Shown: positions 1-64,000 of the stretch, piece after piece
Numbering within the stretch: the first letter of the stretch is position 1
How the letters are laid out: every line of letters starts with the position of its first letter
Origin: Naegleria gruberi
Lineage: Eukaryota
Length of the DNA: 64,000 nt
Assembly (NCBI GenBank): GCA_000004985.1
Contig: GG738916.1
Reading direction: 5' to 3' (one strand)
Made by a program: the position numbers and the translations under genes
Notes under the pieces: model-generated
The model's database searches: none
The model's input: the letters and a program-made list of their open reading frames with translations, nothing else
What the model was told of the DNA's origin: nothing

Positions 1-1729
1 GGTGGTAAATCAGCTACTAATCTTGTTAAGGATTTTGTAAAGATTAAATTGTCTACTCTGGATGTGGATAAGGCTACTTGCCAATCGGAGGTATTAATTT
101 CTGAACTTGATGGCTTTGCTCCAAGATTTGGTCATTCATTGGTGTTGGAAAAATCAGAAAATGGTAAAAGACTTTACTCCATTGGTGGTTGTAATAATAA
201 GGTTGACCATTTGGATTGTATCTATATTGATTTAAATAACATCAAGAATGGTTGGGATGTAACTTATACTCATTCTCTTTCCCACACTTTCAAAAGCAAA
301 GATGTTGGACCCGTATTTCATGCAAATGTTCCATTCCAAGTGATCAATGAAGATGATAGTATTGCTATGAATTACTTTGTATTTGGTGGTACTTATCAAA
401 AGACTGAGGATTCTAAAATTCAAGAGACCAGCCAACAAACAGATAAGATTGAAAAGAAGCAGAAAAAGAAACAAGCTGGTGAGCCATCATTTAATATTGA
501 AGTATTTGATAATGTGATGAATGATGACATTTTCAGATTGGTTCTCTCATTCATGACAATTTCAGATTTGTGTAAATTAGAGTTGGTCTCTAAGAAATTG
601 AGAATTTGCAAGCTCACCTCAGAGGATCAATACTGGAAGGATTATTACTATCAAAGGATTAATTTATATTTGGAAGCAAGCAAAACTTATAACTATAATT
701 ACAACAAGATAACTAGAGCTTATGAAACTAATTATCAATATTCTGAGATCTATACTTCATACCTCAAATTTACTAGCAACTATAAGAGACGTTTGATTGA
801 AGTTATTGGAGAATGCATGTCAAAAGCTGACAGAGATCACCACAAGAGAACCAGTTATATTGAAGGTTTGTCACAATGTGGAAGTGACATCTACGTTCCT
901 AAAGAAGAAATTCTCAAGTACAAGTTGAAAAATGCTTCAACAAGTGCTTTTAAAATTGTTCAAGTTGGTGAGTTGTCATTTATTTGAGAAAATACTTGAA
1001 TACTAATTAATCAATTGAAATTTCAAATAATAAGGTGATGGAGCTGTGGGTAAAACATGTCTTTGGATATCTCTAACCACCAACGCCTTTCCACATGAAT
1101 ATGTGCCAACCGTTTTTGATAATTACAGTCAAAATTATGTCTGTGATGGAACAACTTTCAGTCTTGGATTGTGGGATACTGCAGGACCAGAAGGTAAGTA
1201 ATTTTAAAATTGTATTTTGGATTGACCATTCAAAAGATTATGATAGGTAAGTTTAAGAAGAGTTATTAATTTTATAAATTATGCAACTAATGAAATATTA
1301 ACGGATTTAAACATATACAGATTACGTCCACTTTCCTATCCCCAAACTGATTTATTCTTTTTGAGTTTCAGTTGTAGTTCAGAATCATCTATGGATAATG
1401 TCGTTTCAAAATGGATTCCTGAAATAAGACATCATTGCCCAACTACTGCAGTTGCACTTGTTTGTACCAAGATTGATTTTAGAGATGATCCAGTCCTTAG
1501 TAGAGAATTACTTGTCAAAAAACATAAGAAGATTCATAGTTTTGAACAGGGAGAATTACTTGCCAAAAAGATGGGATGTCTCACTTACTTGGAAACAAGT
1601 GCTCTTACAGGTGCTGGAATTAAGGATCTGAACGAAGTGATGGTCAGATCCATCTCTATGTGGAATGATCCTTCATTCAAGCAAATTGTGAAAAAGAATC
1701 GTGAAAAGAAGAATTGTAACATGCAATAA
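1..1729 (+). CDS. Multi-domain protein, 5'-truncated at the window edge. The N-terminal part has a Kelch-like repeat and an F-box-like motif; the ORF is open from nt 1 to 987. It is spliced in frame to a C-terminal Rho/Rac-family GTPase domain. Proposed exons: 1..967, 1035..1193, 1237..1246 (10-nt micro-exon), 1321..1729.
   Basis: The ORF is open from position 1 in frame. It contains GG-doublet/W Kelch-like motifs and an F-box-like stretch, [38 protein letters not shown]. It ends ...AFKIVQVG directly at a GTGAGT donor. The 67-nt intron (968..1034) ends AG, and the next exon reads (G)[32 protein letters not shown]...[10 protein letters not shown], a canonical Rho P-loop and switch I. The 10-nt micro-exon ATTATGATAG joins to exon 4 and restores [15 protein letters not shown]. 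The Rho insert region and a C-terminal CNMQ CaaX box are present. The GTPase domain itself has confidence about 0.9; the fusion to the upstream ORF is inferred from phase-perfect splicing. Confidence 0.6.
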
Positions 1730-2358
1730 ATACATGATTTCTATTAGGATGTGACCACTTGGATTGGAATAAATCCATGACGATTGTCACAAACGAGCAT
1801 AGATATCTAAACAAGTTTAAAAGTCTTTTCTAACAGCAACAACTCTCTGGTTCTTGATTTTGAATAGTCCTCTTGATTGACAGCTTAATTACAATATTGG
1901 ATGAATCAATGAATTCAACTTTAATTCCTTTTAGAACCATACTCTTGATCATCATATATTTAAATTGTCCTTGCTGATGAATCAATTTCTGGTTCTTCCG
2001 AAAACAAAATCTTCTAACCAACAACCTCGTTTATTCCTTACTCAATTTCCTCATTTTTTATTCAATAAAAAAGCAATTAGAAAGGGCGCGGAATCTTTCC
2101 ATCCGTTAAGAAATTCCAAAGAAAATGTGAATACCAACGACCATTCTTTCTTCTTGCCTCGCAATGTACCATTTGGATACCATTAACTGGCCACTTATTA
2201 TTACAAATGTACAATTGCCTTCTCCGAATAATCAACAAGTAGATAGCAAACATTCAGGTGTGCTCTTCAATTATGACCATCTAAATTTACATCTTAATTG
2301 AAAAAAAACAGAACAACAAATTCTCCATCATTTTGAAGAAGAACAGATTATTGATTGT

Positions 2359-4512
2359 ATGGCAAATAGTAATAACGATAGTGATAAAAACAAGACGACA
2401 ACTAAAACAACAGAAAGTCCGAATGGTAATGCTACAAGTCCAAGGATAAAGCAATCTTCTTTGAGTAACATCAATTCGGATGCTACTGGAAAGGAAGAAC
2501 TTCATGTAAGCTTTAACTTGAGTAATATTTCGAGTACGAGTACGAATGGTTTTGGTAATGGTAGTAGGGAGAATTCATTTAGAATTGTTAAACCAAATCA
2601 AAGACTAGGTGATGGCAATGAGGAAATCATTGAATTGGCAGATGCAGTAATATTGCAAAATGATGAGGAAGAATTAATGATTGACGAATCGAGTCCTGAG
2701 AATAGAAATTCAATGGAATGGTCTGGTAGTTTGGCAGAAGATGGCGAACAAGCAGAATTGTTTCGAGAATTGAAACAAGACAGAAAAGAAAGAAAGAATC
2801 AAGAACAGTGGAAATGGTTGTGGAACATGATTAAGGAAACTGTCACTGTATTTCTTCCTTTGGGATTGACAACTTTTGTTGGTGGTATTCAAATAGTATG
2901 TAGTAGAAAGAAAACAATTCATTGTAACAAGTTAAAATAGGTTCAAAAGAAATTTGTAGATAAGAAGAAATGGTTGACTGAGGCAGAATTTATGGAGATT
3001 TATGCTCTTTCTCAAAGCTTACCTGGTGCCATTATTAGTCAAGTAGTATTTTCGATAGCCATGTTAAGACATGGTTTTTGGTCTGGCTTTTTAGCCAATC
3101 TACTCTTTTGTGGACCTGGTTTTATTGCCAATTTGCTTTTTGGTTGGCTGATGGCTGACATTAGTATTGATGATAACTCGCCGAGATGGGTTCTCAACTT
3201 GCAAAACGGTTTGGCTTGTTCAGGTATTGCATTTGCTGTGAGCTCAGCGTTCAGAATGGCCTCAATGTTAAATAAGAGCAAAAGTAGAGCATTTTCATTT
3301 ATATTGGCAGGATTTGTTGCCATGTTGACAATGGTTGCCAAACCAATGTGGATCTTACCAATTCTCATATTTGGAGGTGCTTTTGTTAGTTACTTCTTCT
3401 CCCTCATTTATGATCGTATTATGAGCAGAATAGACAAGTATGAAATTAGAAAGCAAGCTGCTCAAAAGAAGGATAACGAAGAAGACGAGGAAGAAACCTC
3501 GCTGACCATCAAACAAAAGATTATCTTTGTTTACTTATTCTTCAAGAGCTTTTTCAAAAAGCTTCCTGTTGAACCAGCTCAACAAGATAACCAAGAACCT
3601 CAAGCAGAAACCCAAACAGTAGTGGAAGAAACTCAAGAGAAACGAAAACCAAAGGACAAGTTTTCTAAAAATGTTAGAACTCACTCACCTCTTTGGTTGG
3701 GCATTTCCATGCTTTTGATTTTTGCTCTATTATTTGTTGTTTTGATTGTTACCTCAGTAATTTTCGAAACTTACAAAAAGCCAACCATAACAAATGGAGT
3801 AGATGTGTTTAAGGAGACTATAATTATGTCTAATTTTTTCTACAAGTACGGAACATTGATTTTTGGAGGTGGAGTTGGAGGTATTCCTCTTTTGAGAAAT
3901 GAAATGGTTGAACGAAAGTGGGTAACCGAGCAACAGTTCATGAATGGCTTTTCAATTTCTAATGCCCTCGTTGGTCCAAAGCATAGTGTTGCAGCATTCT
4001 ATGGTGCCTGTATTGGTGCCAAGTTTGCTGAAGCATTAGTAAATAGTGGCTCCAATAGAACTATCAATGGAACATATCTGAATGAAACTCTCATTTTTGG
4101 AAATGAAACAAACTCAAACAACTTTACTAATCCGAATCAAATACGTGTGAAACAACGTTCCAGTGCTCTCTATTACATTTTACCGCCACTGTTAGGAGTA
4201 ATTGCAGGTTTACTTTTCCATTTACCTGGATATCTGACAATGGCAGGTTGCCTTCCATTGTGGAGAAAGATTAGAGAAAATAATGTAATCAAATTATCAT
4301 TAATAGGTGTTAATGCAGTTTGTGTAGGATTTGTAGTTTCCAATTCAATCTCTATGTGGATAGACAATGTTGGAACCAGTTCATATCTGGCTGCTGCCAC
4401 AATATTTTGCTTCTTAATGAACTTTTTTGATTTTTCTCCTCCAATAATTGTGATAGCTGGTGCTATTTTATCCATTGTAGCAGGTGAAATTGGCTTTGCA
4501 GTAGGTTGGTAA
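2359..4512 (+). CDS. Chromate ion transporter (CHR/ChrA family), two exons (2359..2895 and 2941..4512), with an N/S/T-rich N-terminal extension
   Basis: Exon 1 ends ...LGLTTFVGGIQI at a GTATGT donor. The 45-nt intron ends AG. Exon 2 continues GFKRNLVDKKKWLTEAEFMEIYALSQSLPGAIISQ... and later LIFGGGVGGIPLLRNEMVERKWVTEQQFMNGFSISNALVGPKH. This is the duplicated ChrA half-domain signature. The protein has many transmembrane segments. Confidence 0.75.
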
Positions 4513-4773
4513 AATTAAGAAAAAGCTCTGAAAACTGTTACCAACTATTTTCTCAAACTCGCATTAAAAAGATTCAATTTACAAAAAGAAAACAATTATT
4601 GGTAAATCCGAGAATTGTAACCCAAGCTTATTTTGTTCTATTAATACATTCATCTTTGGATTTGAAAGTCTTGGCAGCAAACTTTTAATTCAAATTCGAA
4701 AATGTTCATCAAATTTAAAAATTAAATTATTGAAAAAAATCACAACAACAAATCACTTCTTGTAGGAATCACC

Positions 4774-7700
4774 ATGTTCTCTAACAAAGATAATGATCCC
4801 TTGGCTGTGATCGATAGACTTTTACCTCGTTCATCAGGTTCTAGAAGTTTGTCCTATCTAAATAGTCAAGAGGAATTTAATTCTAATTTTGATGTTTTAA
4901 TTTCACCACCTCGTTTATCCAACACTATTCGTGAGAAAACCATCGGAAGCAATACTCTCCAATTATTTGATGAGACTACCTCGTATTATGAACTCTTCCC
5001 AATTATTGAAAATAAGAGAAAGAAGAATACATCTGATGATTTATTAAAATTTGGTATTACTTGGGAAAGTTTTGTTAAACCAAAGATTAGCTTTAAGAAT
5101 GCTAATCAACACAACAAGGATTTTGATCGTAGAATTGAAGAACAAAACGGAAAGAATTTGTTAGAAAAGTTTTTAACCATGTTGCAAGAACAATTGAGAT
5201 TGGATCAAATTTCATCCAACAAGTATGGTGTTGCTAGTGGACTTTCTAAACAACAAGTTGCTTGTTTGATTGCTAAACAACTTTATATTGCTAAGAGAAA
5301 GTTTAAAAACACTTTATCTGTTAAGAGTGTTTTCAAAGATTTACAAAATATGGGTATTGGCTTGTCACTTGATCCAAAGACACAAAAGTTGGAACAAATT
5401 GTCAAGGAAGTTCACATTTTGAAAGTTTTGGAACATTTGGAAAAGTTAATGGATTGGATTGACAGATATGCCAAACCAAACTTGGCAGAAGAAGAAGCCA
5501 AAAGATATGGTAAAGTTGAAAGACTTATTATCGGAACTGGTGAATCAAAGAATACTAATACATACTTTTCCACTGGTACAGAAAAAGATAATGATGAATA
5601 TGATGATGAAGCTCTAGTAATTGATGAAAATATTGAATTTGGTTCTGCTGATGATATTACTAATGCAGACCATTTGCATAATCAATTTAGAAATATTAGT
5701 ATCTTCTCTAGATCCCAATTGGAAAATGTTTTAGACCAAACTAATCTATTCTCCTTCACTGCACCAACAGAAAATGTTGAAGAAGAGGAGGAAGAAGAAG
5801 AAGAATCTGTTCTTTCTTCCATGTATACTGTTGATTGGTTGGAAAAGGAAGCCAGAAAGATTTGCAAGACACCAGGTATTGAAAATATTGTTTTGGATAT
5901 TTTACAAAAGAAGGGACAAGATGCTGTTCAATTACAATCTCGCTTATTCGATGCTCTTGGAGAAAATGCTTTCGAATTAATGTCAATTATCATGGAACAT
6001 AAGTCAGAAATTTTGGCTGATTTGTATAGAATGCAAATGGCAGATAATGCTGTTGAAGGTATTAACTCATTCTCTCATGTAAAGATGACAACATCCAAGT
6101 TCAAGGATGCTCAAAAGAAGCTCAAGAAGGAAGGTAGAAAAATTGGTAGAAAGAATCAAACCAAGTTTAACCTTTCAGGAGGAAACTCTGAAAATGAGTT
6201 GAATGAACTCAAATCACTCTATCAAACCTTCAAGAAGGAAAAGGATAGAAATGTTCTCAAGGCTGGTGAAGGAGAATCTAGAGTACTTGTTCTCGGAAGA
6301 GATGTTATTCCAGAGTCCAATAATGAGGCTGATAAAGAAACTCAAGAAAGAGTTATCAGACAACCAACTTATGAAGAACACGTCTTCCCTGCTCCAAAGA
6401 AACGTGAAGATAACACACCACTTGTTCCAATTTCTATATTTGAAGATTGGGCTCAACTTGCATTCAAAGGTTATACTCACCTCAATCGTGTACAATCTGA
6501 TGTTTTCTATTCTGCTTATAAAACTAGTGAAAACATGTTGGTTTGTGCTCCAACAGGTTGCGGTAAGACAAATATTGCAATGATGACAGTTTTGAGAGAA
6601 ATTGGCCAACACTTTAAGGGAGGAAAGATTAGACGTGAAGAATTCAAGATTATCTATATTGCTCCAATGAAAGCTTTGGCAGCTGAAATGGTTGAAAACT
6701 TCTCCAAGAGACTTGCACCACTTGGCATTACAGTAAAAGAAATGACTGGTGATATGCAATTGACAAAGAGAGAAGTACAACAAACTCAAATGATTGTTAC
6801 TACTCCTGAAAAGTGGGACGTAACAACCAGAAAAGCCTCTGATCAAGCTTTAATTCAATTGACTAGATTGATCATTATTGACGAAGTTCACTTGTTGAAT
6901 GAAGACAGAGGTCCAGTTATTGAATCTATTGTTGCTAGAACTTTAAGACAAGTTGAAACAACACAAAGTATGATTCGTTTGGTTGGTTTATCTGCTACTT
7001 TACCAAATTATATGGATGTTGCTAACTTCCTCAGAGTTGATCCTCATTCCGGATTGCACTTCTTTGATGGATCCTATAGACCTGTTCCACTTGAACAAAG
7101 TTTTATTGGTGTCAGTATTAGAAATCCAATTGCTAGAAATAAGGAATACAATCAAATTGCCTTCAATAGAACCTTGAAGAATTTGAAGAGAGAAAAACAA
7201 GTCATGGTTTTCGTTCACTCCAGAAAGGAAACTTCCACTACTGCCAAAGCTTTAATTGATTTGGCAGTTGAAGAAAATGCTCTTGATATGCTCACTGCTG
7301 GAGTTAAAATGAGTGAACATACCAGAAAGTGGGTAACTAAATCATTAGAAAAGTGTCACAATAGAGAATTGAAAGAATTGGTACCAAAAGGTCTCGGTAT
7401 TCACCATGCTGGTTTAGTTAGATCAGACAGAAATCTTGTTGAAAAGCTCTTTTCTGAAGGTATTATTAGAGTTTTATGTTGTACCTCTACACTCGCTTGG
7501 GGTGTCAACTTGCCATCATATTGTTGTATTATTAAGGGTACCGAAGTTTATAATGCTGAAAAGAGTACCATGACTGAACTTGGAATGTTGGATATTATGC
7601 AAATTTTCGGTCGTGCTGGTAGACCTCAATTTGACGTTGAAGGTGAAGGTGTTATTATTACTAGTTATGAAGTTTTACCTCGTTACCTCAACTTGTTAAA

Positions 7701-10700
7701 GAGAAATTTACCAATCGAATCACAAATGACACAAGATTTGGCTAACCACTTGTGTGCTGAAATTGTTTTGGGTACAGTGTCCAATGTCAGAGAAGGTTGT
7801 TTATGGTTGAATTATACTTACCTCTTCTTGAGAATGAGACAAAACCCAATGAATTATGGTATTTTACCTGAGGAAGTCAAGCTCGATCCTTCATTGATTG
7901 GTATGAGAAAGAGTCTTATTGAAAAGGCCTGTAAGATGTTACAAGAAAGCAAGATGATTATCTACGACGAAAGAACTGGTGTTGTTTCTGCAACTGATTT
8001 GGGTCGTATCGCCTCTCACTTCTATATTCACTACGAAACAATTCAATTGTACAATGAAAAGCTCCATCCAAAGATGTCCGAATCTGATGTTCTCCACATA
8101 GTTGCTAGTGCCAGAGAGTTCAAGAATATCAAGGTTAGAGAAGATGAATCTGAAGAACTTGCTGAATTATCAGCCAATGCACCAGTTAAAGTTACAAAGG
8201 GACAAGATGAATTCACTGGAAAGGTAAATTTGTTGATTCAAAGTTACATTTCCCATGTTAAGATTAAGAATTCATCTCTCATTTCCGATTGTGCCTTTAT
8301 TATTCAGAGTGTTGGTAGAATTATTAGAGCAATCTTTGAAATTGCTATCAAGGAACGTTGGTCATCTTTAGTTGACAAACTTTTAACCTTGACAAAATGT
8401 ATGGAAAGAAGACAATGGGTATTTGAACATCCACTCAGACAAATGTCAAAGATTCCAACCTTTGCCTTGCAAAAACTTGAAAACAAGAATTTGACCCTCT
8501 CCAAATTAGTTGAATATGAAGAATCCGAGTTGGATCAAGTATTGAATGTTAGAGGAATGGGTAGAATTATTATGGAACATATTGATAGATTCCCTCACTT
8601 GGATTTGGAAGCTAACGTTCAACCAATTACAAGAAATGTTCTTCGTTTCCAAGTTAAAATCAGACCAAACTTTACTTGGGACAAGAAATTGCACGGAGAA
8701 ACAGAGCCTTGGTGGATTTGGGTTGAAGATGAAAACTCTGAATTCATCTATCACTCTGAGTACTTCTTGTTAAAGCATGATGAATATGAAAAGATGATGA
8801 AAGAATCAAGAGATGACGAAGAAGGACCATGCTATTCTCTCAACTTTGTTGTTCCTTTCAGAGAAGATCCAAGACCTCTCTATTTTATTATTAGAGCAGT
8901 TTCTGACAAGTGGATTAGTGCAGAAGCACAAATTACCGTCAATATTAAGGATATTATTTTACCAGAAGGTTTTGCTCCAAGCACTCCAATTCTCCCATTG
9001 GATCCTCTTCCAATCACCTGCTTGAACAATCCTGAATATGAAAAGTTATATGCTGATAAGGGTATCAAATATTTCAACCCTGTACAAACACAAATTTTCC
9101 ACATGACATACCATACTGATGAAAATATTCTTATTGGTGCACCAACAGGTTCTGGTAAGACACTTGCTGCTGAATTGTGTATCTTTAGATTGTTCAATAC
9201 TAAACCAAATCAAAAGGTTATTTATATTGCTCCTCTTAAGGCCCTTGTTAGAGAAAGACTTGTTGAATGGGAAAAGAAGTTTGTTCAAAAGTTAGGCAAG
9301 AAAATGGTCGAATTAACTGGTGATTTCACTCCTGATGTTAAATTATTGAAGGAAGCTGATATTGTTATTACAACTCCTGAAAAGTGGGACGGTATTTCTC
9401 GTAACTGGCAAAATCGTTCCTATGTCAGAGATGTTGGTTTGATTGTCATGGACGAAATTCACTTGCTTGGCAGTGGAAGAGGTGCTATTTTAGAAGTCAT
9501 TACATCTCGTATGAGATATATTTCTTGGAACACTCAAACTCACATTCGTTTGATGGGTCTCAGTACGAACATGGCTAATGCTACTGACTTGGCCGATTGG
9601 TTGGGTGTTGGACAAAGAGGTTTGTTCAACTTTAAGAGTTCTGTAAGACCTGTTCCTTTACAAATTAGTATTTCTGGATTCAGTGGTAAGAACTATTGTC
9701 CAAGAATGAATTCTATGAATAAGCCAGCTTATCAAGCAATTTTGAGACACTCCAACAACAAACCTTGTTTGATTTTCGTTTCTTCCAGAAGACAAACCAG
9801 ATTGACAGCAATGGATTTGATTGGTTATTGTTCTGCTGATGAAAATCCTCACAGATTCTTGAGAATGGACCAAAATGAAGTTATTAGTGCTTTGGAACTT
9901 GCTCGTGACACTCACCTCAAACAATTCTTACAATATGGTATTGGTATTCACCATGCTGGTCTTACTCCATCAGACAAAAAACTCGTTGAAGAACTTTTCC
10001 ACTCTGGTAAGATTCAAGTCCTTGTTGCTACTAGTACTTTGGCTTGGGGTGTCAACTTGCCAGCATACTTTGTCATTATCAAAGGTACTGAATTTTTTGA
10101 ACCATCCACAAAGAGATATGAAGATTATCCACTTGTTGATGTATTACAGATGGCTGGTCGTTCTGGTCGTCCAGGTTTCGATACTGAAGGTAGAGTTTTC
10201 ATCATGGTTCACGATATTAAGAAGAATTTCTACAAGAGATTCCTCTATGAACCATTCCCAATTGAATCAAGTTTGCATACTCAATTGCATGACCACATCA
10301 ATGCGGAAATTGTTTCAGGAACTATCAAGACCAAACAAGATTGTTTGGACTATTTAACTTGGACTTTCATGTTCCGTCGTCTTGTCCAAAATCCATGCTA
10401 TTATGGTATTGAAGATTTGTCCTATGAAGGATTGAACAAGTGGTTATCTACTAAGATTACCAGTATTATTGATGACTTGGAATATGCTGGACTTGTTAAA
10501 GCTATTGATTTGAATCTTGATAAGAAGAAACGTTGGGAAGTTATGGCTTCTCAAACACAATCATCAACCTTTGGTACTATGACAGCTGAGAAGGAAAAGG
10601 CTGAAAAGGAAATCCAAAAGGCCAAGGGAATTTATTTGGAACCAACAGCAACTGGTATTATTGCCAGTTTCTATTATTTGTCATATAGAACTGCTTCTCA

Positions 10701-11661
10701 TTTCAACAGACTCATCAAGGCTGATTCTAACGTTAACTACTTGTTAGAACTTCTCTGTGAAGCTAAGGAATTTGCTGAAATCCCTGTCAGACATAATGAA
10801 GACAAGTTGAATAAGGAATTGAGTGAAGTTGTTCCTCTTGGAGTTTACATGCACGACTATGAATCTCCACACATTAAGTGTTATTTACTTTTACAAGCTC
10901 ACTTTGAAAGAGTCAAGCTTCCAATTGTCGACTACATTACTGATACTAGAACAATTTTAGATTCTACCATCCGTATTTCTCAATCCTATATTGATATCTG
11001 TGCCGAAAAGGGATACTTGCAACCAACAATTAACATGATGCACATTTTGCAAATGATCATGCAAGCCAGATGGGCAACAGATTCAACCCTCTATCAATTG
11101 TTCAGTAATTTGCAATGTCCACGTGAAAATACTGAAAGTTCTTCAGAAGATATTCACAACTTTATTCAAAACTTAGCTCAAAAGGAAAATGTCACTGGTC
11201 TCAAGCAATTGTTGGATGTTAAATATCAACAAGGCGAGTCTGCTTTGCAAAAATTGATTTCCAAATATTTGAGAAAGAACAACTTAGTATCCAATCTCAT
11301 GAAGATTGTTGAAGAATTCCCATATTTAACTGTAAAGATTGACAAGGTTACTCACGATGAAGAAGATCACCAACTTGAAGTTTCTGTCAACATTGAAAGA
11401 TTAAGCAAACCAAAAGAACAAGCTTACACACCAATGTATACCAAACAAAAGGATGAAGGATTCTGGTTGATTGTTTCTAACCCTCAAAACAATGAATTAT
11501 TAGCTCTCAAGAGAGTAAGAGCAAACAGAAAATTCAATCGTACTGAAGTTTATCTTCCAGTCTCTGAAAATGATAAGGAATTGGAAGCTATTGTTGTTCC
11601 TGATTGCTATCTTGGTTTAGATGTTTCTTCTAAATTCTTGTGTAAGATTCAAACTAAATAA
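4774..11661 (+). CDS. ASCC3: ASCC3/Slh1-type Ski2-like DExH RNA helicase with two helicase-Sec63 cassettes (ribosome quality-control RQT helicase family), single exon, 2295 aa
   Basis: First cassette: [42 protein letters not shown]. Second cassette: [51 protein letters not shown]. Long conserved blocks match my recall of ASCC3 ([76 protein letters not shown]). The assignment to ASCC3 rather than the closely related Brr2 rests on my recall of the second-cassette motifs. Confidence 0.85.
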   Translation: [2295 protein letters not shown]

Positions 11662-11744
11662 ACAAAGTTCCGATTCTTGGCTGCGAATTGAATGTTGTAG
11701 TATTTCATTCCATTTTAACTATAAATCTTTCTCTTCTACTTGCA

Positions 11745-11963
11745 TGCATTGTTTCAGTCACCTCTCTGAAATTCCAGAATATTGTGATCTTTCTCGAAAT
11801 ATGTGTTGAATTTGTAATAACATCATTGCTCTATGAGAGGAGCAGTGAAAGTTACAGAGCAGAGATGAGCACCAACTATGATTGAATAATCACGAAGGAA
11901 TGCAAAAAGAGGATGTGTAGAAGTTTTTGATTGAAGGTTTGGTTGTTTATCGATTTCAGACAT
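11745..11963 (-). pseudogene. Degenerate fragment of the first exon of the mitochondrial carrier gene. This is a copy of 18270..18455 and is frame-disrupted.
   Basis: The minus-strand sequence reads MSEIDKQPNLQSKTSTHP...GAHLCSVTFTAPL, then deletions relative to the right-arm copy break the frame. There is no downstream exon, and the helicase gene 3' end abuts the fragment. Confidence 0.65.
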
Positions 11964-12167
11964 TTTTTTTGAGTTTTACAAAGTTCACCAAATTTATCTT
12001 TTAATAAAATGAAAGAAAAAATGGGGTAAAAACCGAGGTTTCTTTCTCGATGAATATTGAGTTTAAAGATGTGATTTTTGGAGTAGAGATAGTAATACAT
12101 GTCTAGTTTAAGTGGTATAAAGTTGAAAAAGAGAAAATGAAAGAATGTTGAAATGGAAAATAATTTA

Positions 12168-12238
12168 TGCGTCGACCGGGAATTGAACCCGGGTCACGGC
12201 GATGGCAACGCCGTATTCTACCACTAAACCATCGACGC
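12168..12238 (-). tRNA. tRNA-Gly (anticodon GCC)
   Basis: The minus-strand sequence is GCGTCGATGGTTTAGTGGTAGAATACGGCGTTGCCATCGCCGTGACCCGGGTTCAATTCCCGGTCGACGCA. The acceptor stem is 7 bp. The A box TGGTTTAGTGG and B box GGTTCAATTCC are present. The anticodon loop is TTGCCAT. The T-stem CCGGG/CCCGG is intact. A T-run terminator follows. Confidence 0.85.
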
Positions 12239-12451
12239 TTCTTGATATCTATCATAAAATGTTGTTAATCAATAAGCTAATGGAGGTAGCATATTACTGT
12301 TCCAAGTTTTTTTAATAAATGTCACTTAATCCACAATAAATTGCAATTTTAATTCTATTATTTTCACTTCACATTCAATTAATTCAAGAATTTCAAACTT
12401 AATTTACAAAAAAATGTTTTAAAGTGAAAAAGCAAAACCGAGCACAACATT

Positions 12452-14812
12452 ATGGGAGTAAATACGAAAAGCAATACACTGCTTACACTTGTTTCCAAGT
12501 GGGCAGTCTCCAATTCCATTATTATTCCTACCAACAACAATTCTGCATTGGAAAATCATCACAATGTGCAACAATCAACAAGCCTTTTAGATTTGCTTCC
12601 GATGAGAGTAATTGAAGAATTACTATCCTATCAATCGGCCTCTTCATTGGAACATTACTATTCTCTTTATTCTTCATCAAACTCTTCATCATCAAATGTA
12701 TTGATGAATAATAATTATAATATTAATTTGAATAATAGGAAATTAATGCAAAGGATTGTGGATCAATGTTTTGCAAGATTAATCGGAATTCAATTTGGAG
12801 AACCTCTAATTTACTCTAAATTGCAGACAAAACAAGGACAGTTACTGAAGGAAGGTGAGGAATTGGGATTATCATCACTCGAAGACTTGGATGATGAAGG
12901 TTATCATATAACAAGCTATTTTGAAAGTTATTTGCAAAAGTGTTTGGTGAATGTGTTATCGGAGAGACAAATTATTGAATTTGTCAAGATGAGTGATGAA
13001 GAGAATGAAAAAGTGAATGAAGATTGTGTTGTTTATAAGGAATTTCTCGATTTACCAATTGCAGATTCTGTTCTTAATCTTGCATTTTCGGAATTTGATG
13101 AGAACAATGAAATATTTCACTACTCAAAACGTATTTTCAATACGATTGGACAAGCTGTTTCTAAATTTGCTAAATATTCGAAAAAAATATCAGTTCCAAA
13201 GACTCTCTTGAAATATTTGGATGAAAGTTGTTCGATTGAGGAGTTTTTTAGCAATTTTACTCATGTTCATGAAATATCCTTCAGAGATATGAGAGATTCA
13301 GATGTTCAAAATATTATTCATATTCTCAAGCAGTGTAATAATGTAGAATCACTTTCATTTTATCATACATTTTTCACAGAGTCCAATCTTGCAATGGTTT
13401 TAGATATTTACTCAGACGCCATCTATGTGCCTCCAACAGATTATTCAGTCTATTTTAGTGATGATATCATGGAAAAGAAACCAATAGAACCAGCAAATGC
13501 CATGGTATATGATGAATTTGATTTTTATAGTGACATTCTGTCTCCTTCAGTCCCAATCGAAACAACATTGGAATCCAATAAGAAAAGAGAAAATAATAAC
13601 TTGTTTATAGAAGACGAGCTTGATTCCAAAAAGAGAAAAACAGATCCACCCAAACTCAAGAAACTCTCATTCAGATCGATATCTCTGTATCACTCATCCT
13701 GTAAATCAATTAGAGAAATATTGGAATATAACTCAACAGATATGCATGGAGTGGAGCTGAATTTTTCCTTCAATGAAATGAGTTCAGTAATGGCCAATGA
13801 GATGCTCTCAGGAGAATCCATAAGAAATATAACAAGATTAATACTCACAGAAAACAATGTAGAAAATGACTTTCTCATTCACCTCTCATCTCAAAAAGAC
13901 TTTTTCAAAAGTATCAAACATCTAGATTTGAGTAATAATAACTTTGTTGGAACTATTGGAGTGAATGCATTATTCACAGCATTGAATAACTATTCTTCAG
14001 GTATTTCTTTGGAACATTTGAATATTAGTCACAACAAACTCGGGGGAACAGACCTCCTCAATGACAATTATCGAATTGTACACCAAAATGAATTTAGCAA
14101 ATTGATAGAATACTTGAATGGGCCTAATTGCAACTTGAAAGAACTTTTGATCTCAAATTGTGATTTAACCCAAACAATGGTCGAATCACTCCTACTTGCT
14201 GTGGCCAATAATTCATCCCTAACCACATTGGACATTTCCAATACTCATTCCCTCCGTTTGTGTGGTTCTTCTCTGTCTCTAATGATCACCTCCAACAGCC
14301 CCCTGAAGAAAATGTCCATATCCACATGCTCCCTCAATGAAATTTCAGATTCTCTCTTTAATTCTCTCCTCTCCAATACCTCTCTTAGATATTTAGATTT
14401 GAGTGGAAATCGTTTCAAAGAATATGGTGGGAAGAACATTCTGACCTATCTCAGAACCAAAATTGATCAGCAACTCACAGAAAAACGAAACAAACATCAA
14501 CCATTCCATTTGAATACTCTCGATTTATCCTCCAATACTCTAACAGAACAATTTTGTCTCCAATTGACCCAACTCTTTGCCTCTCACTCCACGGATACAA
14601 CTGAACTATTGGACAAACACTATCTTCAAGCTAATGGATTACCTCTCATTGACATTCTCCAATTGGAAAACAACTTTTTCTCTCCTCATCTCACTCTGAG
14701 ATTAAAACAAGCAGCTCTCGACAGTTTCATTGTGAATCGAATTGTTCTCACCAATGAAGATGGATCCTCTGAGGTATTTTCTAATGTTTGTGATGGAACC
14801 ACTCTCACTTGA
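12452..14812 (+). CDS. Leucine-rich-repeat protein with an N-terminal F-box-like motif, 786 aa
   Basis: The F-box-like motif is LLDLLPMRVIEELLSY. Multiple LRRs are present (LDLSNNNFVGTIG, LNISHNKLGGTDL, LDLSSNTLTEQ, LDLSGNRF). There are poly-S/N tracts. It is a single ORF with an ATG start. Confidence 0.7.
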   Translation: MGVNTKSNTLLTLVSKWAVSNSIIIPTNNNSALENHHNVQQSTSLLDLLPMRVIEELLSYQSASSLEHYYSLYSSSNSSSSNVLMNNNYNINLNNRKLMQRIVDQCFARLIGIQFGEPLIYSKLQTKQGQLLKEGEELGLSSLEDLDDEGYHITSYFESYLQKCLVNVLSERQIIEFVKMSDEENEKVNEDCVVYKEFLDLPIADSVLNLAFSEFDENNEIFHYSKRIFNTIGQAVSKFAKYSKKISVPKTLLKYLDESCSIEEFFSNFTHVHEISFRDMRDSDVQNIIHILKQCNNVESLSFYHTFFTESNLAMVLDIYSDAIYVPPTDYSVYFSDDIMEKKPIEPANAMVYDEFDFYSDILSPSVPIETTLESNKKRENNNLFIEDELDSKKRKTDPPKLKKLSFRSISLYHSSCKSIREILEYNSTDMHGVELNFSFNEMSSVMANEMLSGESIRNITRLILTENNVENDFLIHLSSQKDFFKSIKHLDLSNNNFVGTIGVNALFTALNNYSSGISLEHLNISHNKLGGTDLLNDNYRIVHQNEFSKLIEYLNGPNCNLKELLISNCDLTQTMVESLLLAVANNSSLTTLDISNTHSLRLCGSSLSLMITSNSPLKKMSISTCSLNEISDSLFNSLLSNTSLRYLDLSGNRFKEYGGKNILTYLRTKIDQQLTEKRNKHQPFHLNTLDLSSNTLTEQFCLQLTQLFASHSTDTTELLDKHYLQANGLPLIDILQLENNFFSPHLTLRLKQAALDSFIVNRIVLTNEDGSSEVFSNVCDGTTLT

Positions 14813-14996
14813 TTGCTGAAAGGGTTGTTGTTTCATTTAAAAAATTCGTTCCTTATTCTTCGGATCGGAATATTGTTTTTGATAACTAGAGAAAACAATC
14901 TGTAGTTTGCTGTAACGGTTTGGTTTGGTTTGGCGCCAAAAACAACTGTAAGAAAATTCCCTCCAAATTGCAACAGAAATCAAAAAAAAAGAAAAT

Positions 14997-16499
14997 ATGA
15001 GTACAATCAGCAAGGGCTCAAAGGCCTCAACAACATCACAAAAGAAGGACAAACTGAAGGCTCTTCTCTGTGATAAAGTAATTGAATTGGTTAAAAAAGG
15101 AGGCAGTGCTCAAATACCTGCCGAAGCATTGAGTTTGATCAGTAGGGATGTAGATGGTCTTATGAAGGAAGGAAAAGGTAGCGAAGCTGACTTGAAGGTT
15201 ATTGCCAACAAGGTAAAAGGAATGCTATCAAAAGCATCTTCAACAGCATCCTCTAGACATTCTATTCCTCCTCTCGATACACACAGTGTAGCTTCTAAAA
15301 AGAGTTCAAGCTCTCACCAAAGCGAAAGATCCGAAATTGCAAGAAGTACCACTTCTAACCAACAACAAGAAACAGAAGAAGAACCTGCTTATGCTATTGG
15401 AACTTTGGGTGGATTATTCGGAGGTGGTATCAAAAAGACTGCCAAACCAAACAAGCCACCAAGTGGTGATGACATTTGGGCTGCCATTGCAGTTAAGGAC
15501 ACTGAGGAATATCACAATGAACAACATCAAGAGTACGTACGTCAAAAACAAAAGCAAGCAGAGTTGAGAGAAACATTGCAAAAGCAAAAGGAAGAAAACC
15601 ACCGTCAAGAAGAAATCAAGATTAAGAAGGAACAAAAATACATTGAAGAGCAAAAAGCAAGAGCTCAACGAGAAGCAGAAGAAGAAAAGAAGAGAGAAGA
15701 GGAGAGAAGATTGAGAATATTGGAAGAAAAGAGAGTAAGAGATCAACAATTAGAGCAATCCAAGATTAGAAAACAAATGATCGATCAAAAGAAGAAGGAA
15801 GAAGAAGAAGAACTTGTCAACAAACTTAAGAAACAAATCAATAAGGAAAAGGAGAAGGAAGTCCAAACTAGGGAAAGCAACAAGAAGGAACTTTCTTCAT
15901 TTTTGGCTTACAACGAAACCATTAAACAAAGAAAAGAAGAAGAAGCTAAGAAGGAAATTGAAGAAGACTTGAAATCGTTCAAGCTCTTTGAAGAAAAGCA
16001 ACGTCAACAAGAATTAAGAAGAGAGATGGAAATGAAGAAAATGTACGAAAGACAAAGTTTATCAATTGCTCTCTCTAACAAGTTAGAAGCCAATTTGGAT
16101 GAAAAAGCTAAGGAAGACGAAATTAAGGCAGATAGAATTCATTCTGAAATGGAAATGAAAAAGGAGAATGAAGACAAGAAGAAGAGGGATCGTTTACAAA
16201 AACAAAAGGAAGAAATGATGGATACATTGGCCAGACAAATTCAAGGCAAGTTTGATAATAGAAAGGAAGTTTTAATGGAAGAACAGAGACGTAAGGAACA
16301 AATTGAAGAAGATTTAAGAAAGGCAGAACAAGAAGAACTGGATAGAAAGAGAAGATTTAAAGAAGGTTTGAAGAATCAACGTGAATCTTTATCTGAACAA
16401 GTTAAAGAAAAGCAACACGTAACCATGAAACAAAGTGGTATGTCAGATATTGAAATGAAGCTCAATGCTGATAGACTGAAAAAGATTAACATGTTGTAA
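14997..16499 (+). CDS. K/E/R-rich coiled-coil protein, 500 aa, low complexity, function unknown
   Basis: A long uninterrupted ORF with heptad-like EEKKR repeats such as EEQKARAQREAEEEKKREEERRLRILEEKR. It sits in a clean intergenic context with an ATG preceded by an A-run. Confidence 0.55.
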   Translation: MSTISKGSKASTTSQKKDKLKALLCDKVIELVKKGGSAQIPAEALSLISRDVDGLMKEGKGSEADLKVIANKVKGMLSKASSTASSRHSIPPLDTHSVASKKSSSSHQSERSEIARSTTSNQQQETEEEPAYAIGTLGGLFGGGIKKTAKPNKPPSGDDIWAAIAVKDTEEYHNEQHQEYVRQKQKQAELRETLQKQKEENHRQEEIKIKKEQKYIEEQKARAQREAEEEKKREEERRLRILEEKRVRDQQLEQSKIRKQMIDQKKKEEEEELVNKLKKQINKEKEKEVQTRESNKKELSSFLAYNETIKQRKEEEAKKEIEEDLKSFKLFEEKQRQQELRREMEMKKMYERQSLSIALSNKLEANLDEKAKEDEIKADRIHSEMEMKKENEDKKKRDRLQKQKEEMMDTLARQIQGKFDNRKEVLMEEQRRKEQIEEDLRKAEQEELDRKRRFKEGLKNQRESLSEQVKEKQHVTMKQSGMSDIEMKLNADRLKKINML

Positions 16500-16554
16500 A
16501 TTTCTTGGATATTCGAATAGAATAATCAAACAAATTGTACATAAAACCTAGAGT

Positions 16555-17259
16555 TTAATTTAAACTACCTAAGTAGTCTTCCTTGATGGTACCTACTGCG
16601 AACAATCCTGTTGGTTCGACTTTCATACCCATAATCTTTAATCTTACATCCTTTTCTTCCATGATGGAAACCTGATGATTGAATTGATGAAAATTAAATT
16701 GAATAATTATTCAAAGTTCAAATTGATGATGAAGATTCGTGATGAAAATTTAGGTATTGTTGTTGCATGTTAAAAGATTGAATTGTTGTGAAAATACATA
16801 CTTGAGCTTCTTCCGAAATAAATCTTGGAGGAGTATGATGGCCATCATACTTCATATCATCTGGAACAGCATGACTACTAACAAAAACATTCAATGGACC
16901 TAGATAATCAATGAATTATATGTCACACAACCACTGCAATACTTACCAACACTTGCAAAAAATCCAACTGGTGTTACTTTATATACAACAGCATCACAAA
17001 CTTCTCCTTTGAAAGGCTTGAATACTATAGCTTTATAATTAATAGGGAATGTAGCATATCCTGATGATTCTCCAATTTTACCTTGTCCAATTTTTGTGAT
17101 TTCTGTAACAGAAACAATATATCCATCTCTTCCTGTACATTGTCCTTCAACGTCGTTTTGAAGACGAGCACGAAGTGTACGAGTAAGATCAGGACCAAAG
17201 AATTTAGGATGCAAACGAATATTCTTGTCCAAATCCACCTTTTTTAATAAAATCCGCAT
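16555..17259 (-). CDS. RPB7: RNA polymerase subunit Rpb7 (Rpb7/RPC25 family), three exons: 17259..16947, 16899..16802, 16671..16555
   Basis: Exon 1 reads MRILLKKVDLDKNIRLHPKFFGPDLTRTLRARLQNDVEGQCTGRDGYIV...AIVFKPFKGEVCDAVV...GFFASV, then a GTAAGT donor. The 47-nt intron ends TAG. Exon 2 reads GPLNVFVSSHAVPDDMKYDGHHTPPRFISEEAQ, then GTATGT. The 130-nt intron ends CAG. Exon 3 reads VSIMEEKDVRLKIMGMKVEPTGLFAVGTIKEDYLGSLN and ends in a stop. The total is 175 aa, and it aligns along the whole length of human RPB7. Confidence 0.8.
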
Positions 17260-17617
17260 TGATCATTATATTCATCAACAATAATTATATTGATCACATT
17301 GTCATCATGATGAAAATACACAATAATTGATTTCAATACAAATCGACTCTCCCAACAATACCTACCAAGAAGAACATTTTTTTGTTTGTGTTTTCCGTTA
17401 AAAATAAATTTGCTTGCTTTTTTACTTCACAAATTTCATCCTCTTTGTGTGATGGTAAATGTATGAAGTTGAAAAATTAAAATCTTCATTCTCTGATCAT
17501 GATGATGTGATGATGCGAAGGGTTGATGTATTTTCATCGAACAGCAGGCGGTGATGACCTTATTTTCTATATAGTACTCCAATCAATTTTGAAAATAAAA
17601 ATAATTTTATTTAAAAA

Positions 17618-17794
17618 ATGGCAAAGAAGAAGGCAAAGACTATCCTCATCAAACTCGTTTCCAGTGCTAAAACTGGCTTTTTCTACACTACCAACAAGAA
17701 TACACAAAACATTCAAAGAAAATTGGCTTTCAGGAAATACGACCCAATTGTTGATAGACACGTTTTGTTCACTGAAGCTAAGGTTAAGAAGTAA
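17618..17794 (+). CDS. Mitochondrial-type ribosomal protein bL33, 58 aa. This small gene is absent from the supplied ORF track.
   Basis: ATG at 17618. The product is MAKKKAKTILIKLVSSAKTGFFYTTNKNTQNIQRKLAFRKYDPIVDRHVLFTEAKVKK, then a stop. It closely matches the bacterial/organellar L33 consensus (MAKKGKR..VKL.S.AGTG.FY.T.KN....KLE..KYDP.V..HVLF.E.K). Confidence 0.7.
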   Translation: MAKKKAKTILIKLVSSAKTGFFYTTNKNTQNIQRKLAFRKYDPIVDRHVLFTEAKVKK

Positions 17795-17944
17795 ATTTTT
17801 GGATTCCGCATTATCACCCGATAGTAATATCACTTTCTAGTTCCTTCCGAATAATTATTTAAAATTAACGATAAAAACTCTATAAAAACTCTTTAAAGGA
17901 TATTTAATGTTTCTAATTGAATAGAATCATTTGGAAAATATACA

Positions 17945-18528
17945 AGAAAATCATTAGTTATTCATTAACAACATTTTATGATAGATATCAAGAAGCGTCG
18001 ATGGTTTAGTGGTAGAATACGGCGTTGCCATCGCCGTGAATAGGGTTCAATTCCCGGTCGACGCATAAATTATTTTCCATTTCAACATTCTTTCATTTTC
18101 TCTTTTTCAACTTTATACCACTAAAACTAGACATTTATTACTATCTCTACTCCAAAAATCACATCTTTAAAATCAATATTCATCGAGAAAGAAACCTCGG
18201 TTTTTACCCCATTTTTTCTTTCATTTTATTAAAAGATAAATTTGGTGAACTTTGTAAAACTCAAAAAAAATGTCTGAAATCGATAAACAACCAAACCTTC
18301 AATCAAAAACTTCTACCCATCCTCTTTTTGCATTCCTTCGTGATTATTCCATCATAGGTGGTGCTCATCTCTGCTCTGTAACTTTCACTGCTCCTCTACA
18401 TAGAGCAATAGATGTTATTACAAATTTCGAGAAAGATCACAATATTCTGGAATAATCAATTGTATTACTGAGGTTGTAAAGAACGAAGGTATTTCGTTTC
18501 TGTGGAGAGGAAACGTTACATATTGTTT
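17945..18528. repeat. Right arm of the inverted duplication, about 585 bp. It contains the second tRNA-Gly and the functional-looking 5' end of the carrier gene.
   Basis: See the left-arm entry. This arm carries the extra 76-nt block. Confidence 0.8.
17995..18065 (+). tRNA. tRNA-Gly (GCC), second copy with an altered T-stem
   Basis: Identical to the left copy except in the variable region and 5' T-stem: GTGAATAGGG in place of GTGACCCGGG. This introduces an A.G mismatch and a U.G pair in the T-stem. The A and B boxes are intact. A T-run lies downstream. Confidence 0.7.
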
Positions 18529-19063
18529 CAGAGAGGTGACAGTTGTTGCCTTAAATTTTTCTTTGCATGAGTCATTTAAGAAAATGCTTCCTCAATATTC
18601 TCCAGTCACTAATCAACTAGAATACTTATCTGGTAGTTTGGCAGGTCTTTCCACATTATCATTCCAATATCCATATGATTACATTTTTACTAAGGAATTT
18701 CATTATTTAAAACCAGGATTCAGAGCTTGTTTTAATGGCCTCTCAGATGTTGCACCCATTTCCATATTATATCGCGGTTTATATTTTGGTCTTTTTGATA
18801 TTTGGAAGGAAATGAGAAGAGACCACTACTCATTAACAAAGAAAGTGGTAGTAGCCCAAGGAGTTTCCATTATTTCTGGAGTTTCTGTTCGTCCTTTTCG
18901 ATTGGCTACAGATCGAGCATTAGGATATGATAGAATTCAAAAGAAATTCTACAAAGGAACTTTTAGAGAATTATGGAAGATTCGAAATGAACAAGGAGTG
19001 AAAGGTTTATTTAAGGGTGTAATGAGTGGATATCACACCTGCCTGTACTTTGATTCTGTTTGA
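18270..19063 (+). CDS. Mitochondrial carrier family (SLC25) protein, ADP/ATP-carrier-like. There is an apparent +1/-2 frameshift near 18440..18455.
   Basis: Frame A (18270..18455) reads ...FLRDYSIIGGAHLCSVTFTAPLHRAIDVITNFEKDHN. The adjacent frame reads QYSGIINCITEVVKNEGISFLWRGNVTYCFREVTVVALNFSLHESFKK.... This is the classic first carrier repeat YKGIIDC...EQG..SFWRGN. No intron can join the two frames. It is either a sequencing indel or a disrupted gene. Confidence 0.65.
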
Positions 19064-19208
19064 TGAAATACATGGATTACTTTTGGATTAGTTCAATAAA
19101 CTTTTCACAGTGTCATCATCACATCCATGGTCAGATATTTGAATGTCTGAAATATACTGATCAGTTAACAATGTATTAAAACACACGTTTTTAAATGAAC
19201 CAATGAAG

Positions 19209-21164
19209 CTATTTATTAGAATTCAATGAATGGTATTCAACTCTCTTACTAGCGAGAGGTTTATCAGTGCTATCAACATCATCATTTGTGAGAAACACTG
19301 GAACAATCTTGTCCATTAATGTATGTCTTTGAATGGAACAATAGACAGATAAGAGTTTCTCCTTATTCATATATTCAGAAATTGTTTCCACAGGTTCAAC
19401 ATCAGATGAAGTTTGACTATTCCTATAGATGGAGACCAATGTATCACAATACTTTTCAATTCTTTCCTTATCTACAATACAAGATTTGTGTAATAACCAT
19501 GAGCTAGCGCCAAATCTTGCTCCTAACATGTAACCACTAATGGCTGCAACAGTATCTGTATCATAACCATTCGAAATGATTGAATAGAGAAGTAATTCAG
19601 GGAATGGAATATTTGGCAATGCCAATTTCAAATGGTAAGCTTTGGAAGGATGAGCTGCCAAAATAATTCTAGGATTTTCTGGCATTACCGAAGCAACCAA
19701 ACAATGAATACCTCCCAAGAGACAGAATCCTTGATTGACATTTGCTTTCATGGCCTTCTTCTTGACACTCTTTGCTAGTTCAGAAATCTTTTCTCTGCAA
19801 TTCTTGAGCAATAATTCACTTTCTCTATTTTCCTTAATAAATTCAAATACTTGTTCCAAAATATTTGAAACATTGTGAATCGATTGATTCATTGGTTCAT
19901 AAATTTGGAATTGATTCTCAACCCGATCTCCCTTCTTCAATTCAGGGCAATAACTTCTCTGGAGCCACAATTTTTCATGTTTCTGAACAATGAGTGGAAG
20001 ATTATCCAAGATCCAATCAATGGTTTCTTGGCTATTACCATCTTGAATGAATTTGTAAGCAATTACATTGGATGCAAATGTCACTGATGAGCTTTCAATA
20101 GTTGAGTGAGTTGTCAAACATTGCGCATATGAGAAATTTGACAGAATGTCAATATACTTGTCATTAGTAGTAGAAGACTCGATAGAGGCATTCAATTTCT
20201 CCAATAATTCCAATTTTCTCTTTTCCTTTCTTGATAATATTTCTGAACTTTGCTTAACTTCGAATAAATTATTAGATTCCCTTCTTTCAATTCCAAGAAC
20301 TTTTTGTAAAGCAAAACATGTTGGAGCAACACAACATCTCATCATTCCACCAATTCCAGTAGTTTTAGACCCACTTTCATAGCAAGATTTGTTCTGGTTG
20401 ACTATTTTCTTCAATGCCCTCGAAGTATTGGATCCAAATTGTCTGAAAGCTTGAGAATTCTTTGCAACTAATTCGTCACCAAGTTTACAATCACCTTTCG
20501 TAAATCCTTCATAGAGCCATTTTCTCCAATAACTTAGAAATTCGGTAATATTCTCATGATCTTTCGAATATTTTACAAATTCAAGGATGGAATTGATCAG
20601 TGCGAAACCTTGTTGAGTATCGTCTGAGTGAATACCAACTGGACGAATGTGTCTCAGAAATAGCTCAGTACCACTTTCCTTTCTTTTCACACCGACAACC
20701 TTTTTGGCATTTTGCAGATGGGAGAAATCTTTAGAATCCATCAATTCCTTGCTTGGGAATCCTTTCTTTACGATTAGTCCAAAATCGAATAGTAAAAATT
20801 CCTTATCACCATAAAACTTTCGTATTTCACCTGATTTCCATCCTTCAATAGGACACCCAGCTACATCACCATAAACTTGACCCCAAATCGAACCAACCAA
20901 TCGATCAAGAATTTCATCCTTTTCGTCTCCATTCGAATATCTTTCGGAAGATGAATTTCCCTGCGTAGGACCATTCGTTTTCAACACTTGATCAACATAA
21001 TTCTGTATCACATCAGCATTGTAGAGAATTCTATTTTCAAATGATGAACTTTCGTCCTCCTCTTCACATTCTTGATTTTCTTCTAGATTATTTTCTTCTT
21101 GATTTTCCTGATCATCGTTGAATTTAATTTCTTCTCTGTCTTTCAGTTCTTGTTGTGAAATCAT
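19209..21164 (-). CDS. ADP-ribosylglycohydrolase (ARH/DraG) family protein with an acidic N-terminal extension, 651 aa
   Basis: Near the N-terminal part of the domain: GSIWGQVYGDVAGCPIEGW. Near the C-terminus: GYDTDTVAAISGYMLGARFG, the ARH metal-binding D-x-D-T motif. It is a single ORF. Confidence 0.6.
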   Translation of the reverse strand: MISQQELKDREEIKFNDDQENQEENNLEENQECEEEDESSSFENRILYNADVIQNYVDQVLKTNGPTQGNSSSERYSNGDEKDEILDRLVGSIWGQVYGDVAGCPIEGWKSGEIRKFYGDKEFLLFDFGLIVKKGFPSKELMDSKDFSHLQNAKKVVGVKRKESGTELFLRHIRPVGIHSDDTQQGFALINSILEFVKYSKDHENITEFLSYWRKWLYEGFTKGDCKLGDELVAKNSQAFRQFGSNTSRALKKIVNQNKSCYESGSKTTGIGGMMRCCVAPTCFALQKVLGIERRESNNLFEVKQSSEILSRKEKRKLELLEKLNASIESSTTNDKYIDILSNFSYAQCLTTHSTIESSSVTFASNVIAYKFIQDGNSQETIDWILDNLPLIVQKHEKLWLQRSYCPELKKGDRVENQFQIYEPMNQSIHNVSNILEQVFEFIKENRESELLLKNCREKISELAKSVKKKAMKANVNQGFCLLGGIHCLVASVMPENPRIILAAHPSKAYHLKLALPNIPFPELLLYSIISNGYDTDTVAAISGYMLGARFGASSWLLHKSCIVDKERIEKYCDTLVSIYRNSQTSSDVEPVETISEYMNKEKLLSVYCSIQRHTLMDKIVPVFLTNDDVDSTDKPLASKRVEYHSLNSNK

Positions 21165-22205
21165 TTTTTTTAATTGGTTAAAATTTGAAATTGAATCACA
21201 ACTTTCAATTTTGTTTGCTTCAATTTCAATTTCAGAATTGTAACGGTTTCAAAGTGGTGTCTCAACCTTCAAATTGAAGGTTTTATTGCTTTGTTAATTT
21301 CTTCCACATATTCCATAATGATTTTCCGTATCCTCAACATACACATTTGAACAGAAATTTTGATGACTAAGGAGCATATTAACTTTATAATTTTTACACA
21401 CAATGAATTTAAAAGTACACAACCACAGAGTTTAGCAAAGGGTTGCTTTGATTTCAATACCCAAAAACAGGGCAACACTAATAGACTTAAATGCTCGATT
21501 ACTCGACCACAGTTTCTTGCATTGTTAAGAAAAAATGTATCAAAACAATAAGGTATCAATCTTACTTGTAGTTGTTCTATTGGCAGTTCTTGGTTTATCG
21601 TTTGAAGTTCTGCTTTCAAAGAAAAGGTAACATGTGCTCCAGGTCAAAGCCCTTTCGATTACATGTGGAAGGAATTCCATTTCCATTGCAACCATCTCCA
21701 GATGGAGTCACCTATTTCTGTACTACTACGTAATAATCATGCTTTCGAGAATACATTTGAATTGACCCCTGTTTCATCAAATATTCCTTTGGCTCCGTTC
21801 ACAATTTACATGTCTTTAAGCCGTCTATTACGTTCACGTTTAATGTCGACCACTATCAACCAGTTTATTTTTCAATTCCACTTTCATATCCATTCAAATT
21901 GTTTTATAAAAAGTCGAGTTTTTTCTAAAGATTGTTGTAACAAAACAATAATTGGTTGTTAACATGGGGCAAAACGTGAGCTTTTCTCCACAACTAAATT
22001 TATGATAGACCATTGACAATTATAATACTGTCTTATTACACTACGTAAATGTAGTGTTACACATCTTCAGTCTTCCTTTTGATATTTCTCAAGTGACCAC
22101 ATATGACCTTTAAAAAGTTTTTTACTCTGCACTTTCAAACAGATCAATCAAAAAAAAATTAACAACCTCTACTAGTTGAATATTTCACACAAAGTAAATA
22201 GAAAA

Positions 22206-23363
22206 ATGGGTCTCTCTGCATCTAACTCTCTTGCTGCCTCTCATAACAAGTTTTCCTCTCAATTGTATCAAACAATTACTCAAAAGAAGCAAAAGGAAAA
22301 TGTTGTCTTTTCACCAGTTTCCATTTATTTGGCCATGTTGATGGCAACTTCCGGTGCAAATGGTGAAAGTTTGACAGAACTCGTCAATGGACTTGGTATT
22401 GATAAAGCTCCATCTACCATTGAAGAATGGAGACAAATAGTTGAGCCATTTGCTACCACTTTCTATTCTAATCTCAACACTTCCATTTTGAATGTAGCCA
22501 ACAATGCCTTTGTTGAACAGAATGCTACTTTGGATGGTAAATACAAGGATCATGTCAAGAAGGCATTCCAAGCACAAGTTACTCAATGTGATTTTGCTGG
22601 AAATGCTGAAGGAGAAACCAAAAAAATCAATGAATGGGTTTCTTCCAAGACAAATCAAATGATCAAGGATTTAATTGAACCAGGTCTTTTGACCTCTCTC
22701 ACTAGATTGGTTTTGGTCAATGCAATTCACTTTTTAGGAGCTTGGAAGAAAGCTTTTGATAAGGAAAATTCATATAATGGAACTTTTTATGGAGCTGAAG
22801 GAGAAAATACTTGTAGAATGATGAGTAAGAGTGATTCAAAGGAACAATATGGTAGTGAAGGTGGATATCATTGGGTCACTTTACCATTCTCTGATGTTAA
22901 ATACAAGATGACAATTGTTGCAGTTAAGGATCAAAGTTTCCAACAAACACTTGATGGATGGGTTGCTCAAAAATTGAATCAAGGAATTGACACTGCATTC
23001 CCAACAAATGAAGCCAAGCTTAGCTCTTTTAGATTCCCAGCTTTTGAACTTGAACAAGGATTAGAGTTGAGCGAAATCTTGCAATCTGCTCCATTCAACA
23101 TCAAGAAACCATTCACAAACGAAGCTGACTTTTCTAATCTCCTCACTAAGGAAGATATCTTTATTGATAAGGTTATTCACAAAGCTGCTATTAAGGTTGA
23201 TGAAGCAGGTGCTGAAGCTAGTGCTGCCACTGCAATTGTAATGAGAACTTTGAGCTATGATCCTAATCAAATTTCATTCATTGCCGAATCACCATTTACC
23301 TTCGTATTGAGTGACGATTCAAGCAAGACAGTTCTCTTTGTTGGTAAGGTGAACAAGTTGTAA
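22206..23363 (+). CDS. Serpin (serine protease inhibitor)
   Basis: NVVFSPVSIYLAMLMATSGANGES. NAIHFLGAWKKAF. The hinge/RCL DEAGAEASAATAIVMRTLS. The C-terminal FIAESPFTFVLSD...TVLFVGKVNKL. The first ATG is taken at 22206; the supplied ORF starts at an upstream TTG. Confidence 0.85.
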   Translation: MGLSASNSLAASHNKFSSQLYQTITQKKQKENVVFSPVSIYLAMLMATSGANGESLTELVNGLGIDKAPSTIEEWRQIVEPFATTFYSNLNTSILNVANNAFVEQNATLDGKYKDHVKKAFQAQVTQCDFAGNAEGETKKINEWVSSKTNQMIKDLIEPGLLTSLTRLVLVNAIHFLGAWKKAFDKENSYNGTFYGAEGENTCRMMSKSDSKEQYGSEGGYHWVTLPFSDVKYKMTIVAVKDQSFQQTLDGWVAQKLNQGIDTAFPTNEAKLSSFRFPAFELEQGLELSEILQSAPFNIKKPFTNEADFSNLLTKEDIFIDKVIHKAAIKVDEAGAEASAATAIVMRTLSYDPNQISFIAESPFTFVLSDDSSKTVLFVGKVNKL

Positions 23364-23735
23364 TTTAAATAAATCACTTTTTGTACAATATATTATCCAA
23401 CCTTTTCTACCTAGAACAATTAGATGCTTAAATATTTTAATAATTGTAATAATTAGGAATTCAATCTTCTATGAAATTCAATCTTCTTTTCCTCGGTCTT
23501 ACTTCTAATGAGGATGAACGCGCTCCTTATCTTGGTTCCATGTGCCTCTATTTGGCTCTCTGCAGAGTTGCTAACTGTATTAATCTAACTGCTGCTTTGT
23601 GTTTTTCTTTTTTTTTAATTAAGGAAAAAAGTTCATATTAGAGAAAAATTTGGCAACAAGCACATCTCGCACAATAATTCAAAAAGAGTGAGGGCTTGTT
23701 TTAAATAATACCTTAATATTAAAGTATAAGGAAGA

Positions 23736-26051
23736 ATGAAATTAAGCAAGTATGGCTTTGTGAAAGTCATCATGATGAAGATATTATTATTAATTATAGT
23801 AATGATGAATAATTTCGTAGAGAGTCATGATGACCATAACCATTATCATCATCAGGAGGATCAAGTTGCAGGACACAAATGTATTCATAATGAATTAATG
23901 GCTGCCGAGAAGACTAACACTCACCCGAGGGGTATCTTCTCAACAATGGAATCAAGTTTTAAACTCCAAGCACAACATAATTTGAAAAGATCAATCCTAC
24001 AATCAACAGCCACAACAGCAACAGAAACTTGGTCCAATATTAGAGTACTATTCAGAACTGATTATTTAGGACCTGACAGTGATACAGAGAGTAGAAGTTG
24101 CAAAGCTGTTGGTGATTACTATTGGACAGGTGCCAATACTCCAACTAGTACCAAAACACAGTGTTTGACAGATAGTAGTTCAAATTGTTGGAGAGTTTGC
24201 AAAGATACTGATGTGATAGATAGCTCATTCCTTTCAGAAATTGTCTCAAGCATGTTGCCAACCATTAAAGAAGATTATTCTCGAATGCTTCAAGTACCTA
24301 CTGTTAAGGATGGTGATTATCCAAAGATCTTTAATGCCAATAGCAGATGTGGATCTCAAGGAGGTGTAGCAGTTCCAAGCGATATTATTGCAAATGGTTT
24401 GGATGGAAAGAATGCTGATGCCATCTTTTTTGTAACTTCACGGCCAACAGAAACTGGCGTTCTTGGATGGGCAATTCCTTGCATTCTTGATTCAATCACA
24501 AAGAGACCACTTGTGGCCCAGCTCAATATTTCACCTAAACTTGGTAATTACACCAAAGAAAAGTTGTCAGTTGTTAGACATGAAGCTTTGCATGCACTTG
24601 GTTTCTCTAACTCTTTCTTGTCAAGTTTTTACGATAGAGCTAACAAAAAGACACTCGACGCGTCTGCTGTCTATTCTGTTGTTAATAAGTCCTTTGTTGA
24701 TAGCACAGGAACAACTCAATCAGTCTCAGTTACCAAACTCAAAACTCCAAAGATTTTAGAAGTAGCAAGAAAGTATTACAATTGCCCAACATTAGATGGT
24801 GTTCCTATGGAAGAATATGGTGGATCTGGAAGTGCAGTATCTCACTGGGAAAAGAGTATCATGAAGAATGAACTAATGGTTGCAAGTGTTAGTGGTGAGC
24901 TAGTTTTGAGTAGTTTTACAATTGCTTACTTTGAAGACTCTGGATGGTATAGAGGAAACTTTAGTCATGCTCAACGATTAACTTGGGGTAAGGATATGGG
25001 ATGTGCAATGGCCAATTATAGATGTGAAAATTGGCCAACCAAGAATGTTGGATACTTTTGTAGTTCAGAAAGTCCTTCTAAGTCCTATTTCCAAACAACT
25101 TCAACGAGTTCTTGCACCCATGATTTGAAGAGCAAGTCTTACTGTAATAGTGCAAAGTATTACAATGATTTGGGATACTATGAACATTTCCCAAGTTCTC
25201 CAAAACAGGGAGGCACTGACTCTTTCATGGATTATTGCCCATTCCAAATAGCATTCACAGATGGTAATTGTGTGAGTGGTTATCCAATCAAAACAAGTGG
25301 TGAAGAGTTTGGAAGCTCAAGTGCTTGCTTTGAAGCTTCTATTTCTCTCACTTCAAACTCAGATATCAAAACTGCTGATTCCAGATGCTTAAAGTATTCA
25401 TGTGGAAATGAAACTTTGAACATCTATGTAGGATCTAAAAAGTTTTCTTGTCCAAAAGATCAAACAGCTCAAACAAAATACGATTCCACATTCTTTGGAT
25501 ATGTAAAATGTCCTCTAAATGGTTATGATATTTTGTGTACAAATTCCAAAGCGACAGCATCAAACAATGCCATTAATGGAACCTATGTTAAGGATGGAGA
25601 AGTAGCAGCTGAACCAACTTGTGATGGAATTACTGCCTCATCACCACTAGTCTGCAATAGAAGAGGTAAATGCATTTCAAATAATAACTGTCAATGCTTT
25701 ACAGGAGCTTTTGGAGACCAGTGTCTTTCCTATACATGTGACTCAATATCATCATCCAATTCGAGTGTTTGCAGTGGACAAGGTACATGTGATGGATTGG
25801 ATAATTGTAATTGTTATGCTGGTCATTATGGAGATTATTGTGAGAATTTCCTTTGTTTTGGATATCCAGCTTCACATTCTTCTGTTTGTTCCTCAAATGG
25901 TCAATGTGTTGGATACAATAATTGTAAATGTAATACTGACACTATTAATGCTGATTGTTCCATTTCAAAAGTCAACGCTTCCACATTATCTCAGAGTTTT
26001 GGAATTATTTCTCTCATTGTGACACTAATTTCATTGATAACCTTAATTTAA
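23736..26051 (+). CDS. Leishmanolysin-like (GP63, peptidase M8) metalloprotease with C-terminal EGF-like Cys-rich repeats and a hydrophobic C-terminus, 771 aa
   Basis: An N-terminal signal-like segment. VVRHEALHALGFS, the HExxHxxGF zinc motif. Four or more repeats of CxxxGxCxxxxxCxCxxGxxGxxC. It ends in the hydrophobic tail SLIVTLISLITLI, which could be a GPI signal or a transmembrane segment. Confidence 0.8.
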   Translation: MKLSKYGFVKVIMMKILLLIIVMMNNFVESHDDHNHYHHQEDQVAGHKCIHNELMAAEKTNTHPRGIFSTMESSFKLQAQHNLKRSILQSTATTATETWSNIRVLFRTDYLGPDSDTESRSCKAVGDYYWTGANTPTSTKTQCLTDSSSNCWRVCKDTDVIDSSFLSEIVSSMLPTIKEDYSRMLQVPTVKDGDYPKIFNANSRCGSQGGVAVPSDIIANGLDGKNADAIFFVTSRPTETGVLGWAIPCILDSITKRPLVAQLNISPKLGNYTKEKLSVVRHEALHALGFSNSFLSSFYDRANKKTLDASAVYSVVNKSFVDSTGTTQSVSVTKLKTPKILEVARKYYNCPTLDGVPMEEYGGSGSAVSHWEKSIMKNELMVASVSGELVLSSFTIAYFEDSGWYRGNFSHAQRLTWGKDMGCAMANYRCENWPTKNVGYFCSSESPSKSYFQTTSTSSCTHDLKSKSYCNSAKYYNDLGYYEHFPSSPKQGGTDSFMDYCPFQIAFTDGNCVSGYPIKTSGEEFGSSSACFEASISLTSNSDIKTADSRCLKYSCGNETLNIYVGSKKFSCPKDQTAQTKYDSTFFGYVKCPLNGYDILCTNSKATASNNAINGTYVKDGEVAAEPTCDGITASSPLVCNRRGKCISNNNCQCFTGAFGDQCLSYTCDSISSSNSSVCSGQGTCDGLDNCNCYAGHYGDYCENFLCFGYPASHSSVCSSNGQCVGYNNCKCNTDTINADCSISKVNASTLSQSFGIISLIVTLISLITLI

Positions 26052-26114
26052 ATTGACTATTATGAACTTACATTTCAAATTTATAATTTATTAAATACAT
26101 TAGTGATGGTTCAT

Positions 26115-28316
26115 TTACTTGTGTGAAATCAGAGAACGAATTCCATTCTTCCAATATTTTAATTCTTGTTCAGAACCTGCTTGTAATTCGTAGACTCTTC
26201 CATTAGATGTAGAGACATTGAATGCAAGTGGAGTTGAACCTGGAAGAATATCCAAAACGTCATCAACACATATAGATCCTTTGGATTTTCCCTATTGAAA
26301 TTGTGTTAAACTACTTTAAATAATTATGAAATACTTACTCCTTCCTTTTCATAATAGCACAAATAATTTCCTTCCAAATTGAACCAACGTTTTCGCCAGA
26401 GTTTGACCAAACCCTTTTCACCCTTCTTTTGTAAATAACCGTGTAATTCTTTAACTGCTGATGACTTGTTTGTTTGCTTGACAGGTTGTGAGACAGGTTT
26501 TGGTTTTTCCTCGTCATCACTCAAGTCAACATTGACAACTGCAGTTGGAGTGGTCTTTTGTGGTTCATTATAGACATCAGATGATGATGAACTAGCTGGC
26601 TTCTTTTCAGGTTCAGAACTAGTTGAGGCTGGAGTAATAATTGTGGCTGTTGGCTTAATGGAAGCATATTCATCCTCATCTTCAGAATCACTGTCTTCAT
26701 CTCCCTTACTATCCTCTGATTCAGAGTCGTACTCTTCTTCAATAATTTGTTTGGTACTTTCCTTCTTGACAGTGGTTGCACTAACATTTGGATTGGTTTC
26801 TCCTCTTTCGAATTTTTCCAAAGTGAGGTCTGCATTTGGATTCTTATCGGATGAGTGTGGTTTCAATATGACAGCGGTATGAGTTTCACCACAACAAATC
26901 ATATAGCAATCACGTGGAGTAGAGAATGGGAATTTCTTTGGATGTAAAAGAGATGCTTCATCAATACTCAAAGATTCATCATTCAAATTTGGAATACCCA
27001 ATTTGTTATCCTCATTATTACCCCAAATGTAGAAATCTTCACGATTCTTACTGTCATCATCTGAATTCAATACAATAGCACCTGTATGAGTAGCGAAAGA
27101 ACTCTTGGCAACTGATTTAACTCTCTTTCCTTCCAATGATTGAACAATACATAAGAGAGTTCTTGGAGCTTCACCTTGACCACCTCCTTCATAACCACCC
27201 TTACCACAACTGAATAAACGACCATCAGAAGTCAATGCAATTGTGTTATATTTGAGACATTCAACTTGAATAAAGTCAACTTCATCACTTTGTTTAAGAT
27301 TATCTTCAGTAACCAAATCACCAACTTGAACCAAATCAACTAAATGTGGATAAAAATCAGATTCCTGTTTTGTGTCCAAAATACGACCCAAAGGTCCTAA
27401 AAAGTTATTTCCCCATGTGAAAATTTCATTTTTTGCTGTTACGCAAGCCATGTGAGATTGACCACATGAAACATGAATAACTTCTTCTTTTTCTAAATTA
27501 TCAACACCAATATCATCGTCATCTTCATCCAAATCTTCATCATCATCGTCATCTTGAATCATTGGCATACTCTTCTTGAAATTACCTGTCACACCAATCA
27601 CACGTTTTGGTTCAAACACATCTTTTTCATCACCATGTCCCAACATTCCACAAAAATTCTTTCCCCACGTGTATAAATGTCGTTCTCTAGTAATACAGGC
27701 CATACATTCCTCACCTGCACATAAATAAATACCATTCGAAAAATTGTCAATTTTAATTGGACGTGGAACTTTAAATTCCTCATAGGCACTCACAACTTGT
27801 TCTCTATGTCCTAATTGTCCATACATTCCATTTCCCCAAGTATAGATATCTCCATTTCTACTTAAACAAGCACAAAAGTTTAGTCCACAAACAATTTGAA
27901 TAATTTCCTTTGAGGAAAGTTCTTTCCAGTGCATGAGTGTATTTCTATTATCATCAATATCTTCATGTTCATAATCTGTCATGTACCAACTCCTACTACC
28001 AAGTGTGTAAACTTCTCTTTTTTCTATTTGTCAAAAATCAAAATTGAAAAACAATAAACAGTAATCAATGATACGGATAATCAATTATCATTACATTGAA
28101 AAAATTAAAACACTTACCTGTCAAAATTGCTGTAAATCCCAATCCACAAGCAACTTGAATGACAGGTTCATCAAAAAAGTAAGGAACTGGAGTTGCTTCC
28201 TTGATGGTACCTTCTGTATCGTTTCTCGATACTTTACCCCAGATAAATAAACGACCAGCTTTGTCGTTTAGTGATGTTATTGCTTGAGTCATTTTTTTTA
28301 ATGATAAATCCATCAA
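26115..28316 (-). CDS. RCC1-repeat protein with a C-terminal PH domain, three exons: 28316..28118, 28023..26339, 26291..26115; about 686 aa
   Basis: Exon 1 ends ...ACGLGFTAILTG at GTAAGT. The 94-nt intron ends TAG. Exon 2 holds RCC1 blades (YTWGNGMYGQLGHRE, YTWGKNFCGMLGHGD, FTWGNNFLGPLG, YIWGNNEDNKLG) and the start of the PH domain (LHGYLQKKGEKGLVKLWRKRWFNLEGNYLCYYEKEG), then a GTAAGT donor. The 47-nt intron ends TAG. Exon 3 completes the PH domain (...ELQAGSEQELKYWKNGIRSLISHK). Confidence 0.75.
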
Positions 28317-28919
28317 TCACTAATCAAAAAAACAGGTCATCCATTGATTTTCACATTTTTAAATAAAGTATGACCATCAAATTGTAGTGGTTAATTACCT
28401 TCTAGTTGGTTCATGTTGTGATCAATTTAGTGCAAGATATTTACGAGATCAACCTATTCGAAACTTGCTTTTCATTAGTAAAATTTATTAGAAAATGTTG
28501 GAATGAATTTTTAAAAGAAGAAGCAGAAGAAAACCTTTCAACAATGAATGGACAATTAGAACTTTGAAAAGAGGAAGAATTAATTATTGCAATCAATTTT
28601 TTACTGTAAATTTTCACTCATCGCATTATTCACTTTTGATTTGAACAACAAAATGAAAAGATAACCATCATAGTAGGGTTCTACAATGCTATTATGAATT
28701 ATCATCATTAGAATATTATTTGTAATAAATTTTAAAGTTTGATGACTGAAAGCCTATCTAAAGATCGTTATCAACGATACTCTATTTGAAATGCTATTCT
28801 CGGATCATGATGGTAATAAAAGCTTAAGGAAAATCAAAGTAGATAAGCAATAAAACTTTTTGAATCAAATCAAAATCGATTCAAAGCGAAATATAGATAA
28901 TAGAAAAAAAGAAGTGTGA

Positions 28920-30407
28920 ATGAAAAGTAAATTATTATTCCGATGGTGCAATTATCATCTTGCACAGTCAAAGGCTTCTTTTTCTAATTTGATGATGATC
29001 AATATTAAGAACAGCAACAGTTTATCATTGATGAATAATGAGAGCCACCAACAAGAACACTACTCGTTTACAACAAAAGCCTTGTTGATGAACAACCAAC
29101 AAACGGAAACAAATACTAAAAAAATGTCATCAAATCAACAACAAGAAGGAGGATCATCTTCTTTGTCATCATCAATGACAACTAGACAAGAGAATTTGAG
29201 AAGAAAGTTTTGCAAGGATTATAGTTTGCCAATATCGATTTTGGCGAGTCCACACTTTGAATACCTGATCGAATTGTATGATGATTATTTGGGATGTAAT
29301 GGACAATGGAAGGAGATGAATGAGATTATTCAGAGAGATTTTAGATCATCGGAAGGATTGTTTTCCATGTTGGCCAATGATGTGGTCAATAACTTGTTGG
29401 GAACAATTGAAAAGTCTGAAGCCTATATAAAATATAATACCAGTGCTGTTCCTGAAGAGTTGTGGATTAATAGATATTTGGAATTCCATCCAAATGTTGA
29501 AGGATTAGATCAAAAGTCATTGGGTCAATATTTCCCTGTTTTGAATAATTGTCAAGAGGTTTATTCTGGTGAACATGATGGTTTCTATTTCGTTAGTGTT
29601 GATATGGCTAGTGCCAATTTTAACATTTTACGTTTCATTGATCCTAAAATTGTTCTTGGATGCAAAACTTATAAGGAACTTATTAGATTAGCCTTGAAGG
29701 AGAAATTGGAAACTGGTAATTATGAATCAAATCACAAATTGGATTCTAAAAAGTTATTAGAAGAATTGGAAACTAATCAAAGCCTTGTTTACAAGTATCT
29801 GATTGATGCCAAGTACTTGAGACAAGTTTTATTCGGTAAATTAAATCCAAAACGTCAACAAACAATCCAAAAGTTGGTAATGAGAAGTTTGATCAAAATC
29901 CTCGTAGAAAAGGCACAAGAAAGTGATGATCCAATTCTCAAACGATATCTCACTCCAGAACGATTCAGTTCTTGCACCTCAGATGAAATTGTGATCAAAA
30001 TAACAGACAAATTCGACAAGAAAAAGACTGATGAACAATTAAGCCAACAAACCCAACTCGAGCATACCAACTATGTTCTCCAAAAGATTAGAGAAATTAT
30101 TAATAGTGACATTTACTTGTCACAATTAACTTTCCGTGTTGAAGGTTTTGGTCTGAAGCAAATCAAGAGTACAAAATTGGGAGGTAAATCAGTTGGATTT
30201 GTTAAAGAATTTATTACTAATGAACAAGTAAATGGCAAGAGCCATAGTGAACACAGAGCTGTTTTGAATATTGAATTCAAGGCTGTTACTAATTACTTGT
30301 TCCCACAAATTTTCAAACACTATTTCAATAAGGAAATAATTACCCAAGATTTGAAATTTTTGCATGATGGGCAATTTATAGCAACAATGGACGAATCTAT
30401 ATTTTAG
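28920..30407 (+). CDS. Hypothetical protein, 495 aa, N/Q-rich at the N-terminus; no family recognised
   Basis: A long ORF with an ATG start, in a divergent arrangement with the upstream gene. The composition is coding-like. I do not recognise any motif with confidence. Confidence 0.45.
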   Translation: MKSKLLFRWCNYHLAQSKASFSNLMMINIKNSNSLSLMNNESHQQEHYSFTTKALLMNNQQTETNTKKMSSNQQQEGGSSSLSSSMTTRQENLRRKFCKDYSLPISILASPHFEYLIELYDDYLGCNGQWKEMNEIIQRDFRSSEGLFSMLANDVVNNLLGTIEKSEAYIKYNTSAVPEELWINRYLEFHPNVEGLDQKSLGQYFPVLNNCQEVYSGEHDGFYFVSVDMASANFNILRFIDPKIVLGCKTYKELIRLALKEKLETGNYESNHKLDSKKLLEELETNQSLVYKYLIDAKYLRQVLFGKLNPKRQQTIQKLVMRSLIKILVEKAQESDDPILKRYLTPERFSSCTSDEIVIKITDKFDKKKTDEQLSQQTQLEHTNYVLQKIREIINSDIYLSQLTFRVEGFGLKQIKSTKLGGKSVGFVKEFITNEQVNGKSHSEHRAVLNIEFKAVTNYLFPQIFKHYFNKEIITQDLKFLHDGQFIATMDESIF

Positions 30408-33400
30408 ATTCTTCAGTAAAGTCAATATCTTTCAATCTTTCGGCATATTCCTTATATTCAGCATATTTAGATAGTGAAAGCTTGGCTATTTCTGCAACAT
30501 TTCCTTCTGTATCGTTAAGACATTCCAATAATGCATCTACCACCTTGTTTGCAACAAAATCTTCCTTGAGCTCATTAGAGTTTCTTACCATGTTTCCTAA
30601 TGCTGCAGCTGCATTAATTCTAATTTTTAAAACTGGATCCTTGAGCAAACCAACAAATATTGGAATTGCTGCAGCAGCACTTTGATACAAACCACTGCTG
30701 TGGAAGCAAGCATTACCTATTGCAAAGCAAGCAAGTTTTCTAGTGTTTGCATCTGGATCCTTACAACAATCAACAACACAAGGGATGATATCATACAACT
30801 CAATAGCTTGATTGAAATAATCATCCTTTCTGCACATGTTCCCAACAAGGTTACATGTTTTTGATCTAACGTAGGGTTCTTTGTGTCTGAGAAGTTCCTT
30901 GATATTAGGAAAGATCATAGCATGCTCCAAATACTTCTGACTATCCTTGCAGGATCTAGCTACTTGATTGAGAATGGCCAACATGTCAGAGATTACAGAA
31001 GAAGGAACTGTCAACGCCAACATTTTCCTGACGAAATCCATGTTCATTCCTCCAAACTTTAAGTATTGCTTCATGAATTGAGAGGATTGGGCTACTAATT
31101 TTGAAAGGAAGCGAATCACCTCCCCATAAAATTCTACTGGCACAAATTCTGAGAGGCCAATGCAATGATTAATAATTTCTTCCTTGGAAAGAATTTTCAC
31201 AATGTCCTCATGAATTCTTTCTTGTTCCTTATCTTTTTGCGTTGATTTCGAAAAGCAGGTGGCGAGGAATCTTGAGGATGTGAGAATGTAATGAGTAAGA
31301 GACATATTTCCACCATGCCTACTCTCTGGCCAGTGTGAAAAACAAGAGAGGGTATTCTTTTTCAATCCTTGAATAACGGTCCTGATGACAGACAAATCAC
31401 CCAACACATAAAACAAATTATGATTTCCATTTTCCACTAAATCATTCAACAGCTTGATGAATGAAGTTAATCCTTCTGGAGAAATTTCAGAATCCAACAT
31501 GTTCAATCTTTCAATCAAAGCTGACCACAATCCAGATGAGAATACCACATTCATAAAACTGCTATCATCTTTCAACTGATATAACAAAAATATAATTCCG
31601 TCCAATAATCCAAAATCTGGGAATCCAAAACCTGAACCCTCCACTCGTTTGATTTCATGTACCTCATATACAGTGTACTCTTTTGTGACCATACTCAACA
31701 ATGCATTTTGCTCCAGTGTTATTTCCTTAATAGTTTTTGCTTTGGATTCAGGGTTTACACAAGCTCTAGCCAACAACATAACAGCAAGACATTTAAATCT
31801 TTCATCGAATGCTGTGGAAACTATTGTCAAGCAATGGCTAACAATTGTTGCTAGATCCGCTTTGTACAGAGCTGTGAACTTTGGATTTTCTTTGAATATT
31901 GTGGCAATAATAATACAAGCCAATTCCACTTGATACATGGTACTTCCATCCGAAGTGTTAACAATTAAACTCATAATTGTTGTTACTATTGGATTTTCCA
32001 GAGCTAGTTGCTTACAAAACTCATGAGAGAATCTGCAACACTGATAAATGAGCTTCAGAGTGGAAACCACAGCAGGGAGATCTGTTGATTTTAGCAAGCG
32101 AGCAAGAGGAGCCATGTTGTTGTTCCTTGTCAGAAGTCTTGCAATCATGGCTCTAACAGTATTATCTTGATTGCATTCCAATACTTCCGTGACTGGGTAC
32201 TTGTCAGAGTGGAAAATGCATGGAAAAGGGAATATATCTCCTTCACTAGGGTGAACCAACTCTGCCAGGGCCATAATCGTTGCGTTGGACAGGGCAACTG
32301 TGTACTTTTCTTCAGTTTTAGTGCTACTTGTATCAAGACCTGACAACAAAATCGCAAACGACTTTTCATTCATGGTTTGATAAACAGAACTTGATTGGAA
32401 AGGCATTATACATGACTTGATAGCAATTTCTTGTAAACATTTCATGGTATTTAACTGTACACTTAGCGTATTGTCCAACTTATATTCCATAAGATTGTTA
32501 ACAATTGAGAAAAAATCTTTGAGTGTTTGAGCCATATTTTCAATTCCAAATTGAAGGGCATAGCTCAGTGAAATTAAAGCATCCGTTATTATAGTTCTAG
32601 CATCAAAGGTAGCACCTGAGAATTCCTTTAAAAAACCAAATAAATTGGCAACAAGGTTAGCATCAATCAAATTATCGGTATCAGTATCTTTACATTTCTC
32701 CAAGCATTTAGAGAGAATCTTTAGTGAGGTCTGTACAGTTTTAGTCGCTTTGGTCTTGTAATCATTTTGATTTACCAAAATAAATGATGACAATTTATCT
32801 AAATAAAATACATTCTTGAGGACTTTGGTTGGTCCGTTTTCTTCCTTAGACATTACTGATTCAATTTCAGATAAAGGAACTATTTACATATTTAGTTTCA
32901 TTACAAATCATTAATTACTTACTTTCCCTAGTGTGTTCTATTACTTTCTTTACATGATGCCCAGATTTAGCTATTACTTCTCCAGCTCTTAATCTTCTCT
33001 GGTTATAGACTATTTTATCAAAATCATGTATTCTCTTTCTTATTAAACTACTCTTCGATTCTCTTTCTCGTTGGTCTCTAAAAAGGTGATTAAAAAAGTT
33101 GTAAAATGAAAAGCTCACTTACCTCTCCTCTCTTGTTTCTTGAAGAAATGGGTGGTCCAATAATCTTGGCCAATCAAGTCTTTGGCTTGGTGACTTTGTT
33201 AATAGACCTTTAAGAAAACTTCTCAATGTTGGACTTATGTATGGTGGATATTTTACAGTGTCTTTTACAATTAACTGAATTAATGAAAAGAAATTGTTTG
33301 TATAAAATGGTGGTTTTCCAACCACCAACTCGAACAATATAATTCCTAACGACCACAGGTCAACTGTATGATTATAGGGATGCTCTTGGACAAGCTCTGG

Positions 33401-34135
33401 AGCCATATACAGAGGAGTACCTTTAATAGATGTCAACATCATGGTATTGTTTGACATTACTCTAGCAAATCCAAAATCGCAAAGCTTTACAGTACCATCA
33501 GCTCCAATTAGAATATTTTGTGGTTTCATGTCTATTAAAATGCTTCCCATACAGAATGATTACGAGTACTTACCTCTGTGAATAATTCTATTCGAATGAA
33601 TGTAATATAAGGCACTCACAAGCTGTCTTGCAATTTTGACTACTATTTCCTCAGGCAATCTTTCGTCATCTTCCAAAATTTCGTACAATTCTCCCTGTGC
33701 ATACTCCATCACAACACAAAATTCCTCGTTCGTTTCAAAAGAATCAAGAAGCAATACTATATTTTCATGATCCAACTTTCTTAGAATATTAATTTCCTGT
33801 CTCAATGTATTTAATTCCTTCTCATTCTTTCCCTTCTTTGGAATAAACTTTAAAGCCACAGTTTGGCTTGTTTGTTTTCTCCTTCCCTTGAACACTCTAC
33901 CAAAAGATCCCTCTCCAATTAAATCCAAAACATGATAATCATCAATGGAACTTCCCTTCTGAGCAACCATTGTTCTCGGTGTAATTGCACTCGTTTCATT
34001 ACTATTCGCATTAACTACCAATAATTGTTGTCGTTGTTGTTGAGGTGAGGGTGATAAAGGTCTTGCCTGTTGTTGTTGTTGATTGTTCATCCCCGCAACA
34101 GCAAGTGAGGGTTTTGCTGATGAGGGTCTTTGCAT
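30397..34135 (-). CDS. Fused/STK36-type serine/threonine kinase with a C-terminal ARM/HEAT-repeat region, four exons: 34135..33574, 33531..33123, 33077..32923, 32879..30397; about 1202 aa
   Basis: Kinase subdomains: [35 protein letters not shown] split by a 42-nt GTAAGT..TAG intron, [26 protein letters not shown]. The splice junctions are phase-consistent. The C-terminus has armadillo-like repeats ([26 protein letters not shown]). Confidence 0.85.
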
Positions 34136-34913
34136 TTATTTTTTTTTTAAAGCCTTTGATGGCCATCATTGTGTTTGCGCGCTGTTTATTCTTTTTCTCT
34201 CAAAAGATTCGACTACGGTATTGCTGTATTAATGCACCAAACTTGACTACTCGACATGAATCAAAATTGCTCAAGAAAAATTTATTAAGGATTATTTGGG
34301 CTTGCAGGATGAATATTTTGCCACGTCTGGAGATTGGCTTCGCACATGATTTTAAGCAATTTGGCAAAACAACTTTTTTGTGTTTTAAAGTGCTTTATTT
34401 TGAAACAACACAAGAAATCAAACAACAATCTTTTGATAATTAGCTGAACCATTGAGCCAACTTTGAAATCTTGTCAAATAACATCAAGTCTTTTTTCAAT
34501 AATTGCCAAATCCTTAAAATTTTCATCTCACGATCTGGCATTTTATTGTCTTGATGATATCTCGGAATTGTCATTCAAGATCAATTAATAGTAACCCACC
34601 ATGAAATTGTAAACATGAGAGCACTTATCTAACACTAGTAGGAGTATAGTTGTTTCTTATCTAATTTATGCTCCTCAAATTGTTGATTTGGGCCAACAAA
34701 CAAGATTTTGCCGAAACTGAAATTTCTAACATTTTGAAATTAAACTCCATTCAACAAGATTAGAATTCAATGCATGGCTATCTAACAAAATAATTGACAA
34801 TTCTGATTTTTGAATTGGTCATTTATCCAAATTCTTCACATTTTAAAAACTAAACATTATTGTAAACCCTGCAACTAAAACAAAAAATCAAGTTTCTCAA
34901 TCACAAAAAAAAA

Positions 34914-36179
34914 ATGCAACCAAACAGAAACGAACCACAGCCCATTCCTCCCTTCTCTGAAAGTTATTCCTATGATTTAGGACCTTTACCACAATACCAA
35001 CTAGAACCAACTCTTTCCGATTTTAATAATAACCAAAACATCACCAATGACAATTCCACCAATTCCACAAACAGTACTAGAACCAAAAAAACGAGACAAT
35101 TTCGTCGTGATCGTGATACACAAATCAGTACTCCTCCGACCTCATCATCATCATCATCATTAAATAATATTAATAATAATAATAATTCTAGAAATTTAGA
35201 AAAAAACAATTCAAGTAGCAGTAATAATAATAATAATAACATGGTGAGTGTTGCTCCTGGTATTTCCATAATACCTGGTAATCAACATTTGATAAATAAT
35301 AATGCAAATTCACTTCCGGAGAGGATTGAAGGTGGAGCTACTAAATGTCCAATCTGCACACGAAATAAACAATCGTGTGAAGAAGCTAAATCCCTGATGG
35401 GTAAGCTAGGAGTTAGTAATCCATTCCTCAAGGCACAGAATGATGCATTCAATAAAAAGGTTACGAGACATAAGGGGAAAATCAAAATGAAGGAATTCAA
35501 TGCATCAATTAGAGAGGAATTTAAACAATTATTGGGGAAAATTGAGGGGAAAATATTTAGAAATGAAGAGGAATATTCAACATTTCTAAAGAGGGAATAT
35601 TATGATCATTTGAATGAATACTTAAAAGAGACAGTAAATAGTAATGAGGATGATGAAGAGTATCATAGCAATGAGGATGATGAAGAAGATGTCTCAGAAA
35701 TTAGTACTGAGGAAGATGAGGGCAGTGATACTGAAACATCAGATGAAGATGAAGAATACCCAAAGAAGAGAAAGAGTAAAGCATCGACACCAAGCTCTAA
35801 AAAGAGTAAAGCTGACAAGTCAACAGCCAAAGCAAGCAGTTCAACCACTAACGTTGCTTCCTCTTCATCCTTTGCATCTGTTGCTCCATTAGGTGAAGCA
35901 AAAGTTGAGCTTGTTGCCTATCAAGAAAAGTACAAGGATCTTAACATTTACATGTTATGCATTCTTAATCTTTCAGATTTTGATAATTTTGACAAATTCA
36001 AATCAGCAATCAAAAAGGAATTGCTAATTACACATGACAATTTCAAAATTTACTTTAAATTTGGAATACTTGGGAAGAGTTTCATTATTACAAATTCCAA
36101 AATACTTGAAAATCTTAAACAACAAGTAATTGCTTGTCCATCAACCTCACGTGAAATTATCGAAATAAGAGGAATGTAA
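34914..36179 (+). CDS. Hypothetical N/S-rich, acidic protein, 421 aa
   Basis: ORF with an ATG start. It has poly-N and poly-S tracts, a D/E-rich block, and a KKRKSK basic patch. No family recognised. Confidence 0.45.
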   Translation: MQPNRNEPQPIPPFSESYSYDLGPLPQYQLEPTLSDFNNNQNITNDNSTNSTNSTRTKKTRQFRRDRDTQISTPPTSSSSSSLNNINNNNNSRNLEKNNSSSSNNNNNNMVSVAPGISIIPGNQHLINNNANSLPERIEGGATKCPICTRNKQSCEEAKSLMGKLGVSNPFLKAQNDAFNKKVTRHKGKIKMKEFNASIREEFKQLLGKIEGKIFRNEEEYSTFLKREYYDHLNEYLKETVNSNEDDEEYHSNEDDEEDVSEISTEEDEGSDTETSDEDEEYPKKRKSKASTPSSKKSKADKSTAKASSSTTNVASSSSFASVAPLGEAKVELVAYQEKYKDLNIYMLCILNLSDFDNFDKFKSAIKKELLITHDNFKIYFKFGILGKSFIITNSKILENLKQQVIACPSTSREIIEIRGM

Positions 36180-36194
36180 AATACAGTTCAACGA

Positions 36195-38612
36195 ATGTCA
36201 CTTGTTATGTTCAAAGTTCAACCTGTCTGTCAAAATCAAAAAACATCAAAAAAAATGTTTTGCTTTCTCTTGCCCAATCGGAATAGTAGAAATAACAACA
36301 ATACCATCACTTCCATCTCTACCACTTCAAATGTAAATGACCACCTTTCGTCCGAATTATTGTCAATTATACTTTCGTATTTTTCATTCGAAGAGAAAAT
36401 TAGTGTGATGAGATTTGTTTCTAAAACTTGGTTTACTTTCTGTTGGATTAGTACTGATTCCATCAATATTGATGCTAAATGGAGTGAACAATATGTAAAA
36501 TATATTGTAAACAAAGTTATTCAAAAACAAACTCTTCCATATTTGGAAGAATTGACTGTTTCTTCAGAACATGCTCTTACAAATGATTTTCTAGTGGGTG
36601 ATTTCCTAACAAAATCAAGAAAATTGCAAAGACTCTTCTTGAAACAACCCATCAATTCATCTCAATTATTTAATGTCACCAATCATTTGAATAATTTGAC
36701 AAACATTTATTTGAATATTCATAATGTTAAGAATGAAACTCTCATTTCAACATTTAAAGATTTGGATTTTAATGATTTGAGACCAAAGACTGTAATATTG
36801 CCAAAACTCAAGTCGTTAACTTTACAAAATGCACATTTGGATGCTGAACATTCAGCATCGATCCTATTTCTCTTCCTTTTTAAGAATATTTTAGTGAACT
36901 TTTCTAATCATTTGCAATCCAGAACTGATCTTCCATCTACCATTGATTGTAATTTGTTGGAAGAAGTTGAATTAATCAAGTGTGATGGAATTGATGAGAT
37001 TTTTGAAAAATTGGAAAAGATTACAAAAGAATATTGTGAAAAGGAATTAAAGATTTATGGATCTACTGTTGAAAAATCATTCAGAAATTGCATTCCCCTC
37101 AATTCATTGACATTCAAGTTTTGTTCTGATGTTGGAGACAAGGCATGTGTTTCTAGTTCCAAATTATTTAAGAATCTCAACAAGTTGTGGTTTGATAAGA
37201 ATAAGAAACCAACAGAGTTGACCTTTGGTGTTGCTCCACAAAGTGGTTTTACAGGTATTTTGCACGAGAACAATGGATTGGTGTCTGTCTTGTATCAATT
37301 CAGAGATTCTTTGCGGAGTTTAAAGCTGTCAGAGTTTCTTTTCCATACATCAACCACTCCAGAGGATACACCTTACAATTTTACAAAAGTATTGAGTTTA
37401 TTGACGAATTTGAAAGATATTCAACTTGATTTAGGAAGCACCAATACATCAGTCTCGACTCAATCTGTATTTTTAGCTCAGAACATGTTTGAAATTTCGA
37501 ACAGTGTTGAAAGAATAGTTCTCAATGAATGTGGTGATATATTGACACAAGAATTTTGGGATGTCATGACTGGAAACAATGTTAAAGACGAGACTACCAT
37601 TTTTTATCCTAATCTACACACACTCACTGTTCACAGTGGCAAAATGTATAACATTACCTCTAGTTTAATTAGAGAAAATGCATTCCCTAAATTGGAAAAT
37701 GTTACCTTTGACTATTGTTGCAGAATTGAGAGTTTGTACAAGGATGCAAAAGAATCCTCAACTTCAACCTTCGAACAGAATGAAGAAGTCATCACCACCA
37801 ACAAGAAACAATTTAAAAACATTACATTCGATAGATGTATCAGATTGAAACAAGGAATGAATCAATTTATTTCCATGTGCAATCCAAAACTGATTGATAC
37901 GTTTGACTTTTTGCAAATGAAAGAATGCACACGTTATGATTGGTTAGGTAAATTGACCAGTGTGAAGCATGTCAACTTGACCAGCAATATTAATCTCAAG
38001 GATGATGATTTGAAGTATTTGGCAAATTGTGAACAACTTGTCTCACTTTCTCTAGCTCACAACAAGACTCTGAATGGTTCTGGACTCAAATACCTGGCCG
38101 ATTCTACAAGAATTTGTGAAACTTTGCAGTTCCTTAATGTAGATTGGTGTTCCAAATTTGAAGATCAAGCTCTAGAGCATATTTCAAAGTTTACCAATCT
38201 AAGACAATTACACATTTTACATGTAAAGATATTGTCTCGCTTTGATTTATTGAAGAGCTTAACCAAGTTGGAAACTCTGTTGCTTGTTCGTTGTTTCAAC
38301 TTGTCTGACGAGAGTATTATTCCAGTCATTGAAAATTGTAAAGATCTGAAGGTGTTATCACTTCATGGAGGGCATCACGGTTACAATGAAGCCATGTCCA
38401 ATAAGATTTTGAAAGCAATTTCTCAAAATTTACACAATATCAGACATTTGACTGTTAATTTTGCTCCAATCACCAACGATGGCGTTAAATTGCTTGCCAA
38501 ACTTCATTACTTGGAATATTTGGATGTAATGAGAAGTAAGGCATCCGATAAGATTTTAAAATACTTCCCAAACACTTCAGTTGTTCTTGATATCAAACAA
38601 ATATCCCAATAA
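36195..38612 (+). CDS. F-box/LRR-repeat protein, 805 aa
   Basis: F-box: LSSELLSIILSYFSFEEKISVMRFVSKTWFTFCW. C-terminal RNI-like LRRs: LKYLANCEQLVSLSLAHNKTLNGSGLKYLADS, LKVLSLHGG. Confidence 0.7.
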   Translation: MSLVMFKVQPVCQNQKTSKKMFCFLLPNRNSRNNNNTITSISTTSNVNDHLSSELLSIILSYFSFEEKISVMRFVSKTWFTFCWISTDSINIDAKWSEQYVKYIVNKVIQKQTLPYLEELTVSSEHALTNDFLVGDFLTKSRKLQRLFLKQPINSSQLFNVTNHLNNLTNIYLNIHNVKNETLISTFKDLDFNDLRPKTVILPKLKSLTLQNAHLDAEHSASILFLFLFKNILVNFSNHLQSRTDLPSTIDCNLLEEVELIKCDGIDEIFEKLEKITKEYCEKELKIYGSTVEKSFRNCIPLNSLTFKFCSDVGDKACVSSSKLFKNLNKLWFDKNKKPTELTFGVAPQSGFTGILHENNGLVSVLYQFRDSLRSLKLSEFLFHTSTTPEDTPYNFTKVLSLLTNLKDIQLDLGSTNTSVSTQSVFLAQNMFEISNSVERIVLNECGDILTQEFWDVMTGNNVKDETTIFYPNLHTLTVHSGKMYNITSSLIRENAFPKLENVTFDYCCRIESLYKDAKESSTSTFEQNEEVITTNKKQFKNITFDRCIRLKQGMNQFISMCNPKLIDTFDFLQMKECTRYDWLGKLTSVKHVNLTSNINLKDDDLKYLANCEQLVSLSLAHNKTLNGSGLKYLADSTRICETLQFLNVDWCSKFEDQALEHISKFTNLRQLHILHVKILSRFDLLKSLTKLETLLLVRCFNLSDESIIPVIENCKDLKVLSLHGGHHGYNEAMSNKILKAISQNLHNIRHLTVNFAPITNDGVKLLAKLHYLEYLDVMRSKASDKILKYFPNTSVVLDIKQISQ

Positions 38613-38627
38613 TTGTACCATAAATAA

Positions 38628-40355
38628 CTATCTATTTCTATAACTGGTCATGCTTGGATTGTATGCTCTATTATTCATATTAGGATTCTGTTGATTGTTA
38701 GTGATAGGTAACAGATTAGCCCTCACACCCATATAATACGAAAGCAAGAGTTCAACAAGGTAAACCAAAACAGTCCTTATTGGAAGATTCATCAAAAACA
38801 CTCTCAACTTGTCAGTTAATCCACTTTCCTTTCTGTAGAATGGATTAAGAAGTGAGTCAGTCTTTGGTGGTGAATCGATCTTGTTATTTAAGGAAATACA
38901 ATGACTTTCCAAATCTTTGAGTTTTTGTTCGTACTCTTCAATAAGTTTCTCCAGGTTATTCTTCTTTGTCTTTCTTGTTTCGGTTTCTTCAAGTCCATTA
39001 GTTGCTGTGGTTAAATTTCTTTCCTTCTTTTTCCTTTTTTTCCTTTCAACTTTTTCTACAGGTTTAACAATAGTTGGTTGACCAACAATTTCCTTTACAG
39101 CACTTCCTAAATCTTCCAGAGCTGGCTTGAACAAACTCAGCAATTCTCTATTGAGAGTTGAGATGGAAACAGCCAAGTGTTCAATTTCATCAATCAGTGT
39201 TTTTACCTGTTCAGTTGATTCCGCTTTCAATAAAGCAAAACAATTATATTTGAACATCCAAGTTGCTACTGCATCCTCTGTATTCATCAATTCCTTGAAA
39301 GTTTTCTTTGATTTTTCAATAAGCACTGCCAATGATTCGTTAATTTTCTTCTTTTTCTTTGATTTTGCATTTGTTTGCACTGAAAGAGCCAAACTTGTCA
39401 AAATATTTGCTAAATTCAATTTCAATTCCTCTATAAATTGTTGAAATTCTTTTGCCCTCTCAATCTTTTCTACAGAAACAAAATTCCTTACATGAAATGA
39501 ATTTTTCAAATAATCTGAATCAACATGAGGATAATTCTCCAATGCTCTTTCTCTTTCAGTTCTTGAATTTGCCTTGGCCATTGTAAAGATATAATCCAAA
39601 CTTGAATCAATCAAATCATACAAATAATAGACAACAATTGATCTCAATCCTTCCTTAATCATTGAAGATAACCAATGAGGAGATGATATTGGATTTTTTC
39701 CTCCATTCAAATCCACACTTTCCAACATCATGAAAACATTTCCAATACTTTCTGATCTGAACTTTCTAAAAAACAAATAATATAGACACGAAACCACCAA
39801 ATGCACAACTCTAAACGATTTCCTTCCAAACATTGACAAATTCTCCAACTCTAACCTTCTCATCTGATTCGAAGTTTCAATAATTTCATCCAACATTTGT
39901 TTCTTCTCCCTCATACGAGCTGATTCCTTCCACAAATAATTCTCAAAATCCGAATCTGCCTCCAAATCCTGATAGAAACCCCTCCTCCCAACCTCTGTCT
40001 GCTCTAGGAATGTAAAAACATCTTGTCTTTGCTTGGTGGCAAGCCTCTCATATTGTTCCGAATCTAAAATTGCTTCTCTCCTCCTCAGCAAACGTTCCAA
40101 AACGTAGGATGAAAATACAATAATCGAATCATCAATTAATAAACTCCAGAAAAGTGATGTAAATCGATTCCGAATAAACGGATTAAACAATGATGATAAT
40201 TGAAAATTATTTAGAAAATTAAATTGTGATGATGATGAATTGTAATAATTGCTTCCGAATGAGTTGTTATTATTGAATCCATAGCTATTATTATTGCTAT
40301 TAAAATTATTAAATTGACTCGAATGATTATTCAAATAATCGAAAGAGTTTTCCAT
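38628..40355 (-). CDS. Hypothetical protein, 575 aa, with an N-rich N-terminus and predicted coiled-coil segments
   Basis: A long ORF on the minus strand. No family recognised. Confidence 0.45.
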   Translation of the reverse strand: MENSFDYLNNHSSQFNNFNSNNNSYGFNNNNSFGSNYYNSSSSQFNFLNNFQLSSLFNPFIRNRFTSLFWSLLIDDSIIVFSSYVLERLLRRREAILDSEQYERLATKQRQDVFTFLEQTEVGRRGFYQDLEADSDFENYLWKESARMREKKQMLDEIIETSNQMRRLELENLSMFGRKSFRVVHLVVSCLYYLFFRKFRSESIGNVFMMLESVDLNGGKNPISSPHWLSSMIKEGLRSIVVYYLYDLIDSSLDYIFTMAKANSRTERERALENYPHVDSDYLKNSFHVRNFVSVEKIERAKEFQQFIEELKLNLANILTSLALSVQTNAKSKKKKKINESLAVLIEKSKKTFKELMNTEDAVATWMFKYNCFALLKAESTEQVKTLIDEIEHLAVSISTLNRELLSLFKPALEDLGSAVKEIVGQPTIVKPVEKVERKKRKKKERNLTTATNGLEETETRKTKKNNLEKLIEEYEQKLKDLESHCISLNNKIDSPPKTDSLLNPFYRKESGLTDKLRVFLMNLPIRTVLVYLVELLLSYYMGVRANLLPITNNQQNPNMNNRAYNPSMTSYRNR

Positions 40356-40415
40356 AAATTCAAATTTTTATATTTTTTTTTAATGTTTTTTAAATTTTTA
40401 CAATTTTAATTATAT

Positions 40416-41423
40416 TCAATCTTTCAATAATAATTCCAAAATGGCCATTCTCATGTAGACACCATTATTCATTTGTCTAAAGTAGGCTGCTCTTTCGTCA
40501 GTGTCAATACTTTCGTCCAATTCGTCAACTCTTGGCAATGGATGCATAATGATTGGCAAGTGTTGATTTCTGGAATGTTGTAAATCGTCCTTCTTGAGAC
40601 AGAATGATGATTTGTAGCTCAAATATTGATCTTCATTTTCAAATCTTTCCTTTTGCAATCTGGTTGCATAAATTACATCCAATTCCTTCATAATTTCAGG
40701 TGTCAATTTTTCACATTCAACAATTTCATGAACATTTCCATAATTCTTGACACATTCCTCAATAACATAATCTGGCATTTTCAATCCAGATGGAGAAATC
40801 AAGTATAATTTAAGCGGTTGGGTATTATAATATTTGTATAATAATCTCAATAAGGAATGAACAGTTCTACCAAATTTCAAATCACCAAACATGCAAATTG
40901 TCTTTAAATTGAAATCAATTTGTTGAGAAACTCTCTTTTCTTCTTCAGTAATTGTAAACAAGTCCAATAAAGCTTGAGTTGGATGTTCACCATCACCATC
41001 TCCAGCATTAATCAATGGCTTTTCCAATTTTGGTAAAACTTCTTGATGAACTCCTCTCTTTGGATGTCTCATAACAGTTAAATCACCATATTGCTCCATA
41101 GTACGAAGAGTATCTTGCAAAGATTCTCCCTTAACACTACTACTACTTTGAATATCAAGAGTAATTGGTTTACCACCCAATTTCAATACAGCAGATTGGA
41201 ATGAGCATAAAGTTCTAGTCGATGGTTCAAAGAATAACAAGTTTACAATCTTATCGGAAAGGACAGTATTATATTGATGATATTGTTTAGTTTTGTGATA
41301 ATTTTTAAATTCACCAGCTCTCAATGACAACTGTTCAATAAGTGACTTGTCGACTTGTTTGATGGAAAGTAAACTCTTCAAATTATTTTCAACACCTGTA
41401 CCAGAAGATGATGGAGAACTCAT
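40416..41423 (-). CDS. pyrB: Aspartate carbamoyltransferase catalytic chain, stand-alone, 335 aa
   Basis: FFEPSTRTLCSF (carbamoyl-phosphate-binding STRT motif). HPTQALLDLFTI. IMHPLPRVDEL. It has its own Met and a roughly 500-bp upstream intergenic region. It is not fused to CPSase/DHOase. Confidence 0.85.
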   Translation of the reverse strand: MSSPSSSGTGVENNLKSLLSIKQVDKSLIEQLSLRAGEFKNYHKTKQYHQYNTVLSDKIVNLLFFEPSTRTLCSFQSAVLKLGGKPITLDIQSSSSVKGESLQDTLRTMEQYGDLTVMRHPKRGVHQEVLPKLEKPLINAGDGDGEHPTQALLDLFTITEEEKRVSQQIDFNLKTICMFGDLKFGRTVHSLLRLLYKYYNTQPLKLYLISPSGLKMPDYVIEECVKNYGNVHEIVECEKLTPEIMKELDVIYATRLQKERFENEDQYLSYKSSFCLKKDDLQHSRNQHLPIIMHPLPRVDELDESIDTDERAAYFRQMNNGVYMRMAILELLLKD

Positions 41424-41925
41424 TCCTTTTTTTTCAATTTAATTGTGCAGCAAGTGATTGGACCCAAATTATCCTTCATCATTGATTGAGGAGGTGAGGA
41501 CTTGGATATTGTTTTAAATCTCCAGGTGGGTACTTCTTGAAGAAAAGTTTCAAAAGAGTGTTATCTGAGCAGTTGAAGAAGTTTGAGATTTTCAATAATC
41601 AGCTCGCTTGAGGCCTATTAGAAAATAAATGTTCATGATTTAGTTGAATTAAAAATATTGGATATCAAGTTAAAATGAAAAGGTATTCAAGTCAAATGTT
41701 CACTCTCAACATGTCCACTTGGAAGGTTCAAAGAAAAAGAGGATTATAAATTAAGCAAAAAGTTTAGTAAACAAATGAATTATAATAATTATATACAACA
41801 ATTCGGTTGTATAGGATGATTGTTGACACTCTAAGATTTGATTGATAAGAGTGAGTGATCCGAATTAGCTATTATTGCACATTAGTAAATCTCAATCTCA
41901 AATACAATCCTATTTGACTATAAAT

Positions 41926-42997
41926 TTAATAATAATAACTCTTCTTGACAGCAGGCTTCAAAATCTGGAATGAGCACATCAAAGTCTCATCGACAGACAT
42001 CATTGCACCTGCATTATCGAATTCGTTACAGTAATTTGGAGCACTGAAAATCGTCACCAATTGCCTCTTGGCAAAGAATTTGTATCCTTCTTCTACGACT
42101 TGGTGAGCACGACAGACAAGATCCAAATCATGTTTTTTCAGGAATTTTTCTACAACATCATTACCAAATGTGAAAGAAACACCTCTATCATTTTCTCCCC
42201 ATCCTTGTATGCCTTCTTCTGGATCACTCCACAACAAATCACACAACAAGCCACTATCTGGAACATCACTACAAAAAGTTAATAATATTAAACAGAGGGA
42301 TTACTTACGTTGGACGCATAACCTTTCTAATTTGTTCCATATTGTGAAGTTCTGGCGATAAACCACCGTGCATACAGAAAATCTTTTCATCAATAATAGC
42401 AGCAACAGGCATGCAGTTGAAGCAATCAGTAAAGCTCTTCCATAATCTTATGGAGTATCTTCTTTTACATTCGTCATAAAAACCATAAATTCTGTTGATG
42501 GAAGCGCATTCTATTGTTGTTGTTGATATTAATAAACTAGTAATAACAACAATAATACATACCGTGATTACCTCTCAAAAGGAAGAAATTTTCTGGATAT
42601 TTAATTTTGTAGGCAAGCAAAAGGCAAATAGTTTCCAAGGATTGCTTTCCTCTGTCTACGTAATCTCCCAAAAAGAGATAATTTGCTTCTGGTGGGAAAC
42701 CTCCGTATTCGAACAATCTCAAAAGATCATAGTATTGTCCATGGACATCTCCACAAATTTTAATAGGTGCTTCGAGTTCCAGCAAAGCAGGCTGAGATAT
42801 GAAAATTTCCCTAGATTTTAATATTAATTGTTTAATTTCGTTTTCAGTTAGACTCACTAATAAAAAAGTTCGAACCATTTCTTTGATGATTTTGAATACA
42901 AACCTTGTTTTCCTGGTCGAGAACCTCTAACTTCCAACAATTTAAAGATGATGGCATCAATGTCGATATCAGCCGTTGGTGTTGTAGGTGTAGACAT
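41926..42997 (-). CDS. Serine/threonine protein phosphatase PP1 catalytic subunit, four exons
   Basis: Exon 1 reads [31 protein letters not shown], then GTTTGT. Exon 2 reads ...[82 protein letters not shown], then GTATGT. Exon 3 reads [19 protein letters not shown]...[10 protein letters not shown]...MRPT, then GTAAGT. Exon 4 reads [16 protein letters not shown]...[10 protein letters not shown]...SAPNYC. The protein is near-identical to canonical PP1. Confidence 0.9.
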
Positions 42998-43797
42998 TTT
43001 TTTGTTGTTGTTTTATGAAGAATTTTGAATCAGCGCACTACAAAAAAATTGCTCTGATAATTTAAATAATATTATTGTTGATGATGATGTGTTCTTGTTG
43101 TCGAGTCTAACAACAATAAATTTATTTCCAATAGTACAAGAGAGAGATGAAGGAGCAAGATACGATTAGCTTGTCAAGTGTTGATACAATGCGACTCGTA
43201 TTTTTTTTGGATACAAAGCGCTGAGCGGCAAAACCTGTCTTCCCTGTGGTTGACTAGCATTTACAATTGCCAAGCGCCAAACAAGAAAATTTCTAACGGC
43301 CACTGAAAGCACTCAGAACGACAAGTTGTCTTCAACATGTTTCTACAGTTTTTGTGCAAACTTCATATGTGTAAATAATGTGTTGATGGATGATTCGACA
43401 ATTCCGTAATTCAATTGTTTCAACTACATACCTGTTATTAATTAACTTGTTTGATGATGAAATATTGCTTGTTGGTATTAAATATATTTGAGAATCTTTT
43501 AATTGGATGATGAACCTATGAATTGTAATATTCAAATAATCTCTAATGTGTTGATCCATAATTCTCGTGATGATGTTTAATTTTGAAAATCCTTAATCGG
43601 ATATCTCTATGACTTTGGAGGAAAATATTTGAACTATTTGGACGTTGTATTGAAGTTTACAAGAAGTCAACGAACGATTATCTCATAATACGATCACCAA
43701 TTAATTATTAATTTTAATTAATTGCAATCATGAAATTCATTGCTTGGTTGTATTGCAATAAGAACAATTTGAAATTTTGATTTTAAAATTAAAAAAA

Positions 43798-43959
43798 TGA
43801 AAGATTTAAAGAAGGGTGTTGGTCTGTGTATTGTATTAGGATTGGCTTGTATTGCATTGTATGCCTTTATTATTATGGCATCAGTAATTGCTCAGAGAAG
43901 TCCTGTTAAGGATGGAAATCTTACTTTTGCCACTTATTCAAAAGCAAATGTTTAAAATT
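43798..43959 (+). CDS. Possible small single-TM protein, 53 aa
   Basis: ATG. The product is MKDLKKGVGLCIVLGLACIALYAFIIMASVIAQRSPVKDGNLTFATYSKANV. It is the only ORF in a 1.1-kb intergenic stretch. It is short, so confidence is low. Confidence 0.2.
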
Positions 43960-44145
43960 ATTTCCGATGATGGAATATTACTTTTAATGATCAATAGATT
44001 TTGGACTTTAAATTTTCGGAAGGGACAAACCCTAAATTATAATTAACTGTTAATTTACAGTAGCAATGAAACAGAATATTGTGCAACAGTTGTTCTGAGC
44101 AGAAAATTATTATAAATTAATTAATTGAAAATGAGTACTATGGAT

Positions 44146-45210
44146 TTATAAAACTGGTGAGCCCTGGATGATATTGTAAATAAAATTAGTGACAGCATTC
44201 ATTCTAGTGAGAGGAAGAAAATGACCAGAGTGTTTCATTACACGCAATCTGTAGTTACCCTTATTTGGTAAAACTTGTTGCTTGACAAAGCTTTCACACA
44301 GGTTGGATCGAAGTAAATAATCGTTATCACCATGTAAATGAGAAATGGGGAGATCATTGTTGAATCTATCCCATTCAACTTGTTCATCCTTTTTCAAAGT
44401 ATTATCCAAATCGTGAGCAGTAAAATTGAATTCTGCAATCAGCATTTGAAAAACAAAATTTGGATCCTTATCCAACATCATGTCATCCAATACTGTCTTG
44501 TATTTTAACATGATATTTCTATCTTCCTTCCAAACAGAAACCATATTTGATTCCATTAGTGAACTAATCTTGTTGAGATATCTGTTGGCCCACAAGTAGA
44601 ATCTAACAATTCCATTCAAGACAAATCTTGGGAAATAATTCATAACAACCTTCTTAATTTTTAGATAACGAGGATCAACGCAGTGAGTAAAAGATGGACA
44701 GCTTCCAACCAACATGACACCTTTCAATTTCTTTGCAATTTCAGGATATCCTTTCATTAATTCTTGTGCAACAAATATTGAAATCATTCCTCCAACACAA
44801 AATCCACCAACAAAGAATTGTTCAAAATCCTTATCCAAAATTTCCTTTTCATAATTCTTGACAATATAAGCTGTCAATTGTTTGGCATATGAATGTAATG
44901 TCAACTCATCAACTTTTCCGTATACTTTTTCATCCAATTCGAATAAATCTATCACTTGCAAAATATCACCGTAAACCTTCTTTTGATTTGAAAATATTCT
45001 GTGATCAGTGAACAGACTCGGAAATAAAAACATTCTAGTATTTGTCTTTTTCTGTTGTATCAAATCATTATTAACAATTATCTCCTCATCCGTTCCTTCG
45101 GTCATGCACTCATCATCATCAAGTTGATTATTTTCCTTCTTGTTGCTGAATAATAAATAATAGCCACCTCCAACCAAGACAGCAATTCCAGCATAGAGGA
45201 GTGTTGTCAT
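44146..45210 (-). CDS. Alpha/beta-hydrolase-fold protein (thioesterase/lipase-like), with Cys at the nucleophile-elbow position and an N-terminal TM segment
   Basis: The N-terminal hydrophobic segment is LLYAGIAVLVGGGYYLLF. The G-x-C-x-G elbow is FFVGGFCVGGMISIF. A conserved His lies late, at HSGH. The call rests on these motifs only. Confidence 0.45.
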   Translation of the reverse strand: MTTLLYAGIAVLVGGGYYLLFSNKKENNQLDDDECMTEGTDEEIIVNNDLIQQKKTNTRMFLFPSLFTDHRIFSNQKKVYGDILQVIDLFELDEKVYGKVDELTLHSYAKQLTAYIVKNYEKEILDKDFEQFFVGGFCVGGMISIFVAQELMKGYPEIAKKLKGVMLVGSCPSFTHCVDPRYLKIKKVVMNYFPRFVLNGIVRFYLWANRYLNKISSLMESNMVSVWKEDRNIMLKYKTVLDDMMLDKDPNFVFQMLIAEFNFTAHDLDNTLKKDEQVEWDRFNNDLPISHLHGDNDYLLRSNLCESFVKQQVLPNKGNYRLRVMKHSGHFLPLTRMNAVTNFIYNIIQGSPVL

Positions 45211-46049
45211 TTTTTATTGGTAGAAGAATCTAATAATTTACCACAGCAGTTTATTGAACTTGGTATTGCTCCTGTGTAATCCAATATGCTTCTATCATAC
45301 TCATAAATGCAAAAATTGAGCAATGTTAGTAAATTTATTTACTAACATCCCGAAGAATATTCTATTGTTATTAGAGCGAGGAAACACACTAGGTACTTCC
45401 TCACGTATCAAAAATTTTGAAGGAGGGCAATAGCCAATGGCAATTGACCATATACAGGACAGCTTTTCAGAGTGCAAGGAAAAGCGTCGACTGCATAACT
45501 TTCCAACCTTCTTGATCATTGGAAAGTCCTTCAAGGTAAGTATGAAGATTTAAGAGAGGCAGTAAGACCATCCTTAAATTGTCCCTCAAAACCTCAACTG
45601 TTGGCTATATAAAATTATGGTCCATTATTTTTAAAAATATTTCTTATTACAATTTTGAAGCTATGGATTGGAAAAATAATCGCAGATCTATGTTTGTGTT
45701 AAGCCCGATAAATCAACAATATATTCATGTTGGTATTCTGTATATTCAAAGATTCAAGTAATTCTAACATTCTTTTAAAAAATGTGTTTGTAAACAATTT
45801 CCTATGTCAATATGTGTCGAACGTAATTGAAAAAATTGAAGTTCCAACCTACGGTGCAGTTTTTAGTGTGGGAATTTGCAGATAATGTTGATGTTGCCTC
45901 TTGTGATGACATTTTTTAATTAATGGCAGGAAAGAACTGTAGACTAATCCTCAAATCAATTATTCATTGCTCAGTAGTATAATAGATTGTAACAGTTAAC
46001 CTTAAATTGTCCTTGAAAACCTAAACAAATGCAAATAGACAAACATAAA

Positions 46050-46547
46050 TTAAACTTTATCATCATGAAAATTCCAACGAGTATTCTTTGGAGAATGTGA
46101 ACAACTCATTACATAAGTATCATTATCAATTGGTTTCTTCTTTTGAGTTGCACTACTCAACATGGATTGAATCGACATGCAAACACTCTGAATATTCATC
46201 ACAGGTGTCCATCCATCATATAAAATGTTAAGGCAAATATGTCCATTTGTATAGACATGTTCATGGAGAGGAACGTGAGGAGGTACAAATACTACTTCAG
46301 GTGATTGCAATGGATAATCATTGGAAAATGTAAATTTCAAAAGATATTGTTCTCCCGAGTAGATTGTATTTCTTGCTCCGTGTAATGTACAATAAATTGT
46401 TTCTAAATTATTGATTGGTTGATTTATGAAAATATCAATACCAACTCCACTTCCCTGTATGATTTGTCCACTCTGCATTCTCTTCTGATTATCTTCTTGT
46501 TCCTTTACAAGTTTTTGAATTTCCTTTTGAATTCTTTTGGCATACAT
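46050..46547 (-). CDS. UBE2W: Ubiquitin-conjugating enzyme E2 W-like, 165 aa
   Basis: Matches human UBE2W along its whole length: TLYEGEKFQLLFKFS vs TIYSGEQYLLKFTFS; HPHVYSNGHICLSIL vs HEHVYTNGHICLNIL; SVQSVCLSIISMLSS vs NIQSVCMSIQSMLSS; and the C-terminal W.HDD. Confidence 0.85.
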   Translation of the reverse strand: MYAKRIQKEIQKLVKEQEDNQKRMQSGQIIQGSGVGIDIFINQPINNLETIYCTLHGARNTIYSGEQYLLKFTFSNDYPLQSPEVVFVPPHVPLHEHVYTNGHICLNILYDGWTPVMNIQSVCMSIQSMLSSATQKKKPIDNDTYVMSCSHSPKNTRWNFHDDKV

Positions 46548-46822
46548 TTTTATTTACAATTAATTCCAATTAGTATGATGATGGTGGTGATGATGATGGA
46601 GAAGTATAATTATTATCGATGATTATTATTGTGATGATGCTATTGATGAATTGTCTACTTGTTCCGATTCTTGTAATAGTGCTTCACAATTATTCTTCTA
46701 TTTTTTTATGGTTGCTTTATTTGCTTTGATTTTCTATCTTTGTTCATCGTATTGTAAGATATGAACATTATCAGATTTTTCTAAAGTTAAATAGTAAATA
46801 TGAATATAGTATTGGAATATAT

Positions 46823-47980
46823 TTACTGTTCGTCATGATCTGCAAATTTCCAAATGTAAATAGTAAGTGTGGCAGCTGCTACTGCTAAAATTACACCCCA
46901 AATAGCCAAAGACTGATTGATGAGAGAATCGTTTGCTGGTGGTTTCCATTCTTCTTGTTTTTTGTTTTTCTTTCGTTTGTTAGAGAGAAGAGGTTGTCCA
47001 ATTGTCATGGCATTGGTCATCTTTGGAGGAATTTGATTCTTCTTTGGAAGTGGTTGACTTGGTTCAATATTAAATCCAAGAGCTTGTAAAATTGGTGAGA
47101 GAGGAGATCTAGGTGAGTGAACTGGAGAGGAGAAGGTAGCTGATTGTGGTGAGAGAGGGCTTGGATAGTTCTTGAGATATTCATCATTGAGAAGTTGTTC
47201 TTTGGTCTTTTCTAGATCGTCTTCTGAGCTTTCTTCATCTGAAATTTCCAAATTGGACAGCAGGGTTGAATCATCATTGGTGAGTTCACTAATTCTATCC
47301 TTTGAAGTGATGTGAACTGTGCACAGTTTATCATAGCAGGAGATTAAATTCATAAAATTAGGTTTTGGCACTTGGAATGGAATATTTCTGATTGGTAGAC
47401 TCTTTAGGTCCATTTCGTTCCACAATAATTGTTCAATCATATCTCTATTAATGTTACCAGGACAATAGACGAATGAGCAGTAAACTTTTTGTTGACCTTC
47501 TCCATCAAAATATTTCTTCCAAGTTTCAGTTAATAATTCGGTCAACTTTTCCTGGAATTTCACCTCTTGATTTCTTCTAATTTCACTACCGGCAGATTTT
47601 GCCTTATGTCCAGTTTGAATGTCGTGTTGTAATTGTCTTCCTCCTTGCTTCTTTCTAGATACATAATTCGAAAAAGTCTTGTGAACTATTGCCTTCCCTA
47701 AGGATGGATCAAAAATTGCTCCAGAAAAGTGTCCACCATGCATAATACACACAAAAATCAAATCACTCTTTGATTGAGGCAGCATGAATTTATATTCCTC
47801 CTGATTAAACCACGCATTCCAAAAAGTTAAATATTTATCATCATCAATTTCCAATCCGAACAATCCAGGAATTTGATTTAAATTCTTTTCAATCTTTTTC
47901 AATGGTTCTTGTTGAAAGAGGGCCACAATTTCCTCCTGATTAATTTTATATTTTCCCACTTTATGTTCCATCATCATCAA
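46823..47980 (-). CDS. VLRF1 (Vms1/ANKZF1-like peptidyl-tRNA hydrolase) domain protein with a C-terminal transmembrane helix, 385 aa
   Basis: IFVCIMHGGHFSGAIFD. Then SRKKQGGRQLQHD, which has the position and spacing of the Vms1 catalytic GxQ loop. A C-terminal hydrophobic helix, AIWGVILAVAAATLTIYIW. I see no ankyrin repeats and no VIM. Confidence 0.5.
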   Translation of the reverse strand: MMMMEHKVGKYKINQEEIVALFQQEPLKKIEKNLNQIPGLFGLEIDDDKYLTFWNAWFNQEEYKFMLPQSKSDLIFVCIMHGGHFSGAIFDPSLGKAIVHKTFSNYVSRKKQGGRQLQHDIQTGHKAKSAGSEIRRNQEVKFQEKLTELLTETWKKYFDGEGQQKVYCSFVYCPGNINRDMIEQLLWNEMDLKSLPIRNIPFQVPKPNFMNLISCYDKLCTVHITSKDRISELTNDDSTLLSNLEISDEESSEDDLEKTKEQLLNDEYLKNYPSPLSPQSATFSSPVHSPRSPLSPILQALGFNIEPSQPLPKKNQIPPKMTNAMTIGQPLLSNKRKKNKKQEEWKPPANDSLINQSLAIWGVILAVAAATLTIYIWKFADHDEQ

Positions 47981-48360
47981 AAGCCTAGAATATTAAACTA
48001 TTTAATATTTAAATATATTATTAATAAATAGATGGTTAAATTATTCTACAATCCTATCCGATAAAAAAGTCTGTTGACGATGAAAAGATTACTATTACAA
48101 TAGAGAGAGACACCTAGTTATCTTTTGATATTTTTTTATAATCAAATTTCGAATATTTGTGACTTTTTCCCGCCAATTACAATAATTTCTTTTTTACTTC
48201 ATTAAAGAGAATGCTCTTCATCAGATCTCGCACTTGCCCTTTATTGTTCTGGAAAACTTCAAGGCAATTAGAGCATTCTGGTTGACAAACATCAAATAAA
48301 CTTTATTAAAAAAAAATAGAAGAAACAAATTCCTATTCTTTGAATCATCACTGAATACAT

Positions 48361-50787
48361 ATGCCCAATCATTCTAAATTATTTAGTAGTAAATTACATC
48401 ACAGCGAGGACGATGATGATATCTTCTCATCAGCTTCATCGGGAGGTTCATCAGCTTCCTCCGATCTGATCGATGTTCTGATCAAGAATACAACATCATC
48501 ACTGAAGGGGAAATCATCACTCGATTTTAAATCACTCCCAACAGGGATTATATTGAAAATTATTAGAGAGTATTATATTTTGGATTTGACTCAGTATTTT
48601 ACAATTTTAGTGAGAATGATTTATCACAAGTATAGAAATAACAAGACGAATGGTTTCTTTTTGATGAAATTGTTTTTTGGAAGGGTGAAGAAGGAAAGGT
48701 CTTTGGGATTTATGGATAAATATGACATGTCTTTGAATCCATTGTTTAATTCATTGACAAGTATTTCGAATAGTAGTAGTGTTAATACGGACAGTTGTTC
48801 AACAAGTGTTGGTTCTAACAAGTCGGAGGAAAATGAAAGAGTAGTCGTTTCCCTTTTCAAAAATGTATCATTATCAATAGAGCAAAGTTTTGTCGATCAA
48901 GAACAAGCAAAACACAAACATTACTATCAAATGATTGTTTGGTTGCATCAAATGTCAACATTGGAGTTTTTGTTTGGAGGAATACCACTGAATTATGTGG
49001 AATGGAATGTTCCTTATCCAGCCATTTTGGCCTCAGCTTTAAATAATCATGATTCCAATACACAATTGTTGGAAGAGATGAATTCCTCTCAGGTGGTAGT
49101 TGCTGGAGCTAAAAGTAATAGAAAATTTATTATTCGATCAGATGAACAATTTGAGGATTTGAATAGAAATCGTGTGAATAGCTTAATTCAAAATACACTT
49201 TATACGAGTAAGGAGGAAAAGACAGTGCTCAATTCTGATATATTATTCTACATTTACTTGAATGGAGTAAAGAGTGCCAAGTTGAAACTCTCTAATTTTG
49301 ACCTAGGTTTCGATCACATGACAACAAACAAGAGTAAGACTAATTTATTTTATTTGGAAAATATTGATTACCAAGGAAATAGTGATATGATGATGGAAGC
49401 ACTCAAATATTCAAAGAATATCAAGTTCTTAAACTTTATTGACTTTCCATTATCAGATCTGACCCACCTTTCGAATAACATGTTAAAATTATCACTGGAA
49501 ATTGCCAACATTTTCAATATCAAGGGAATTGAAAATATTGGAAAAATGGAAAAGCTTACCGAGCTGAAAATCATTATTGCAAAAAGTTTGCTGACAACCA
49601 CAATGAATAATTGCGATCCAATCATTGAAAAATTACAATTACAAAATCTTGACAAACTTAGGAAATTCCATCTCGAGAAAGAACCAACTATTAACTGTTC
49701 TGATTATAGAATTTTACTCAAATTGGTCAATTGCTTAACTAGCAAATTGAGAGAATTAACGTTTGCACGATTTCCTTATCCCAATATGGTTCATTCCCTT
49801 GTTAGAGAAAGATTTACAGAATTGAATTCTCTTATAATCAATGAGCCAACCATGTTGGAATTTTATGATGAACCAGTTCAATTTGATGGATTGGAACACT
49901 TTACACTCAAACTTTCCCCACAAATAGTGGCAGAAAACTCGAATTCGACTGTTAATTTACAATGCAAATTGACCAGTACCCAATTCGAGAATTTAAAGTT
50001 TAACTTCACAAATTCAAACTCTCTATGTTTCAATTTGGCTCCAAAGAATGCTTCAAATTACAAGAGTCATATTGTTGATAGTTTGGTCAATCAGGTTTTT
50101 GATAAGAACTCTCACATCTATGTCATCAGTTTTACAAATACTAGAATATCAAAACTCGAATCCATCTCTCACATGTTTCAGAAACCAAATTTTGTTCACG
50201 TACAAGTCCTCAATTTACTGCATTGTCTCAAACCAGAAATGTCAGTCACTCCAGAACTCGTGGATCAATTGGGAAAATCCTGTCCAAACCTAATTACACT
50301 CAAATGGTCTAATTTCAAGGAAAAGAAATGCTTTGAACATTTACAAAAACACTACAGACACCAACTACAGAATCTTTCTCTAAGACATTGTATTATTAGT
50401 AATTCTAAAGCTTTCGGATATCTATTCTCCATGAGTAAGCTCAAAAAGTTCTCACTCCAACTAGATCAAGCATTCCCTGCAAACTTCCATCAAACCATTT
50501 CCACACCACTTTTGACCTCCAAAACTACTTCAAATGGAAACGCTGATGAGCAATCAATTACTCAAGAAAATTCAACCACAATTCTATCTCTCTACAATGG
50601 ATGTTCTAATTTGGAATTATTTTCACTCGAAACTCCTGCATTTACAGATCCACAAGTATTGAGAGAATTATTTTCTAAAAAGAATAGAAATTTAACAAGA
50701 TTAACGATTCAAATCACTTCAAATAAGGATCAATTAGATACTCTACACGAAATTCTCAAAGAAGTTCAAAATGGAAAATTCAAATAA
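48361..50787 (+). CDS. Hypothetical LRR-like protein with a weak N-terminal F-box-like motif, 808 aa
   Basis: A long ORF. SLPTGIILKIIREYYILDL resembles an F-box. Repeated L-rich segments follow. No other recognisable domain. Confidence 0.45.
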   Translation: MPNHSKLFSSKLHHSEDDDDIFSSASSGGSSASSDLIDVLIKNTTSSLKGKSSLDFKSLPTGIILKIIREYYILDLTQYFTILVRMIYHKYRNNKTNGFFLMKLFFGRVKKERSLGFMDKYDMSLNPLFNSLTSISNSSSVNTDSCSTSVGSNKSEENERVVVSLFKNVSLSIEQSFVDQEQAKHKHYYQMIVWLHQMSTLEFLFGGIPLNYVEWNVPYPAILASALNNHDSNTQLLEEMNSSQVVVAGAKSNRKFIIRSDEQFEDLNRNRVNSLIQNTLYTSKEEKTVLNSDILFYIYLNGVKSAKLKLSNFDLGFDHMTTNKSKTNLFYLENIDYQGNSDMMMEALKYSKNIKFLNFIDFPLSDLTHLSNNMLKLSLEIANIFNIKGIENIGKMEKLTELKIIIAKSLLTTTMNNCDPIIEKLQLQNLDKLRKFHLEKEPTINCSDYRILLKLVNCLTSKLRELTFARFPYPNMVHSLVRERFTELNSLIINEPTMLEFYDEPVQFDGLEHFTLKLSPQIVAENSNSTVNLQCKLTSTQFENLKFNFTNSNSLCFNLAPKNASNYKSHIVDSLVNQVFDKNSHIYVISFTNTRISKLESISHMFQKPNFVHVQVLNLLHCLKPEMSVTPELVDQLGKSCPNLITLKWSNFKEKKCFEHLQKHYRHQLQNLSLRHCIISNSKAFGYLFSMSKLKKFSLQLDQAFPANFHQTISTPLLTSKTTSNGNADEQSITQENSTTILSLYNGCSNLELFSLETPAFTDPQVLRELFSKKNRNLTRLTIQITSNKDQLDTLHEILKEVQNGKFK

Positions 50788-50823
50788 AGATTAAAAGGAA
50801 TCTTGCAGTTTCATTTAACTCAA

Positions 50824-51977
50824 TTACTTCTTTACAATATAATCAAAAACAATAGGTTGTTCCACACCATCCGATGAAGCATTAATAAATAGAGTGTTTC
50901 CAACTTTCTGATATCCATAAGCTCCATGTACATGTCCAAAACATGAAACTTTCAAATTGGTCAAATATTGTAATCTCTCTTTCAAAGCATAACTTCCATA
51001 CTTTCCACTTCCATCAAGAATCTTATTTGGTGGTGTATGGGTCATTAATATATCAGTATCTGTATCAATTAAATCATAAACAGATTTCAAATCCTCTTCC
51101 TTTTTGTAAAACCCTGTATTGTCCAATAATTTTGTAAAGTAATTTTCACCTTGAAAGTCACCCATGTTAGGGACGAAAGGTGTTCCAAATATTTTGACTC
51201 CCTCAATGGTAATACTGGAATTCACCAATACAGCAGTGGCATTCGAAAGTAATTCATCATATTTTTCTTTTGTTTTTGGGTATTCCTAAAATACATTCCA
51301 ATAAATTTCCAATAGTGTCAAATATATTCGAAACTTACATGATTTCCACAAATCACAATCTTGTGCTTGTAATTTACAGTTCCAAGCCAATCATTAAACC
51401 TGGAAACTTCTGCATTCGATCCAGCATATGTAAAATCACCACAATGCAATAATACATCTGCCTCCTGTGGTAAATTCAACATTCCATGTTTGTTATGAGT
51501 GTCACTCGTCACTACAAATCTAACCACTCTCAACCCATCCTCTGAAATTGTCTCATTCTCTTCATTTATCTTGAACGGAACTACTTTACATTGTTCCACT
51601 TCCTTCTTAATTTTTAATTTCAATTCCTCGGCCAAACTTTTTGGTCGAGCAGAGGAAGAACAAGCATCTTCCTTTGGAATATATTTCAATGAGGAAGGAG
51701 GTGGAGGAACTCTCATTGTGTTGGCAGATGGAGGAGGAGGTGGAGGAACATTTCTATTTGGAGAAACAGCAATGACATTAAACTTTCTGATTGGATTGAG
51801 CAGAATTTTCTTGTTTTCATTTGATACAATGAGTGGGGGTGGAGGAGGAGGTGTTATTGATGAAATAATATTATTATCGTGAGTAGTAGTAGTAGTATTG
51901 GAATCGGAATGGTGAGGGCTATTAGTAGAGATCATTTTTTTTAATTGTTGTTTTGAGTGAACTTCTCTTTTGTTCAA
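50824..51977 (-). CDS. Calcineurin-like metallophosphoesterase, two exons (51977..about 51342 and about 51288..50824), with a Pro/Thr-rich N-terminus
   Basis: VVTSDTHNKH. HCGDFTY. ICGNH, then a GTAAGT donor and a 53-nt intron ending TAG, then EYPKTKEKYDE... which completes the GNHE motif. Then GHVHGAYGYQ. Confidence 0.8.
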
Positions 51978-52075
51978 ATGAATACATACAAGTTCAAAGT
52001 TCCTATCAACTCTAATTTATTGACAGCAACGTCGAATCATAAAAGATATAATCAATTAGCTAATTGTGAGAGAGT

Positions 52076-53114
52076 TTAATAATTATCAATGTAGGCAGCT
52101 CTATCATTAGCTCTATTCAACCATCCTTGCAAGAATTTGTTATTGGCAGTTCCTGGTCTTCCCCAATACAAGTAATCTTGTCTGTGTCTTTCGTTTAATT
52201 GTCTGGCGAAAGCTTTTGGATCTTGTCCATTGTAACCACCAAATTCATTAAGGTATTGTCTTGATCTACCAGTACCAGAGTTGACAGCAATATCAGAACA
52301 GACATAGAAAGCAGGTTGTGGTAAGTTAGAACATCCTCCAGGTCCAAAATAATTTTCAGAATATAATTGAGCTGCACTTGATTTGTAAAGTGATGGATTT
52401 TGGTTATAGGCATAATAGCAAAAGTCAGCTGGATGACCAGAGAAACCATTATTAAATGGTGCAAAGAAGCCATTTCTATTATTCCAACATTCTCTGTAAA
52501 ATTTCAAAATTTCAGTTTTTCGAATACAATTGAAAAGAAACTTACGATGGAGTAACACCCATACATGTATAACCAATCTTTCCTTGGAATTCATTACCAG
52601 AATCACTTGCCCAATTTTGACATCTTCCTTCACTCTTGAATATTTCTGCCAATGTTTCAGCTGCCTTATCACCAGTCTTGCTGTCAGGTCCAGAATATGA
52701 TTCTTGACAGGCCATCTTTAAAAATTGAGCAGAAACCCATTGATTATCTCCAATACGAGCCCACTTGACACCATTAACATTACTAGTTTCGTATACAGTT
52801 ACTTGAGTTTCTGGTCCTAAAGTTTTAACAACTTGTCCACCAGGAGAAGTTCTAACATTCAATGCATTATCAACATTGGTACAACGAGTTTCAGGCCAGA
52901 ATGATTCACTATCAGACAATCCAGAAAAAGAGGATTTGGTCAATTGGTGTCTAATTTCTTGAACGATAGCTTTGGCCAATCTTCTTTCCAAGCTCAAGGC
53001 ATTCAAGCTGCTTGCAACCAACAGGACAGAAAACAACACGGTAGCAACAATGAGTGTGCTAGATTTCATTATTGTGTTATTTTTTTTGTGAGATGCTTTT
53101 TCGTTACTAGACAA
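52076..53114 (-). CDS. Secreted protein with a signal peptide, a bacterial-type SH3b domain, and a C-terminal Cys-containing lysozyme or cell-wall-hydrolase-like domain, two exons
   Basis: Signal peptide: MKSSTLIVATVLFSVLLVASS. SH3b-like domain: ALNVRTSPGGQVVKTLGPETQVTVYETSNVNGVKWARIGDNQWVSAQFL. Exon 1 ends ...GYTCMGVTPS at GTAAGT. The 52-nt intron ends CAG. Exon 2 continues ECWNNRNGFFAPFNNGFSGHPADFCYYAYN... and runs to the stop. The two overlapping supplied ORFs are the two exons of one gene. Confidence 0.6.
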
Positions 53115-53567
53115 CGCTGCATTCTTGATGATTCACCCACTTTCGTACATGTGATGAATTTAGCCAATTTACCCTTGAGAAATTATAATTATCTCTCTGA
53201 AGTTATTTTGAACCATTTATTTGCTTTCAAATATCACCAAGTTCAAATCAAAATAAATAGAAAAATATTGTAATAATGAAAACCTAAATTATTAAGGTAA
53301 TACACTCAAAAGTTCAGACTTTATCATCCAATACATTCTAAAACAAAGACCTGCAACTCTTTCAATATTTGCAACTGTTGTAATTGATTCAGTATTGCAG
53401 AATTATTATTGGTGGGTTGCAACACACAAATTCAGCACTGCACTGTTACATTCTTAATAAGGTTACGTTCTGAATATAATCTTGAAGCATTAAATTGTCA
53501 AAGATGAAATATTCAGCTAAATGCATCCTAAAAGTCTTTTCGTGCCCTTTTTCAAAAAATTAAAAAA

Positions 53568-55320
53568 ATGCTTTCTTTTTTACGCAAGGCTTTGACACAC
53601 AACAATAACAATAATAATAACAATAAGAATAACAATACTGATAACAATAATAATAATAATAGTGATAACAATCATTTTATTCCTAATGATATTTTAATAA
53701 TAATATTTCAATTTCTTAATCAACAAGATTATATAAAAATATCATTTGTTTGTAGATATTGGAGATTTGTTGTTCAACAACCATTCCGAAAGGAATTTAC
53801 AAATTTTATTTTAAACTCTTCATATTCAATAGTTTATTGTACATTTATTATTAATGCATTTGAGTTTTTTAAATTCTTTTCTTCCATAACATTATAACAC
53901 TGTACCTGAATCAACATTTAAAACTCTGCTTTCTTCAATGAAATTACAAAGTTTATTTATTGATTCTTGTGTTGTTAAAAATAATATACCATTCAATTCT
54001 GTAAAACAATCTAATATAACTGAATTAGGATTAAATTGTAAAATGAAAAAGAAAGATTTACGTGCTTTATTTATTGTAATTCCAAATTTGAAACATTTAA
54101 GTTTAGGAATGGTAGTAACCGAATGTTTAATTAACACAGAATCATTTCTGAGTACACATTGTCATAAATTAGAAACACTCCATTTACAATTATTACCTGA
54201 AAATCAAAAAAAAATTGTAAAATTATTACATGGAATATTTAATCCATCAACAACAATATCCAATCTCATTGATATTAGAATATTTGTAACAGATAATAAT
54301 CCAACAAGTAATAGAAAATTAAATAATTTTACATTTAATTTTAATTCATTTCCAAATTTAAAATATTTATTTCTTGATATTACCTATATTTATACATTAG
54401 AATCAATTAGTAATGTATTAAATTCAAATAATATTTCAAAATTACAAGAATTTGGATTTGGAACTATTAGAAAAGCTATTGAAAAATTACAATTTAATTC
54501 GAGTGAAAATTTACAAAATTTAAAAAAATTATTTTTAAATAGAACAGAAATGATGACAAATATTGATAATCTTCCTTCATTAGAATTATTATATATAGAT
54601 GAATATGCAAAAAAACATTATTCCGCTACAAAATATTCAAAACCATGGAATTTAGCATCTAATGTGAAAATGCCATCTCTAAAATATTTACATTTAAATC
54701 TTTTTAATGAAACTCATTTACCTGATCGATTAAATGTGGAACCATTTAAAAATATTAAATATTTTTATTTTGAATCTGAATATAATATTGATTTATCAGA
54801 ATTGAGTAAATTAAATTTAGAAATATTAATTCTTAAAATTTCTGAAGAATATAATAAGAATATACTTCATCACATTTCTAAAATATCAACATTGAGAGAT
54901 TTAACATTTAGTAATCCTATTAGTGAAATTGATTTGAAATTACTTTGTAAATTACCAAATTTAGAATATCTGAATATTAGATTGGAATTTTATAGTGAAA
55001 CATCTTTTACTTTTAATTCACTAACTACACTCTCAATTCATTCAAAAAATTTGAAAGGATTAAATTTCTTTCAAATATCAAATTTACCAAAATTTAAAAC
55101 TTTACTAATTCGTAATCCTTATGATAATAACTATACATGGTGGTTGCAACCATTATTTCCAAATTTACAAATAATTAAAGCAAGTACTGACAGTTTTGGA
55201 ATATTTTTAACATCTCAATATAATGATGATATGAATTTTGGTGAGTATGAAGTTTCACAAAGAGCAGCAAATCATTTCCAAAATGAAAACGTATGGCTCT
55301 TTCCAAAAAAATTTATTTAA
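53568..55320 (+). pseudogene. F-box/LRR gene, copy A of a tandem pair. It is disrupted by a small deletion that creates a stop after codon 109; the ORF resumes at 53938.
   Basis: About 95% identical to copy B (59373..61145). Near 53880, copy A reads ttataacactg where copy B reads ttatttttccataatactg. This gives a TAA in frame. The poly-N tract at the N-terminus differs in length between the copies. Confidence 0.55.
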
Positions 55321-56031
55321 TATTAAAGCTCTGTATCAGAGGTTTCTCCTTGGTCACAGTTGATTTTTTAGAAGGATCTCCTTCAGCCAATATCTTTGGT
55401 TTCAAATGGTGAATTCAAGCAAGCCAATGCTGAGAAGGCCAAAGTTGACAATGATTATGTTTGTAAACATTTCAAATCCTATTTTTCAAAAAATTCAAAT
55501 AAAAAGTTGGTACATCATCATAGTTGTTATTTATCATCATTATAAAAGCCTCTTGGATGGTTCAAGAGATGCTGAATTCAAATGTTATAGAGATTGAACA
55601 GAATATTGTTGTACATTATATTTATTGTACCCAAGAAGGAACTTTTGGAATAAAGGACAGTTCCTTCAAGTTTACCAATTCAAATGCCTTTCATTTGGAA
55701 TAAGCCAAGCTCCCAGGAACTCACCAAGATTATGAAAAAACTGGTAACCAAGTGGAGACAACAAGGTATTATTTTGTTCCTAAAATTCAGAAAGAAAAGG
55801 GTGTCTTTACTCCCTGACTCAAACTGAAGCAATTTAGACTTCAAACGTAATATTTCCATCATTTGCAAGCCTAAGAACTGAAAAAGGATAAGGAATTGCT
55901 TTAGTGTTGAGAAATGAAGGAGAATTTTGTGAAGAATTAAGACAGGCCAAAATTAAATCCTTACAAGTCTGATTTCTAACTTGGAAAATTTATTTATTTA
56001 TTGATTGGCCCATGGTTTTACCTCATTTCCA

Positions 56032-58504
56032 TTATTTTCTGTTTACTCTCAACCAATAATCGATAATAACTTTCAAGAAATTATTGCATGGTATATTTTC
56101 TTGACAAGATAATTGGATTTTTTGTAAATAATCAAGAGTTAAATTATTTGAGCAAAATATCTTGAAATACTCAACTAGCTCTCTACAATCATTATTATTT
56201 TGTGAAACTGAAGCTAAATTTAGTAATATAATAAATTCAGTATCATTAATGGAATATAATTTTTCAACAATCAAGATACAGACATGTTTAACAATCCATG
56301 TAATATCCAATTGTTGTGCAATGATTAAAATACCAACCAAATCATTCAATTTAAGGTAATTGAACTCATATCCATAACATAATTTACATATGATTTGTAA
56401 TATTGTATTAATTTTAGCTGAATTATTGAACAAATCAATAATCCAATGATCTGATACCATCATTTCAATGAATTCATACAAGTCAACCACATTATTTTCA
56501 TTATTTTTAAATAGAATATTTAAAACTGAACTATGAACGGATAGAATTGATTTATGTAATTGCAATAATTCATTTTTATCCTTATTAATAATTACATGAA
56601 TATCACTATTACTTTCATCATTATATAATAATTTTAATGATTCAGTTACATTTTTGGCAATATTTTCAAGATTATCAATTTTATAATTAATTTGTTTAAA
56701 TGGTTGTTTAACATTATTAATTTTATCTTGAATAATTTCGAATAATGGATCTGATTTCAATAAAGTTGCATTTTCTTTAATAAATGCAAGACACTTATTT
56801 GCCAACAATAGCAAAATACTATTTTTAGCTTGTTTTAAAATATTTAAAGAAAGATAATTATTAACTATTCGTAAAATCCTCATAATGTTATCTACATTCA
56901 TTCTATTTGAAATGTCATTAAATAACAATAATTTAATTTCATGCTTGATATCATTAATATCATTTAATATAAATAGACAAGTTACTAAATTTAATTCTAA
57001 TTCTCCAAATGAAATGAAATTAATAAATTTATCATAATTACTAAATAAATCATCTATATTTAAACAATTTAAATCAATAATTGCGTTTTTAATTAAATAA
57101 TATAAAACTTTTTGGTCATTCTCATTTAAATGTTCAATTATATCATTTTTAATTAAATTATAAAAATCATTTGAAATATTTTTTAATAAATTTAAATCTA
57201 AATAAAAATTAGAATTAATTTCATAATTGAACTTAAAATTATCAGTTACCATAATATCATTAATCTTGAGACTATTCTCATTATCTGTTTCATGAATAAA
57301 AATAGTAAAATTTTTACCACAACAAATTTGAATTTCATCACCTTCCTTAATAGTAAATGGTAATTCAATTAATTTTAGTTCATTGGCTGATTTATTAGCA
57401 TATCCTAATTCGCCAAATTCATTAGATCCAAATGAATAGAACTTTTGGTCTACTGTTTGCAAAACACTGTGGAAGGTACCACTTTCCATATTAATAATAT
57501 TATCCATATTTGCTTGTTTAGAATTATAGTCAATATATTTGCATTCATTATTATATAACGATAAAATTTGATATTCATTCAATATTAATTGATCATAATT
57601 TTTCTCAAATTTAAACTCATTATAATTATTATGTAATTTAATTACTTTTTTAGGATTGTAATAATCTGCCAAGCCATAATCAATTAAAGTATAATCTAGA
57701 ATTTACAATAGAAGAATCATTAAAAATAATGAAACTAGTTCTTCCATTACATTTAATATCCTTAATATCTTCAATATTCTTATTAACTAATTTGGTAACA
57801 TTCATAAAATTATTTAAGGTAAAATAATCTTCAACATGTAATTTACCATTTACAATACTTTCAATTACAAATGGTTGGAATGATTGTGAATATTCATTCA
57901 TTCCACAAACATACAATTCATTTTCAAATGTTGTGAAAAATGTCAAATGAAATGTTACAAATATTTTGTTTACTTTTAACTTTTCTAAATTTGTATTTTG
58001 TAATAAATTAACGGCTACATCATTTGATTTTTTAGCAATGATAGCCAATTGTCCATGTTCATTATTACCAATACCAAATATGGAATTTAATTTAGATAAA
58101 AATACAACATGTTCTTTACCAATCGCAAAATCAATAATTTTGTCACTAGTATTTAAATTATTAAATTTAATCAATGTAGGAATATTAGAAATATTATTAA
58201 TAAATGAACAATTTCCCATTTTGTAAACATATCCCTTACGCGTAAGAAATATGCACAATTGATCTTGACTTTTAAATTTAATAATCTTATCATTAATTAA
58301 ATAATTTTGTAAATAATCAATTTTATCAAAACATGTATCATTTAATTTTGTAACAGTAATAATATCACTTTGTTTCTTCCAGAATCCATCTCCGCATCCG
58401 TAAACAAATTGTGATTTAGAAGAATTAATACCGAAAGCAGTGTTATTAGGTTCTGTTTCGTCGTCCACTACTTGATCAACATGGTGAATGGTGAATTGAT
58501 TCAT
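56032..58504 (-). CDS. RCC1-like repeat plus BTB/POZ domain protein. It is split into two ORFs (58504..57680 and 57672..56032) by a stop or frameshift. Coding is extremely AT-rich.
   Basis: RCC1-type blades: YGCGDGFW, FGIGNNEHGQLA, FGSNEFGELGY. A C-terminal BTB-like block: DLYEFIEMMVSDHWIIDLFNNSAKINTILQIICKLCYGYEF...LIIAQQLDI. The two ORFs are 7 nt apart and in different frames. Confidence 0.55.
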
Positions 58505-59372
58505 TTTTTTTTATAGAGTGGTCTCTCGGTTGTTATTGATACAAGAGACATTAATAAACTTGTACACCTTTTATTTTGTTATAGATTGTTACAACAAATA
58601 TTGTGCTTACTCAGCATTGCATTCATTGGTTTTGTCTAGCTAGATCGGCGGAAATGAAATCTCATTCGTGTGATTGATGTGAGAGATGTTACGCGCCAAA
58701 ATTTCTACACCAAAAAATAAGCAAAGCCACTTTTTCGAACTCTTATTTGAAAATCCATTAAGGAAATTAAACTCTCAGTACTTTCAAGAAATACCTCTAC
58801 TCATCATCATTGGTATTTAATTCAATCAACATAAATCAGCATCAATTTGGAATATTTCAATTAGAGTAGCTGGGATACATCTCACCAAAAGTAATAAGAG
58901 CAATATTGTGTGATGGTGTTTCTTCTTGGAATGAAGAAAGTTGCCAACCTCGGAAATATCAAACATTATCATTAAGCTGTAATTCAACATCACATTATAT
59001 TTATTTTTATATTAATAGTAATACTTGTTCATTAGGAATTTCTTCAACTAATTAATATATTTTCATCATGAATTCCAAAAACATTGTATGATTATTAGGG
59101 ATGTCTAATCTAATATCACCATCAAGAGAGTTGGATTATTTGTATTCATCGAGTTGTGGAATTTTACTTCATCATACCTTATCATCAGCAAGCTCACTTC
59201 AGATCATTAAGGTAAATATCTTAATGGTCATCATCAACCAGTTGCAGATTAAAACTGTGATTTAATGTCTCAATTAAGTTGATTGCTATGTTTGGAAAAT
59301 ACACGAACGATTCAATATTTCAATTTTTAAAAAGGAAGGAAGATTCTTCATGACTTTCAAAAAATTAAAAAA

Positions 59373-61145
59373 ATGCTTTCTTTTTTGCACAAGGCTTTGA
59401 CACACAACAATAACAAGAATAACAATAATAATACTAATAATACTAATAACAATACTGATAACAATAATAATAGTGATAACAATAATTTTATTCCCAATGA
59501 TATTTTAATAATAATATTTCAATTTCTCAATCAACAAGATTATATAAAAATATCATTTGTTTGTAGATATTGGAGATTTGTTGTTCAACAACCATTCCGA
59601 AAGGAATTTACAAATTATATTTTAAACTCTTCATATTCAATAGTTTATTGTACATTTATTATTAATGCATTTGAGTTTTTTAAATTCTTTTCTTCCATAA
59701 CATTATTTTTCCATAATACTGTACCTGAATCAACATTTAAAGCTCTACTTTCTTCAATGAAATTACAAAGTTTATTTATTGATTCTTGTGTTGCTAAAAA
59801 TAATATACCATTCAATTCTATAAAACAATCTAATATAACTGAATTAGGATTAAATTGTAAAATGAAAAAGAAAGATTTACGTGCTTTATTTATTGCACTT
59901 CCAAATTTGAAACATTTAAGTTTAGGAACGGTAGTAACAGAATGTTTAATTAGCACGGAATTATTTCTGAGTACACATTGTCATAAATTAGAAACACTCC
60001 ATTTACAATTATTACCTGAAAATCAAAAAAAAATTGTAAAATTATTAAATGGAATATTTAATCCATCAACAACAACAATATCCAATCTCATTGATATTAG
60101 AATATTTGTAAAAGAATATTATACAACAAGTAATAGAAAATTACATAATTTTACATTTAATTTTAATTCATTTCCAAATTTAAAATATTTATTTCTTGAT
60201 ATTACCTATATTTATACATTAGAATCAATTAGCAATGTATTAAATTCAAATAATATTTCAAAATTACAAGAATTTGGATTTGGAACTATTAGAAAAGCTA
60301 TTGAAAAATTACAATTTAATTCGAGTGAAAATTTACAAAATTTAAAAAAATTATTTTTAAATAGAACAGAAATGATGACAAATATTGATAATCTTCCTTC
60401 ATTAGAATTATTATATATAGATGAATATGCAAAAAAACATTATTCCGCTACAAAATATTCAAAACCATGGAATTTAGCATCTAATGTGAAAATGCCATCT
60501 CTAAAATATTTACATTTAAATCTTTTTAATGAAACTCATTTACCTGATCGATTAAATGTGGAATCATTTAAAAATATTAAATATTTTTATTTTGAATCAG
60601 AATATAATATTGATTTATCAGAATTGAGTAAATTAAATTTAGAAATATTAATTCTTAACATTTCTTTAAAATATAATAAGAATATATTTCATCACATTTC
60701 TAAAATATCAACATTGAGAGATTTAACATTTAGTAATCCTATTAGTGAAATTGATTTGAAATTACTTTGTAAATTACCAAATTTAGAATATCTTTATATT
60801 ACATTGGAATTTTATAGTGAAACATTTTTTACTTTTAATTCACTAACTACACTTTCAATTCATTCAGATAATTTGAAAGAATTAAATTTCTTTCAAATAT
60901 CAAATTTACCAAAATTGAAAACTTTACTAATTCGTAATCCTTTTGATAATAACCATACATGGTGGTTGCAACAATTGTTTCCAAATTTACAAATAATTAA
61001 TGCAAGTACTAACAGTATAGGAATATTTTCAACATCATCTCAATATAATGATGGTATGAATTTTGGTGAGTATGAAGTTTCACAAAGAGCAGCAAATTAT
61101 TTACAAAATGAATATGTATGGCTCTTTCCAAAAAAATTTATTTAA
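59373..61145 (+). CDS. F-box/LRR protein, intact copy B of the tandem pair, 590 aa
   Basis: F-box: IPNDILIIIFQFLNQQDYIKISFVCRYWRFVVQQPF. L-rich repeats follow (LKHLSLG, LETLHLQ, LKYLFLD, LEYLYITLEF). The N-terminus is poly-N. Confidence 0.7.
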   Translation: MLSFLHKALTHNNNKNNNNNTNNTNNNTDNNNNSDNNNFIPNDILIIIFQFLNQQDYIKISFVCRYWRFVVQQPFRKEFTNYILNSSYSIVYCTFIINAFEFFKFFSSITLFFHNTVPESTFKALLSSMKLQSLFIDSCVAKNNIPFNSIKQSNITELGLNCKMKKKDLRALFIALPNLKHLSLGTVVTECLISTELFLSTHCHKLETLHLQLLPENQKKIVKLLNGIFNPSTTTISNLIDIRIFVKEYYTTSNRKLHNFTFNFNSFPNLKYLFLDITYIYTLESISNVLNSNNISKLQEFGFGTIRKAIEKLQFNSSENLQNLKKLFLNRTEMMTNIDNLPSLELLYIDEYAKKHYSATKYSKPWNLASNVKMPSLKYLHLNLFNETHLPDRLNVESFKNIKYFYFESEYNIDLSELSKLNLEILILNISLKYNKNIFHHISKISTLRDLTFSNPISEIDLKLLCKLPNLEYLYITLEFYSETFFTFNSLTTLSIHSDNLKELNFFQISNLPKLKTLLIRNPFDNNHTWWLQQLFPNLQIINASTNSIGIFSTSSQYNDGMNFGEYEVSQRAANYLQNEYVWLFPKKFI

Positions 61146-61282
61146 CATTAAAGCTCTGTATCAGAAGTTTCTCCTTGGTCAAATCTGAATAGTGAATTCA
61201 AGTAAGGCCAAAGTTGACAATGTTCAATGAATAATGTTTGTAAACATTTCAAATCCTATTTTCAAAAAATTCAAATAAAAAA

Positions 61283-62829
61283 ATGTCAAGATTAACTTTT
61301 CCGTTACTTCTTGCTACATTGATAATCGCTTTCGTTTTGGTGTCATCAGCATCATTATCGGATCGGGTTAATGCCTTGACTCCACTCATAAAAACATCAA
61401 AATTATTCTCCATCAAACAACAGAATAATAACAAGCAATTATTTATTACTGCTACAATTTATCCTAATTTTAAAATTGTTCATGGAGTGAAGGATTTAAA
61501 ATTTGGTTTGGCTACTATTGAATATAATGATCAGTTACATGCACAAGGATTTGATACATTGGTTTTAGAGACGAGACAATCTACAAGTTTGGTGGAAGAC
61601 TTTGCTATTGCTCAGGGGGCTGGATATTTGGAAGGCTATTTGACAATGCAGAGAATTTACAATCATTTTGTGAATATTAATAGTGTATCGTGGTGGAATG
61701 CTAAGGAGAATAGAACTTTGGGAATGTCAAGTAATATTCGTCAATTTTTCAAAGATCAAAANACATGGATTTTACAACAAGTGAGCCAACACATGAATGG
61801 AACAACAGAAGAGGATTTATATTGGCNNNNNNNNNNNNNNNNNNNNNNNNNNNNNNNNNNNNNNNNNNNNNNNNNNACTGATATTATTTCAGTCATACCG
61901 TTGGGTGGGTATTTAGTGCCTTGACAAGAATGATGAAGACATACACTCTCAATTTTGCAAATCCACTCACAAAGTCTCGCACAGTGACATTTTCGAGTTA
62001 TCCTGGATCATTAGGCAGTAATGATGACTATTATCAAACTGATGGTGGTCTTGTTGTTATCGAGACAACCATTGGCATTTTGAATAATACTCTCTACGAT
62101 AATACTCATCCTCAATCATTGTTGAGTTGGTTTAGAGTTGTCTTGGCCAATAGAATGGCTACAAGTGGCAGAGAATGGTTTGAAGTTTTTAGTATTAATA
62201 ATGGAGGAACCTATAATAATGAGTGGATGATTCTCGATGTGAAAAAGTTTATTCCTGGTCAAGCTCAATTGACAAAGGATTTATTCTGGGTAATTGAACA
62301 AATACCTGGAACAGTGGTGGGATCAGATCAAACAAATCTTCTCTCCACTCGCGGATACTTTGCATCTTATAATGTTCCTTTCTATCCTTCCATTTATGAA
62401 AAAACTGGATATGCAGAATATGTGAAGAAATTTCCAGAGACTTATCATTATATGAGTTATGATAAGTGTGCCAGATCTGAAATATTCAGAAGAGATCAAC
62501 ATTTAGTCAAAGATCTGCCATCCATGCAACGAATTATGCAATATGATAATTATCATGATGAATTTTCATTCGGAAATCCTGACTGGGTAATCTCAGCAAG
62601 AGACGATTTAGCTCCAAATGTTCCAAATGGACAAAAGAGTTGTGGAGGTGGATATGACTGTAAAATATCATCTATTTCTAAATGGAATTTTGTATTTTTC
62701 AGAAGTGGACCAGCTCACCAATTTACACCTGTTTTCAAGTTTGAGAATCAATGTGGACCTCAATACTCACATGTTGGATTGCCTTTGGAGTGGAACTTCC
62801 CTTGGATTCAATTGGATAGCAGAGTTTAA
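61283..62829 (+). CDS. Phospholipase B-like (PLBD/LAMA family) protein, interrupted by a 50-N assembly gap
   Basis: Signal-like N-terminus: FPLLLATLIIAFVLVSSAS. Conserved PLB-like blocks: AQGAGYLEGYLT, NNEWMILD, SYNVPFYPSIYEKTGY. The two supplied ORFs, 61283..61924 and 61921..62829, are one gene read across the gap. Confidence 0.75.
61827..61876. other. Assembly gap: a run of 50 N, plus an isolated N at 61762
   Basis: A literal N run in the sequence. Confidence 0.99.
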
Positions 62830-63082
62830 TTTATACCCAAATGATTCATTTCAAGATTTCAGGATTAATGTGCATAATTGAGTGCATGACCATTTGTTGA
62901 ATTTATTCTTGAAAATATTAAAACGGATTAAAGTAAATTATGATAAATTCCTCTATTTGTAAGATACCGAATAACAACGATCCTTTTTAGTAAATTATTC
63001 AATTCAGGAAAAACAGAAATTCCCTTTAATACTGCAGATGTATGAAATGATATAGTCACCATTCAAAAAAACAAATATCAAA

Positions 63083-63322
63083 ATGCAACCTCAACAAAGC
63101 ACCACTGGCAGTACAATGCAAAATATTAAGGAGAAAGTCAAACATCCATTCACTCATGACACTGACACCAACATTACCTATCCAACCAGAGAACAAAAGA
63201 AATTAGCAGAATCTGGCACTACAGTTCCTCAATCCACCGTTGGAAGTGGTGGAATGTTAAATCAACCAACAACCACTCAATCCAATATTGGTAGAGAAGA
63301 ATACTTGGAAAAGAAATTGTAA
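63083..63322 (+). CDS. Possible small hydrophilic protein, 79 aa
   Basis: ATG in an A-rich context. T/Q/S-rich. It sits between two annotated genes. Short, so uncertain. Confidence 0.25.
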   Translation: MQPQQSTTGSTMQNIKEKVKHPFTHDTDTNITYPTREQKKLAESGTTVPQSTVGSGGMLNQPTTTQSNIGREEYLEKKL

Positions 63323-63382
63323 ATAAATTAAATTCCTGATTGGTTGTTAATTCGTCACCAGCAAAAAAACTTTACAAAAAAA

Positions 63383-64000
63383 ATGGCGCAAAATATCTTT
63401 GAAGTTTTGCCCAACGATTTGATCGGAGAAGTTCTCTCTCATATCAGCCATGTTGAATTACTTGTTACCTTCTCTCAAGTTTGTAAATATTGGCAGAGAA
63501 TTTGTTATGAATTAATTTGGAATTATTATGAAGAATCATTTACACATATTACGAATAATCCGAAACAAGTATTTGTTGATTTGGATCAATTTTTACATTC
63601 AAAAGAAGGAAAGAAATTTATTAGATATTTACTACGTAAACAGGTTTATGAATTTGCTTGTAAATTGGCTCAGAGTTCAACACTTTCCGATAAATCATGT
63701 AATGTGAAAGAAAAGTGGGTCGATGTGGAATTGAGTATATTGAAGGGATGTTTTAAAAGATTCTCTGATTTGGCAGAGCAACCAACGATTCCAATTCTAC
63801 AACCAAAAGTTTACAAAGATCCACCACCAACATCAGGATTGTTCAGTAGTGCTTTATCATTTATTGGATCAATGTTTTCAAAGAATTCATCAAGTAGTTC
63901 CAAAGCTACACCAATTAGTGTTGAGCCAAAACCAGAATATGATTTTCTAACAAAGGTACTTTTGGATGGCGACTATTCAAGTGGAAAGACTTCATTGCTT
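63383..64000 (+). CDS. F-box protein, 3'-truncated at the window edge. The last visible residues start a P-loop GTPase-like motif.
   Basis: ATG at 63383. F-box: LPNDLIGEVLSHISHVELLVTFSQVCKYWQRICYELIW. It is open in frame to the window end, 206 codons with no stop. The final residues KVLLDGDYSSGKTSLL fit the GxxxxGK[ST] G1 motif of small GTPases. Confidence 0.55.
   Translation, partial: MAQNIFEVLPNDLIGEVLSHISHVELLVTFSQVCKYWQRICYELIWNYYEESFTHITNNPKQVFVDLDQFLHSKEGKKFIRYLLRKQVYEFACKLAQSSTLSDKSCNVKEKWVDVELSILKGCFKRFSDLAEQPTIPILQPKVYKDPPPTSGLFSSALSFIGSMFSKNSSSSSKATPISVEPKPEYDFLTKVLLDGDYSSGKTSLL

Follow-up and report, generated by a model that had tools for sequence, protein, structure and literature searches.

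A predicted Naegleria gruberi protein in which a Kelch/F-box region is fused to a Rac-like GTPase with proline in place of the catalytic glutamine

We analyzed a window of 64,000 nucleotides from N. gruberi (contig GG738916.1; all features described here lie on the plus strand). Positions 1..1729 belong to one four-exon gene of about 719 codons and cover its 3′-most 514. Reading frame, splice sites and homology support the reading that a Kelch/F-box region and a Rac GTPase are fused in its single product. The GTPase is a member of the Rho/Rac family, and its alignment marks it as atypical through the missing catalytic glutamine, Gln61, in whose place stands proline. Taken as a whole, the roughly 719-aa protein is probably best explained as a membrane-anchored SCF substrate receptor with a hydrolysis-impaired Rac module. 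The architecture is already known from a 2021 catalog; the recurrent and conserved proline appears to be unreported.

That catalog (Herman et al. 2021, BMC Biol 19:142, Supplementary Material 4, Table S8) covers Naegleria F-box/GTPase fusions, for which the authors propose ‘GTPase-dependent ubiquitination’. Table S8 contains a manually corrected model of the window gene, XP_002670347.1*, entered as ‘Rac’ with the extra domains ‘BTB, F-box’. All of the overlapping residues (194/194) of our window translation are identical to this published sequence. Its first 205 aa lie upstream of the window, placing the gene start about 205 codons 5′ of it. The listed BTB domain was not found: a profile search of the 514-aa window protein gave no BTB match at E ≤ 1. 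The initial annotation had called the architecture unusual, which holds in general but not within Naegleria, where the gene belongs to a large family cataloged in 2021. Neither hydrolysis nor the catalytic glutamine, under that name or as Q61, comes up in the small-GTPase supplements of Herman et al. (2021).

The upstream reading frame (frame 1) is open from base 1 of the window to a TGA at 985..987. Within the window, exon 1 opens with the last blades of the N-terminal Kelch beta-propeller (1..405), identified from the open frame, the published model and Kelch matches in the family. A Lys/Gln-rich spacer (406..519) leads from the propeller to the F-box; it is variable in length and poorly conserved in the alignment, with low pLDDT in a homolog model. 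The F-box-like motif (520..636), flagged as F-box in Table S8, is followed by a conserved helical linker (637..948) that is specific to the F-box/Rho family and carries the family motif NYK..LIE....KA-K. The last nucleotides of the exon (949..967) encode the GTPase beta-1 strand FKIVQV and the first base of the P-loop Gly codon, aligning with Rac1 residues 4..10.

As the initial annotation had proposed, the exon ends with AFKIVQV and the first base of a Gly codon at 967, directly adjoining a GTGAGT donor (968..973), and the 967/1035 junction is in phase. Intron 1 (968..1034; 67 nt, phase 1, GTGAGT...TACTAAT...AG) closes with the AG at 1033..1034, and its retention would lead to the stop at 985..987. 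Exon 2 (1035..1193) completes the split codon G|GT (Gly) and continues with DGAVGKT. By its Pfam Ras match and the Rac1 alignment, this exon supplies the P-loop GDGAVGKT, switch I (YVPTVFD) and the start of switch II (WDTAGPE). Beyond this point the earlier gene model was incomplete, having missed a 10-nt microexon, ATTATGATAG (1237..1246), which on homology would supply (D)YD(R) of the invariant switch II motif. It lies between intron 2 (1194..1236; 43 nt, GTAAGT...AG) and intron 3 (1247..1320; 74 nt, GTAAGT...AACTAAT...AG), both read from frame and splice sites. Joining 1193 directly to 1321 creates a frameshift, and the microexon is needed because only its inclusion restores both the frame and the invariant motif. 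Its flanks are AG and GTAAGT, and the chance expectation for such an element in the 127-nt interval is about 7e-6. The last exon (1321..1729) holds the rest of switch II, TKID (the NKxD motif), the Rho insert, ETSAL, a polybasic stretch, CNMQ (1715..1726) and the stop codon TAA (1727..1729). The three short introns and the use of the microexon are predictions from homology.

Because exon 1 carries the beta-1 strand, the GTPase domain already starts ahead of the junction. In N. fowleri (L001) and N. lovaniensis (L002), the homologous loci have no intron there, and a single ORF reads from Kelch and F-box straight through the P-loop GDGATGKTS; the same arrangement is found in two further contiguous ORFs (P0018 and P0123). 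Together with the published corrected model, these findings bear out the earlier claim that Kelch, F-box and a Rac-like GTPase with a CaaX box follow one another in a single predicted protein.

The Kelch match within the window alone is modest (16.6 bits in a profile search of the window protein) and covers about the last two blades. The full N-terminal 341 aa of the published model match the LZTR1 Kelch domain at 1.1e-19 and a designed Kelch protein at 1.9e-19; sequence matches to the LZTR1 Kelch domain were 2.3e-27 and 1.1e-19. Kelch families match ten of eleven family members, down to 3e-54. Structure models were made on the N. lovaniensis homolog P0005 rather than on the window protein, and there the propeller is confident, with Foldseek matches to LZTR1, FBXO42 and KLHDC2/3/10. 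The closest solved relatives of the propeller are all receptors of cullin-RING ligases. On the basis of the family and the full-length published model, the N-terminal domain is a Kelch propeller of the six-blade type.

The F-box is weaker in the window protein itself, at 17.7 bits for F-box (PF00646; cut-off 20.5, E=0.0034) and 12.8 bits for F-box-like (PF12937; cut-off 24.3). The same columns score as F-box-like in 8/11 relatives and as F-box in 7/11, the best at 1.1e-9, and P0102 reaches 38.3 bits. The putative F-box of the window protein is assigned from these family scores and the published model. Profile searches therefore uphold the annotation of the upstream ORF as F-box and Kelch at the level of the family, though the window’s own F-box falls below the cut-off. 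An exhaustive search with a profile of the F-box and linker recovered 90 cluster representatives, of which 41 had E-values under 1e-10; a word-indexed homology search with the F-box and linker alone gave no match. In the homolog model the linker forms helices and a hairpin (pLDDT mostly 76..95), and the F-box has pLDDT below 50 in the full-length P0005 model. A second P0005 model, restricted to F-box, linker and GTPase, has pLDDT 86 and pTM 0.80, and its Foldseek matches are all Rho GTPases.

The GTPase domain is close to canonical. The window protein matches Pfam Ras at 8e-39, and its G domain is 53 per cent identical to human Rac1 over 192 positions, with motifs G1 to G5 all aligned. The Rho insert noted earlier is indeed kept, lying opposite Rac1 residues 120..138 with no deletion in the alignment. 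The best structural match of the P0005 model is Rac1 (1mh1), at an rmsd of 1.9 Å. Gly12, Thr35, Asp57 and Gly60 are intact and only position 61 is altered: the protein reads WDTAGPE for WDTAGQE at 1172..1192, as first observed, and in the Rac1 alignment the CCA codon at 1187..1189 places Pro at the catalytic Gln61 position of Ras/Rac. The C-terminal CNMQ, also read correctly at the outset, is preceded by KKNREKK and forms a CaaX box, a predicted prenylation signal.

A literature search on ‘WDTAGPE’ found no paper. For HRAS, Q61P lowers intrinsic GTP hydrolysis to about one eighth of wild type without transforming cells (PMC6813200), and HRAS Q61P and NRAS Q61P are nearly wild type in cells. 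The initial annotation had described the substitution as hydrolysis-defective and the protein as probably constitutively GTP-bound. The former agrees with the intrinsic rate of HRAS Q61P (PMC6813200); a constitutively GTP-bound and active state would be an extrapolation, as Q61P is non-transforming. Since Q61P is near wild type in cells, the proline may act otherwise than by locking the GTP state.

Relatives scoring for Kelch, F-box and Ras/Rho form a multi-gene family found in Naegleria, Willaertia and environmental contigs. Pro61 is present in 8/8 members that combine a Kelch propeller with a complete, canonical GTPase domain, and their other nucleotide-binding motifs are canonical. Switch II in the complete Kelch-bearing members reads WDTAGPE, or WDTQCPD in one case. 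Position 61 is Gly in a divergent N. gruberi paralog, P0169, and any of L, S, H, G, E and D in the short, more divergent F-box/Rho members. Many family members are without any Kelch domain. Nearly all complete members end in CxxQ; the N. fowleri homolog P0004, as annotated, is without a CaaX box. A neighbor-joining tree of GTPase domains, computed without support values and sensitive to long branches, placed Pro-bearing sequences at the base and in two clades.

These features suggest that the protein most likely functions as a membrane-anchored SCF receptor. The F-box would dock it on Skp1/cullin-1, making it a substrate receptor of an SCF ubiquitin ligase, and the Kelch propeller would offer the substrate-binding face. 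The CaaX box, with Gln as its last residue, would be farnesylated and, with the basic tail, would put the ligase on a membrane. The Rac module should still bind guanine nucleotide, because G1 to G5, Thr35, Asp57 and Gly60 are intact. Normal Gln61-dependent hydrolysis, whether intrinsic or RhoGAP-assisted, would be lost, leaving the module mostly GTP-bound. Rather than switching quickly on and off, it might then serve as a fixed module for membrane/effector docking, or regulate the ligase from within the same molecule in the way proposed for RhoBTB. Several findings weigh against this explanation. The substrate domain lies N-terminal to the F-box, an unusual order for F-box proteins, and the window F-box is below the cut-off, with the Pro of its Leu-Pro start replaced by an invariant Asn. 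The F-box also has low pLDDT in the full-length homolog model, HRAS and NRAS Q61P are close to wild type in cells, and P0004 is annotated without a CaaX box.

Several known systems resemble parts of this arrangement. Kelch-type F-box proteins such as FBXO42 and the plant KFB/FKF1 types combine F-box and Kelch as SCF substrate receptors, and FBXO42 is one of the top matches by both structure and sequence. FBXL2 is a CaaX-anchored F-box protein. In both the Kelch-type F-box proteins and FBXL2, however, the F-box precedes the substrate domain and there is no GTPase domain, whereas the window gene has the reverse order. Natural substitutions at catalytic positions occur in Rnd1-3 and RhoH, which are controlled by expression, localization and turnover rather than by GTP hydrolysis. 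Those GTPases stand alone and have Ser or Asn at 61, often with changes at position 12; the window gene differs in having only position 61 changed, to Pro, with Gly12 kept. RhoBTB, like the window gene, unites a Rho GTPase and a cullin-RING adaptor domain in one polypeptide, and its GTPase is atypical. RhoBTB3 is prenylated, and contact between GTPase and adaptor within one molecule has been proposed to control how the ligase assembles; RhoBTB is in this respect a precedent for cis control of a cullin adaptor by a Rho domain (PMC4931677). The window protein nonetheless falls outside the RhoBTB family. Its adaptor is an F-box (Skp1/Cul1 type) rather than BTB (Cul3 type), and its GTPase is C-terminal, while RhoBTB has an N-terminal GTPase followed by tandem BTB domains. 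A Kelch propeller is present, and the GTPase is nearly canonical Rac except for Pro61.

Among the alternatives to a membrane-anchored receptor with an impaired Rac module, the one that survives best is that the module is still a regulated switch. A dedicated partner would give the catalytic residue in trans, and the GTP/GDP state would gate ligase assembly or substrate binding. We regard this as rather unlikely, despite several points in its favor. Switches I and II are otherwise perfectly conserved, which suggests that a nucleotide-dependent conformational change still matters, and one specific residue, Pro, is maintained rather than any residue. Rap offers a precedent, as it also lacks Gln61 and the Asn thumb of RapGAP supplies catalysis in trans. 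Such a switch would be true ‘GTPase-dependent ubiquitination’ as proposed by Herman et al. (2021). Against it, no candidate GAP was identified, and the residue at position 61 varies both in the short F-box/Rho members and in F-box/Rab-like genes (N, K or P), which looks like a relaxed need for catalysis.

An improbable alternative is that the Kelch domain is an LZTR1-type GTPase-binding domain for the protein’s own Rho module or that of a paralog, yielding a self-contained unit for degradation or auto-inhibition that senses nucleotide state, in place of a receptor that takes up unrelated substrates. LZTR1, a cullin-3 receptor with Kelch and BTB-BACK domains, is by sequence and fold the closest solved relative of the propeller, though the margin is modest. 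Its Kelch domain, the best match by structure and sequence, has been solved with GDP-bound RIT1, MRAS and KRAS, and LZTR1 binds GDP-bound RIT1 (PMC9068208). In both proteins small GTPases are brought together with a Kelch domain and a cullin adaptor, but LZTR1 has BTB domains and binds its GTPase in trans, whereas the window gene has an F-box adaptor and its GTPase in cis. An Arcella intermedia protein with the order Rho(Pro61)-Kelch-BTB and the C-terminus CSIQ would fit the same idea. The margin of LZTR1 over the designed Kelch protein is nevertheless small for the window gene (1.1e-19 against 1.9e-19), its margin over other Kelch receptors is small for the Arcella protein as well, and many members of the family do without Kelch.

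It is marginally less credible still that the F-box-like segment no longer binds Skp1, which would leave a Kelch-scaffolded atypical Rac unlinked to ubiquitination. Consistent with this, the window F-box scores below threshold. The Leu-Pro at the start of the motif is absent, with Met-Asn in the window protein and Leu-Asn in the family, so that across the family an invariant Asn replaces the best-conserved Pro of the F-box. When the family F-box/linker profile was compared with the PDB, the top matches (FBXO3, beta-TrCP1 and FBXW11) were aligned on their F-boxes but were marginal (E 0.004 to 0.3). However, eight of eleven homologs pass or approach F-box thresholds in the same columns, the best at 38 bits, and across the 90 relatives no part of the N-terminal extension is better conserved than the F-box segment.

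A split of the region into two genes, one for Kelch/F-box and one for Rho, or its decay as a pseudogene, is hardly credible and was rejected, for although automated annotation of the close N. gruberi paralog P0057 ends before the GTPase and the three short introns and microexon are drawn from homology only, the beta-1 strand lies in exon 1 with no conserved Met before it, the junction intron is absent at homologous loci, every exon is open and every motif intact, Pro61 and the CaaX box are kept across genera, and the P0057 tail, which reads the same region in another frame, is a model error.

The initial annotation had also pointed to an F-box and P-loop gene near the window's 3′ edge, and the 5′ part of a second F-box/GTPase gene is found there (63383..64000). 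Its F-box, at about 63401..63523, scores above both Pfam cut-offs (F-box 30.5 bits; F-box-like 30.8 bits), and a P-loop, GDYSSGKT, lies downstream at 63968..63991. This is the Rab-like XP_002670359.1*, with 206 aa identical to the published model. Beyond the window, switch II of the published model reads WDQCGPERF, with Pro at the Gln position, and this Pro is kept in N. gruberi paralogs and in N. fowleri. An F-box/Ran-like gene and Ras-like genes also carry the change, so that Gln-to-Pro occurs in four Naegleria GTPase families: Rac (GPEDYDRLRP), Rab-like (GPERFR), Ran-like (GPEKFG) and Ras-like (GPEEYS).

The change is not universal. Rho/BTB/U-box proteins among the matches have Gln, ruling out Pro61 in every Rho fused to an E3 domain. 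F-box/Rab-like genes also have N, K or Q, and short F-box/Rho members have many residues, ruling out Pro in every F-box GTPase. As a tentative possibility, Gln-to-Pro could be a convergent hallmark of GTPase domains fused to an F-box. If the pattern is real, Pro would have a specific role, for example fixing switch II and coupling nucleotide binding to SCF assembly or substrate presentation, and the proteins would make up a class of their own, ubiquitin-ligase receptors loaded with nucleotide.

As a rule small GTPases are switches in their own right on which ubiquitin ligases act in trans, LZTR1 and RhoBTB being the known links between the two. In the present family, which has many paralogs in the amoeboflagellate lineage to which the pathogen N. 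fowleri belongs, a putative SCF receptor carries the GTPase as one of its own domains. If the Pro61 module is a GTP-loaded device for membrane or effector docking, ubiquitination could be targeted to sites of Rac signaling without a GTPase cycle, and the recurrent Gln-to-Pro change would offer a simple experimental handle through P-to-Q back-mutation. Automated annotation truncates or splits F-box/Rho genes, as in P0057, and the correct window product needs the 10-nt microexon.

The gene at 1..1729 (+) is the 3′ part of a larger gene and is read here in four exons. Reading frame 1 stays open from the first base until a TGA at 985..987, and a GTGAGT donor begins at 968, directly after the end of exon 1 (1..967, +). 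The acceptor AG lies at 1033..1034 and the split codon G|GT carries on into GDGAVGKT, so the 967/1035 junction proposed in the initial annotation is correct in position and phase. Exon 2 (1035..1193, +) ends at GAAG|GTAAGT, and splicing it straight onto the evident last exon (1321..1729, +, ending at the stop) causes a frameshift. Only a 10-nt microexon at 1237..1246 (+; ATTATGATAG), flanked by AG and GTAAGT and encoding DYDR, brings back both the frame and an invariant Rho motif; the chance expectation for such a site in the interval (1193 to 1321) is about 7e-6. Joined, the four exons encode 514 residues within the window. The homologous loci of N. fowleri (L001) and N. lovaniensis (L002) have no microexon and carry introns after GKTS and after DYDRLR, so intron positions vary within the family.

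Both this gene and the one at the other end of the window have been seen before, in Table S8 of Herman et al. (2021; PMC8296547). The window protein is identical over 194 overlapping residues to the hand-corrected N. gruberi ‘Rac’ model XP_002670347.1*, whose N-terminal 205 residues are encoded upstream of the window, giving a full protein of about 719 aa. At 63383..64000 the 206 encoded residues are identical to the F-box/Rab-like XP_002670359.1*. These identities show the window to come from N. gruberi NEG-M. The architecture and the Rac gene were catalogued in 2021, within a list of ‘novel domain architectures’. What we add is the microexon, the conservation of a proline at position 61 (equivalent to the catalytic Gln61 of Ras/Rac) while other motifs stay canonical, and the recurrence of this proline across F-box-fused GTPase families, including the genes at both window ends.

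From sequence comparison, we hold with high confidence that the Kelch/F-box and GTPase segments form one protein, as first proposed. Exon 1 already contains the GTPase beta-1 strand FKIVQV, which aligns to Rac1 residues 4..10, and the family alignment has no conserved Met ahead of it. Moreover, the Kelch/F-box ORF continues intron-free through GDGATGKTS in L001 and L002, and is likewise contiguous in the environmental contig P0018 and the N. gruberi paralogue P0123. The sole dissenter, P0057 (an automated public model of another N. gruberi paralogue, 367 aa), stops before the GTPase. Its end peptide matches an out-of-frame (frame 2) translation of the stretch homologous to window ~835..930, so we rejected the model as an annotation error, evidently cut off ahead of the GTPase by a mis-predicted intron.

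The GTPase domain scores 8e-39 against Pfam Ras, shares 53 per cent identity with human Rac1 and contains the Rho insert, in line with its earlier description as Rac-like. An exhaustive profile search using the F-box and linker as query found ninety cluster representatives, forty-one of them below 1e-10. The named members belong to N. gruberi, N. lovaniensis and Willaertia magna, with P0004 the member in N. fowleri; others are from environmental assemblies. Most members consist of F-box, linker, Rho and CxxQ; in a subset these are preceded by an N-terminal Kelch propeller. P0004 as annotated ends ...DSKRSV and lacks the CaaX box present in all other complete members, either because it was lost or because the model's 3′ end is wrong.

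All eight members that combine a propeller with a complete, canonical GTPase domain have Pro at position 61. Their other G motifs are intact, with further switch II changes in P0019 only (WDTQCPD). The exception, P0169, a divergent paralogue from N. gruberi, has Gly, and shorter, faster-evolving members have Q, P, L, S, H, G, E or D. Pro61 is conserved between genera and hence no mutation peculiar to this gene.

Pro61 also recurs in further N. gruberi GTPase families with N-terminal extensions. XP_002670359.1* reads WDQCGPERF (the Pro falls just outside the window edge), and this Pro is kept in its N. gruberi paralogues P0211 and P0212 and in N. fowleri P0213. Another F-box/Rab-like N. gruberi gene has WDYSGPERF, an F-box/Ran-like gene has WDTAGPEKF, and two Ras-like genes, with no detectable F-box, have D(T/L)AGPEEY. 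Each Pro-bearing family keeps its own switch II context, which favours separate Gln-to-Pro events. There are exceptions to the pattern: N, K or Q is also found at position 61 in F-box/Rab-like genes, and Gln is retained in Rho/BTB/U-box proteins. Among the sequences visible in Table S8 (PMC8296547), G-P-E occurs in switch II six times versus thirty-two for A-G-Q-E; the five of the six viewed all belong to proteins carrying a long N-terminal extension (F-box/Rab-like, F-box/Ran-like and Ras-like). The small-GTPase supplements of that paper do not mention the recurrence, nor did a full-text motif search find it.

An amoebozoan Rho-Kelch-BTB protein from Arcella intermedia (P0090, UniRef A0A6B2KXY3) likewise reads WDTAGPE and ends in CSIQ. 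It has Pro61, Kelch and CxxQ in common with the window protein but differs in domain order and cullin adaptor. The closest proteins in function are RhoBTBs, which also fuse a Rho domain to a cullin adaptor; because the window protein has an F-box in place of BTB and the opposite domain order, it does not belong to that family.

On balance, we favor the window protein being a membrane-anchored SCF substrate receptor with a hydrolysis-impaired Rac module. The F-box would dock on Skp1, the Kelch propeller would bind substrate, CNMQ would be farnesylated, and Pro61 would make GTP hydrolysis slow and GAP-insensitive. The initial annotation had noted that this substitution is classically hydrolysis-defective in Ras. 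A reduced rate agrees with Ras Q61P, whose intrinsic hydrolysis is one eighth of wild type, but Q61P did not transform cells (PMC6813200). NRAS Q61P is also a poor melanoma driver, so by analogy Pro may change switch II function beyond a block of catalysis. A trans-acting GAP could conceivably supply the catalytic residue, though we consider this unlikely.

The substrate-receptor reading draws further on the propeller. Only about two blades lie in the window, and the published N-terminus matches the LZTR1 Kelch domain at 1.1e-19, bearing out the Kelch assignment. The modelled propeller of the N. lovaniensis homologue (P0005) resembles LZTR1, FBXO42 and KLHDC2/3/10, all of them cullin-RING ligase substrate receptors. 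An LZTR1-like propeller might recognise the fused GTPase itself, a reading we regard as improbable.

The window’s own F-box is marginal (17.7 bits, where the cut-off is 20.5), so the F-box reported earlier falls short there, but it is recovered in relatives, where these columns of the alignment match F-box-like in 8/11 and F-box in 7/11, down to 1e-9. The best PDB matches of the F-box and linker profile were FBXO3, beta-TrCP1 and FBXW11, aligned at their F-boxes. The family has Leu-Asn instead of the canonical Leu-Pro, and Skp1 binding is thus plausible but unproven; a degenerate F-box we consider improbable. A confident model of the homologue’s F-box, linker and GTPase, from a deeper alignment (pLDDT 86, pTM 0.80), predicts four short helices followed by a longer one, then a hairpin, a long helix and the Rac fold.

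The window is AT-rich, with 31 to 38 per cent G+C over most of its length. A block at ~54000..62000 is lower still (21 to 27 per cent versus about 33 per cent elsewhere), and the several ORFs it holds have few Pfam matches or none. In it lies a third F-box protein gene (59373..61145, +; 590 aa), with an N-terminal F-box at 31 to 32 bits and no Pfam match in the remainder. A U1 spliceosomal snRNA gene (45376..45543, −) scores 70.4 bits, slightly more than the gathering score, and two tRNA genes lie at 12168..12238 (−) and 17995..18065 (+). The neighbours within 2974..41423 are ordinary eukaryotic genes: a chromate transporter, a Brr2/SNRNP200-type helicase (2295-aa ORF), an ADP-ribosylglycohydrolase, a serpin, a leishmanolysin (M8 peptidase), an RCC1-repeat protein, a HEAT-repeat protein and an aspartate/ornithine carbamoyltransferase.

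Follow-up and report, generated by a model that had tools for sequence, protein, structure and literature searches.

The neuronal microexons of animals are 3-27 nt long, are alternatively spliced, usually measure a multiple of 3 and lie between long introns, with tissue-specific splicing factors acting on them. Plants possess a second kind, constitutive coding micro-exons of ≤15 nt, which are conserved together with their flanking introns and lie inside domain-coding sequence (Yu et al. 2022, PMC8831610). Automatic annotation often misses these exons, and the outcome is a frameshift, a small deletion or a wrongly extended neighbouring exon (PMC8831610). For Naegleria, a literature search found no paper linking micro-exons to the nuclear genes of the genus. 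Many fusions of F-box or BTB domains with GTPases have been described from Naegleria, and GTPase-linked ubiquitination has been suggested for them (Herman et al. 2021, PMC8296547). They bring to mind the atypical Rho proteins of the RhoBTB type, in which a module recruiting a cullin-type ubiquitin ligase, there in the form of tandem, C-terminal BTB domains, is joined to a GTPase domain of the Rho family.

The window, a stretch of 64,000 nt (64 kb) of Naegleria gruberi DNA, carries a single gene on its plus strand from the window start to position 1729, the 5' end of which lies beyond the window edge as judged by inspection of the reading frame. With a probability of about 90%, positions 1237-1246 form a constitutive 10-nt coding exon of this Kelch + F-box + Rac-like gene that would be included in the main mRNA. 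This splice path is preferred because of its reading frame, the gapless fit of its product to Rac1, the conservation of exon and intron positions in a paralogue, and the strong pairing of its donors with U1 snRNA. The proposed layout of the gene is given below, with slashes marking exon-intron boundaries and residues following Rac1 numbering.

1..967, plus strand: exon 1, open in frame 0, its 5' end cut by the window start; codes for the final Kelch repeats, F-box region and linker, then for the beginning of the GTPase domain (...FKIVQV and base 1 of a Gly codon)
968..1034, plus strand: intron 1, 67 nt, GTGAGT...TAAG, phase 1 in the Gly codon of VG/DGAVGKT; branch-point candidate CTAAT, 29 nt from the 3' splice site
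1035..1193, plus strand: exon 2, 159 nt, ending in WDTAGPE (...GGA CCA GAA) and a G, base 1 of the Asp63 codon
1194..1236, plus strand: intron 2, 43 nt, GTAAGT...AAAAG, phase 1 in the Asp63 codon, with the ends aag/GTAAGTAA...TTGACCATTCAAAAG; branch-point candidate TTGAC, 12 nt from the 3' splice site, a weak YTRAY match
1198..1203, plus strand: rival donor GTAATT, whose GT is positions +5/+6 of the 1194 donor
1237..1246, plus strand: candidate micro-exon, 10 nt, ATTATGATAG; would code for (G)AT TAT GAT AG(A), i.e. Asp63-Tyr64-Asp65 and two bases of Arg66, in switch II
1247..1320, plus strand: intron 3, 74 nt, GTAAGT...TACAG, phase 2 in the Arg66 codon, with the ends tag/GTAAGTTT...ATATACAG; branch-point candidates CTAAT at 31 nt and TTAAC at 20 nt from the 3' splice site, by a loose YTRAY
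1321..1729, plus strand: exon 4, starting A TTA CGT CCA CTT TCC TAT; the rest of the GTPase domain and a polybasic tail
1727-1729, plus strand: stop codon TAA, after the C-terminal CNMQ

The micro-exon is flanked by spliceosomal signals on both sides, AG at 1235-1236 and GTAAGT at 1247-1252, and both adjoining introns are complete. Sequence inspection thereby confirms the position of the 10-mer and of its upstream AG and downstream GTAAGT as they had been described in the first-pass annotation. Joining 1193 to 1237..1246 and onwards to 1321 yields a coding sequence which is a multiple of three, has no internal stop and stays open to 1729. Across the junctions it reads GAA G/AT TAT GAT AG/A TTA CGT, that is E-D-Y-D-R-L-R, and the alignment of the spliced product with human Rac1 is gapless through this stretch, with a run of 15 identical residues (E 4e-63). 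This bears out the original proposal that inclusion of the 10-mer restores the Rho sequence EDYDRLRPLSY. All open-frame paths that use GT/GC...AG boundaries and have one or two introns within 1100-1450 were also enumerated; by similarity to human Rac1 the micro-exon path came out at the top of these 558 paths, with a score of 524 vs ≤490 for the others.

Retention of the introns gives an immediate stop, and a direct join of 1193 to 1321 leads to a frameshift with a stop 13 codons on. For this direct join, the earlier statement that without the 10-mer the block starting at 1321 falls out of frame holds. It is not strictly true in general, since the donor GT at 1198 and the acceptor at 1320 delimit a single canonical intron that is also in frame, with the product GPE-GK-LRPLSY lacking DYDR. 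Such a +5 GT alternative arises for any micro-exon of 3n+1 length that lies 3' of a GTAAGT donor. The junction strings predicted for the three paths, whose products differ in length by 6 and 10 nt, are as follows.

Inclusion of the micro-exon: GGACCAGAAGATTATGATAGATTACGTCC, GAAGATTATGATAGATTACG, CTGCAGGACCAGAAGATTATGATAGATTACGTCCACTTTCC
GK path: GGACCAGAAGGTAAATTACGTCC, GAAGGTAAATTACG, CTGCAGGACCAGAAGGTAAATTACGTCCACTTTCC
Skip from 1193 to 1321: GGACCAGAAGATTACGTCC, CTGCAGGACCAGAAGATTACGTCCACTTTCC
Peptide string of the micro-exon-inclusive product: GPEDYDRLRPLSY

The 10-mer could thus be read as plain intron sequence within one 123-nt intron that runs from GT 1198 (GTAATT) to AG 1320, with the GK form as the protein. 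The boundaries of this intron are canonical GT-AG, the frame is kept, and the automatic RefSeq model of a paralogue, XP_002677955.1, reads exactly so. Against this stands the loss of four residues which are kept in Rac1 and in every other family member examined, as well as a Pfam Ras score that is 13.7 bits lower (122.1 bits for the GK form vs 135.8 bits with the micro-exon). The donor at 1198 also lacks the G at +5 found in 22 of 24 introns sampled from the family, and it pairs only weakly with U1 (see below). Furthermore, the arrangement AG-ATTATGATAG-GTAAGT becomes a coincidence: an AG, a 10-mer completing D-Y-D-R in frame and a GT would be expected together with a chance of about 7e-6 in a 127-nt stretch of the same composition, and the coincidence would be repeated identically in a paralogue whose protein is 45% identical. 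These points make the single-intron reading very improbable. The degenerate pattern AGAYTAYGAYAGGTRA occurs 1 time in the 64 kb vs 0.04 expected, and neither a second Rho gene nor a further copy of the motif was found elsewhere in the 64-kb window.

The strength of the donors could be judged against a U1 snRNA encoded in the window itself, as an Rfam match places a U1 gene at 45376-45543 on the minus strand, with the 5' end AUACUUACCUUG. All 2851 GT sites on the plus strand of the window served as the comparison set. The donor at 1194 (aag/GUAAGUA) forms 10 contiguous base pairs with U1 at -12.7 kcal/mol, which places it in the top 0.07% of these sites, and the donor at 1247 (uag/GUAAGU) forms 8 contiguous base pairs at -10.0 kcal/mol, within the top 0.5%. 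By contrast, the duplex of the rival donor at 1198 reaches -4.0 kcal/mol (top 18%), and this site overlaps the 1194 donor, the strongest in the window. GTAAGT hexamers are scarce on the plus strand, with 5 observed vs about 21 expected; the donors at 1194 and 1247 account for two of the 5, and one more belongs to the antisense strand of the U1 snRNA gene. Within the introns, no Rfam match to a small RNA was found. As to the origin of the micro-exon, tandem duplication of the end of exon 2 together with intron 2 was considered and rejected, as the similarity seen by eye is confined to the GTAAGT consensus.

The pairing data also bear on whether the exon is always included. The micro-exon might be a regulated cassette, the inclusion of which would give the active protein, while skipping would lead to mRNA decay or to a Kelch/F-box protein lacking a functional GTPase; this would be an addition to the main explanation and not a replacement for it. 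It would fit with the early stop produced by the 1193 to 1321 skip and with the intrinsic difficulty of splicing very short exons, and introns flanking micro-exons show a tendency to detention and late splicing in plants (PMC8831610). Nonetheless, few GT sites in the window match U1 as well as these two donors do; this speaks for their efficient, constitutive use, and regulated skipping is considered unlikely.

In the preferred constitutive reading, two short U2-type GT-AG introns would split the coding sequence of switch II, one in the Asp63 codon (phase 1) and one in the Arg66 codon (phase 2), and the micro-exon would contribute D-Y-D and a portion of R to the Rho signature EDYDRLRPLSY. From general splicing knowledge, each of the short introns would be recognised as a unit of its own by intron definition. 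Since 10 nt do not leave room for a 3' splice-site complex and a U1 snRNP simultaneously, the two flanking introns are probably removed in sequence and not together. Skipping would break the frame or, by way of the weak donor at 1198, yield a protein without DYDR.

Compared with the microexons of animal neurons, the exon is likewise very short, would alter a few surface residues and would need strong or specialised splice signals. It differs in that it measures 10 nt, so that skipping breaks the frame, in its position between very short introns, and in that it looks constitutive. The closer likeness is to the ultra-short micro-exons of plants (PMC8831610), which also comprise a few bases within conserved domain-coding sequence and keep their flanking intron positions. 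Unlike the plant cases, the present candidate comes from a heterolobosean protist with few introns overall and has flanking introns of 42-74 nt, counting those of the paralogue. Overall, the micro-exon is a credible candidate for a feature of an ordinary type, one passed over by automatic gene finders, and it would add a protist to the mostly plant and animal evidence for the stable retention of exons of only a few bases in conserved domains.

Comparative evidence comes from an ENA metagenome contig (L003) with a Kelch/F-box/Rac gene, whose protein is the 45% identical paralogue mentioned above. At 2130-2139 of this contig the identical 10-mer lies between AG and GTAATT. The coding region of switch II is divided here into three tiny exons, GGATACTGCTGGTCCTGAAG of 20 nt, ATTATGATAG of 10 nt and ATTACGTCCATTG of 13 nt, each of which is bounded by AG and by GTAAGT or GTAATT and separated by introns of 42-48 nt. 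Spliced in this way, the gene gives a complete protein of 715 aa with the C-terminus CLVQ. The intron positions at Asp63 (phase 1) and Arg66 (phase 2) are the same in both genes, while the intron sequences have diverged and are not conserved. The first-pass annotation had proposed looking in related Rho genes for a conserved intron pair at this position, and such a pair is found here with the same positions and phases around an identical 10-nt exon. In a rough neighbour-joining tree without support values, the two genes cluster together, and the micro-exon would therefore predate their duplication. Scans of JGI metagenome contigs gave no usable matches, either to the micro-exon with its upstream donor or to relatives of the Kelch/F-box part.

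The same paralogue bears on the RefSeq model that speaks for the single-intron reading. This model, XP_002677955.1 (P0122), is a protein of 203 aa named "rho family small GTPase"; it has GPEGKLRPLSY, and translation of the L003 gene from an internal Met by way of the +5 GT path reproduces 195 of its 203 positions, the entire junction included. In this model the 20-nt exon is extended to 24 nt, the 13-nt exon is kept and the 10-nt exon is skipped; the model starts at the internal Met and has lost the Kelch/F-box part as well. From the sequences, the GK of XP_002677955.1 is most simply read as an annotation error in which the micro-exon was missed, and it resembles the wrongly extended neighbouring exons known from plants. 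The view that such exons are easily missed by gene finders is thus borne out by an example, one with just the reading that skipping through the +5 GT would give. An initial assignment of P0122 to XP_002672362.1*, a model corrected by Herman et al., was dropped: P0122 corresponds to XP_002677955.1, and this accession does not appear in the available part of Table S8. In an exact look-up in a large protein collection, the full-length product of the window gene was absent in both its DYDR and its GK form.

The protein encoded by the window gene carries Kelch repeats and an F-box-like segment N-terminal to a Rac-like GTPase domain. For the GTPase domain, membership in the Rho/Rac group is indicated by Pfam Ras scores of 133-136 bits, a P-loop GxxxxGK[ST] present as GDGAVGKT and a Rho-type switch II, DTAGQEDYDRLRPLSY; its closest solved relatives are Rac1, Rac2 and Rac3, followed by Cdc42. 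The N-terminal domains are less clear in the window product itself, where the F-box match reaches 17.7 bits (E 0.0034), below the cut-off of 20.5 bits, and where the Kelch matches are weak in a product cut at its 5' side. In the homologues both Kelch and F-box are clear; these are named 'F-box domain-containing protein', and one of them (P0011) carries PF00646/PF12937. Among annotated proteins, the nearest ones come from Naegleria and Willaertia. In place of DTAGQE with its catalytic Gln61 the window gene reads DTAGPE, and on account of this proline the domain is filed, by its sequence, as atypical Rac-like. The designation Rho GTPase domain given to this gene at first is accordingly right as far as a Rho/Rac-type G domain goes, and needs amending in that this is not a plain Rho protein: it is the Rac-like end of a Kelch + F-box protein with Pro61. 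The C-terminus, ...KKNCNMQ after a basic stretch, has Cys at -4 but an Asn, not an aliphatic residue, at the first 'a', and its CNMQ resembles a CaaX-like prenylation box; the paralogues end in CLVQ, CYLQ or CFLQ. Unlike in RhoBTB, the partner module is Kelch and F-box at the N-terminus, and the CaaX-like end is retained.

The gene has an earlier record. XP_002670347.1*, an N. gruberi "Rac" model that was corrected by hand and for which 'F-box' is listed, is found in the available part of Table S8 (Herman et al. 2021, PMC8296547). It is identical to the window product in 194 of 194 overlapping residues, in an overlap N-terminal of the GTPase domain. Judged by this sequence identity, the window gene is the gene of the hand-corrected model. 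In a close paralogue, XP_002681858.1 (P0057), the sequence runs into frame-shifted text and stops short of the GTPase domain; this gene is marked as a putative pseudogene in the part of the same table that was available (Herman et al. 2021, PMC8296547). This raises the question of whether the window gene is itself a decaying pseudogene in which the interruption of switch II is damage and not gene structure, a view that could also draw on the replacement of the catalytic Gln61 by Pro. However, the proposed splicing leaves the frame open from the window start to the CaaX-like end, and Pro61, which is common to most of the Kelch/F-box/Rac family members examined, occurs in intact members from three other species and is therefore a family trait and not damage. 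In the available part of the table the window gene is, moreover, not flagged in this way (Herman et al. 2021, PMC8296547). Decay of the window gene is regarded as extremely improbable, and a gene with a 10-nt exon remains the preferred reading.

The main value of the finding lies in annotation; the model of the window gene itself was mended by hand earlier, in a supplementary table. If the 10-nt exon is left out, the gene is truncated or four residues of switch II are lost, and both kinds of error are present in the public record of the Kelch/F-box/Rac family, with GK in place of DYDR in XP_002677955.1 and an end before the GTPase domain in XP_002681858.1. Errors of these kinds have been described for the micro-exons of plants (PMC8831610). 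A census or phylogeny of the Rho GTPases of Naegleria, with roughly 80 genes in N. gruberi and 50 in N. fowleri, depends on the correct handling of the micro-exon, as do structural models of the Kelch/F-box/Rac proteins.

Annotated proteins of the family were mapped back onto their own loci. In the stretch coding for switch II the relatives show the following structures.

N. fowleri FDP41_007326 and N. lovaniensis C9374_001827: an intron in the Arg68 codon; no micro-exons
N. lovaniensis C9374_004444: introns at Asp65 (phase 1), Arg66 (phase 2) and Arg68 (phase 2); micro-exons of 4 and 6 nt
W. magna ABK040_012229 and ABK040_016655: introns at Thr58 (phase 2) and Glu62/Asp63 (phase 0); a micro-exon of 13 nt
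N. lovaniensis C9374_009358: no introns; no micro-exons

The Arg66 phase-2 intron is common to the window gene, the L003 gene and N. lovaniensis C9374_004444. The Asp63 intron is absent from P0004 and P0005, the presumed relatives in N. fowleri and N. lovaniensis, and the micro-exon is therefore not conserved across the genus. The micro-exons of N. lovaniensis C9374_004444 and of Willaertia belong to the same family (Kelch + F-box + Rac-like, DTAGPE) and fall in the same 45-nt stretch, but their other intron positions differ from those of the window gene. For this reason they are not the same exon, and the identical 10-nt exon is found in L003 only. All in all, eight intron positions occur among eight genes within the approximately 45 nt that code for switch II (W56 to S71), and exon lengths in this stretch range from 4 to 20 nt in the relatives, with the run of 20, 10 and 13 nt in a gene of N. 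gruberi type. The genomes of these heteroloboseans otherwise average fewer than one intron per gene. It is quite possible, if somewhat short of probable, that the switch II stretch of heterolobosean Kelch + F-box + Rac-like genes is a hotspot of intron gain or movement.

The gene models of N. lovaniensis were made with BRAKER1 and RNA-seq (PMC6125883), and for other genomes, reads in support of annotated micro-exons are often missing (PMC8831610). Since annotated micro-exons can be false, the models from N. lovaniensis and Willaertia are taken as supporting the case rather than proving it. As a small group in which several ultra-short exons adjoin, the family is the most interesting lead to come from this locus. 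If the models are true, it would offer a test bed for the minimum size of an exon under intron-definition splicing and for the need for ordered, stepwise removal of introns. In the sample of 24 family introns, almost all donors are GTAAGT, the introns measure 39 to 140 nt and several of them have no YTRAY branch-point match at all; the window introns of 43 and 74 nt are typical of this sample.

Tiny exons also occur in relatives of the window gene (1-1729, + strand). In a Kelch/F-box/Rac gene of N. gruberi type on a metagenome contig (L003; ENA contig ERZ929261 k127_519858), three micro-exons of 20, 10 and 13 nt follow one another at 2019-2236, separated by introns of 42-48 nt. The annotated model of the homologous N. 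lovaniensis gene C9374_004444 has two exons that fall within the same switch II stretch that holds the window micro-exon:

L004 (N. lovaniensis PYSW02000021.1) 2468-2631, 4-nt exon ATCG and 6-nt exon ATTAAG, switch II stretch

The introns between these exons measure 49-53 nt, and every donor reads GTAAGT.

The Rac-like domain of the window gene carries the motif DTAGPE, in which the catalytic Gln61 is replaced by proline, as do five homologous proteins (P0004, P0005, P0011, P0069 and P0077) and the L003 gene, and in the window gene and its homologues this domain is preceded by Kelch repeats and an F-box. Members of the family in both Naegleria and Willaertia retain Pro61, and this conservation suggests that the family consists of Rho modules, GTPase-deficient or under atypical regulation, that are attached to SCF-type adaptors.

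Gene models of paralogues may be faulty. The N. gruberi counterpart of the L003 gene is apparently represented in RefSeq by XP_002677955.1, a model that looks both cut short and wrongly spliced. In the close N. gruberi paralogue XP_002681858.1 (P0057), listed as a putative pseudogene in Table S8 of Herman et al. 2021 (PMC8296547), the final ~26 residues match what the paralogous segment 820-960 of the window encodes in the +1 frame; the model therefore changes frame and never gets as far as the GTPase domain.

Two spliceosomal components are encoded in the window:

45376-45543, - strand, U1 snRNA gene (Rfam RF00003, 70.4 bits)
4774-11661, + strand, Brr2/SNRNP200-type spliceosomal helicase ORF of 2295 codons with two DEAD + Sec63 units

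The U1 match barely exceeds the Rfam gathering score of 69.5. The RNA begins with AUACUUACCUUG and has U at position 11 instead of the usual G, so that donors with A at exon position -3 would be favoured by this variant. The helicase gene is a single ORF and apparently intronless.

Further genes of the window are the following:

2341-4512, + strand, chromate-transporter-family gene (Pfam PF02417)
46823-47980, - strand, bVLRF1-domain ORF (PF18826, 113 bits, a clear match)
12168-12238, - strand, tRNA-Gly(GCC)
17995-18065, + strand, tRNA-Gly(GCC)

The chromate-transporter gene probably contains a short GTATGT...AG intron near 2896-2940, which would connect an ATG-initiated 5' ORF with the ORF at 2974-4512. 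bVLRF1, a release-factor-like domain whose name derives from Bacteroidetes, is met here in a eukaryotic genome. The two tRNA genes lie in opposite orientation with ~5.8 kb between them.

At 54000-62000 the G+C content falls to 21-27%, compared with ~33% in the rest of the window; this stretch nonetheless carries long ORFs:

53938-55320, long ORF
56032-57672, - strand, long ORF with a weak RCC1-like match
59373-61145, long ORF with F-box and LRR

Follow-up and report, generated by a model that had tools for sequence, protein, structure and literature searches.

A recent inverted duplication of tRNA-Gly(GCC) with the 5′ part of a carrier gene in Naegleria gruberi, with probable complementary decay of its two copies

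The window, the whole 64,000-nt stretch of Naegleria gruberi NEG-M DNA that we analysed, contains a genuine, diverged and evolutionarily recent inverted duplication, in which a tRNA-Gly(GCC) gene and the 5′ end of a divergent ADP/ATP carrier-like gene lie in opposite orientations on either side of a four-gene block (Table 1). It probably arose as an inverted segmental duplication by template-switch copying, followed by complementary decay of both copies. The event is an ordinary one in genome evolution, and the feature it left is likewise ordinary in kind, if neat in its anatomy.

A repeat search paired 11836-12275 with 17958-18397 (440 nt, 98%) and 11771-11804 with 18420-18453, self-BLAST aligned 11771-12282 with 18453-17952 (E=0), and gapped local alignment gave, in reverse complement, the arm extents listed in Table 1; all three methods agree on the duplication that an earlier note on this DNA had proposed. 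In the gapped alignment the arms agree at 517 of 528 aligned bases (97.9%) and differ by five indels and 11 mismatches, three of the mismatches adjoining each other at 18040-18042. Left-arm homology stops within sequence that is carrier coding in the right arm, and at its other end may extend weakly to 12305. Because there are no assembly gaps near the arms (the closest run of Ns begins at 61762, and none lies within 43 kb) and the arms are not identical, the repeat is not an assembly palindrome artefact, as the earlier note had also argued. Self-BLAST found no further copies of the arm sequence in the window.

Table 1. Features of the duplicated locus, in window coordinates
Feature	Position	Strand	Remarks
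10-nt patch ATTGTTTCAG	11748..11757	+	just outside left arm; same-strand copy of 18522-18531
Left arm	11757..12282	-	526 bp; derived and truncated copy by position; homology stops at 11757
Dead carrier 5′ fragment, left arm	11757..11962	-	ATG 11962-11960
tRNA-Gly(GCC), left	12168-12238	-	ARAGORN; Rfam tRNA model 66.9 bits; canonical
Spacer	12283..17951	.	5,669 bp between arms
LRR protein	12452-14812	+	Pfam: LRR only
Lys/Glu-rich ORF, 500 aa	14997-16499	+	no Pfam match
Rpb7	16555-17259	-	3 exons
Mitochondrial bL33	17618-17794	+	
Right arm	17952..18540	+	589 bp; original copy by position, runs into carrier gene body
tRNA-Gly(GCC), right	17995-18065	+	Rfam tRNA model 54.0 bits; CCC>ATA at 18040-18042
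Divergent carrier gene, ADP/ATP carrier-like	18270..19063	+	frameshifted in this assembly
Annotated carrier fragment (EFC model)	18584-19063	+	public gene model, 159 aa
ADP-ribosylglycohydrolase-family protein, 651 aa	19209-21164	-	
Indel 1	extra C at 12276		left arm
Indel 2	A18398		present in right arm, missing from left arm
Indel 3	A18410		present in right arm, missing from left arm
Indel 4	11 nt, left 11811-11801		missing from right arm
Indel 5	73 nt, right 18453-18525		missing from left arm

Both arms hold a full tRNA-Gly(GCC), as had been claimed. The left copy has every stem paired and no non-standard pairs under the Rfam tRNA model, is 100% identical to the N. lovaniensis orthologue (L003 9248-9318) and to that of the Naegleria-like metagenome contig L004 (2065-2135), and is a predicted functional tRNA gene. 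At three adjacent positions the right copy departs from the sequence that the left copy shares with both relatives, and this CCC>ATA replacement in the T arm is evidently a derived change. Two of the altered bases open the 5′ side of the T stem and the other is the final base of the variable loop; in the stem one non-standard pair is flagged and a neighbouring pair, read from the alignment, becomes a U-G wobble. The right copy scores 13 bits below the left one and above the 29-bit threshold; of the tRNA-Gly(GCC) pair at this locus, one member may be impaired. Minimum-free-energy folding gives a cloverleaf for neither copy and hence no information.

The earlier note had the right arm continue into a real carrier gene by way of a first exon, and neither claim held. 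Across the right arm and the gene body there is no single uninterrupted ORF, and no canonically spliced one, with three carrier repeats, and the public model is just a fragment. The frame shifts between 18404 and 18455 owing to two derived indels, the insertion of A18410 and the loss of 11 nt between 18423 and 18424, and is repaired by dropping A18410 and adding 11 nt. The carrier fragment in the left arm retains the ancestral 11 nt (11811-11801) and is free of the A18410 insertion. Its own decay, which the earlier note had recognised, includes a 1-nt deletion (equivalent to A18398) and the loss of a block that measures 73 rather than the reported 76 nt. Among the eight combinations of the three small indels just one, a chimera in which the right arm supplies A18398 and the left arm supplies the additional 11 nt and the absence of A18410, yields an open ORF, of 267 aa. 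This ORF is colinear with ADP/ATP carriers (APLHRAMMLLQ...YSGIINC vs APIERVKLLLQ...YRGIMDC), its Pfam Mito_carr score is 83 bits, against 72 before reconstruction, and residues 1-258 are 51% identical to a 292-aa metagenome protein (P0215) that shares a 90%-identity cluster with the N. gruberi paralog EFC45802. The exact reconstructed junction is encoded (P0067) by a 718-bp metagenome contig of a close relative, L005, which is colinear with the right arm and past its end and has 12 differences from the NEG-M right arm over roughly 420 aligned bases. Scanning JGI metagenome contigs for a 29-mer common to both arms and L005 gave no match, and no carrier ortholog was found at the syntenic places in N. 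lovaniensis, Willaertia and L004.

An intron was considered as the cause of the ORF break and rejected, as L005 confirms frameshifts instead. When all GT/GC..AG excisions were enumerated, 58 kept the ORF open, every one of them at the cost of conserved carrier residues. The best, a 59-nt GT..AG excision at 18414-18472, has poor splice sites beside the canonical Rpb7 introns; it is formally possible and would leave the right ORF open. The supposed first exon, 18270-18455, is evidently an ORF cut short by frameshifts and not an exon, and from its coding sequence the carrier gene at this locus reads as a pseudogene.

Which copy is older depends on whether position or sequence is considered. By position the right arm is the original, because it is continuous with the remainder of the carrier ORF and with the bL33-tRNA-Gly arrangement common to relatives, and the truncated left arm is derived, as the earlier note had it; in sequence that claim finds no support. 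With L005 as outgroup, 6/6 polarisable substitutions are derived in the right arm, as are the A18410 insertion and the 11-nt deletion, and the derived changes of the left arm are the A deletion and the 73-nt gap only. The count of substitutions on the right and left branches, 6 vs 0 (binomial p=0.03), breaks a simple molecular clock, and to judge from this outgroup the left arm is better preserved at all six positions. Since the six right-arm substitutions are all transversions, some of the apparent decay there could be Sanger-assembly consensus error.

The spacer holds LRR, Rpb7 and bL33 genes, as had been described, but the F-box attributed to the LRR protein was not detected by Pfam at E<=0.01. 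In the comparison with relatives that the earlier note had suggested, the order coiled-coil, Rpb7, bL33, tRNA-Gly is kept in N. lovaniensis and L004. The tRNA-Gly follows bL33 in the same orientation at 200 nt here and at 255 nt in L004; in N. lovaniensis it lies within the same intergenic spacer but is inverted in place. The gene downstream of the tRNA in the relatives encodes a cNMP-binding protein. With the ADP-ribosylglycohydrolase gene as reference, the coiled-coil/Rpb7/bL33 block has opposite orientations in N. gruberi and N. lovaniensis. The left arm, located between the helicase and LRR genes, adjoins the helicase at a break in synteny. Willaertia magna is uninformative because it has the helicase alone in common with the window. 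Whatever the model, passing from an N. lovaniensis-like to the N. gruberi order needs at least 2-3 events. An exact-protein look-up of the locus and alternative assemblies returned no record for the LRR protein, the 651-aa protein, the carrier fragment or bL33.

We propose that the original locus would have read bL33, then tRNA-Gly(GCC), then the divergent carrier-like gene. About 0.55-0.59 kb of it, comprising 43 nt of tRNA 5′ flank, the tRNA, the 204 nt between it and the carrier, and ~270 nt from the start of the carrier ORF, would have been copied in reverse, 5.7 kb upstream, into the helicase-LRR gene intergenic region, most likely through template switching (MMBIR or fold-back type) during templated repair or replication, and not by transposition. 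The 10-nt patch just outside the left arm copies sequence abutting the end of the right arm and is therefore a fold-back or template-switch signature. For 31-mers taken at random positions in the window, the longest match to 18440-18640 that was anchored at an end reached 10 nt or more with a probability of about 0.001. The mechanism depends on this one short junction patch, which was noticed after the fact, and the inversion of the block relative to N. lovaniensis counts against template switching, being what an inversion model would predict. After the event the new left copy would have kept the canonical tRNA and most ancestral bases, with a carrier piece truncated from birth and later reduced by the 1-nt and 73-nt deletions, and the original right copy would have taken on the three-base T-arm change, two carrier frameshifts and six substitutions. 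As a net outcome the best tRNA-Gly gene of the locus would now be elsewhere and in the opposite orientation, with a carrier that reads as a pseudogene. A transposon or retroposition origin was also considered and rejected: there is no target-site duplication at the arm flanks (the longest word common to them is 6 nt), the left copy, which begins 43 nt before the tRNA, lacks an A tail, and the window holds no extra copies.

A single flip of the 5.7-kb spacer, with staggered cuts at one breakpoint, around the tRNA and carrier 5′ segment, whose fill-in would leave the cut segment duplicated and inverted at both ends, is an unlikely alternative. This model, well documented in that it accounts for 17/29 Drosophila inversions (Ranz et al. 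2007, PMC1885836), agrees with an inverted duplicate of otherwise unique sequence flanking a segment exactly, with the inverted coiled-coil/Rpb7/bL33 block and with the placement of the left arm at the synteny break beside the helicase. It requires, however, that bL33 lay beside the helicase before the event with no tRNA at bL33, and L004, with the N. lovaniensis tRNA in the same spacer, marks the bL33-tRNA-Gly adjacency (same orientation, about 200-255 nt) as ancestral; the inversion would therefore have had to restore an old neighbourhood by coincidence. The inner junction of the right arm is thus not new, contrary to the footprint of staggered breaks. The result is not clean, as the block orientation differs, although this alone weighs little because several older rearrangements separate N. 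gruberi and N. lovaniensis here. An inverted insertion without inversion fits better. Recombination between a pair of older, inverted tRNA-Gly(GCC) genes, followed by a conversion or break-induced tract that spread homology into their flanks, is very unlikely. The tRNA genes do offer identical 71-nt repeats, and the N. lovaniensis tRNA, inverted in place, indicates that orientation changes recur at this locus, but two events with coinciding boundaries would be required, and the homology runs unbroken for 43 nt 5′ and about 475 nt 3′ of the tRNA, as from one copying event.

Arms of ~0.5 kb with 98% identity, 5.7 kb apart, are in principle enough for homologous recombination, and either spacer orientation should be viable because all four spacer genes lie wholly inside it, so the arms remain a possible substrate for spacer inversion. 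That they are an active one, with gene conversion between the arms shaping their sequence and the spacer flipping in culture or in the population, we consider quite improbable: the single assembly has a single orientation, differences including five indels run along the whole arm with no obvious conversion tract, and the clusters of the locus proteins comprise one contig each, with no alternative contig. We give equally little credence to the arms as a live recombination switch, in a free-living eukaryote, that flips the LRR/coiled-coil/Rpb7/bL33 block, with the tRNA-Gly genes as recurrent break and repair hotspots, an idea that would also explain the tRNA inverted in place in N. lovaniensis. 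In a weaker variant the left arm would derive from another allele of the tRNA and carrier locus, one that is still intact, and this would account for the lack of substitutions on its branch. It is highly doubtful that a chimeric clone or mis-joined haplotype reads made the left arm, or that the right-arm differences are low-quality consensus. The genus has been shown to be heterozygous and diploid or polyploid (PMC9928731), and six transversions with small indels are a pattern that random miscalls could give. Yet gaps are absent near either arm, unique gene-bearing sequence lies on both flanks of the left arm, and the 11-nt deletion and CCC>ATA would be unusual base-calling errors. Moreover, with indels of its own and with ancestral states found in an independent metagenome contig, the left arm is not a copy of right-arm reads.

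The wider importance of this locus is modest. It offers a clean, datable case of a nuclear tRNA gene shifting place and orientation, by inverted duplication and then decay of the original, and it illustrates that a truncated, "derived" copy can keep ancestral sequence better than its parent. The left arm made it possible to reconstruct a dead carrier gene, and the result was then confirmed by an environmental contig. As a practical matter, the 159-aa carrier gene model of N. gruberi should be flagged as a fragment of a frameshifted gene.

Compared with ADP/ATP carriers (Pfam PF00153), the 267-aa ORF has the three-repeat layout and is colinear at 29% identity, but PLHRAM, PYDYIF and PFRLAT replace the charged residues of the Px[DE]xx[KR] signature, repeat 2 is ~20 residues short, as in the N. 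gruberi paralog, and the local copy, which is frameshifted, stops early. Like the duplications at inversion breakpoints (Ranz et al. 2007, PMC1885836), the locus has unique genic sequence inverted at both ends of a short segment, with one copy truncated and decaying. The junction of bL33 and tRNA, which would be new under that model, is here ancestral according to the outgroups. Replication template switching (MMBIR/FoSTeS) produces templated insertions and fold-back inverted duplications, and the locus shares with these a nearby sequence copied in inverted orientation, a short extra templated patch, 1-nt junction microhomology and the lack of a target-site duplication; classic fold-backs, in contrast, have short or no spacers rather than one of 5.7 kb, and the signature here is at one junction only and 10 nt long. 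Finally, turnover of tRNA genes by duplication and subsequent loss of one copy is general in eukaryotic nuclear genomes. The locus resembles this in that the original tRNA-Gly carries an apparently damaging change and the new copy is canonical, so that the functional gene would have moved and been re-oriented, but it is at an intermediate stage, and the duplicated unit also held part of a protein-coding gene.

The feature is genuine, and its anatomy can now be given precisely. The earlier note's description, an inverted duplication with a tRNA gene in each arm, holds with small corrections. A repeat search of the window gives the inverted pair 11836-12275 / 17958-18397 (440 nt, 98%) with a 34-nt continuation, and self-BLAST gives a single inverted match of 513 nt (E=0) and no further copies of the arm sequence in the window. 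By gapped local alignment the arms are identical at 517 of 528 aligned bases and are separated by five indels; the missing block, put at 76 nt in the note, measures 73 nt. The 5,669-bp spacer between the arms encodes an LRR protein, in which Pfam gives no F-box although one had been assigned, a Lys/Glu-rich ORF, a three-exon Rpb7, and bL33.

Features of the inverted duplication and exact protein matches
Feature	Position or accession	Strand	Location	Basis
Left arm	12282..11757	(-)		gapped local alignment
Right arm	17952..18540	(+)		gapped local alignment
tRNA-Gly(GCC), left copy	12168-12238	(-)	left arm	ARAGORN + Rfam
tRNA-Gly(GCC), right copy	17995-18065	(+)	right arm	ARAGORN + Rfam
Indel: extra C	12276		left arm	gapped local alignment
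Indel: A	18398		absent from left arm	gapped local alignment
Indel: A	18410		absent from left arm	gapped local alignment
Indel: 11 nt	11811-11801		left arm; absent from right arm	gapped local alignment
Indel: 73 nt	18453-18525		right arm; absent from left arm	gapped local alignment
Helicase	EFC37605			exact protein match
LRR protein	EFC37606			exact protein match
Further match	EFC37643		NEG-M scaffold	exact protein match

The right arm runs straight on into the remainder of a divergent gene resembling ADP/ATP carriers, and the left arm stops within it. On the N. lovaniensis contig that carries the helicase ortholog, the gene order is cNMP-binding gene, tRNA-Gly, bL33, Rpb7 and coiled-coil gene. 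In a Naegleria-like metagenome contig (L004) this order recurs, and the tRNA follows bL33 after 255 nt, in the same orientation; the distance in the N. gruberi right arm is 200 nt. Together with the continuity into the carrier, this arrangement places the right-arm tRNA at the ancestral position and makes the left arm the new copy, so the direction proposed in the note stands. The N. lovaniensis tRNA-Gly(GCC) (L003 9248-9318) occupies the same intergenic spacer as the L004 tRNA (2065-2135), the one bounded by bL33 and the cNMP-binding gene, but in the orientation opposite to that tRNA and to the N. gruberi right-arm tRNA, and the tRNA has therefore changed orientation more than once at this locus.

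What did not survive is the picture of a healthy right copy. The left tRNA scores 66.9 bits against the Rfam tRNA model with all stems paired, and the right scores 54.0 bits. In the right copy CCC has become ATA at 18040-18042, which changes the variable loop at its last base and the T stem at the first two bases of its 5' strand, and leaves that stem with one wobble and one broken pair; the variants are told apart by GACCCGGG versus GAAUAGGG. Since the left tRNA is base-for-base identical to its orthologs in N. lovaniensis and L004, the right-copy change is derived. Internal promoter boxes and downstream T runs, as read from the sequence, are alike in both arms.

The carrier is damaged on the same side. 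Its supposed first exon is instead a frameshifted ORF: the frame opened by ATG 18270 ends at the stop at 18452-18454, and from about 18404 carrier homology resumes in another frame (QYSGIINCITEVVKNEGISFLWRGN versus the ADP/ATP carrier segment YRGIMDCFKRVIQEEGVYFLWRGN). The three small indels that distinguish the arms can be combined in eight ways; each was tried, and exactly one gave an uninterrupted ORF, of 267 aa, which takes A18398 from the right arm and, from the left, the absence of A18410 and the presence of the 11 nt. This ORF reads APLHRAMMLLQIQHIFRERSQYSGIINC and stays colinear with an ADP/ATP carrier through the junction, and the Pfam Mito_carr score rises from 72.4 to 83.3 bits. Over residues 1-258 the reconstructed ORF is 51% identical to a 292-aa metagenome protein (P0215), which clusters at 90% identity with EFC45802, the N. 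gruberi paralog. This paralog too has the short second repeat, a family trait rather than decay. The public model of the local carrier begins at 18584 and is just 159 aa long. An intron reading of the break was rejected: frame-keeping GT/GC..AG excisions exist, but every one deletes conserved residues (the best is 18414-18472, 59 nt), and all rely on splice sites that are poor beside those of the Rpb7 introns.

The downstream carrier ORF, used as query in an exhaustive HMMER search, led to a 127-aa protein (P0067) on a 718-bp ENA metagenome contig, L005 (ERZ929261 k127_79601). Over roughly 420 aligned bases, L005 has 12 differences from the NEG-M right arm. The contig spans the tRNA 3' end, the spacer and the carrier 5' end and goes on into the gene body, which makes it orthologous to the right-arm locus. 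L005 encodes APLNRAMMLLQIQHIFRERSQYSGIINC, the same junction as the reconstruction from the arms, and is independent confirmation of it. With L005 as outgroup, substitutions at 18123, 18135, 18172, 18317, 18350 and 18358 are derived in the right arm, as are the added A18410 and the loss of 11 nt; in the left arm only a 1-nt deletion and the 73-nt gap are derived, and no substitution is. Another six differences are confined to L005. This contig has its own 7-nt deletion at about 581-640, which shifts the frame after ...QYSPVT, and keeps 15 nt (encoding MVVQL) lost from the NEG-M carrier copy. On these sequences the carrier seems to be decaying independently in the two lineages, its loss presumably covered by the paralog.

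Decay is thus reciprocal: the positionally derived left copy has the canonical tRNA and ancestral carrier sequence, and at the original locus both are damaged. The asymmetry in substitutions (0 left, 6 right; binomial p=0.03, or 0.016 with the tRNA cluster as one more event) extends to their spectrum, all six right-arm changes (18123-18358) being transversions. Chance may account for it, as may a locally raised mutation rate or a low-quality consensus in the right arm. The left arm could also have been copied from a different, ancestral-like allele, a reading that fits the heterozygosity and variable ploidy of Naegleria strains (PMC9928731).

How the left arm arose is suggested by its junction. 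The intergenic region that holds it is 790 bp, mostly arm, and about 250 bp without it. The arm flanks have no target-site duplication, the left copy has no tail and the window holds no other copy, which argues against transposition or retroposition. Directly outside the left arm, and overlapping it by one base, 11748-11757 (ATTGTTTCAG) repeats, on the same strand, 18522-18531 at the right-arm end, so that the junction reads 10 nt forward and then backward from 18540; the empirical P for such a match length is about 0.001, for a patch found after the fact. We infer a fold-back of the kind made by template switching during repair synthesis, in which the 73-nt gap may be a second switch at birth or a later deletion. 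A staggered-break inversion of the spacer (Ranz et al. 2007, PMC1885836) would yield the same final anatomy, and is favoured by the coiled-coil/Rpb7/bL33 block, whose orientation with respect to the glycohydrolase gene is the opposite one in N. lovaniensis, but it needs a prior state without the bL33-then-tRNA adjacency; because that adjacency is ancestral, we rate it below template switching. Recombination between the arms could in principle flip the spacer.

The left arm lies at the edge of a rearranged stretch, and the synteny break starts right there. In N. lovaniensis the helicase is followed downstream by three unrelated genes, which encode a class II aminoacyl-tRNA synthetase, a 355-aa protein and a BTB/SPRY protein, and then by orthologs of the genes at 36.3-41.4 kb in the window. 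From the helicase to the next shared gene (LRR, 36282-38594) is 24.6 kb in N. gruberi versus 4.8 kb in N. lovaniensis (11662-36281 compared with L001 16880-21707), and the differing gene content means that 11.66-36.28 kb is rearranged. In N. lovaniensis the coiled-coil/Rpb7/bL33 block is found, like the ADP-ribosylglycohydrolase gene, 15-26 kb upstream of the helicase. The two species differ by several old rearrangements. Intergenic DNA gives no alignment between them and the arms are 98% identical, so the duplication is much younger than these rearrangements.

Other repeats occur in the window. A 1.8-kb direct repeat (53550-55356 / 59355-61181, 95% identity) lies where GC content is 21-27%; both copies have an F-box/LRR ORF, intact at 59373-61145 (590 aa) and, in the other, split into 109 and 460 aa and therefore probably frameshifted. 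RCC1/BTB ORFs (56032-58504, minus strand) lie between the copies, and N runs at 61762, the assembly gap closest to the arms, and 61827-61876 lie nearby. Inside the 2,295-aa helicase ORF, self-BLAST finds a direct repeat (7372-7549 versus 9919-10096, 74% identical), consistent with two tandem helicase cassettes.

As a class, a small inverted segmental duplication with a tRNA gene, followed by pseudogenisation, is already well known; the useful twist of this locus is the reciprocal decay of its two copies.

Follow-up and report, generated by a model that had tools for sequence, protein, structure and literature searches.

A predicted secreted GH108 muramidase with a bacterial-type SH3 domain in the amoeboflagellate Naegleria gruberi

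The GH108 N-acetylmuramidases, among them SagA of Brucella abortus (PDB entry 7DNP), TtsA of Salmonella Typhi, and the gp61-type endolysins of coliphage N4, are the described systems closest in mechanism to the protein analyzed here, UniProt D2VZZ0 of Naegleria gruberi. SagA is an experimentally active muramidase with catalytic residues Glu17, Asp26, and Thr31, and its Phe151 and Trp155 contact MurNAc (PMC8334348). Compared to these enzymes, in which the motif is EGGY-xN, D2VZZ0 reads EGxC-QN, and Cys150-Cys169 take the places of Tyr/Phe and Asn. It also has an insertion of ∼7 residues between the catalytic Asp and Thr and a shortened DGxIGxxT DAP-pocket motif, and its match to PG_binding_3 is nonsignificant (12.9 bits). 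Finally, it adds a predicted N-terminal signal peptide and an SH3b domain, and it is encoded by a eukaryotic gene with an intron.

The closest bacterial proteins are cyanobacterial GH108 proteins (Kamptonema, Phormidium nigroviride, and Microcoleus; WP_007358322.1), with ∼45 to 51% identity to the catalytic domain of D2VZZ0. They share Cys150-Cys169, Cys229-Cys240, and the loop insertion with D2VZZ0 but have an N-terminal membrane anchor rather than a signal peptide followed by SH3b, and they lack both Cys177-Cys200 and introns. Two parallel cases are known from other eukaryotes. The NlpC/P60 protein of Trichomonas vaginalis with a bacterial SH3 domain (6BIM/6BIQ; PMC6299479) is also a laterally acquired hydrolase, from an unrelated acquisition; its catalytic domain, a cysteine endopeptidase, cleaves the stem peptide, whereas GH108 is a glycosidase and cleaves the glycan. 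Fungal muramidases with SH3-like wall-binding domains (PMC10394673; 8b2s) belong to GH24 or GH184 rather than GH108 and differ from D2VZZ0 in domain order and in origin.

The window analyzed here, a 64,000-nucleotide stretch of N. gruberi contig GG738916.1 (assembly GCA_000004985.1), contains the gene NAEGRDRAFT_74668, which encodes D2VZZ0. We propose, with a probability of roughly 0.8, that this N. gruberi gene is functional and that its product is a peptidoglycan hydrolase, either secreted or phagolysosomal, whose activity, substrate, secretion, and site of action we infer. The gene is already present in the databases as a nameless predicted protein, and its orthologs bear automatic domain labels; the UniRef automatic names of homologs include "SH3b domain-containing protein." Our literature search returned no paper on D2VZZ0, its locus tags, or GH108 in Naegleria. 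A Naegleria pangenome study notes multiple "lysozymes" in the genus, which were not dissected (PMC9928731). The present assignment would give a putative function to the N. gruberi "predicted protein" and to its orthologs in the pathogen N. fowleri.

Gene model and domain organization

NAEGRDRAFT_74668 lies on the minus strand, where its coding sequence and intron together occupy positions 52076..53069, as defined by splicing and translation and by database identity. The start codon is an ATG at 53069; the initial annotation had placed this end of the gene at 53114, which is 45 nt too far upstream and corresponds to the TTG of a mechanical open reading frame. Exon 1 (53069..52546, with a 3' end reading ...GGT GTT ACT CCA TC) and exon 2 (52493..52079) are separated by a spliceosomal intron of 52 nt (52545..52494, minus strand; GTAAGT...TTTTACAG, with GT..AG borders and a terminal ACAG) that splits codon 175 after its second base. 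Exon 2 encodes the remainder of GH108 together with the C-terminal helical bundle and is followed by the stop codon TAA (52078..52076). A putative AATAAA polyadenylation-signal-like hexamer, found by sequence search, begins 55 nt past the stop on the same strand (52021..52016). The joined coding sequence of 942 nt is in frame and yields a protein of 313 amino acids (aa) that is residue-for-residue identical to EFC37653.1/XP_002670397.1/UniProt D2VZZ0. Since the spliced product is identical to EFC37653.1, the intron, already recognized in the initial annotation, is the same as in the official NCBI gene model.

D2VZZ0 is composed, in this order, of a signal peptide, a helical/disordered segment, an SH3b domain (aa ∼59 to 121), a linker, and a GH108 domain (aa ∼135 to 313). 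The signal peptide (aa 1 to 24, MKSSTLIVATVLFSVLLVASSLNA; 52998..53069, minus strand) is predicted by inspection, in agreement with the first reading of the sequence: it combines an n-region containing K with a hydrophobic core of 17 residues (mean Kyte-Doolittle value of 2.30) and an A-x-A-like LNA cleavage motif, and the alignment revealed comparable N termini in all family members. The following segment (aa 25 to 58; 52896..52997, minus strand) was delimited on an AlphaFold2 model of D2VZZ0 itself, which has a mean pLDDT of 84.1. In this model, a helix extends to ∼aa 48 and the pLDDT falls below 50 at aa 45 to 57. The segment is conserved in the N. gruberi paralog and is a possible propeptide or linker.

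The bacterial-type SH3 domain (SH3b/SH3_3; 52707..52895, minus strand) is bracketed by Cys63 and Cys121. On D2VZZ0 alone, the SH3_3 profile (PF08239) scored 25.7 bits against a gathering threshold of 27 (E value of 1.3e-5), thus 1.3 bits short, with a match spanning aa 69 to 118 and profile positions 2 to 54 of 54; the string LNVRTSPGG...WVSAQFL is found at aa 70 to 118. The same profile was found in 12 of 18 homologs scanned singly (E ≤ 0.01), with a best E value of 8.7e-19. The AlphaFold2 model places a beta-barrel at aa 60 to 113 (pLDDT of 89 to 95), and its fold matches comprised a bacterial SH3b domain (9ovi; score of 8.0, 1.5 Å), an SH3-like domain (8b2g; 7.9), an SH3b-type domain (9kz1; 7.8), the SH3b domain of lysostaphin (6rk4; 7.2), and 6bim, the T. 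vaginalis NlpC/P60-SH3b protein. The top Foldseek match was 8b2s. According to the model, D2VZZ0 thus contains an SH3b beta-barrel fold. The SH3b identity proposed at the outset is confirmed by the SH3_3 matches of the homologs and by the fold matches to solved bacterial SH3b domains, although D2VZZ0 itself stays just below the Pfam threshold. When the 76-aa SH3b segment was used by itself in a word-index search, no candidates emerged. The interdomain linker (aa 122 to 134; 52668..52706, minus strand), whose length varies among homologs, is acidic (pI of 4.3) and predicted to be disordered (pLDDT of <50 at aa 124 to 132).

The GH108 domain and its cysteines

The C-terminal part of D2VZZ0 had been described initially as a Cys-containing domain resembling a lysozyme or a cell wall hydrolase, and the Pfam scan gave this description a family. 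The Glyco_hydro_108 profile (PF05838) matched aa 141 to 248 with 51.4 bits against a gathering threshold of 21.2 (E value of 1.6e-13; profile positions 2 to 85 of 85) and was also matched in 15 of 18 homologs, whereas the CHAP and NlpC/P60 identities were rejected by the scan. The domain found is GH108 and not a eukaryote-specific family. Its exon 1 part, delimited from Pfam (aa 135 to 175; 52546..52667, minus strand), includes the catalytic loop SEGRCQNWASDSGNEFQGKIGYTCMGVT. The C-terminal bundle encoded by exon 2 (within 52079..52493, minus strand) contains a region that resembles PG_binding_3 in degenerate form and includes F295 and W299 from an FLxGWLNR motif; the match to PG_binding_3 (PF09374) at aa 264 to 303 was weak, its 12.9 bits falling below the gathering threshold of 24.6.

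An NCBIfam scan of D2VZZ0 gave no match, and PHROGs gave a remote match only, to the endolysin profile phrog_315. Because matches to PDB sequences were marginal (phmmer E value of 0.14 for 7dnp; 0.0023 with the family profile), GH108 membership was settled by fold comparison. AlphaFold2 predicts an all-helical domain at aa 135 to 312, with a pLDDT mostly above 90. This domain matched B. abortus SagA (7dnp) with a score of 16.3 and 2.1 Å, 149/174 residues being superposed, and two other GH108-type structures, 2ikb (10.1) and 2nr7 (9.9). In its predicted structure, the domain is thus all-alpha and two-lobed, with the lysozyme-like fold known from solved GH108 proteins. By sequence, residues, and modeled fold, D2VZZ0 qualifies as a member of GH108, with a degenerate PG_binding_3 region.

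The family profile pairs SagA FSDEGGYVDHPKDPGG with D2VZZ0 FKSEGRCQNWASDSGN, which sets Glu147 on Glu17 and Asp156 on Asp26. Glu147, encoded by the codon GAA at 52629..52631 (minus strand), is the predicted general acid and does not vary in the family alignment. In a profile alignment that covers 55 sequences from the clade and from canonical GH108 outgroups, Glu147 is conserved in 53/55 sequences, Asp156, Thr168, and the predicted substrate contact Trp299 are each conserved in 55/55, and Phe295 is conserved in 45/55, with Tyr in 5. Since its catalytic residues are conserved, D2VZZ0 appears equipped for activity. Three features depart from characterized GH108 proteins: the motif reads EGRC in D2VZZ0 where canonical GH108 reads EGGY, the Asp-to-Thr spacing is ∼7 residues longer in the aligned rows, and the SagA DAP-pocket motif DGVIGAKT aligns to a shortened QDP-KAF segment with a 3-residue deletion. 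As these differences (EG-x-C, insertion, and deletion) set the subclade apart from characterized members, its specificity or activity could differ.

Mature D2VZZ0 contains eight Cys, six of them within the C-terminal domain plus two flanking SH3b. Cys63 and Cys121 are at least 90% conserved among SH3b-bearing members. Columns 150 and 169 are Cys throughout the subclade, compared to Tyr/Phe and Asn/Tyr in canonical GH108, and columns 229 and 240 are jointly Cys in nearly all subclade members. The joint occurrence of Cys at columns 177 and 200 is restricted to the Naegleria-centered group, Gly/Ala and Val being found elsewhere. Because the Cys pairs co-occur column by column, we propose four probable disulfides, C63-C121, C150-C169, C177-C200, and C229-C240.

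Relatives and origin of the gene

A word-index search returned 24 relatives of D2VZZ0, many of which are unnamed metagenome proteins. Identity to D2VZZ0 was 56 to 66% for proteins of N. lovaniensis and N. fowleri, 41% for a relative in the gut fungus Anaeromyces robustus, and 51% across the catalytic domain for a "glycosyl hydrolase 108 family protein" from a metagenome-assembled genome (MAG). Cluster look-ups added EFC42362.1 (321 aa), the second paralog in N. gruberi, as well as FDP41_009823 of N. fowleri, which has two tandem SH3b domains. The 56 to 66% identity in the two other Naegleria species and the second N. gruberi paralog indicate that the gene is under purifying selection. When 1.84 billion representatives were searched exhaustively with the profile, 830 matched at E ≤ 1e-3 and just 36 at E ≤ 1e-30, below which the scores drop to ∼50 to 70 bits and correspond to canonical GH108 proteins, most of which align with just its C-terminal half. 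Given the few strong matches followed by this drop in score, D2VZZ0 belongs to a small, well-separated subclade.

The named bacterial members of the subclade are nearly all cyanobacterial: Kamptonema, Phormidium, Microcoleus, and one Sericytochromatia MAG, with Kamptonema and Phormidium nigroviride as named isolates. When 185,579 prokaryotic species, each represented by one genome, were scanned with a pattern, just seven loci were detected, in Kamptonema, Microcoleus, the Sericytochromatia MAG, and an "Actinomycetota" MAG. The contig of the latter has a compact bacterial gene organization and a GC content of 0.48, which is cyanobacterium-like and not actinobacterial. We found no relative in IMG/VR (pattern scan) or among the INPHARED GenBank phages (tblastn), and a phage origin was rejected on this basis, the match to phrog_315 being just a remote profile match.

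The eukaryotic members are Naegleria spp., anaerobic gut fungi, and a marine protist transcript. The protist transcript, from MMETSP/EukProt, shares the signal peptide-SH3b-GH108 layout, and GH108 transcripts in anaerobic gut fungi had been noted in a survey of horizontal transfer (10.1101/487215). Several metagenome homologs adjoin typically eukaryotic genes (full-length ABC transporter, BTB, RCC1, Kelch, and ankyrin). SH3b is absent from the bacterial members but present in many eukaryote-like ones, and other eukaryote-like members carry Cys-rich modules; for this reason, the SH3b fusion may have formed, or been swapped, once the catalytic domain had departed from bacteria.

We built a neighbor-joining tree from 184 profile columns of 55 sequences, many of them unlabeled metagenome tips, with 200 bootstraps and rooting on canonical GH108. 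The Cys-type clade was recovered with 94% bootstrap support. Its first branches are membrane-anchored, bacterial-looking sequences, including a fusion to an M23 peptidase and the cyanobacterial group (94%), and the eukaryote-like crown comes next. The Naegleria-centered group (99%) contains a branch (87%) that unites both N. gruberi paralogs with two metagenome proteins devoid of SH3 and another branch (100%) formed by the N. lovaniensis and N. fowleri proteins. Support for the crown backbone, the branching order, and eukaryote monophyly was below 50%; therefore, the tree does not fix how many transfers occurred or whether the eukaryotes are monophyletic.

The intron of the N. gruberi paralog is at the same codon position as that of NAEGRDRAFT_74668, and the tandem-SH3b gene of N. 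fowleri has two introns located ∼7 to 10 codons upstream of the N. gruberi site and flanking a 10-nt micro-exon. The taxonomic distribution of the relatives and the basal position of the bacterial ones in the tree support the horizontal origin that had been suggested for NAEGRDRAFT_74668. The family is common to other Naegleria species, anaerobic fungi, and protists, and intron sites differ between N. gruberi and N. fowleri; these observations suggest that the gene was acquired long ago and later gained introns and was duplicated, rather than being a recent, Naegleria-specific arrival. We infer both the direction of transfer, from the neighbor-joining tree only, and its date.

Of the four alternative explanations that we weighed, only the one that reverses this direction keeps an appreciable, if small, probability. 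It holds that the Cys-type GH108 clade was originally eukaryotic, by ancient acquisition or invention, and that cyanobacteria received it, so that the Naegleria gene would not stem from a bacterium-to-Naegleria transfer. The confinement of close bacterial members to a few cyanobacterial genera among the 185,579 species genomes, the diversity of the eukaryote-like members, and the lack of relatives in the phage collections would fit such a history. However, the GH108 family in general belongs to bacteria and phages (830 profile matches; phrog_315 endolysin), the outgroup-rooted tree puts the membrane-anchored, bacterial-looking sequences at the base, where they are paraphyletic with respect to the eukaryote-like crown, and the eukaryotic distribution is patchy (Heterolobosea, Neocallimastigomycota, and scattered protists).

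With a bacterial origin of the catalytic domain as the preferred reading, we tentatively put forward a broader scenario, which we regard as possible but rather doubtful as a whole. The subclade would be an undescribed, disulfide-stapled GH108 subfamily (EGxCQN...TCxG, a longer catalytic loop, and a reduced DAP pocket) that arose in filamentous cyanobacteria and spread by repeated interkingdom and eukaryote-to-eukaryote transfer to unrelated bacterivorous or gut-dwelling eukaryotes (Heterolobosea, Neocallimastigomycota, and marine protists). Each lineage would have added its own wall-targeting module, either SH3b or Cys-rich knots, and the substrate range would be unlike that of canonical GH108 endolysins. 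The patchy distribution over cyanobacteria and eukaryotes offers a tractable case of antibacterial genes moving between domains of life and being reequipped with binding modules. With the Naegleria gene, GH108 would join GH25, GH24, and NlpC/P60 among the families of peptidoglycan hydrolases that have passed from bacteria to microbial eukaryotes. A predator borrowing an antibacterial gene from bacteria is a clean but unsurprising case, and current understanding is not overturned; moderate novelty lies only in the features of the subclade, namely, the Cys staples, the loop insertion, the narrow cyanobacterial distribution, and the spread over eukaryotes.

Proposed function and integration in the host genome

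N. gruberi is a bacterivorous heterolobosean amoeboflagellate, a host to which a bacteriolytic enzyme had been thought suited when the sequence was first read. Based on this bacterial diet, the predicted signal peptide, the probably disulfide-rich GH108 muramidase domain, and SH3b, we propose a bacteriolytic role, digestive or defensive, in the phagolysosome or in the medium. The signal peptide would route D2VZZ0 into the secretory/endolysosomal pathway, and SH3b would dock it on bacterial peptidoglycan. The GH108 domain would then cut the MurNAc-GlcNAc bond of the glycan strand by a T4-lysozyme-like mechanism, in which Glu147 would serve as the acid and Asp156/Thr168 would position the water, and the outcome would be the lysis of engulfed or nearby bacteria. 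The four probable disulfides may stabilize the protein in an oxidizing, protease-rich compartment. As for its history, the catalytic domain would come from a GH108 lineage of bacteria, with filamentous cyanobacteria harboring its closest living members, and, after its ancient acquisition, the gene would have gained introns and host codon usage and been duplicated in Naegleria. Such a compact, probably disulfide-stabilized muramidase scaffold with built-in SH3b targeting could be of interest as an enzybiotic.

Two other functions can be envisaged for the same fold. The lysozyme fold might act on another glycan, such as chitosan/chitin-like polymers of fungal prey or of the amoeba's own cyst wall, and D2VZZ0 would then be chitosanase-like or a wall-remodeling protein, which we consider improbable. 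A catalytically silent peptidoglycan-binding receptor or opsonin, used for pattern recognition in prey capture, seems to us very improbable. Such a role would be in line with the two wall-binding regions, SH3b and the C-terminal bundle, and with a different lysozyme-like protein of N. fowleri, A0A6A5BDE0, which was produced in E. coli and was inactive on Micrococcus in vitro (PMC11964265). However, the E147/D156/T168 triad is invariant or nearly so over ∼50 family members, including bacterial ones, which would be unexpected for a nonenzyme. A peptidoglycan hydrolase is the reading that we favor.

NAEGRDRAFT_74668 is physically integrated in the host genome, as had been argued from its intron. 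Its flanking genes are eukaryotic and are annotated in N. gruberi on the 245-kb scaffold that also carries it, and three long adjoining open reading frames correspond exactly to N. gruberi proteins from one 245-kb scaffold, which identifies the window as nuclear DNA of N. gruberi NEG-M; the neighbors include F-box/LRR, RCC1-BTB, phospholipase B, and metallophosphoesterase genes. The gene has a GC content of 0.38 and a GC3 of 0.25, inside the range of the adjoining genes, and carries no compositional trace of foreign origin. Bacterial contamination or mis-assembly in the Naegleria scaffold, which the typically bacterial nature of both SH3b and GH108 might suggest, is rejected with near certainty by the spliceosomal intron inside the catalytic domain, the host-like GC3 and codon usage, the annotated Naegleria genes on either side, and the intron-bearing N. 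gruberi paralog and N. fowleri orthologs, as well as by an independent metagenome contig that bears the same locus with 98.5% identity.

Relatives of the lysozyme gene

Between its signal peptide and SH3b domain, the 313-aa SH3b-GH108 protein predicted from the lysozyme gene (NAEGRDRAFT_74668) carries a segment (amino acids 25 to 58, beginning LSLERRLAKAIVQEIRHQL; window positions 52896-52997) that is without match to anything known. Both the N. gruberi paralog (EFC42362.1) and one metagenome relative have conserved this segment. It is predicted to form an amphipathic helix followed by a disordered stretch, and it could be a propeptide.

The family member of N. fowleri, FDP41_009823 (positions 2501-3917 of locus L010), has two tandem SH3b domains, and its catalytic loop contains a 10-nt micro-exon (GGTAAAATTG) placed between two introns. 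The positions of these two introns differ from that of the N. gruberi lysozyme gene, which has only one intron, located elsewhere.

The closest bacterial homologue is found on a contig (JBLNEP010000210.1, from GCA_050262755.1; loci L002 and L014) that is labeled "Actinomycetota bacterium MAG69." The GC content of this contig is 0.48, and the homologue resembles the GH108 proteins of the cyanobacterium Kamptonema, including their N-terminal anchor. The contig may be cyanobacterial and mis-binned.

A possible N. gruberi-like strain in a metagenome

We also found a match to the lysozyme locus in a metagenome (PRJEB11402), where a 4.2-kb contig (L001, from ENA ERZ929261) is 98.5% identical over 2.58 kb to positions 50826-53405 of the window, a region that takes in the entire lysozyme gene. 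The remaining 1.6 kb of this contig gave no additional match to the window. The N. gruberi paralog is also present, at ∼99%, on a second contig of the same sample. These results suggest that the sample contained a strain that resembles Naegleria gruberi but whose local arrangement is different.

Genes and base composition around the lysozyme gene

The next gene downstream, on the same (minus) strand, encodes a calcineurin-like metallophosphoesterase (50824-51977); one or more introns interrupt this gene, and the N-terminal region of the protein is proline-rich and contains poly-T/N. A plus-strand gene (61283-62829) some 8 kb away from the lysozyme gene encodes a signal-peptide-bearing phospholipase B (Pfam Phospholip_B, E value of 7e-103), as a rule a lysosomal enzyme. 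This gene is broken by a 50-N assembly gap, with N-runs at 61762 and 61827-61876.

The lysozyme gene is directly adjoined by a low-GC block (53,200-61,500), in which the GC content per kb is 0.19 to 0.30, versus 0.32 to 0.38 elsewhere, and the GC3 of the ORFs is 0.09 to 0.15, versus 0.24 to 0.34 elsewhere. Within the block, an F-box/LRR gene occurs twice (53568..55320 and 59373..61145). The two copies are 94 to 97% identical and spaced by 5.8 kb, and an RCC1-BTB gene (56032..58504) sits between them on the opposite strand. The block gives the impression of a very AT-rich, fast-evolving gene family that has recently undergone segmental duplication.

Follow-up and report, generated by a model that had tools for sequence, protein, structure and literature searches.

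Substrate receptors of the FBXL type in SCF (Skp1-Cullin-F-box) ubiquitin ligases, among them SKP2 and the FBXL proteins as well as TIR1, COI1, and MAX2/D3, carry an F-box of about 40 residues at the N-terminus, with a long LRR solenoid after it. In plants and nematodes, F-box families evolve by birth and death, with young local duplicates, rapid divergence of the repeats, and disabled copies. The human pair CYP21A2/CYP21A1P (RCCX module), direct repeats a few kb apart, is an example in which a pseudogene exchanges sequence with its functional paralog; the CYP21A1P lesion is a frameshifting deletion of 8 bp. Segmental duplication mediated by short repeats leaves, in its classical outcome, head-to-tail copies with one hybrid repeat. 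Here we describe two same-strand copies, A and B, of an F-box/LRR gene in a 64,000-nucleotide stretch of Naegleria gruberi NEG-M contig GG738916.1 (assembly GCA_000004985.1; the window), and compare them with these systems. The features of the locus are as follows.

53550-53567, plus strand: 5′ leader (R5) of copy A, TTTCAAAAAATTAAAAAA, directly before the ATG and at the left edge of homology; 18/18 positions identical to 59355-59372.
53568-53897, plus strand: N-terminal ORF of copy A, 109 codons and TAA, with the poly-Asn tract and F-box (ORF listing).
53601-53672, plus strand: AAT/AAC (poly-Asn) microsatellite of copy A (TRF).
53890-55320, plus strand: LRR-body frame of copy A, +1 relative to the F-box ORF and open from 53890 (ORF listing).
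53892-53898, plus strand: site of the 8-nt deletion in copy A and the resulting TTA-TAA-C (alignments).
54412-54741, plus strand: 330-nt tract with zero differences from copy B 60234-60563 (alignment).
55321-55505, plus strand: 3′ flank of copy A; its homolog lies between the copy B stop and the phospholipase-B-like (PLB) gene; 119/128 aligned positions identical (93%), plus indels.
55506-59354, no strand: unique spacer between the copies; non-coding parts about 30-33% GC.
56032-58504, minus strand: RCC1-propeller and BTB gene (Pfam RCC1, RLD, BTB).
59355-59372, plus strand: 5′ leader (R5) of copy B (alignment with the copy A leader).
59373-61145, plus strand: copy B F-box/LRR gene, intact 590-codon ORF (ORF listing, Pfam).
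59404-59486, plus strand: AAT/AAC (poly-Asn) microsatellite of copy B (TRF).
61146-61282, plus strand: intergenic 137 nt, the copy B 3′ flank and PLB 5′ region (alignment).
61283-62829, plus strand: PLB-like gene with a signal-peptide-like N-terminus (Pfam Phospholip_B).

When copy A (53550-55505) was aligned locally to copy B (59355-61281), 1835 of the 1905 aligned bases matched (96.3%; 70 mismatches), with 15 small gap blocks under the gap settings of that alignment; a global MAFFT alignment resolved the differences into 73 substitutions and 8 indel events. Identity is about 93% once gap columns are included, and the value of about 95% over about 1.95 kb given in a preliminary description of this DNA is a fair one. 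A repeat search of the window recovered the same pair independently as five collinear repeat families with a spacing of 5777-5825. The block edges are sharp, and no similarity beyond the blocks was detected by blastn (word size 9). The contig is uninterrupted across both copies and the spacer, the only N runs being 61762 and 61827-61876. The duplicated unit, intronless and 1.93-1.96 kb in total, comprises the 18-nt leader, a 590-codon ORF, and a 3′ flank of about 137-185 nt. Alignment, ORFs, and Pfam domains bear out the earlier view that a complete F-box/LRR unit underwent a recent duplication on one strand, flanking an RCC1-BTB gene, and the pairwise alignment did not show the contrary pattern of copies that differ throughout and share no flank; A and B are a real, ordinary young duplicate/pseudogene pair with a few unusual details. 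The description of the duplication as tandem is apt in that the copies are direct repeats of high identity with sharp boundaries, but they are not joined head to tail: a unique spacer of 3,849 nt, containing an opposite-strand gene, separates them, and the duplication is better called "local dispersed" or "segmental". We found no resemblance of the spacer to the rest of the window. Possible coding relics in 55480-56060 had no support in Pfam or the PDB, nor did a suspected reverse-transcriptase-like peptide in 55600-55870.

The copy B ORF is not expected by chance because of its length at this composition, for which the probability is (1-0.092)^590, or about 2e-25; the other two frames contain 56 and 87 stops. 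Pfam assigned F-box-like (32.4 bits; cut-off 24.3) and F-box (31.4 bits; cut-off 20.5) to residues 40-74. An AF2 single-sequence model displayed an alternating strand/helix pattern with low confidence (mean pLDDT 50), and the top Foldseek matches to this low-confidence model were all LRR solenoids, among them the F-box/LRR proteins COI1 and D3/MAX2 (TM 0.2-0.43); against the COI1 (3ogk_B) and D3/MAX2 structures, the model, at that mean pLDDT, aligns over about 560-600 columns, with TM scores of no more than 0.3-0.43. Copy B is most likely the functional gene, and its domains suggest that the product would be the substrate-receptor subunit of an SCF ubiquitin ligase, with an F-box of about 40 residues and a predicted LRR solenoid in the order seen in FBXL proteins. 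Unlike those proteins, it carries an N-terminal poly-Asn tract, its LRR_4 match (24.6 bits) lies under the Pfam cut-off of 27, and it has no detectable sequence homolog: an exhaustive phmmer search of 1.84 billion representative proteins returned no strong homolog, and only three matches in all, every one an LRR protein with an E-value of 4.5e-5 or worse to query residues 372-490. The exact protein was not present in the protein collection searched. The gene is absent from the N. gruberi annotation; the public gene set contains neither copy.

Copy A retains the F-box (F-box-like, 35.1 bits against a cut-off of 24.3; F-box, 33.7 bits against 20.5; residues 38-72) and carries a disabling lesion relative to its intact paralog, which makes it a pseudogene by that measure. 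The alignments and ORFs confirmed the lesion that had been reported, an 8-nt deletion producing a TAA after codon 109: the indel falls just past the F-box region, between 53893 and 53894, corresponds to 59705-59712 in copy B, and places the TAA at 53895-53897. At this site copy B reads through as ...SSITLFFHNTVPESTF, whereas copy A reads ...SSITL* and resumes as NTVPESTF in the +1 frame. Translation of copy A would end after 109 residues and yield an F-box-only stub, with the LRR body open but out of frame. The first ATG of the LRR-body frame, at 53938, opens 460 codons with no further stop; the body is 91.6% identical in amino acids to residues 114-590 of copy B (tblastn), and its LRR_4 match is sub-threshold in Pfam (17.8 bits). 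No other lesion was found in copy A: with the 8 nt restored there is no other stop, and the remaining coding indels are all multiples of 3. The statement that copy A is already decaying holds for the one frameshift but not beyond it, as AT-directed changes show no excess in A (26, compared with 32 in B). Among the 64 coding differences, none is a nonsense substitution (P ~0.04 if neutral, mildly unexpected). Because nonsense substitutions are absent, the other indels are in frame, and copy A has no AT-directed excess, the frameshift is probably recent relative to the duplication.

Comparison of the copies gave a dN/dS of 0.62 overall and of 0.90 for the LRR body, pairwise values that without an outgroup are not assignable to one lineage; a ratio near 0.9 in the LRR body does not demonstrate purifying selection on copy B since the duplication. 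A young local duplicate, rapid repeat divergence (dN/dS 0.9), and one disabled copy are also what birth-and-death F-box families present. Unlike those families, we detected two copies and no family, with no other paralog in the window or the protein databases. The poly-Asn tracts differ in length, as had been noted (53601-53672 versus 59404-59486); the difference amounts to 6 nt in the MAFFT alignment and is accompanied by clustered substitutions.

The longest gap between A/B differences is 331 nt (permutation P ~1e-4), and only one difference occurs across 54322-54742, a 420-nt single-event span that was reached by 0/20000 permutations. The identical tract is significantly longer than overall divergence predicts and, on sequence grounds, points to gene conversion between the paralogs, although it could in principle be an assembly consensus artifact between near-identical repeats. 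Conversion after the duplication would account for 330 identical nt in a pair that otherwise diverges by about 5%. The arrangement recalls CYP21A2/CYP21A1P in having direct repeats a few kb apart, a small frameshifting deletion, and patchy identity; the organism and gene are unrelated, the analogy is one of mechanism only, and conversion here is suggested by a single identical tract.

Shared flanks of about 20 bp upstream and about 190 bp downstream had been described. Upstream, the 18 nt of the leader are identical; downstream, the figure fits copy A, whose 3′ flank is 185 nt (55321-55505), but not copy B, whose flank is 136-137 nt (61146-61281/2), the extras being blocks of 42 and 14 nt in A and 8 nt in B. 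The copy A flank ends in a motif, R3 (55484-55505, TTTCAAAAAATTCAAATAAAAA), beyond which lies unrelated sequence (GTTGG...). The copy B flank also ends in R3 (61260-61282, TTTCAAAAAATTCAAATAAAAAA), directly before the PLB ATG, and it does run into that start codon as claimed, with A/B homology stopping 1-2 nt short of the ATG at 61283. The F-box leader and ATG (TTTCAAAAAATT+AAAAAAATG) reappear as the PLB leader and ATG with a 5-nt insert. Apart from one 5-nt indel, these two leaders agree at 21/21 positions, the best of 171 leader pairs (score 17, versus 14.5 for the next-best pair), and their score was reached by only 3/5983 random windows; A-rich leaders are frequent in this genome, and about 9 of the 21 shared bases are therefore generic. 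The exact 12-mer TTTCAAAAAATT occurs four times in the 64 kb, once at each unit end (0.54 expected; at least 4 occurrences in 0/100 shuffles), and homology opens at the first base of the motif and closes within its last few bases. The PLB-like gene itself is interrupted by an assembly gap (Ns 61762, 61827-61876) and its annotation covers the C-terminal 299 aa only; Pfam Phospholip_B matches residues 78-182 to profile positions 2-94, and the second ORF to positions 192-486 (7e-103). The copy A flank had been called a relic of the PLB promoter. That reading is plausible, but it takes B as the parental copy and the 137-nt stretch as a promoter, when the stretch is equally the 3′ UTR of the F-box gene; the flank is not simply PLB sequence, because the last 26 nt of the B-to-PLB stretch closely repeat the leader of the F-box gene itself.

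We consider a young local DNA duplication the probable origin of the pair, with B parental, A recently disabled, breakpoints set by the motif, and later gene conversion. Copy A would then hold a copy of the B-to-PLB intergenic segment, and the short repeat that set the breakpoints would be the leader and ATG motif common to the F-box and PLB genes. Ectopic recombination or template switching at this motif is favored because homology both starts and ends in it, and such coincidence of block edges with a short direct repeat is shared with short-repeat-mediated segmental duplications. Recombination between flanking motifs predicts adjacent copies with one hybrid motif. Unlike that classical outcome, each copy here keeps both repeats, and the four motifs and 3.85-kb unique spacer call for an extra step or another route, such as a circular intermediate or template switching. 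The B-to-A direction is tentative: the searches made found no orthologous locus that could polarize the duplication.

In the opposite direction, which we judge rather unlikely, copy A or a lost ancestor was the parent, and a cassette was inserted before the PLB start codon so that its terminal motif now serves as the PLB leader; PLB would carry F-box-derived sequence, and not the converse. The end of homology 1-2 nt before the PLB ATG agrees with such an insertion, a PLB leader that is a near-copy of the F-box leader is expected if the motif belongs to the cassette, and the longer 3′ flank of A includes a 42-nt block that lies between TTGGTCA / TTGGTTTCA repeats in A, a pattern that would fit its deletion from B. 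However, the insertion would displace PLB's own promoter by 1.9 kb, the disabled copy is A, and no target-site duplication surrounds B.

The position of the block edges could also reflect a transcript. If copy A were a retrocopy of the B mRNA, the homology block would be the transcript itself, starting 18 nt upstream of the ATG and polyadenylated a short way upstream of the PLB ATG, in the A-run beside an AATAAA-like motif. The edges do fall at transcript-like limits (the leader of 18 nt at one end, CAAATAAAAA at the other), few random DNA breakpoints would lie within 20 nt of the ATG in an intergenic region of 868 nt, and copy A does not adjoin its source; in an intronless gene, the intron-loss test gives no information and does not count as negative. 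Yet the poly(A) tail and target-site duplications of a processed retrocopy are missing: there is no target-site duplication of at least 5 nt abutting either junction of A and no tail past 5 A's, which B also has genomically. A same-strand copy 5.8 kb away is more typical of local DNA-level duplication, retrotransposition leaves unexplained a 3′ end that repeats the 5′ leader, and the 3′ flank of A has 56 nt missing from B. We find this origin quite improbable.

We give similarly little credence to the idea that copy A is still active, whether as a 109-aa F-box-only protein, which could titrate Skp1, together with a 460-aa LRR-only protein from the ATG at 53938, or as a full-length protein lacking only Phe-Phe-His through a +1 ribosomal shift at TTA-TAA-C (53892-53898). 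Despite about 50 substitutions relative to B in this AT-rich sequence, no stop has arisen in the 477 codons of the downstream frame (P ~0.07-0.27, depending on the share on the A lineage), the other coding indels are all in frame, and a skip of a single base at the stop codon brings the two frames back together exactly. Against this, the in-frame indels sit in trinucleotide repeats, in which 3-nt slippage is expected anyway, and the LRR-body dN/dS of 0.9 gives no sign of constraint. To our knowledge, programmed +1 frameshifting is not known in Naegleria.

It is very unlikely that the F-box/LRR unit is a self-contained cassette that has copies of a 21-26-nt leader and ATG motif at its ends and spreads by recombination at similar A-rich gene leaders, or that the AT-rich island of orphan ubiquitin-ligase adaptor genes is of giant-virus origin. 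A cassette of this kind would land directly before a host start codon, sharing or donating the leader (here that of the PLB-like gene), and would be an unusual way for genes to duplicate, guided by a motif, in a compact protist genome.

That the pair is an assembly artifact, with divergent haplotypes or collapsed repeats misplaced in series or with the 8-nt gap and 330-nt tract as consensus errors, seems extremely unlikely. The scaffold is a Sanger-era draft with gaps, including an N run about 550 nt downstream of B, and read mis-assignment can create identical tracts between near-identical repeats; but each copy is flanked by unique sequence on both sides within a single gap-free stretch, the 3.7% substitution divergence and many indels exceed the 1.5% between the window and an environmental N. 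gruberi-like contig, and loss of 8 nt in non-homopolymer sequence is atypical of base-calling error.

The two F-box/LRR genes and the RCC1-BTB gene make up an AT-rich island, with coding GC of 0.21-0.24 and GC3 of 0.11-0.17, compared with 0.33-0.37 and 0.24-0.34 in 17 neighboring genes; GC4 is about 0.10, compared with 0.17-0.37. We regard as hardly credible the proposal that this island is residual foreign DNA, with a giant virus as one conceivable source, and that the duplication took place in that element or together with it. In its favor, mimivirids have expanded families of F-box, BTB, and repeat proteins, the coding GC, GC3, and GC4 of the island genes are below those of their neighbors, and all three genes are near-orphans. 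Mimivirid codon usage has been reported to exaggerate Naegleria's own preferences (PMC11702301). However, no relatives of either protein were found in IMG/VR or among the 1.84 billion representative proteins, viral hallmark genes are absent nearby, the DNA between the genes has a host-like GC of about 0.30-0.33, two ordinary neighboring genes are already at a GC4 of 0.17, and the bias comes largely from an amino-acid composition rich in Asn/Lys/Ile/Phe. As cited in PMC11702301, Bellas et al. (2023) reported no endogenous giant-virus capsid genes in N. gruberi. An LTR-type element was rejected, as the repeats start with TTTC and end with AAAAA (not TG...CA), no target-site duplication surrounds the island, and the internal region encodes RCC1-BTB and not gag/pol.

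The RCC1-BTB sequence between the copies had been described as one gene. It does have RCC1, RLD, and BTB domains, but it is split between an ORF of 274 aa (57680-58504) and one of 546 aa (56032-57672) in another frame, and the N. gruberi annotation lists it as two genes. The 274-aa ORF is EFC37655 / NAEGRDRAFT_81883, and an annotated 491-aa protein is the BTB part. A 757-aa RCC1+BTB relative aligns to both ORFs, and frame analysis gives candidate introns.

The duplicated F-box/LRR gene units, copy A and copy B, were recovered by a repeat search of the window as five collinear direct-repeat families with a spacing of 5777-5825 nt. Local alignment of A 53550-55505 with B 59355-61281 gave 1835 matches and 70 mismatches over the aligned positions (96.3% identity) with small indels, and a global MAFFT alignment placed 73 substitutions and 8 indel events between the copies; the coordinates and numbers of the preliminary description were thus essentially correct. 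The gene order is as follows.

52076-53114 (-), GH108/SH3-like gene
53550-55505 (+), copy A
55506-59354, unique spacer of 3,849 nt with the RCC1 plus BTB gene (-)
59355-61281 (+), copy B
61283-62829 (+), phospholipase-B-like (PLB-like) gene

The 18-nt leader is identical between the copies (18/18), the coding sequence is 96.3% identical and the 3' flank is 93% identical over aligned columns, with an extra 42 nt and 14 nt in copy A and an extra 8 nt in copy B. A downstream extent of 190 bp, as first described, fits copy A (185 nt) but not copy B (about 137 nt). The term tandem is loose: the units are direct repeats, but they do not lie head to tail, since the unique spacer separates them. No similarity outside the A/B block was detected by blastn at word size 9, so the block edges are sharp, and an Rfam search of the flanks returned no ncRNA match. 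Runs of N occur only at 61762 and 61827-61876, which places both copies and the spacer on continuous sequence. The pair is an ordinary young duplicate with a pseudogene, a real feature that was correctly spotted at the outset; alone it is a textbook case and changes nothing fundamental. It is also a clean, datable heterolobosean case of duplication with probable gene conversion and a first inactivating hit, from a group whose gene-family turnover is little studied. The only points above the routine are the leader-motif boundaries, a candidate conversion tract, a gene that is orphan and unannotated, and a composition rich in AT.

Copy B contains an uninterrupted ORF of 590 codons (59373-61145). 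At its composition of 41% A and 38% T, a random frame would meet a stop about every 11 codons, and the other two frames hold 56 and 87 stops, so copy B is a real gene, or one lost only very recently. Pfam places an F-box at residues 40-74 above the curated cut-off and an LRR_4 match below threshold. A phmmer search with residues 40-590 against 1.84 billion representative proteins yielded three matches (E 4.5e-5 to 1e-3), all generic LRR proteins aligned to residues 372-490. The single-sequence AlphaFold (AF2) model is poor (mean pLDDT 50; 70-86 at residues 380-490) and still displays the alternating strand/helix pattern typical of an LRR solenoid. When this model was compared with the PDB by Foldseek, LRR solenoids were matched exclusively, including the F-box/LRR receptors COI1 and D3/MAX2, which aligned over about 560-600 columns with TM 0.3-0.43; given the low confidence of the model, these matches indicate fold class only. 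From the Pfam F-box, the phmmer LRR matches, the predicted strand/helix pattern and the Foldseek solenoids together, we accept a predicted F-box/LRR architecture, and its domains mark the protein as a putative SCF substrate receptor. It resembles the FBXL class in architecture, but is an orphan by sequence. Exact look-up of both copies in public protein collections found neither, the exhaustive phmmer search gave no strong match among the 1.84 billion proteins, and no homologue was found in IMG/VR or in JGI metagenomes (protein pattern; exact 23-mer); homologue searches brought up neither a family nor an outgroup or second strain. It follows that the gene has no annotation in N. gruberi and no detectable homologues, and the two reference ORFs exposed here (590 codons; 109 plus 460 codons) are of use in re-annotation.

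Copy A lacks 8 nt that are present in copy B (59705-59712), the gap falling between A 53893 and 53894. As a result, the frame from the ATG at 53568 stops after 109 codons at a TAA (53895-53897), with the F-box retained (35.1 bits), and the rest of the gene lies in the +1 frame, which is open over 53890-55320 and has an ATG at 53938 (460 aa). Since copy B is a single frame with the canonical order of F-box then LRR, the ancestor resembled copy B at this point, which makes the change a deletion in copy A. Restoring the 8 nt leaves zero further stops, and all other coding indels between the copies are multiples of 3 within trinucleotide runs (AAT/AAC, CAA, CAT). The Nei-Gojobori method gave dS 0.055, dN 0.034 and an overall dN/dS of 0.62, with 0.90 in the LRR body past the frameshift and 0.20 in the N-terminal 110 codons. 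Differences between A/T and G/C are symmetrical (A/T in copy A at 26 and in copy B at 32; P = 0.51), so copy A has no visible extra drift towards AT, and asymmetric decay of copy A was not significant in this polarity test. About 4.8% of random substitutions in the ORF would create a stop, and none of the 64 coding differences does so (P about 0.04 under neutrality). Taken together, the intact frame, the in-frame indels, dN/dS, the AT symmetry and the missing nonsense changes suggest at least some selection on both copies during most of the period after duplication, and a frameshift in copy A that is a recent first hit. The earlier view of copy A as already decaying stands for the 8-nt frameshift but was overstated, as there is no second stop, AT excess or nonsense substitution. 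The pair arose by local duplication, its repeat domain changes fast and one copy was inactivated early, which is the usual birth-and-death pattern of F-box families. As a separate observation, copy A reads TTA-TAA-C at 53892-53898 (+), and a 1-base skip at the stop rejoins both frames exactly; the product would be the copy B protein minus Phe-Phe-His, which is a matter of arithmetic only (8 + 1 = 9 nt).

Identity between the copies is patchy. There are no differences over A 54412-54741 (B 60234-60563) and only one over 54322-54742, and the coding sequence on either side differs at 3-7%. By permutation, a 331-nt gap between differences has P of about 1e-4, and the 420-nt span was reached in 0 of 20000 permutations. 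Because the differences are this uneven and the tract lacks changes at synonymous and non-synonymous sites alike, the identical tract is best explained by gene conversion between the copies; the alternative is an artefact of the assembly consensus. The CYP21A2/CYP21A1P module is a well-known case in which a pseudogene with an 8-nt deletion accompanies conversion between copies. The present pair is likened to it by analogy, for its 8-nt-deletion pseudogene and the probable conversion between the duplicates; we claim no membership.

The edges of the duplicated block coincide with a short repeated leader motif. The 64 kb contain four exact occurrences of the 12-mer TTTCAAAAAATT, against 0.54 expected, and four or more occurrences were seen in 0 of 100 shuffles. 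The sites are as follows.

53550, first base of copy A
55484, 22-23 nt before the end of copy A
59355, first base of copy B
61260, 22-23 nt before the end of copy B

Read through to the start codon, the F-box leader is TTTCAAAAAATT followed by AAAAAAATG, and the PLB leader is TTTCAAAAAATT, CAAAT and AAAAAAATG, so that the two are identical at 21/21 bases with one 5-nt insertion. This is the top-scoring pair of the 171 leader pairs in the window (score 17; next 14.5), and among 5983 random 40-nt windows only 3 score as high. An A-run ahead of the ATG is generic for this genome; the 12-mer is not. With one mismatch allowed, the 12-mer has 10 matches against 10.8 expected and none at other gene starts, and a role as a general promoter element was accordingly rejected. 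Homology between copies A and B starts exactly where the leader-leader similarity starts and its end falls among the final few bases of the downstream motif; copy A retains that motif (…CAAATAAAAA) and then continues into unrelated sequence (GTTGG…). We infer that the breakpoints were set by the short leader repeat, which may have acted by ectopic recombination, by template switching, or by motif-mediated excision followed by re-integration. Under simple unequal exchange the copies should be adjacent and share one hybrid motif, contrary to the layout seen. A retrocopy, in which the A/B block is an mRNA, would account for the transcript-like block edges, but a poly(A) tail and target-site duplications are both missing. 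No target-site duplication was found at the four junctions or around the island (the two copies and the RCC1-BTB gene between them), and the LTR-element, retrocopy and target-site-duplication models were rejected on this ground. Duplication edges at a repeated leader-plus-ATG motif offer a concrete, testable hint on breakpoint choice where intergenic regions are very short, as in this genome.

Copy A had also been described as carrying a relic of the PLB promoter. It does have a diverged copy of the whole 137-nt interval from the copy B stop to the PLB ATG, with the PLB leader motif but none of the PLB coding sequence; this interval doubles as the 3' UTR of the F-box gene, however, and is a putative promoter only. 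The PLB-like gene itself has its ATG at 61283 and a signal-peptide-like N-terminus, and both of its parts match Pfam Phospholip_B. The N-terminal ORF (213 codons, profile positions 2-94) lies upstream of the assembly gap (Ns at 61762 and 61827-61876), across which the N- and C-terminal ORFs are in different apparent frames. The gap explains why the annotation is limited to the C-terminal 299 aa, a truncation worth correcting in re-annotation. A search for an orthologous locus through the PLB gene and metagenomes found only relatives at most 50% identical in unrelated contexts; the contigs of the nearest ones (L002 and the metagenome contig L003) have no F-box neighbours and represent paralogous or distant loci, and are therefore uninformative on the direction of duplication. 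Copy B is probably the parent, because insertion of copy B in front of PLB, the less likely order, would part PLB from its upstream region, and because copy A is the disabled copy. Separately, the 42-nt block found only in copy A (55350-55405 vs B 61175-61190) is bounded by the similar repeats TTGGTCA and TTGGTTTCA, and the difference could be a repeat-mediated deletion in copy B and not an insertion in copy A; if so, the copy B flank, which is the PLB upstream region, would be derived at that point.

The RCC1-BTB gene (56032-58504, -) is split between an ORF of 274 aa and one of 546 aa in another frame; both frames are open only across about 57700-57680, and the gene is annotated as two proteins, EFC37655 (274 aa) and the 'predicted protein' P0008 (491 aa). 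The sole relative found, a 757-aa RCC1+BTB protein from a EukProt transcriptome (23% identity), can be aligned with both ORFs, each of which holds part of the RCC1 propeller; this is therefore one gene. Several GT..AG candidate introns are present, e.g. one of 91 nt at 57706-57616, and the split at about 57680-57706 probably reflects a frameshift or a short intron missed by the gene model, a point that re-annotation can use. Over 53550-62000, all three island genes encode cullin-RING ubiquitin-ligase adaptor-type domains (F-box, BTB) and are near-orphans. A candidate spacer retroelement at 55600-55870, RT-core-like in its ...YQFKCLSFGISQAPR... and ...TKIMKKLVTKWRQQGI... segments, was dismissed, having no Pfam match and no PDB sequence match at E up to 10. 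Directly upstream of copy A and divergent from it is the bacterial/phage-type cell-wall hydrolase-like gene (52076-53114, -), with sub- to near-threshold Pfam matches to SH3_3, Glyco_hydro_108 and PG_binding_3 and a hydrophobic, signal-like N-terminus. Its two overlapping ORFs (52542-53114 and 52076-52672) are in different frames, which points to an intron or frameshift, and it is possibly a lysozyme of bacterial origin in Naegleria.

The three island genes have lower coding GC (0.21-0.24) than 17 other window genes (0.33-0.37) and lower GC3 (0.11-0.17 vs 0.24-0.34). The DNA between them has ordinary GC (0.28-0.33, vs 0.31 for non-ORF DNA elsewhere), so that the island genes are richer in AT than their own intergenic DNA. 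At four-fold sites, island GC (GC4) is about 0.10 vs 0.17-0.37, lower and not far outside the host range, and much of the AT bias comes from a protein composition rich in Asn, Lys, Ile and Phe. Expansions of F-box and BTB genes are typical of mimivirids and would suit a giant-virus origin of the island. Mimivirid codon usage is also reported to exaggerate Naegleria's own preferences (PMC11702301). We nevertheless regard such an origin as very improbable: no viral relatives were found, IMG/VR included, hallmark genes are missing, and no endogenous capsid genes are reported in N. gruberi in the account of Bellas et al. (2023) cited in PMC11702301. With GC4 near the range of the neighbours and no viral relatives, foreign origin by composition is not supported.

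Three long window ORFs match annotated N. gruberi NEG-M proteins exactly (EFC37606, EFC37613 and EFC37655), and these proteins share a single contig of 245,038 bp. The GC of the window (31-38%) and its long, mostly intron-free ORFs agree with the published genome values of 33% GC and 1.7 exons per gene (PMC8296547, Table 2). An environmental metagenome contig (L001 1-2679; ENA ERZ929261, PRJEB11402) is 98.5% identical over 2.68 kb to window 48118-50789 and encodes an 808-aa protein that falls into one 90%-identity cluster with the 808-aa ORF of the window (EFC37613), which together place a close relative of NEG-M in that sample. The same metagenome, ERZ929261, holds a PLB paralogue at 50% identity (L003).
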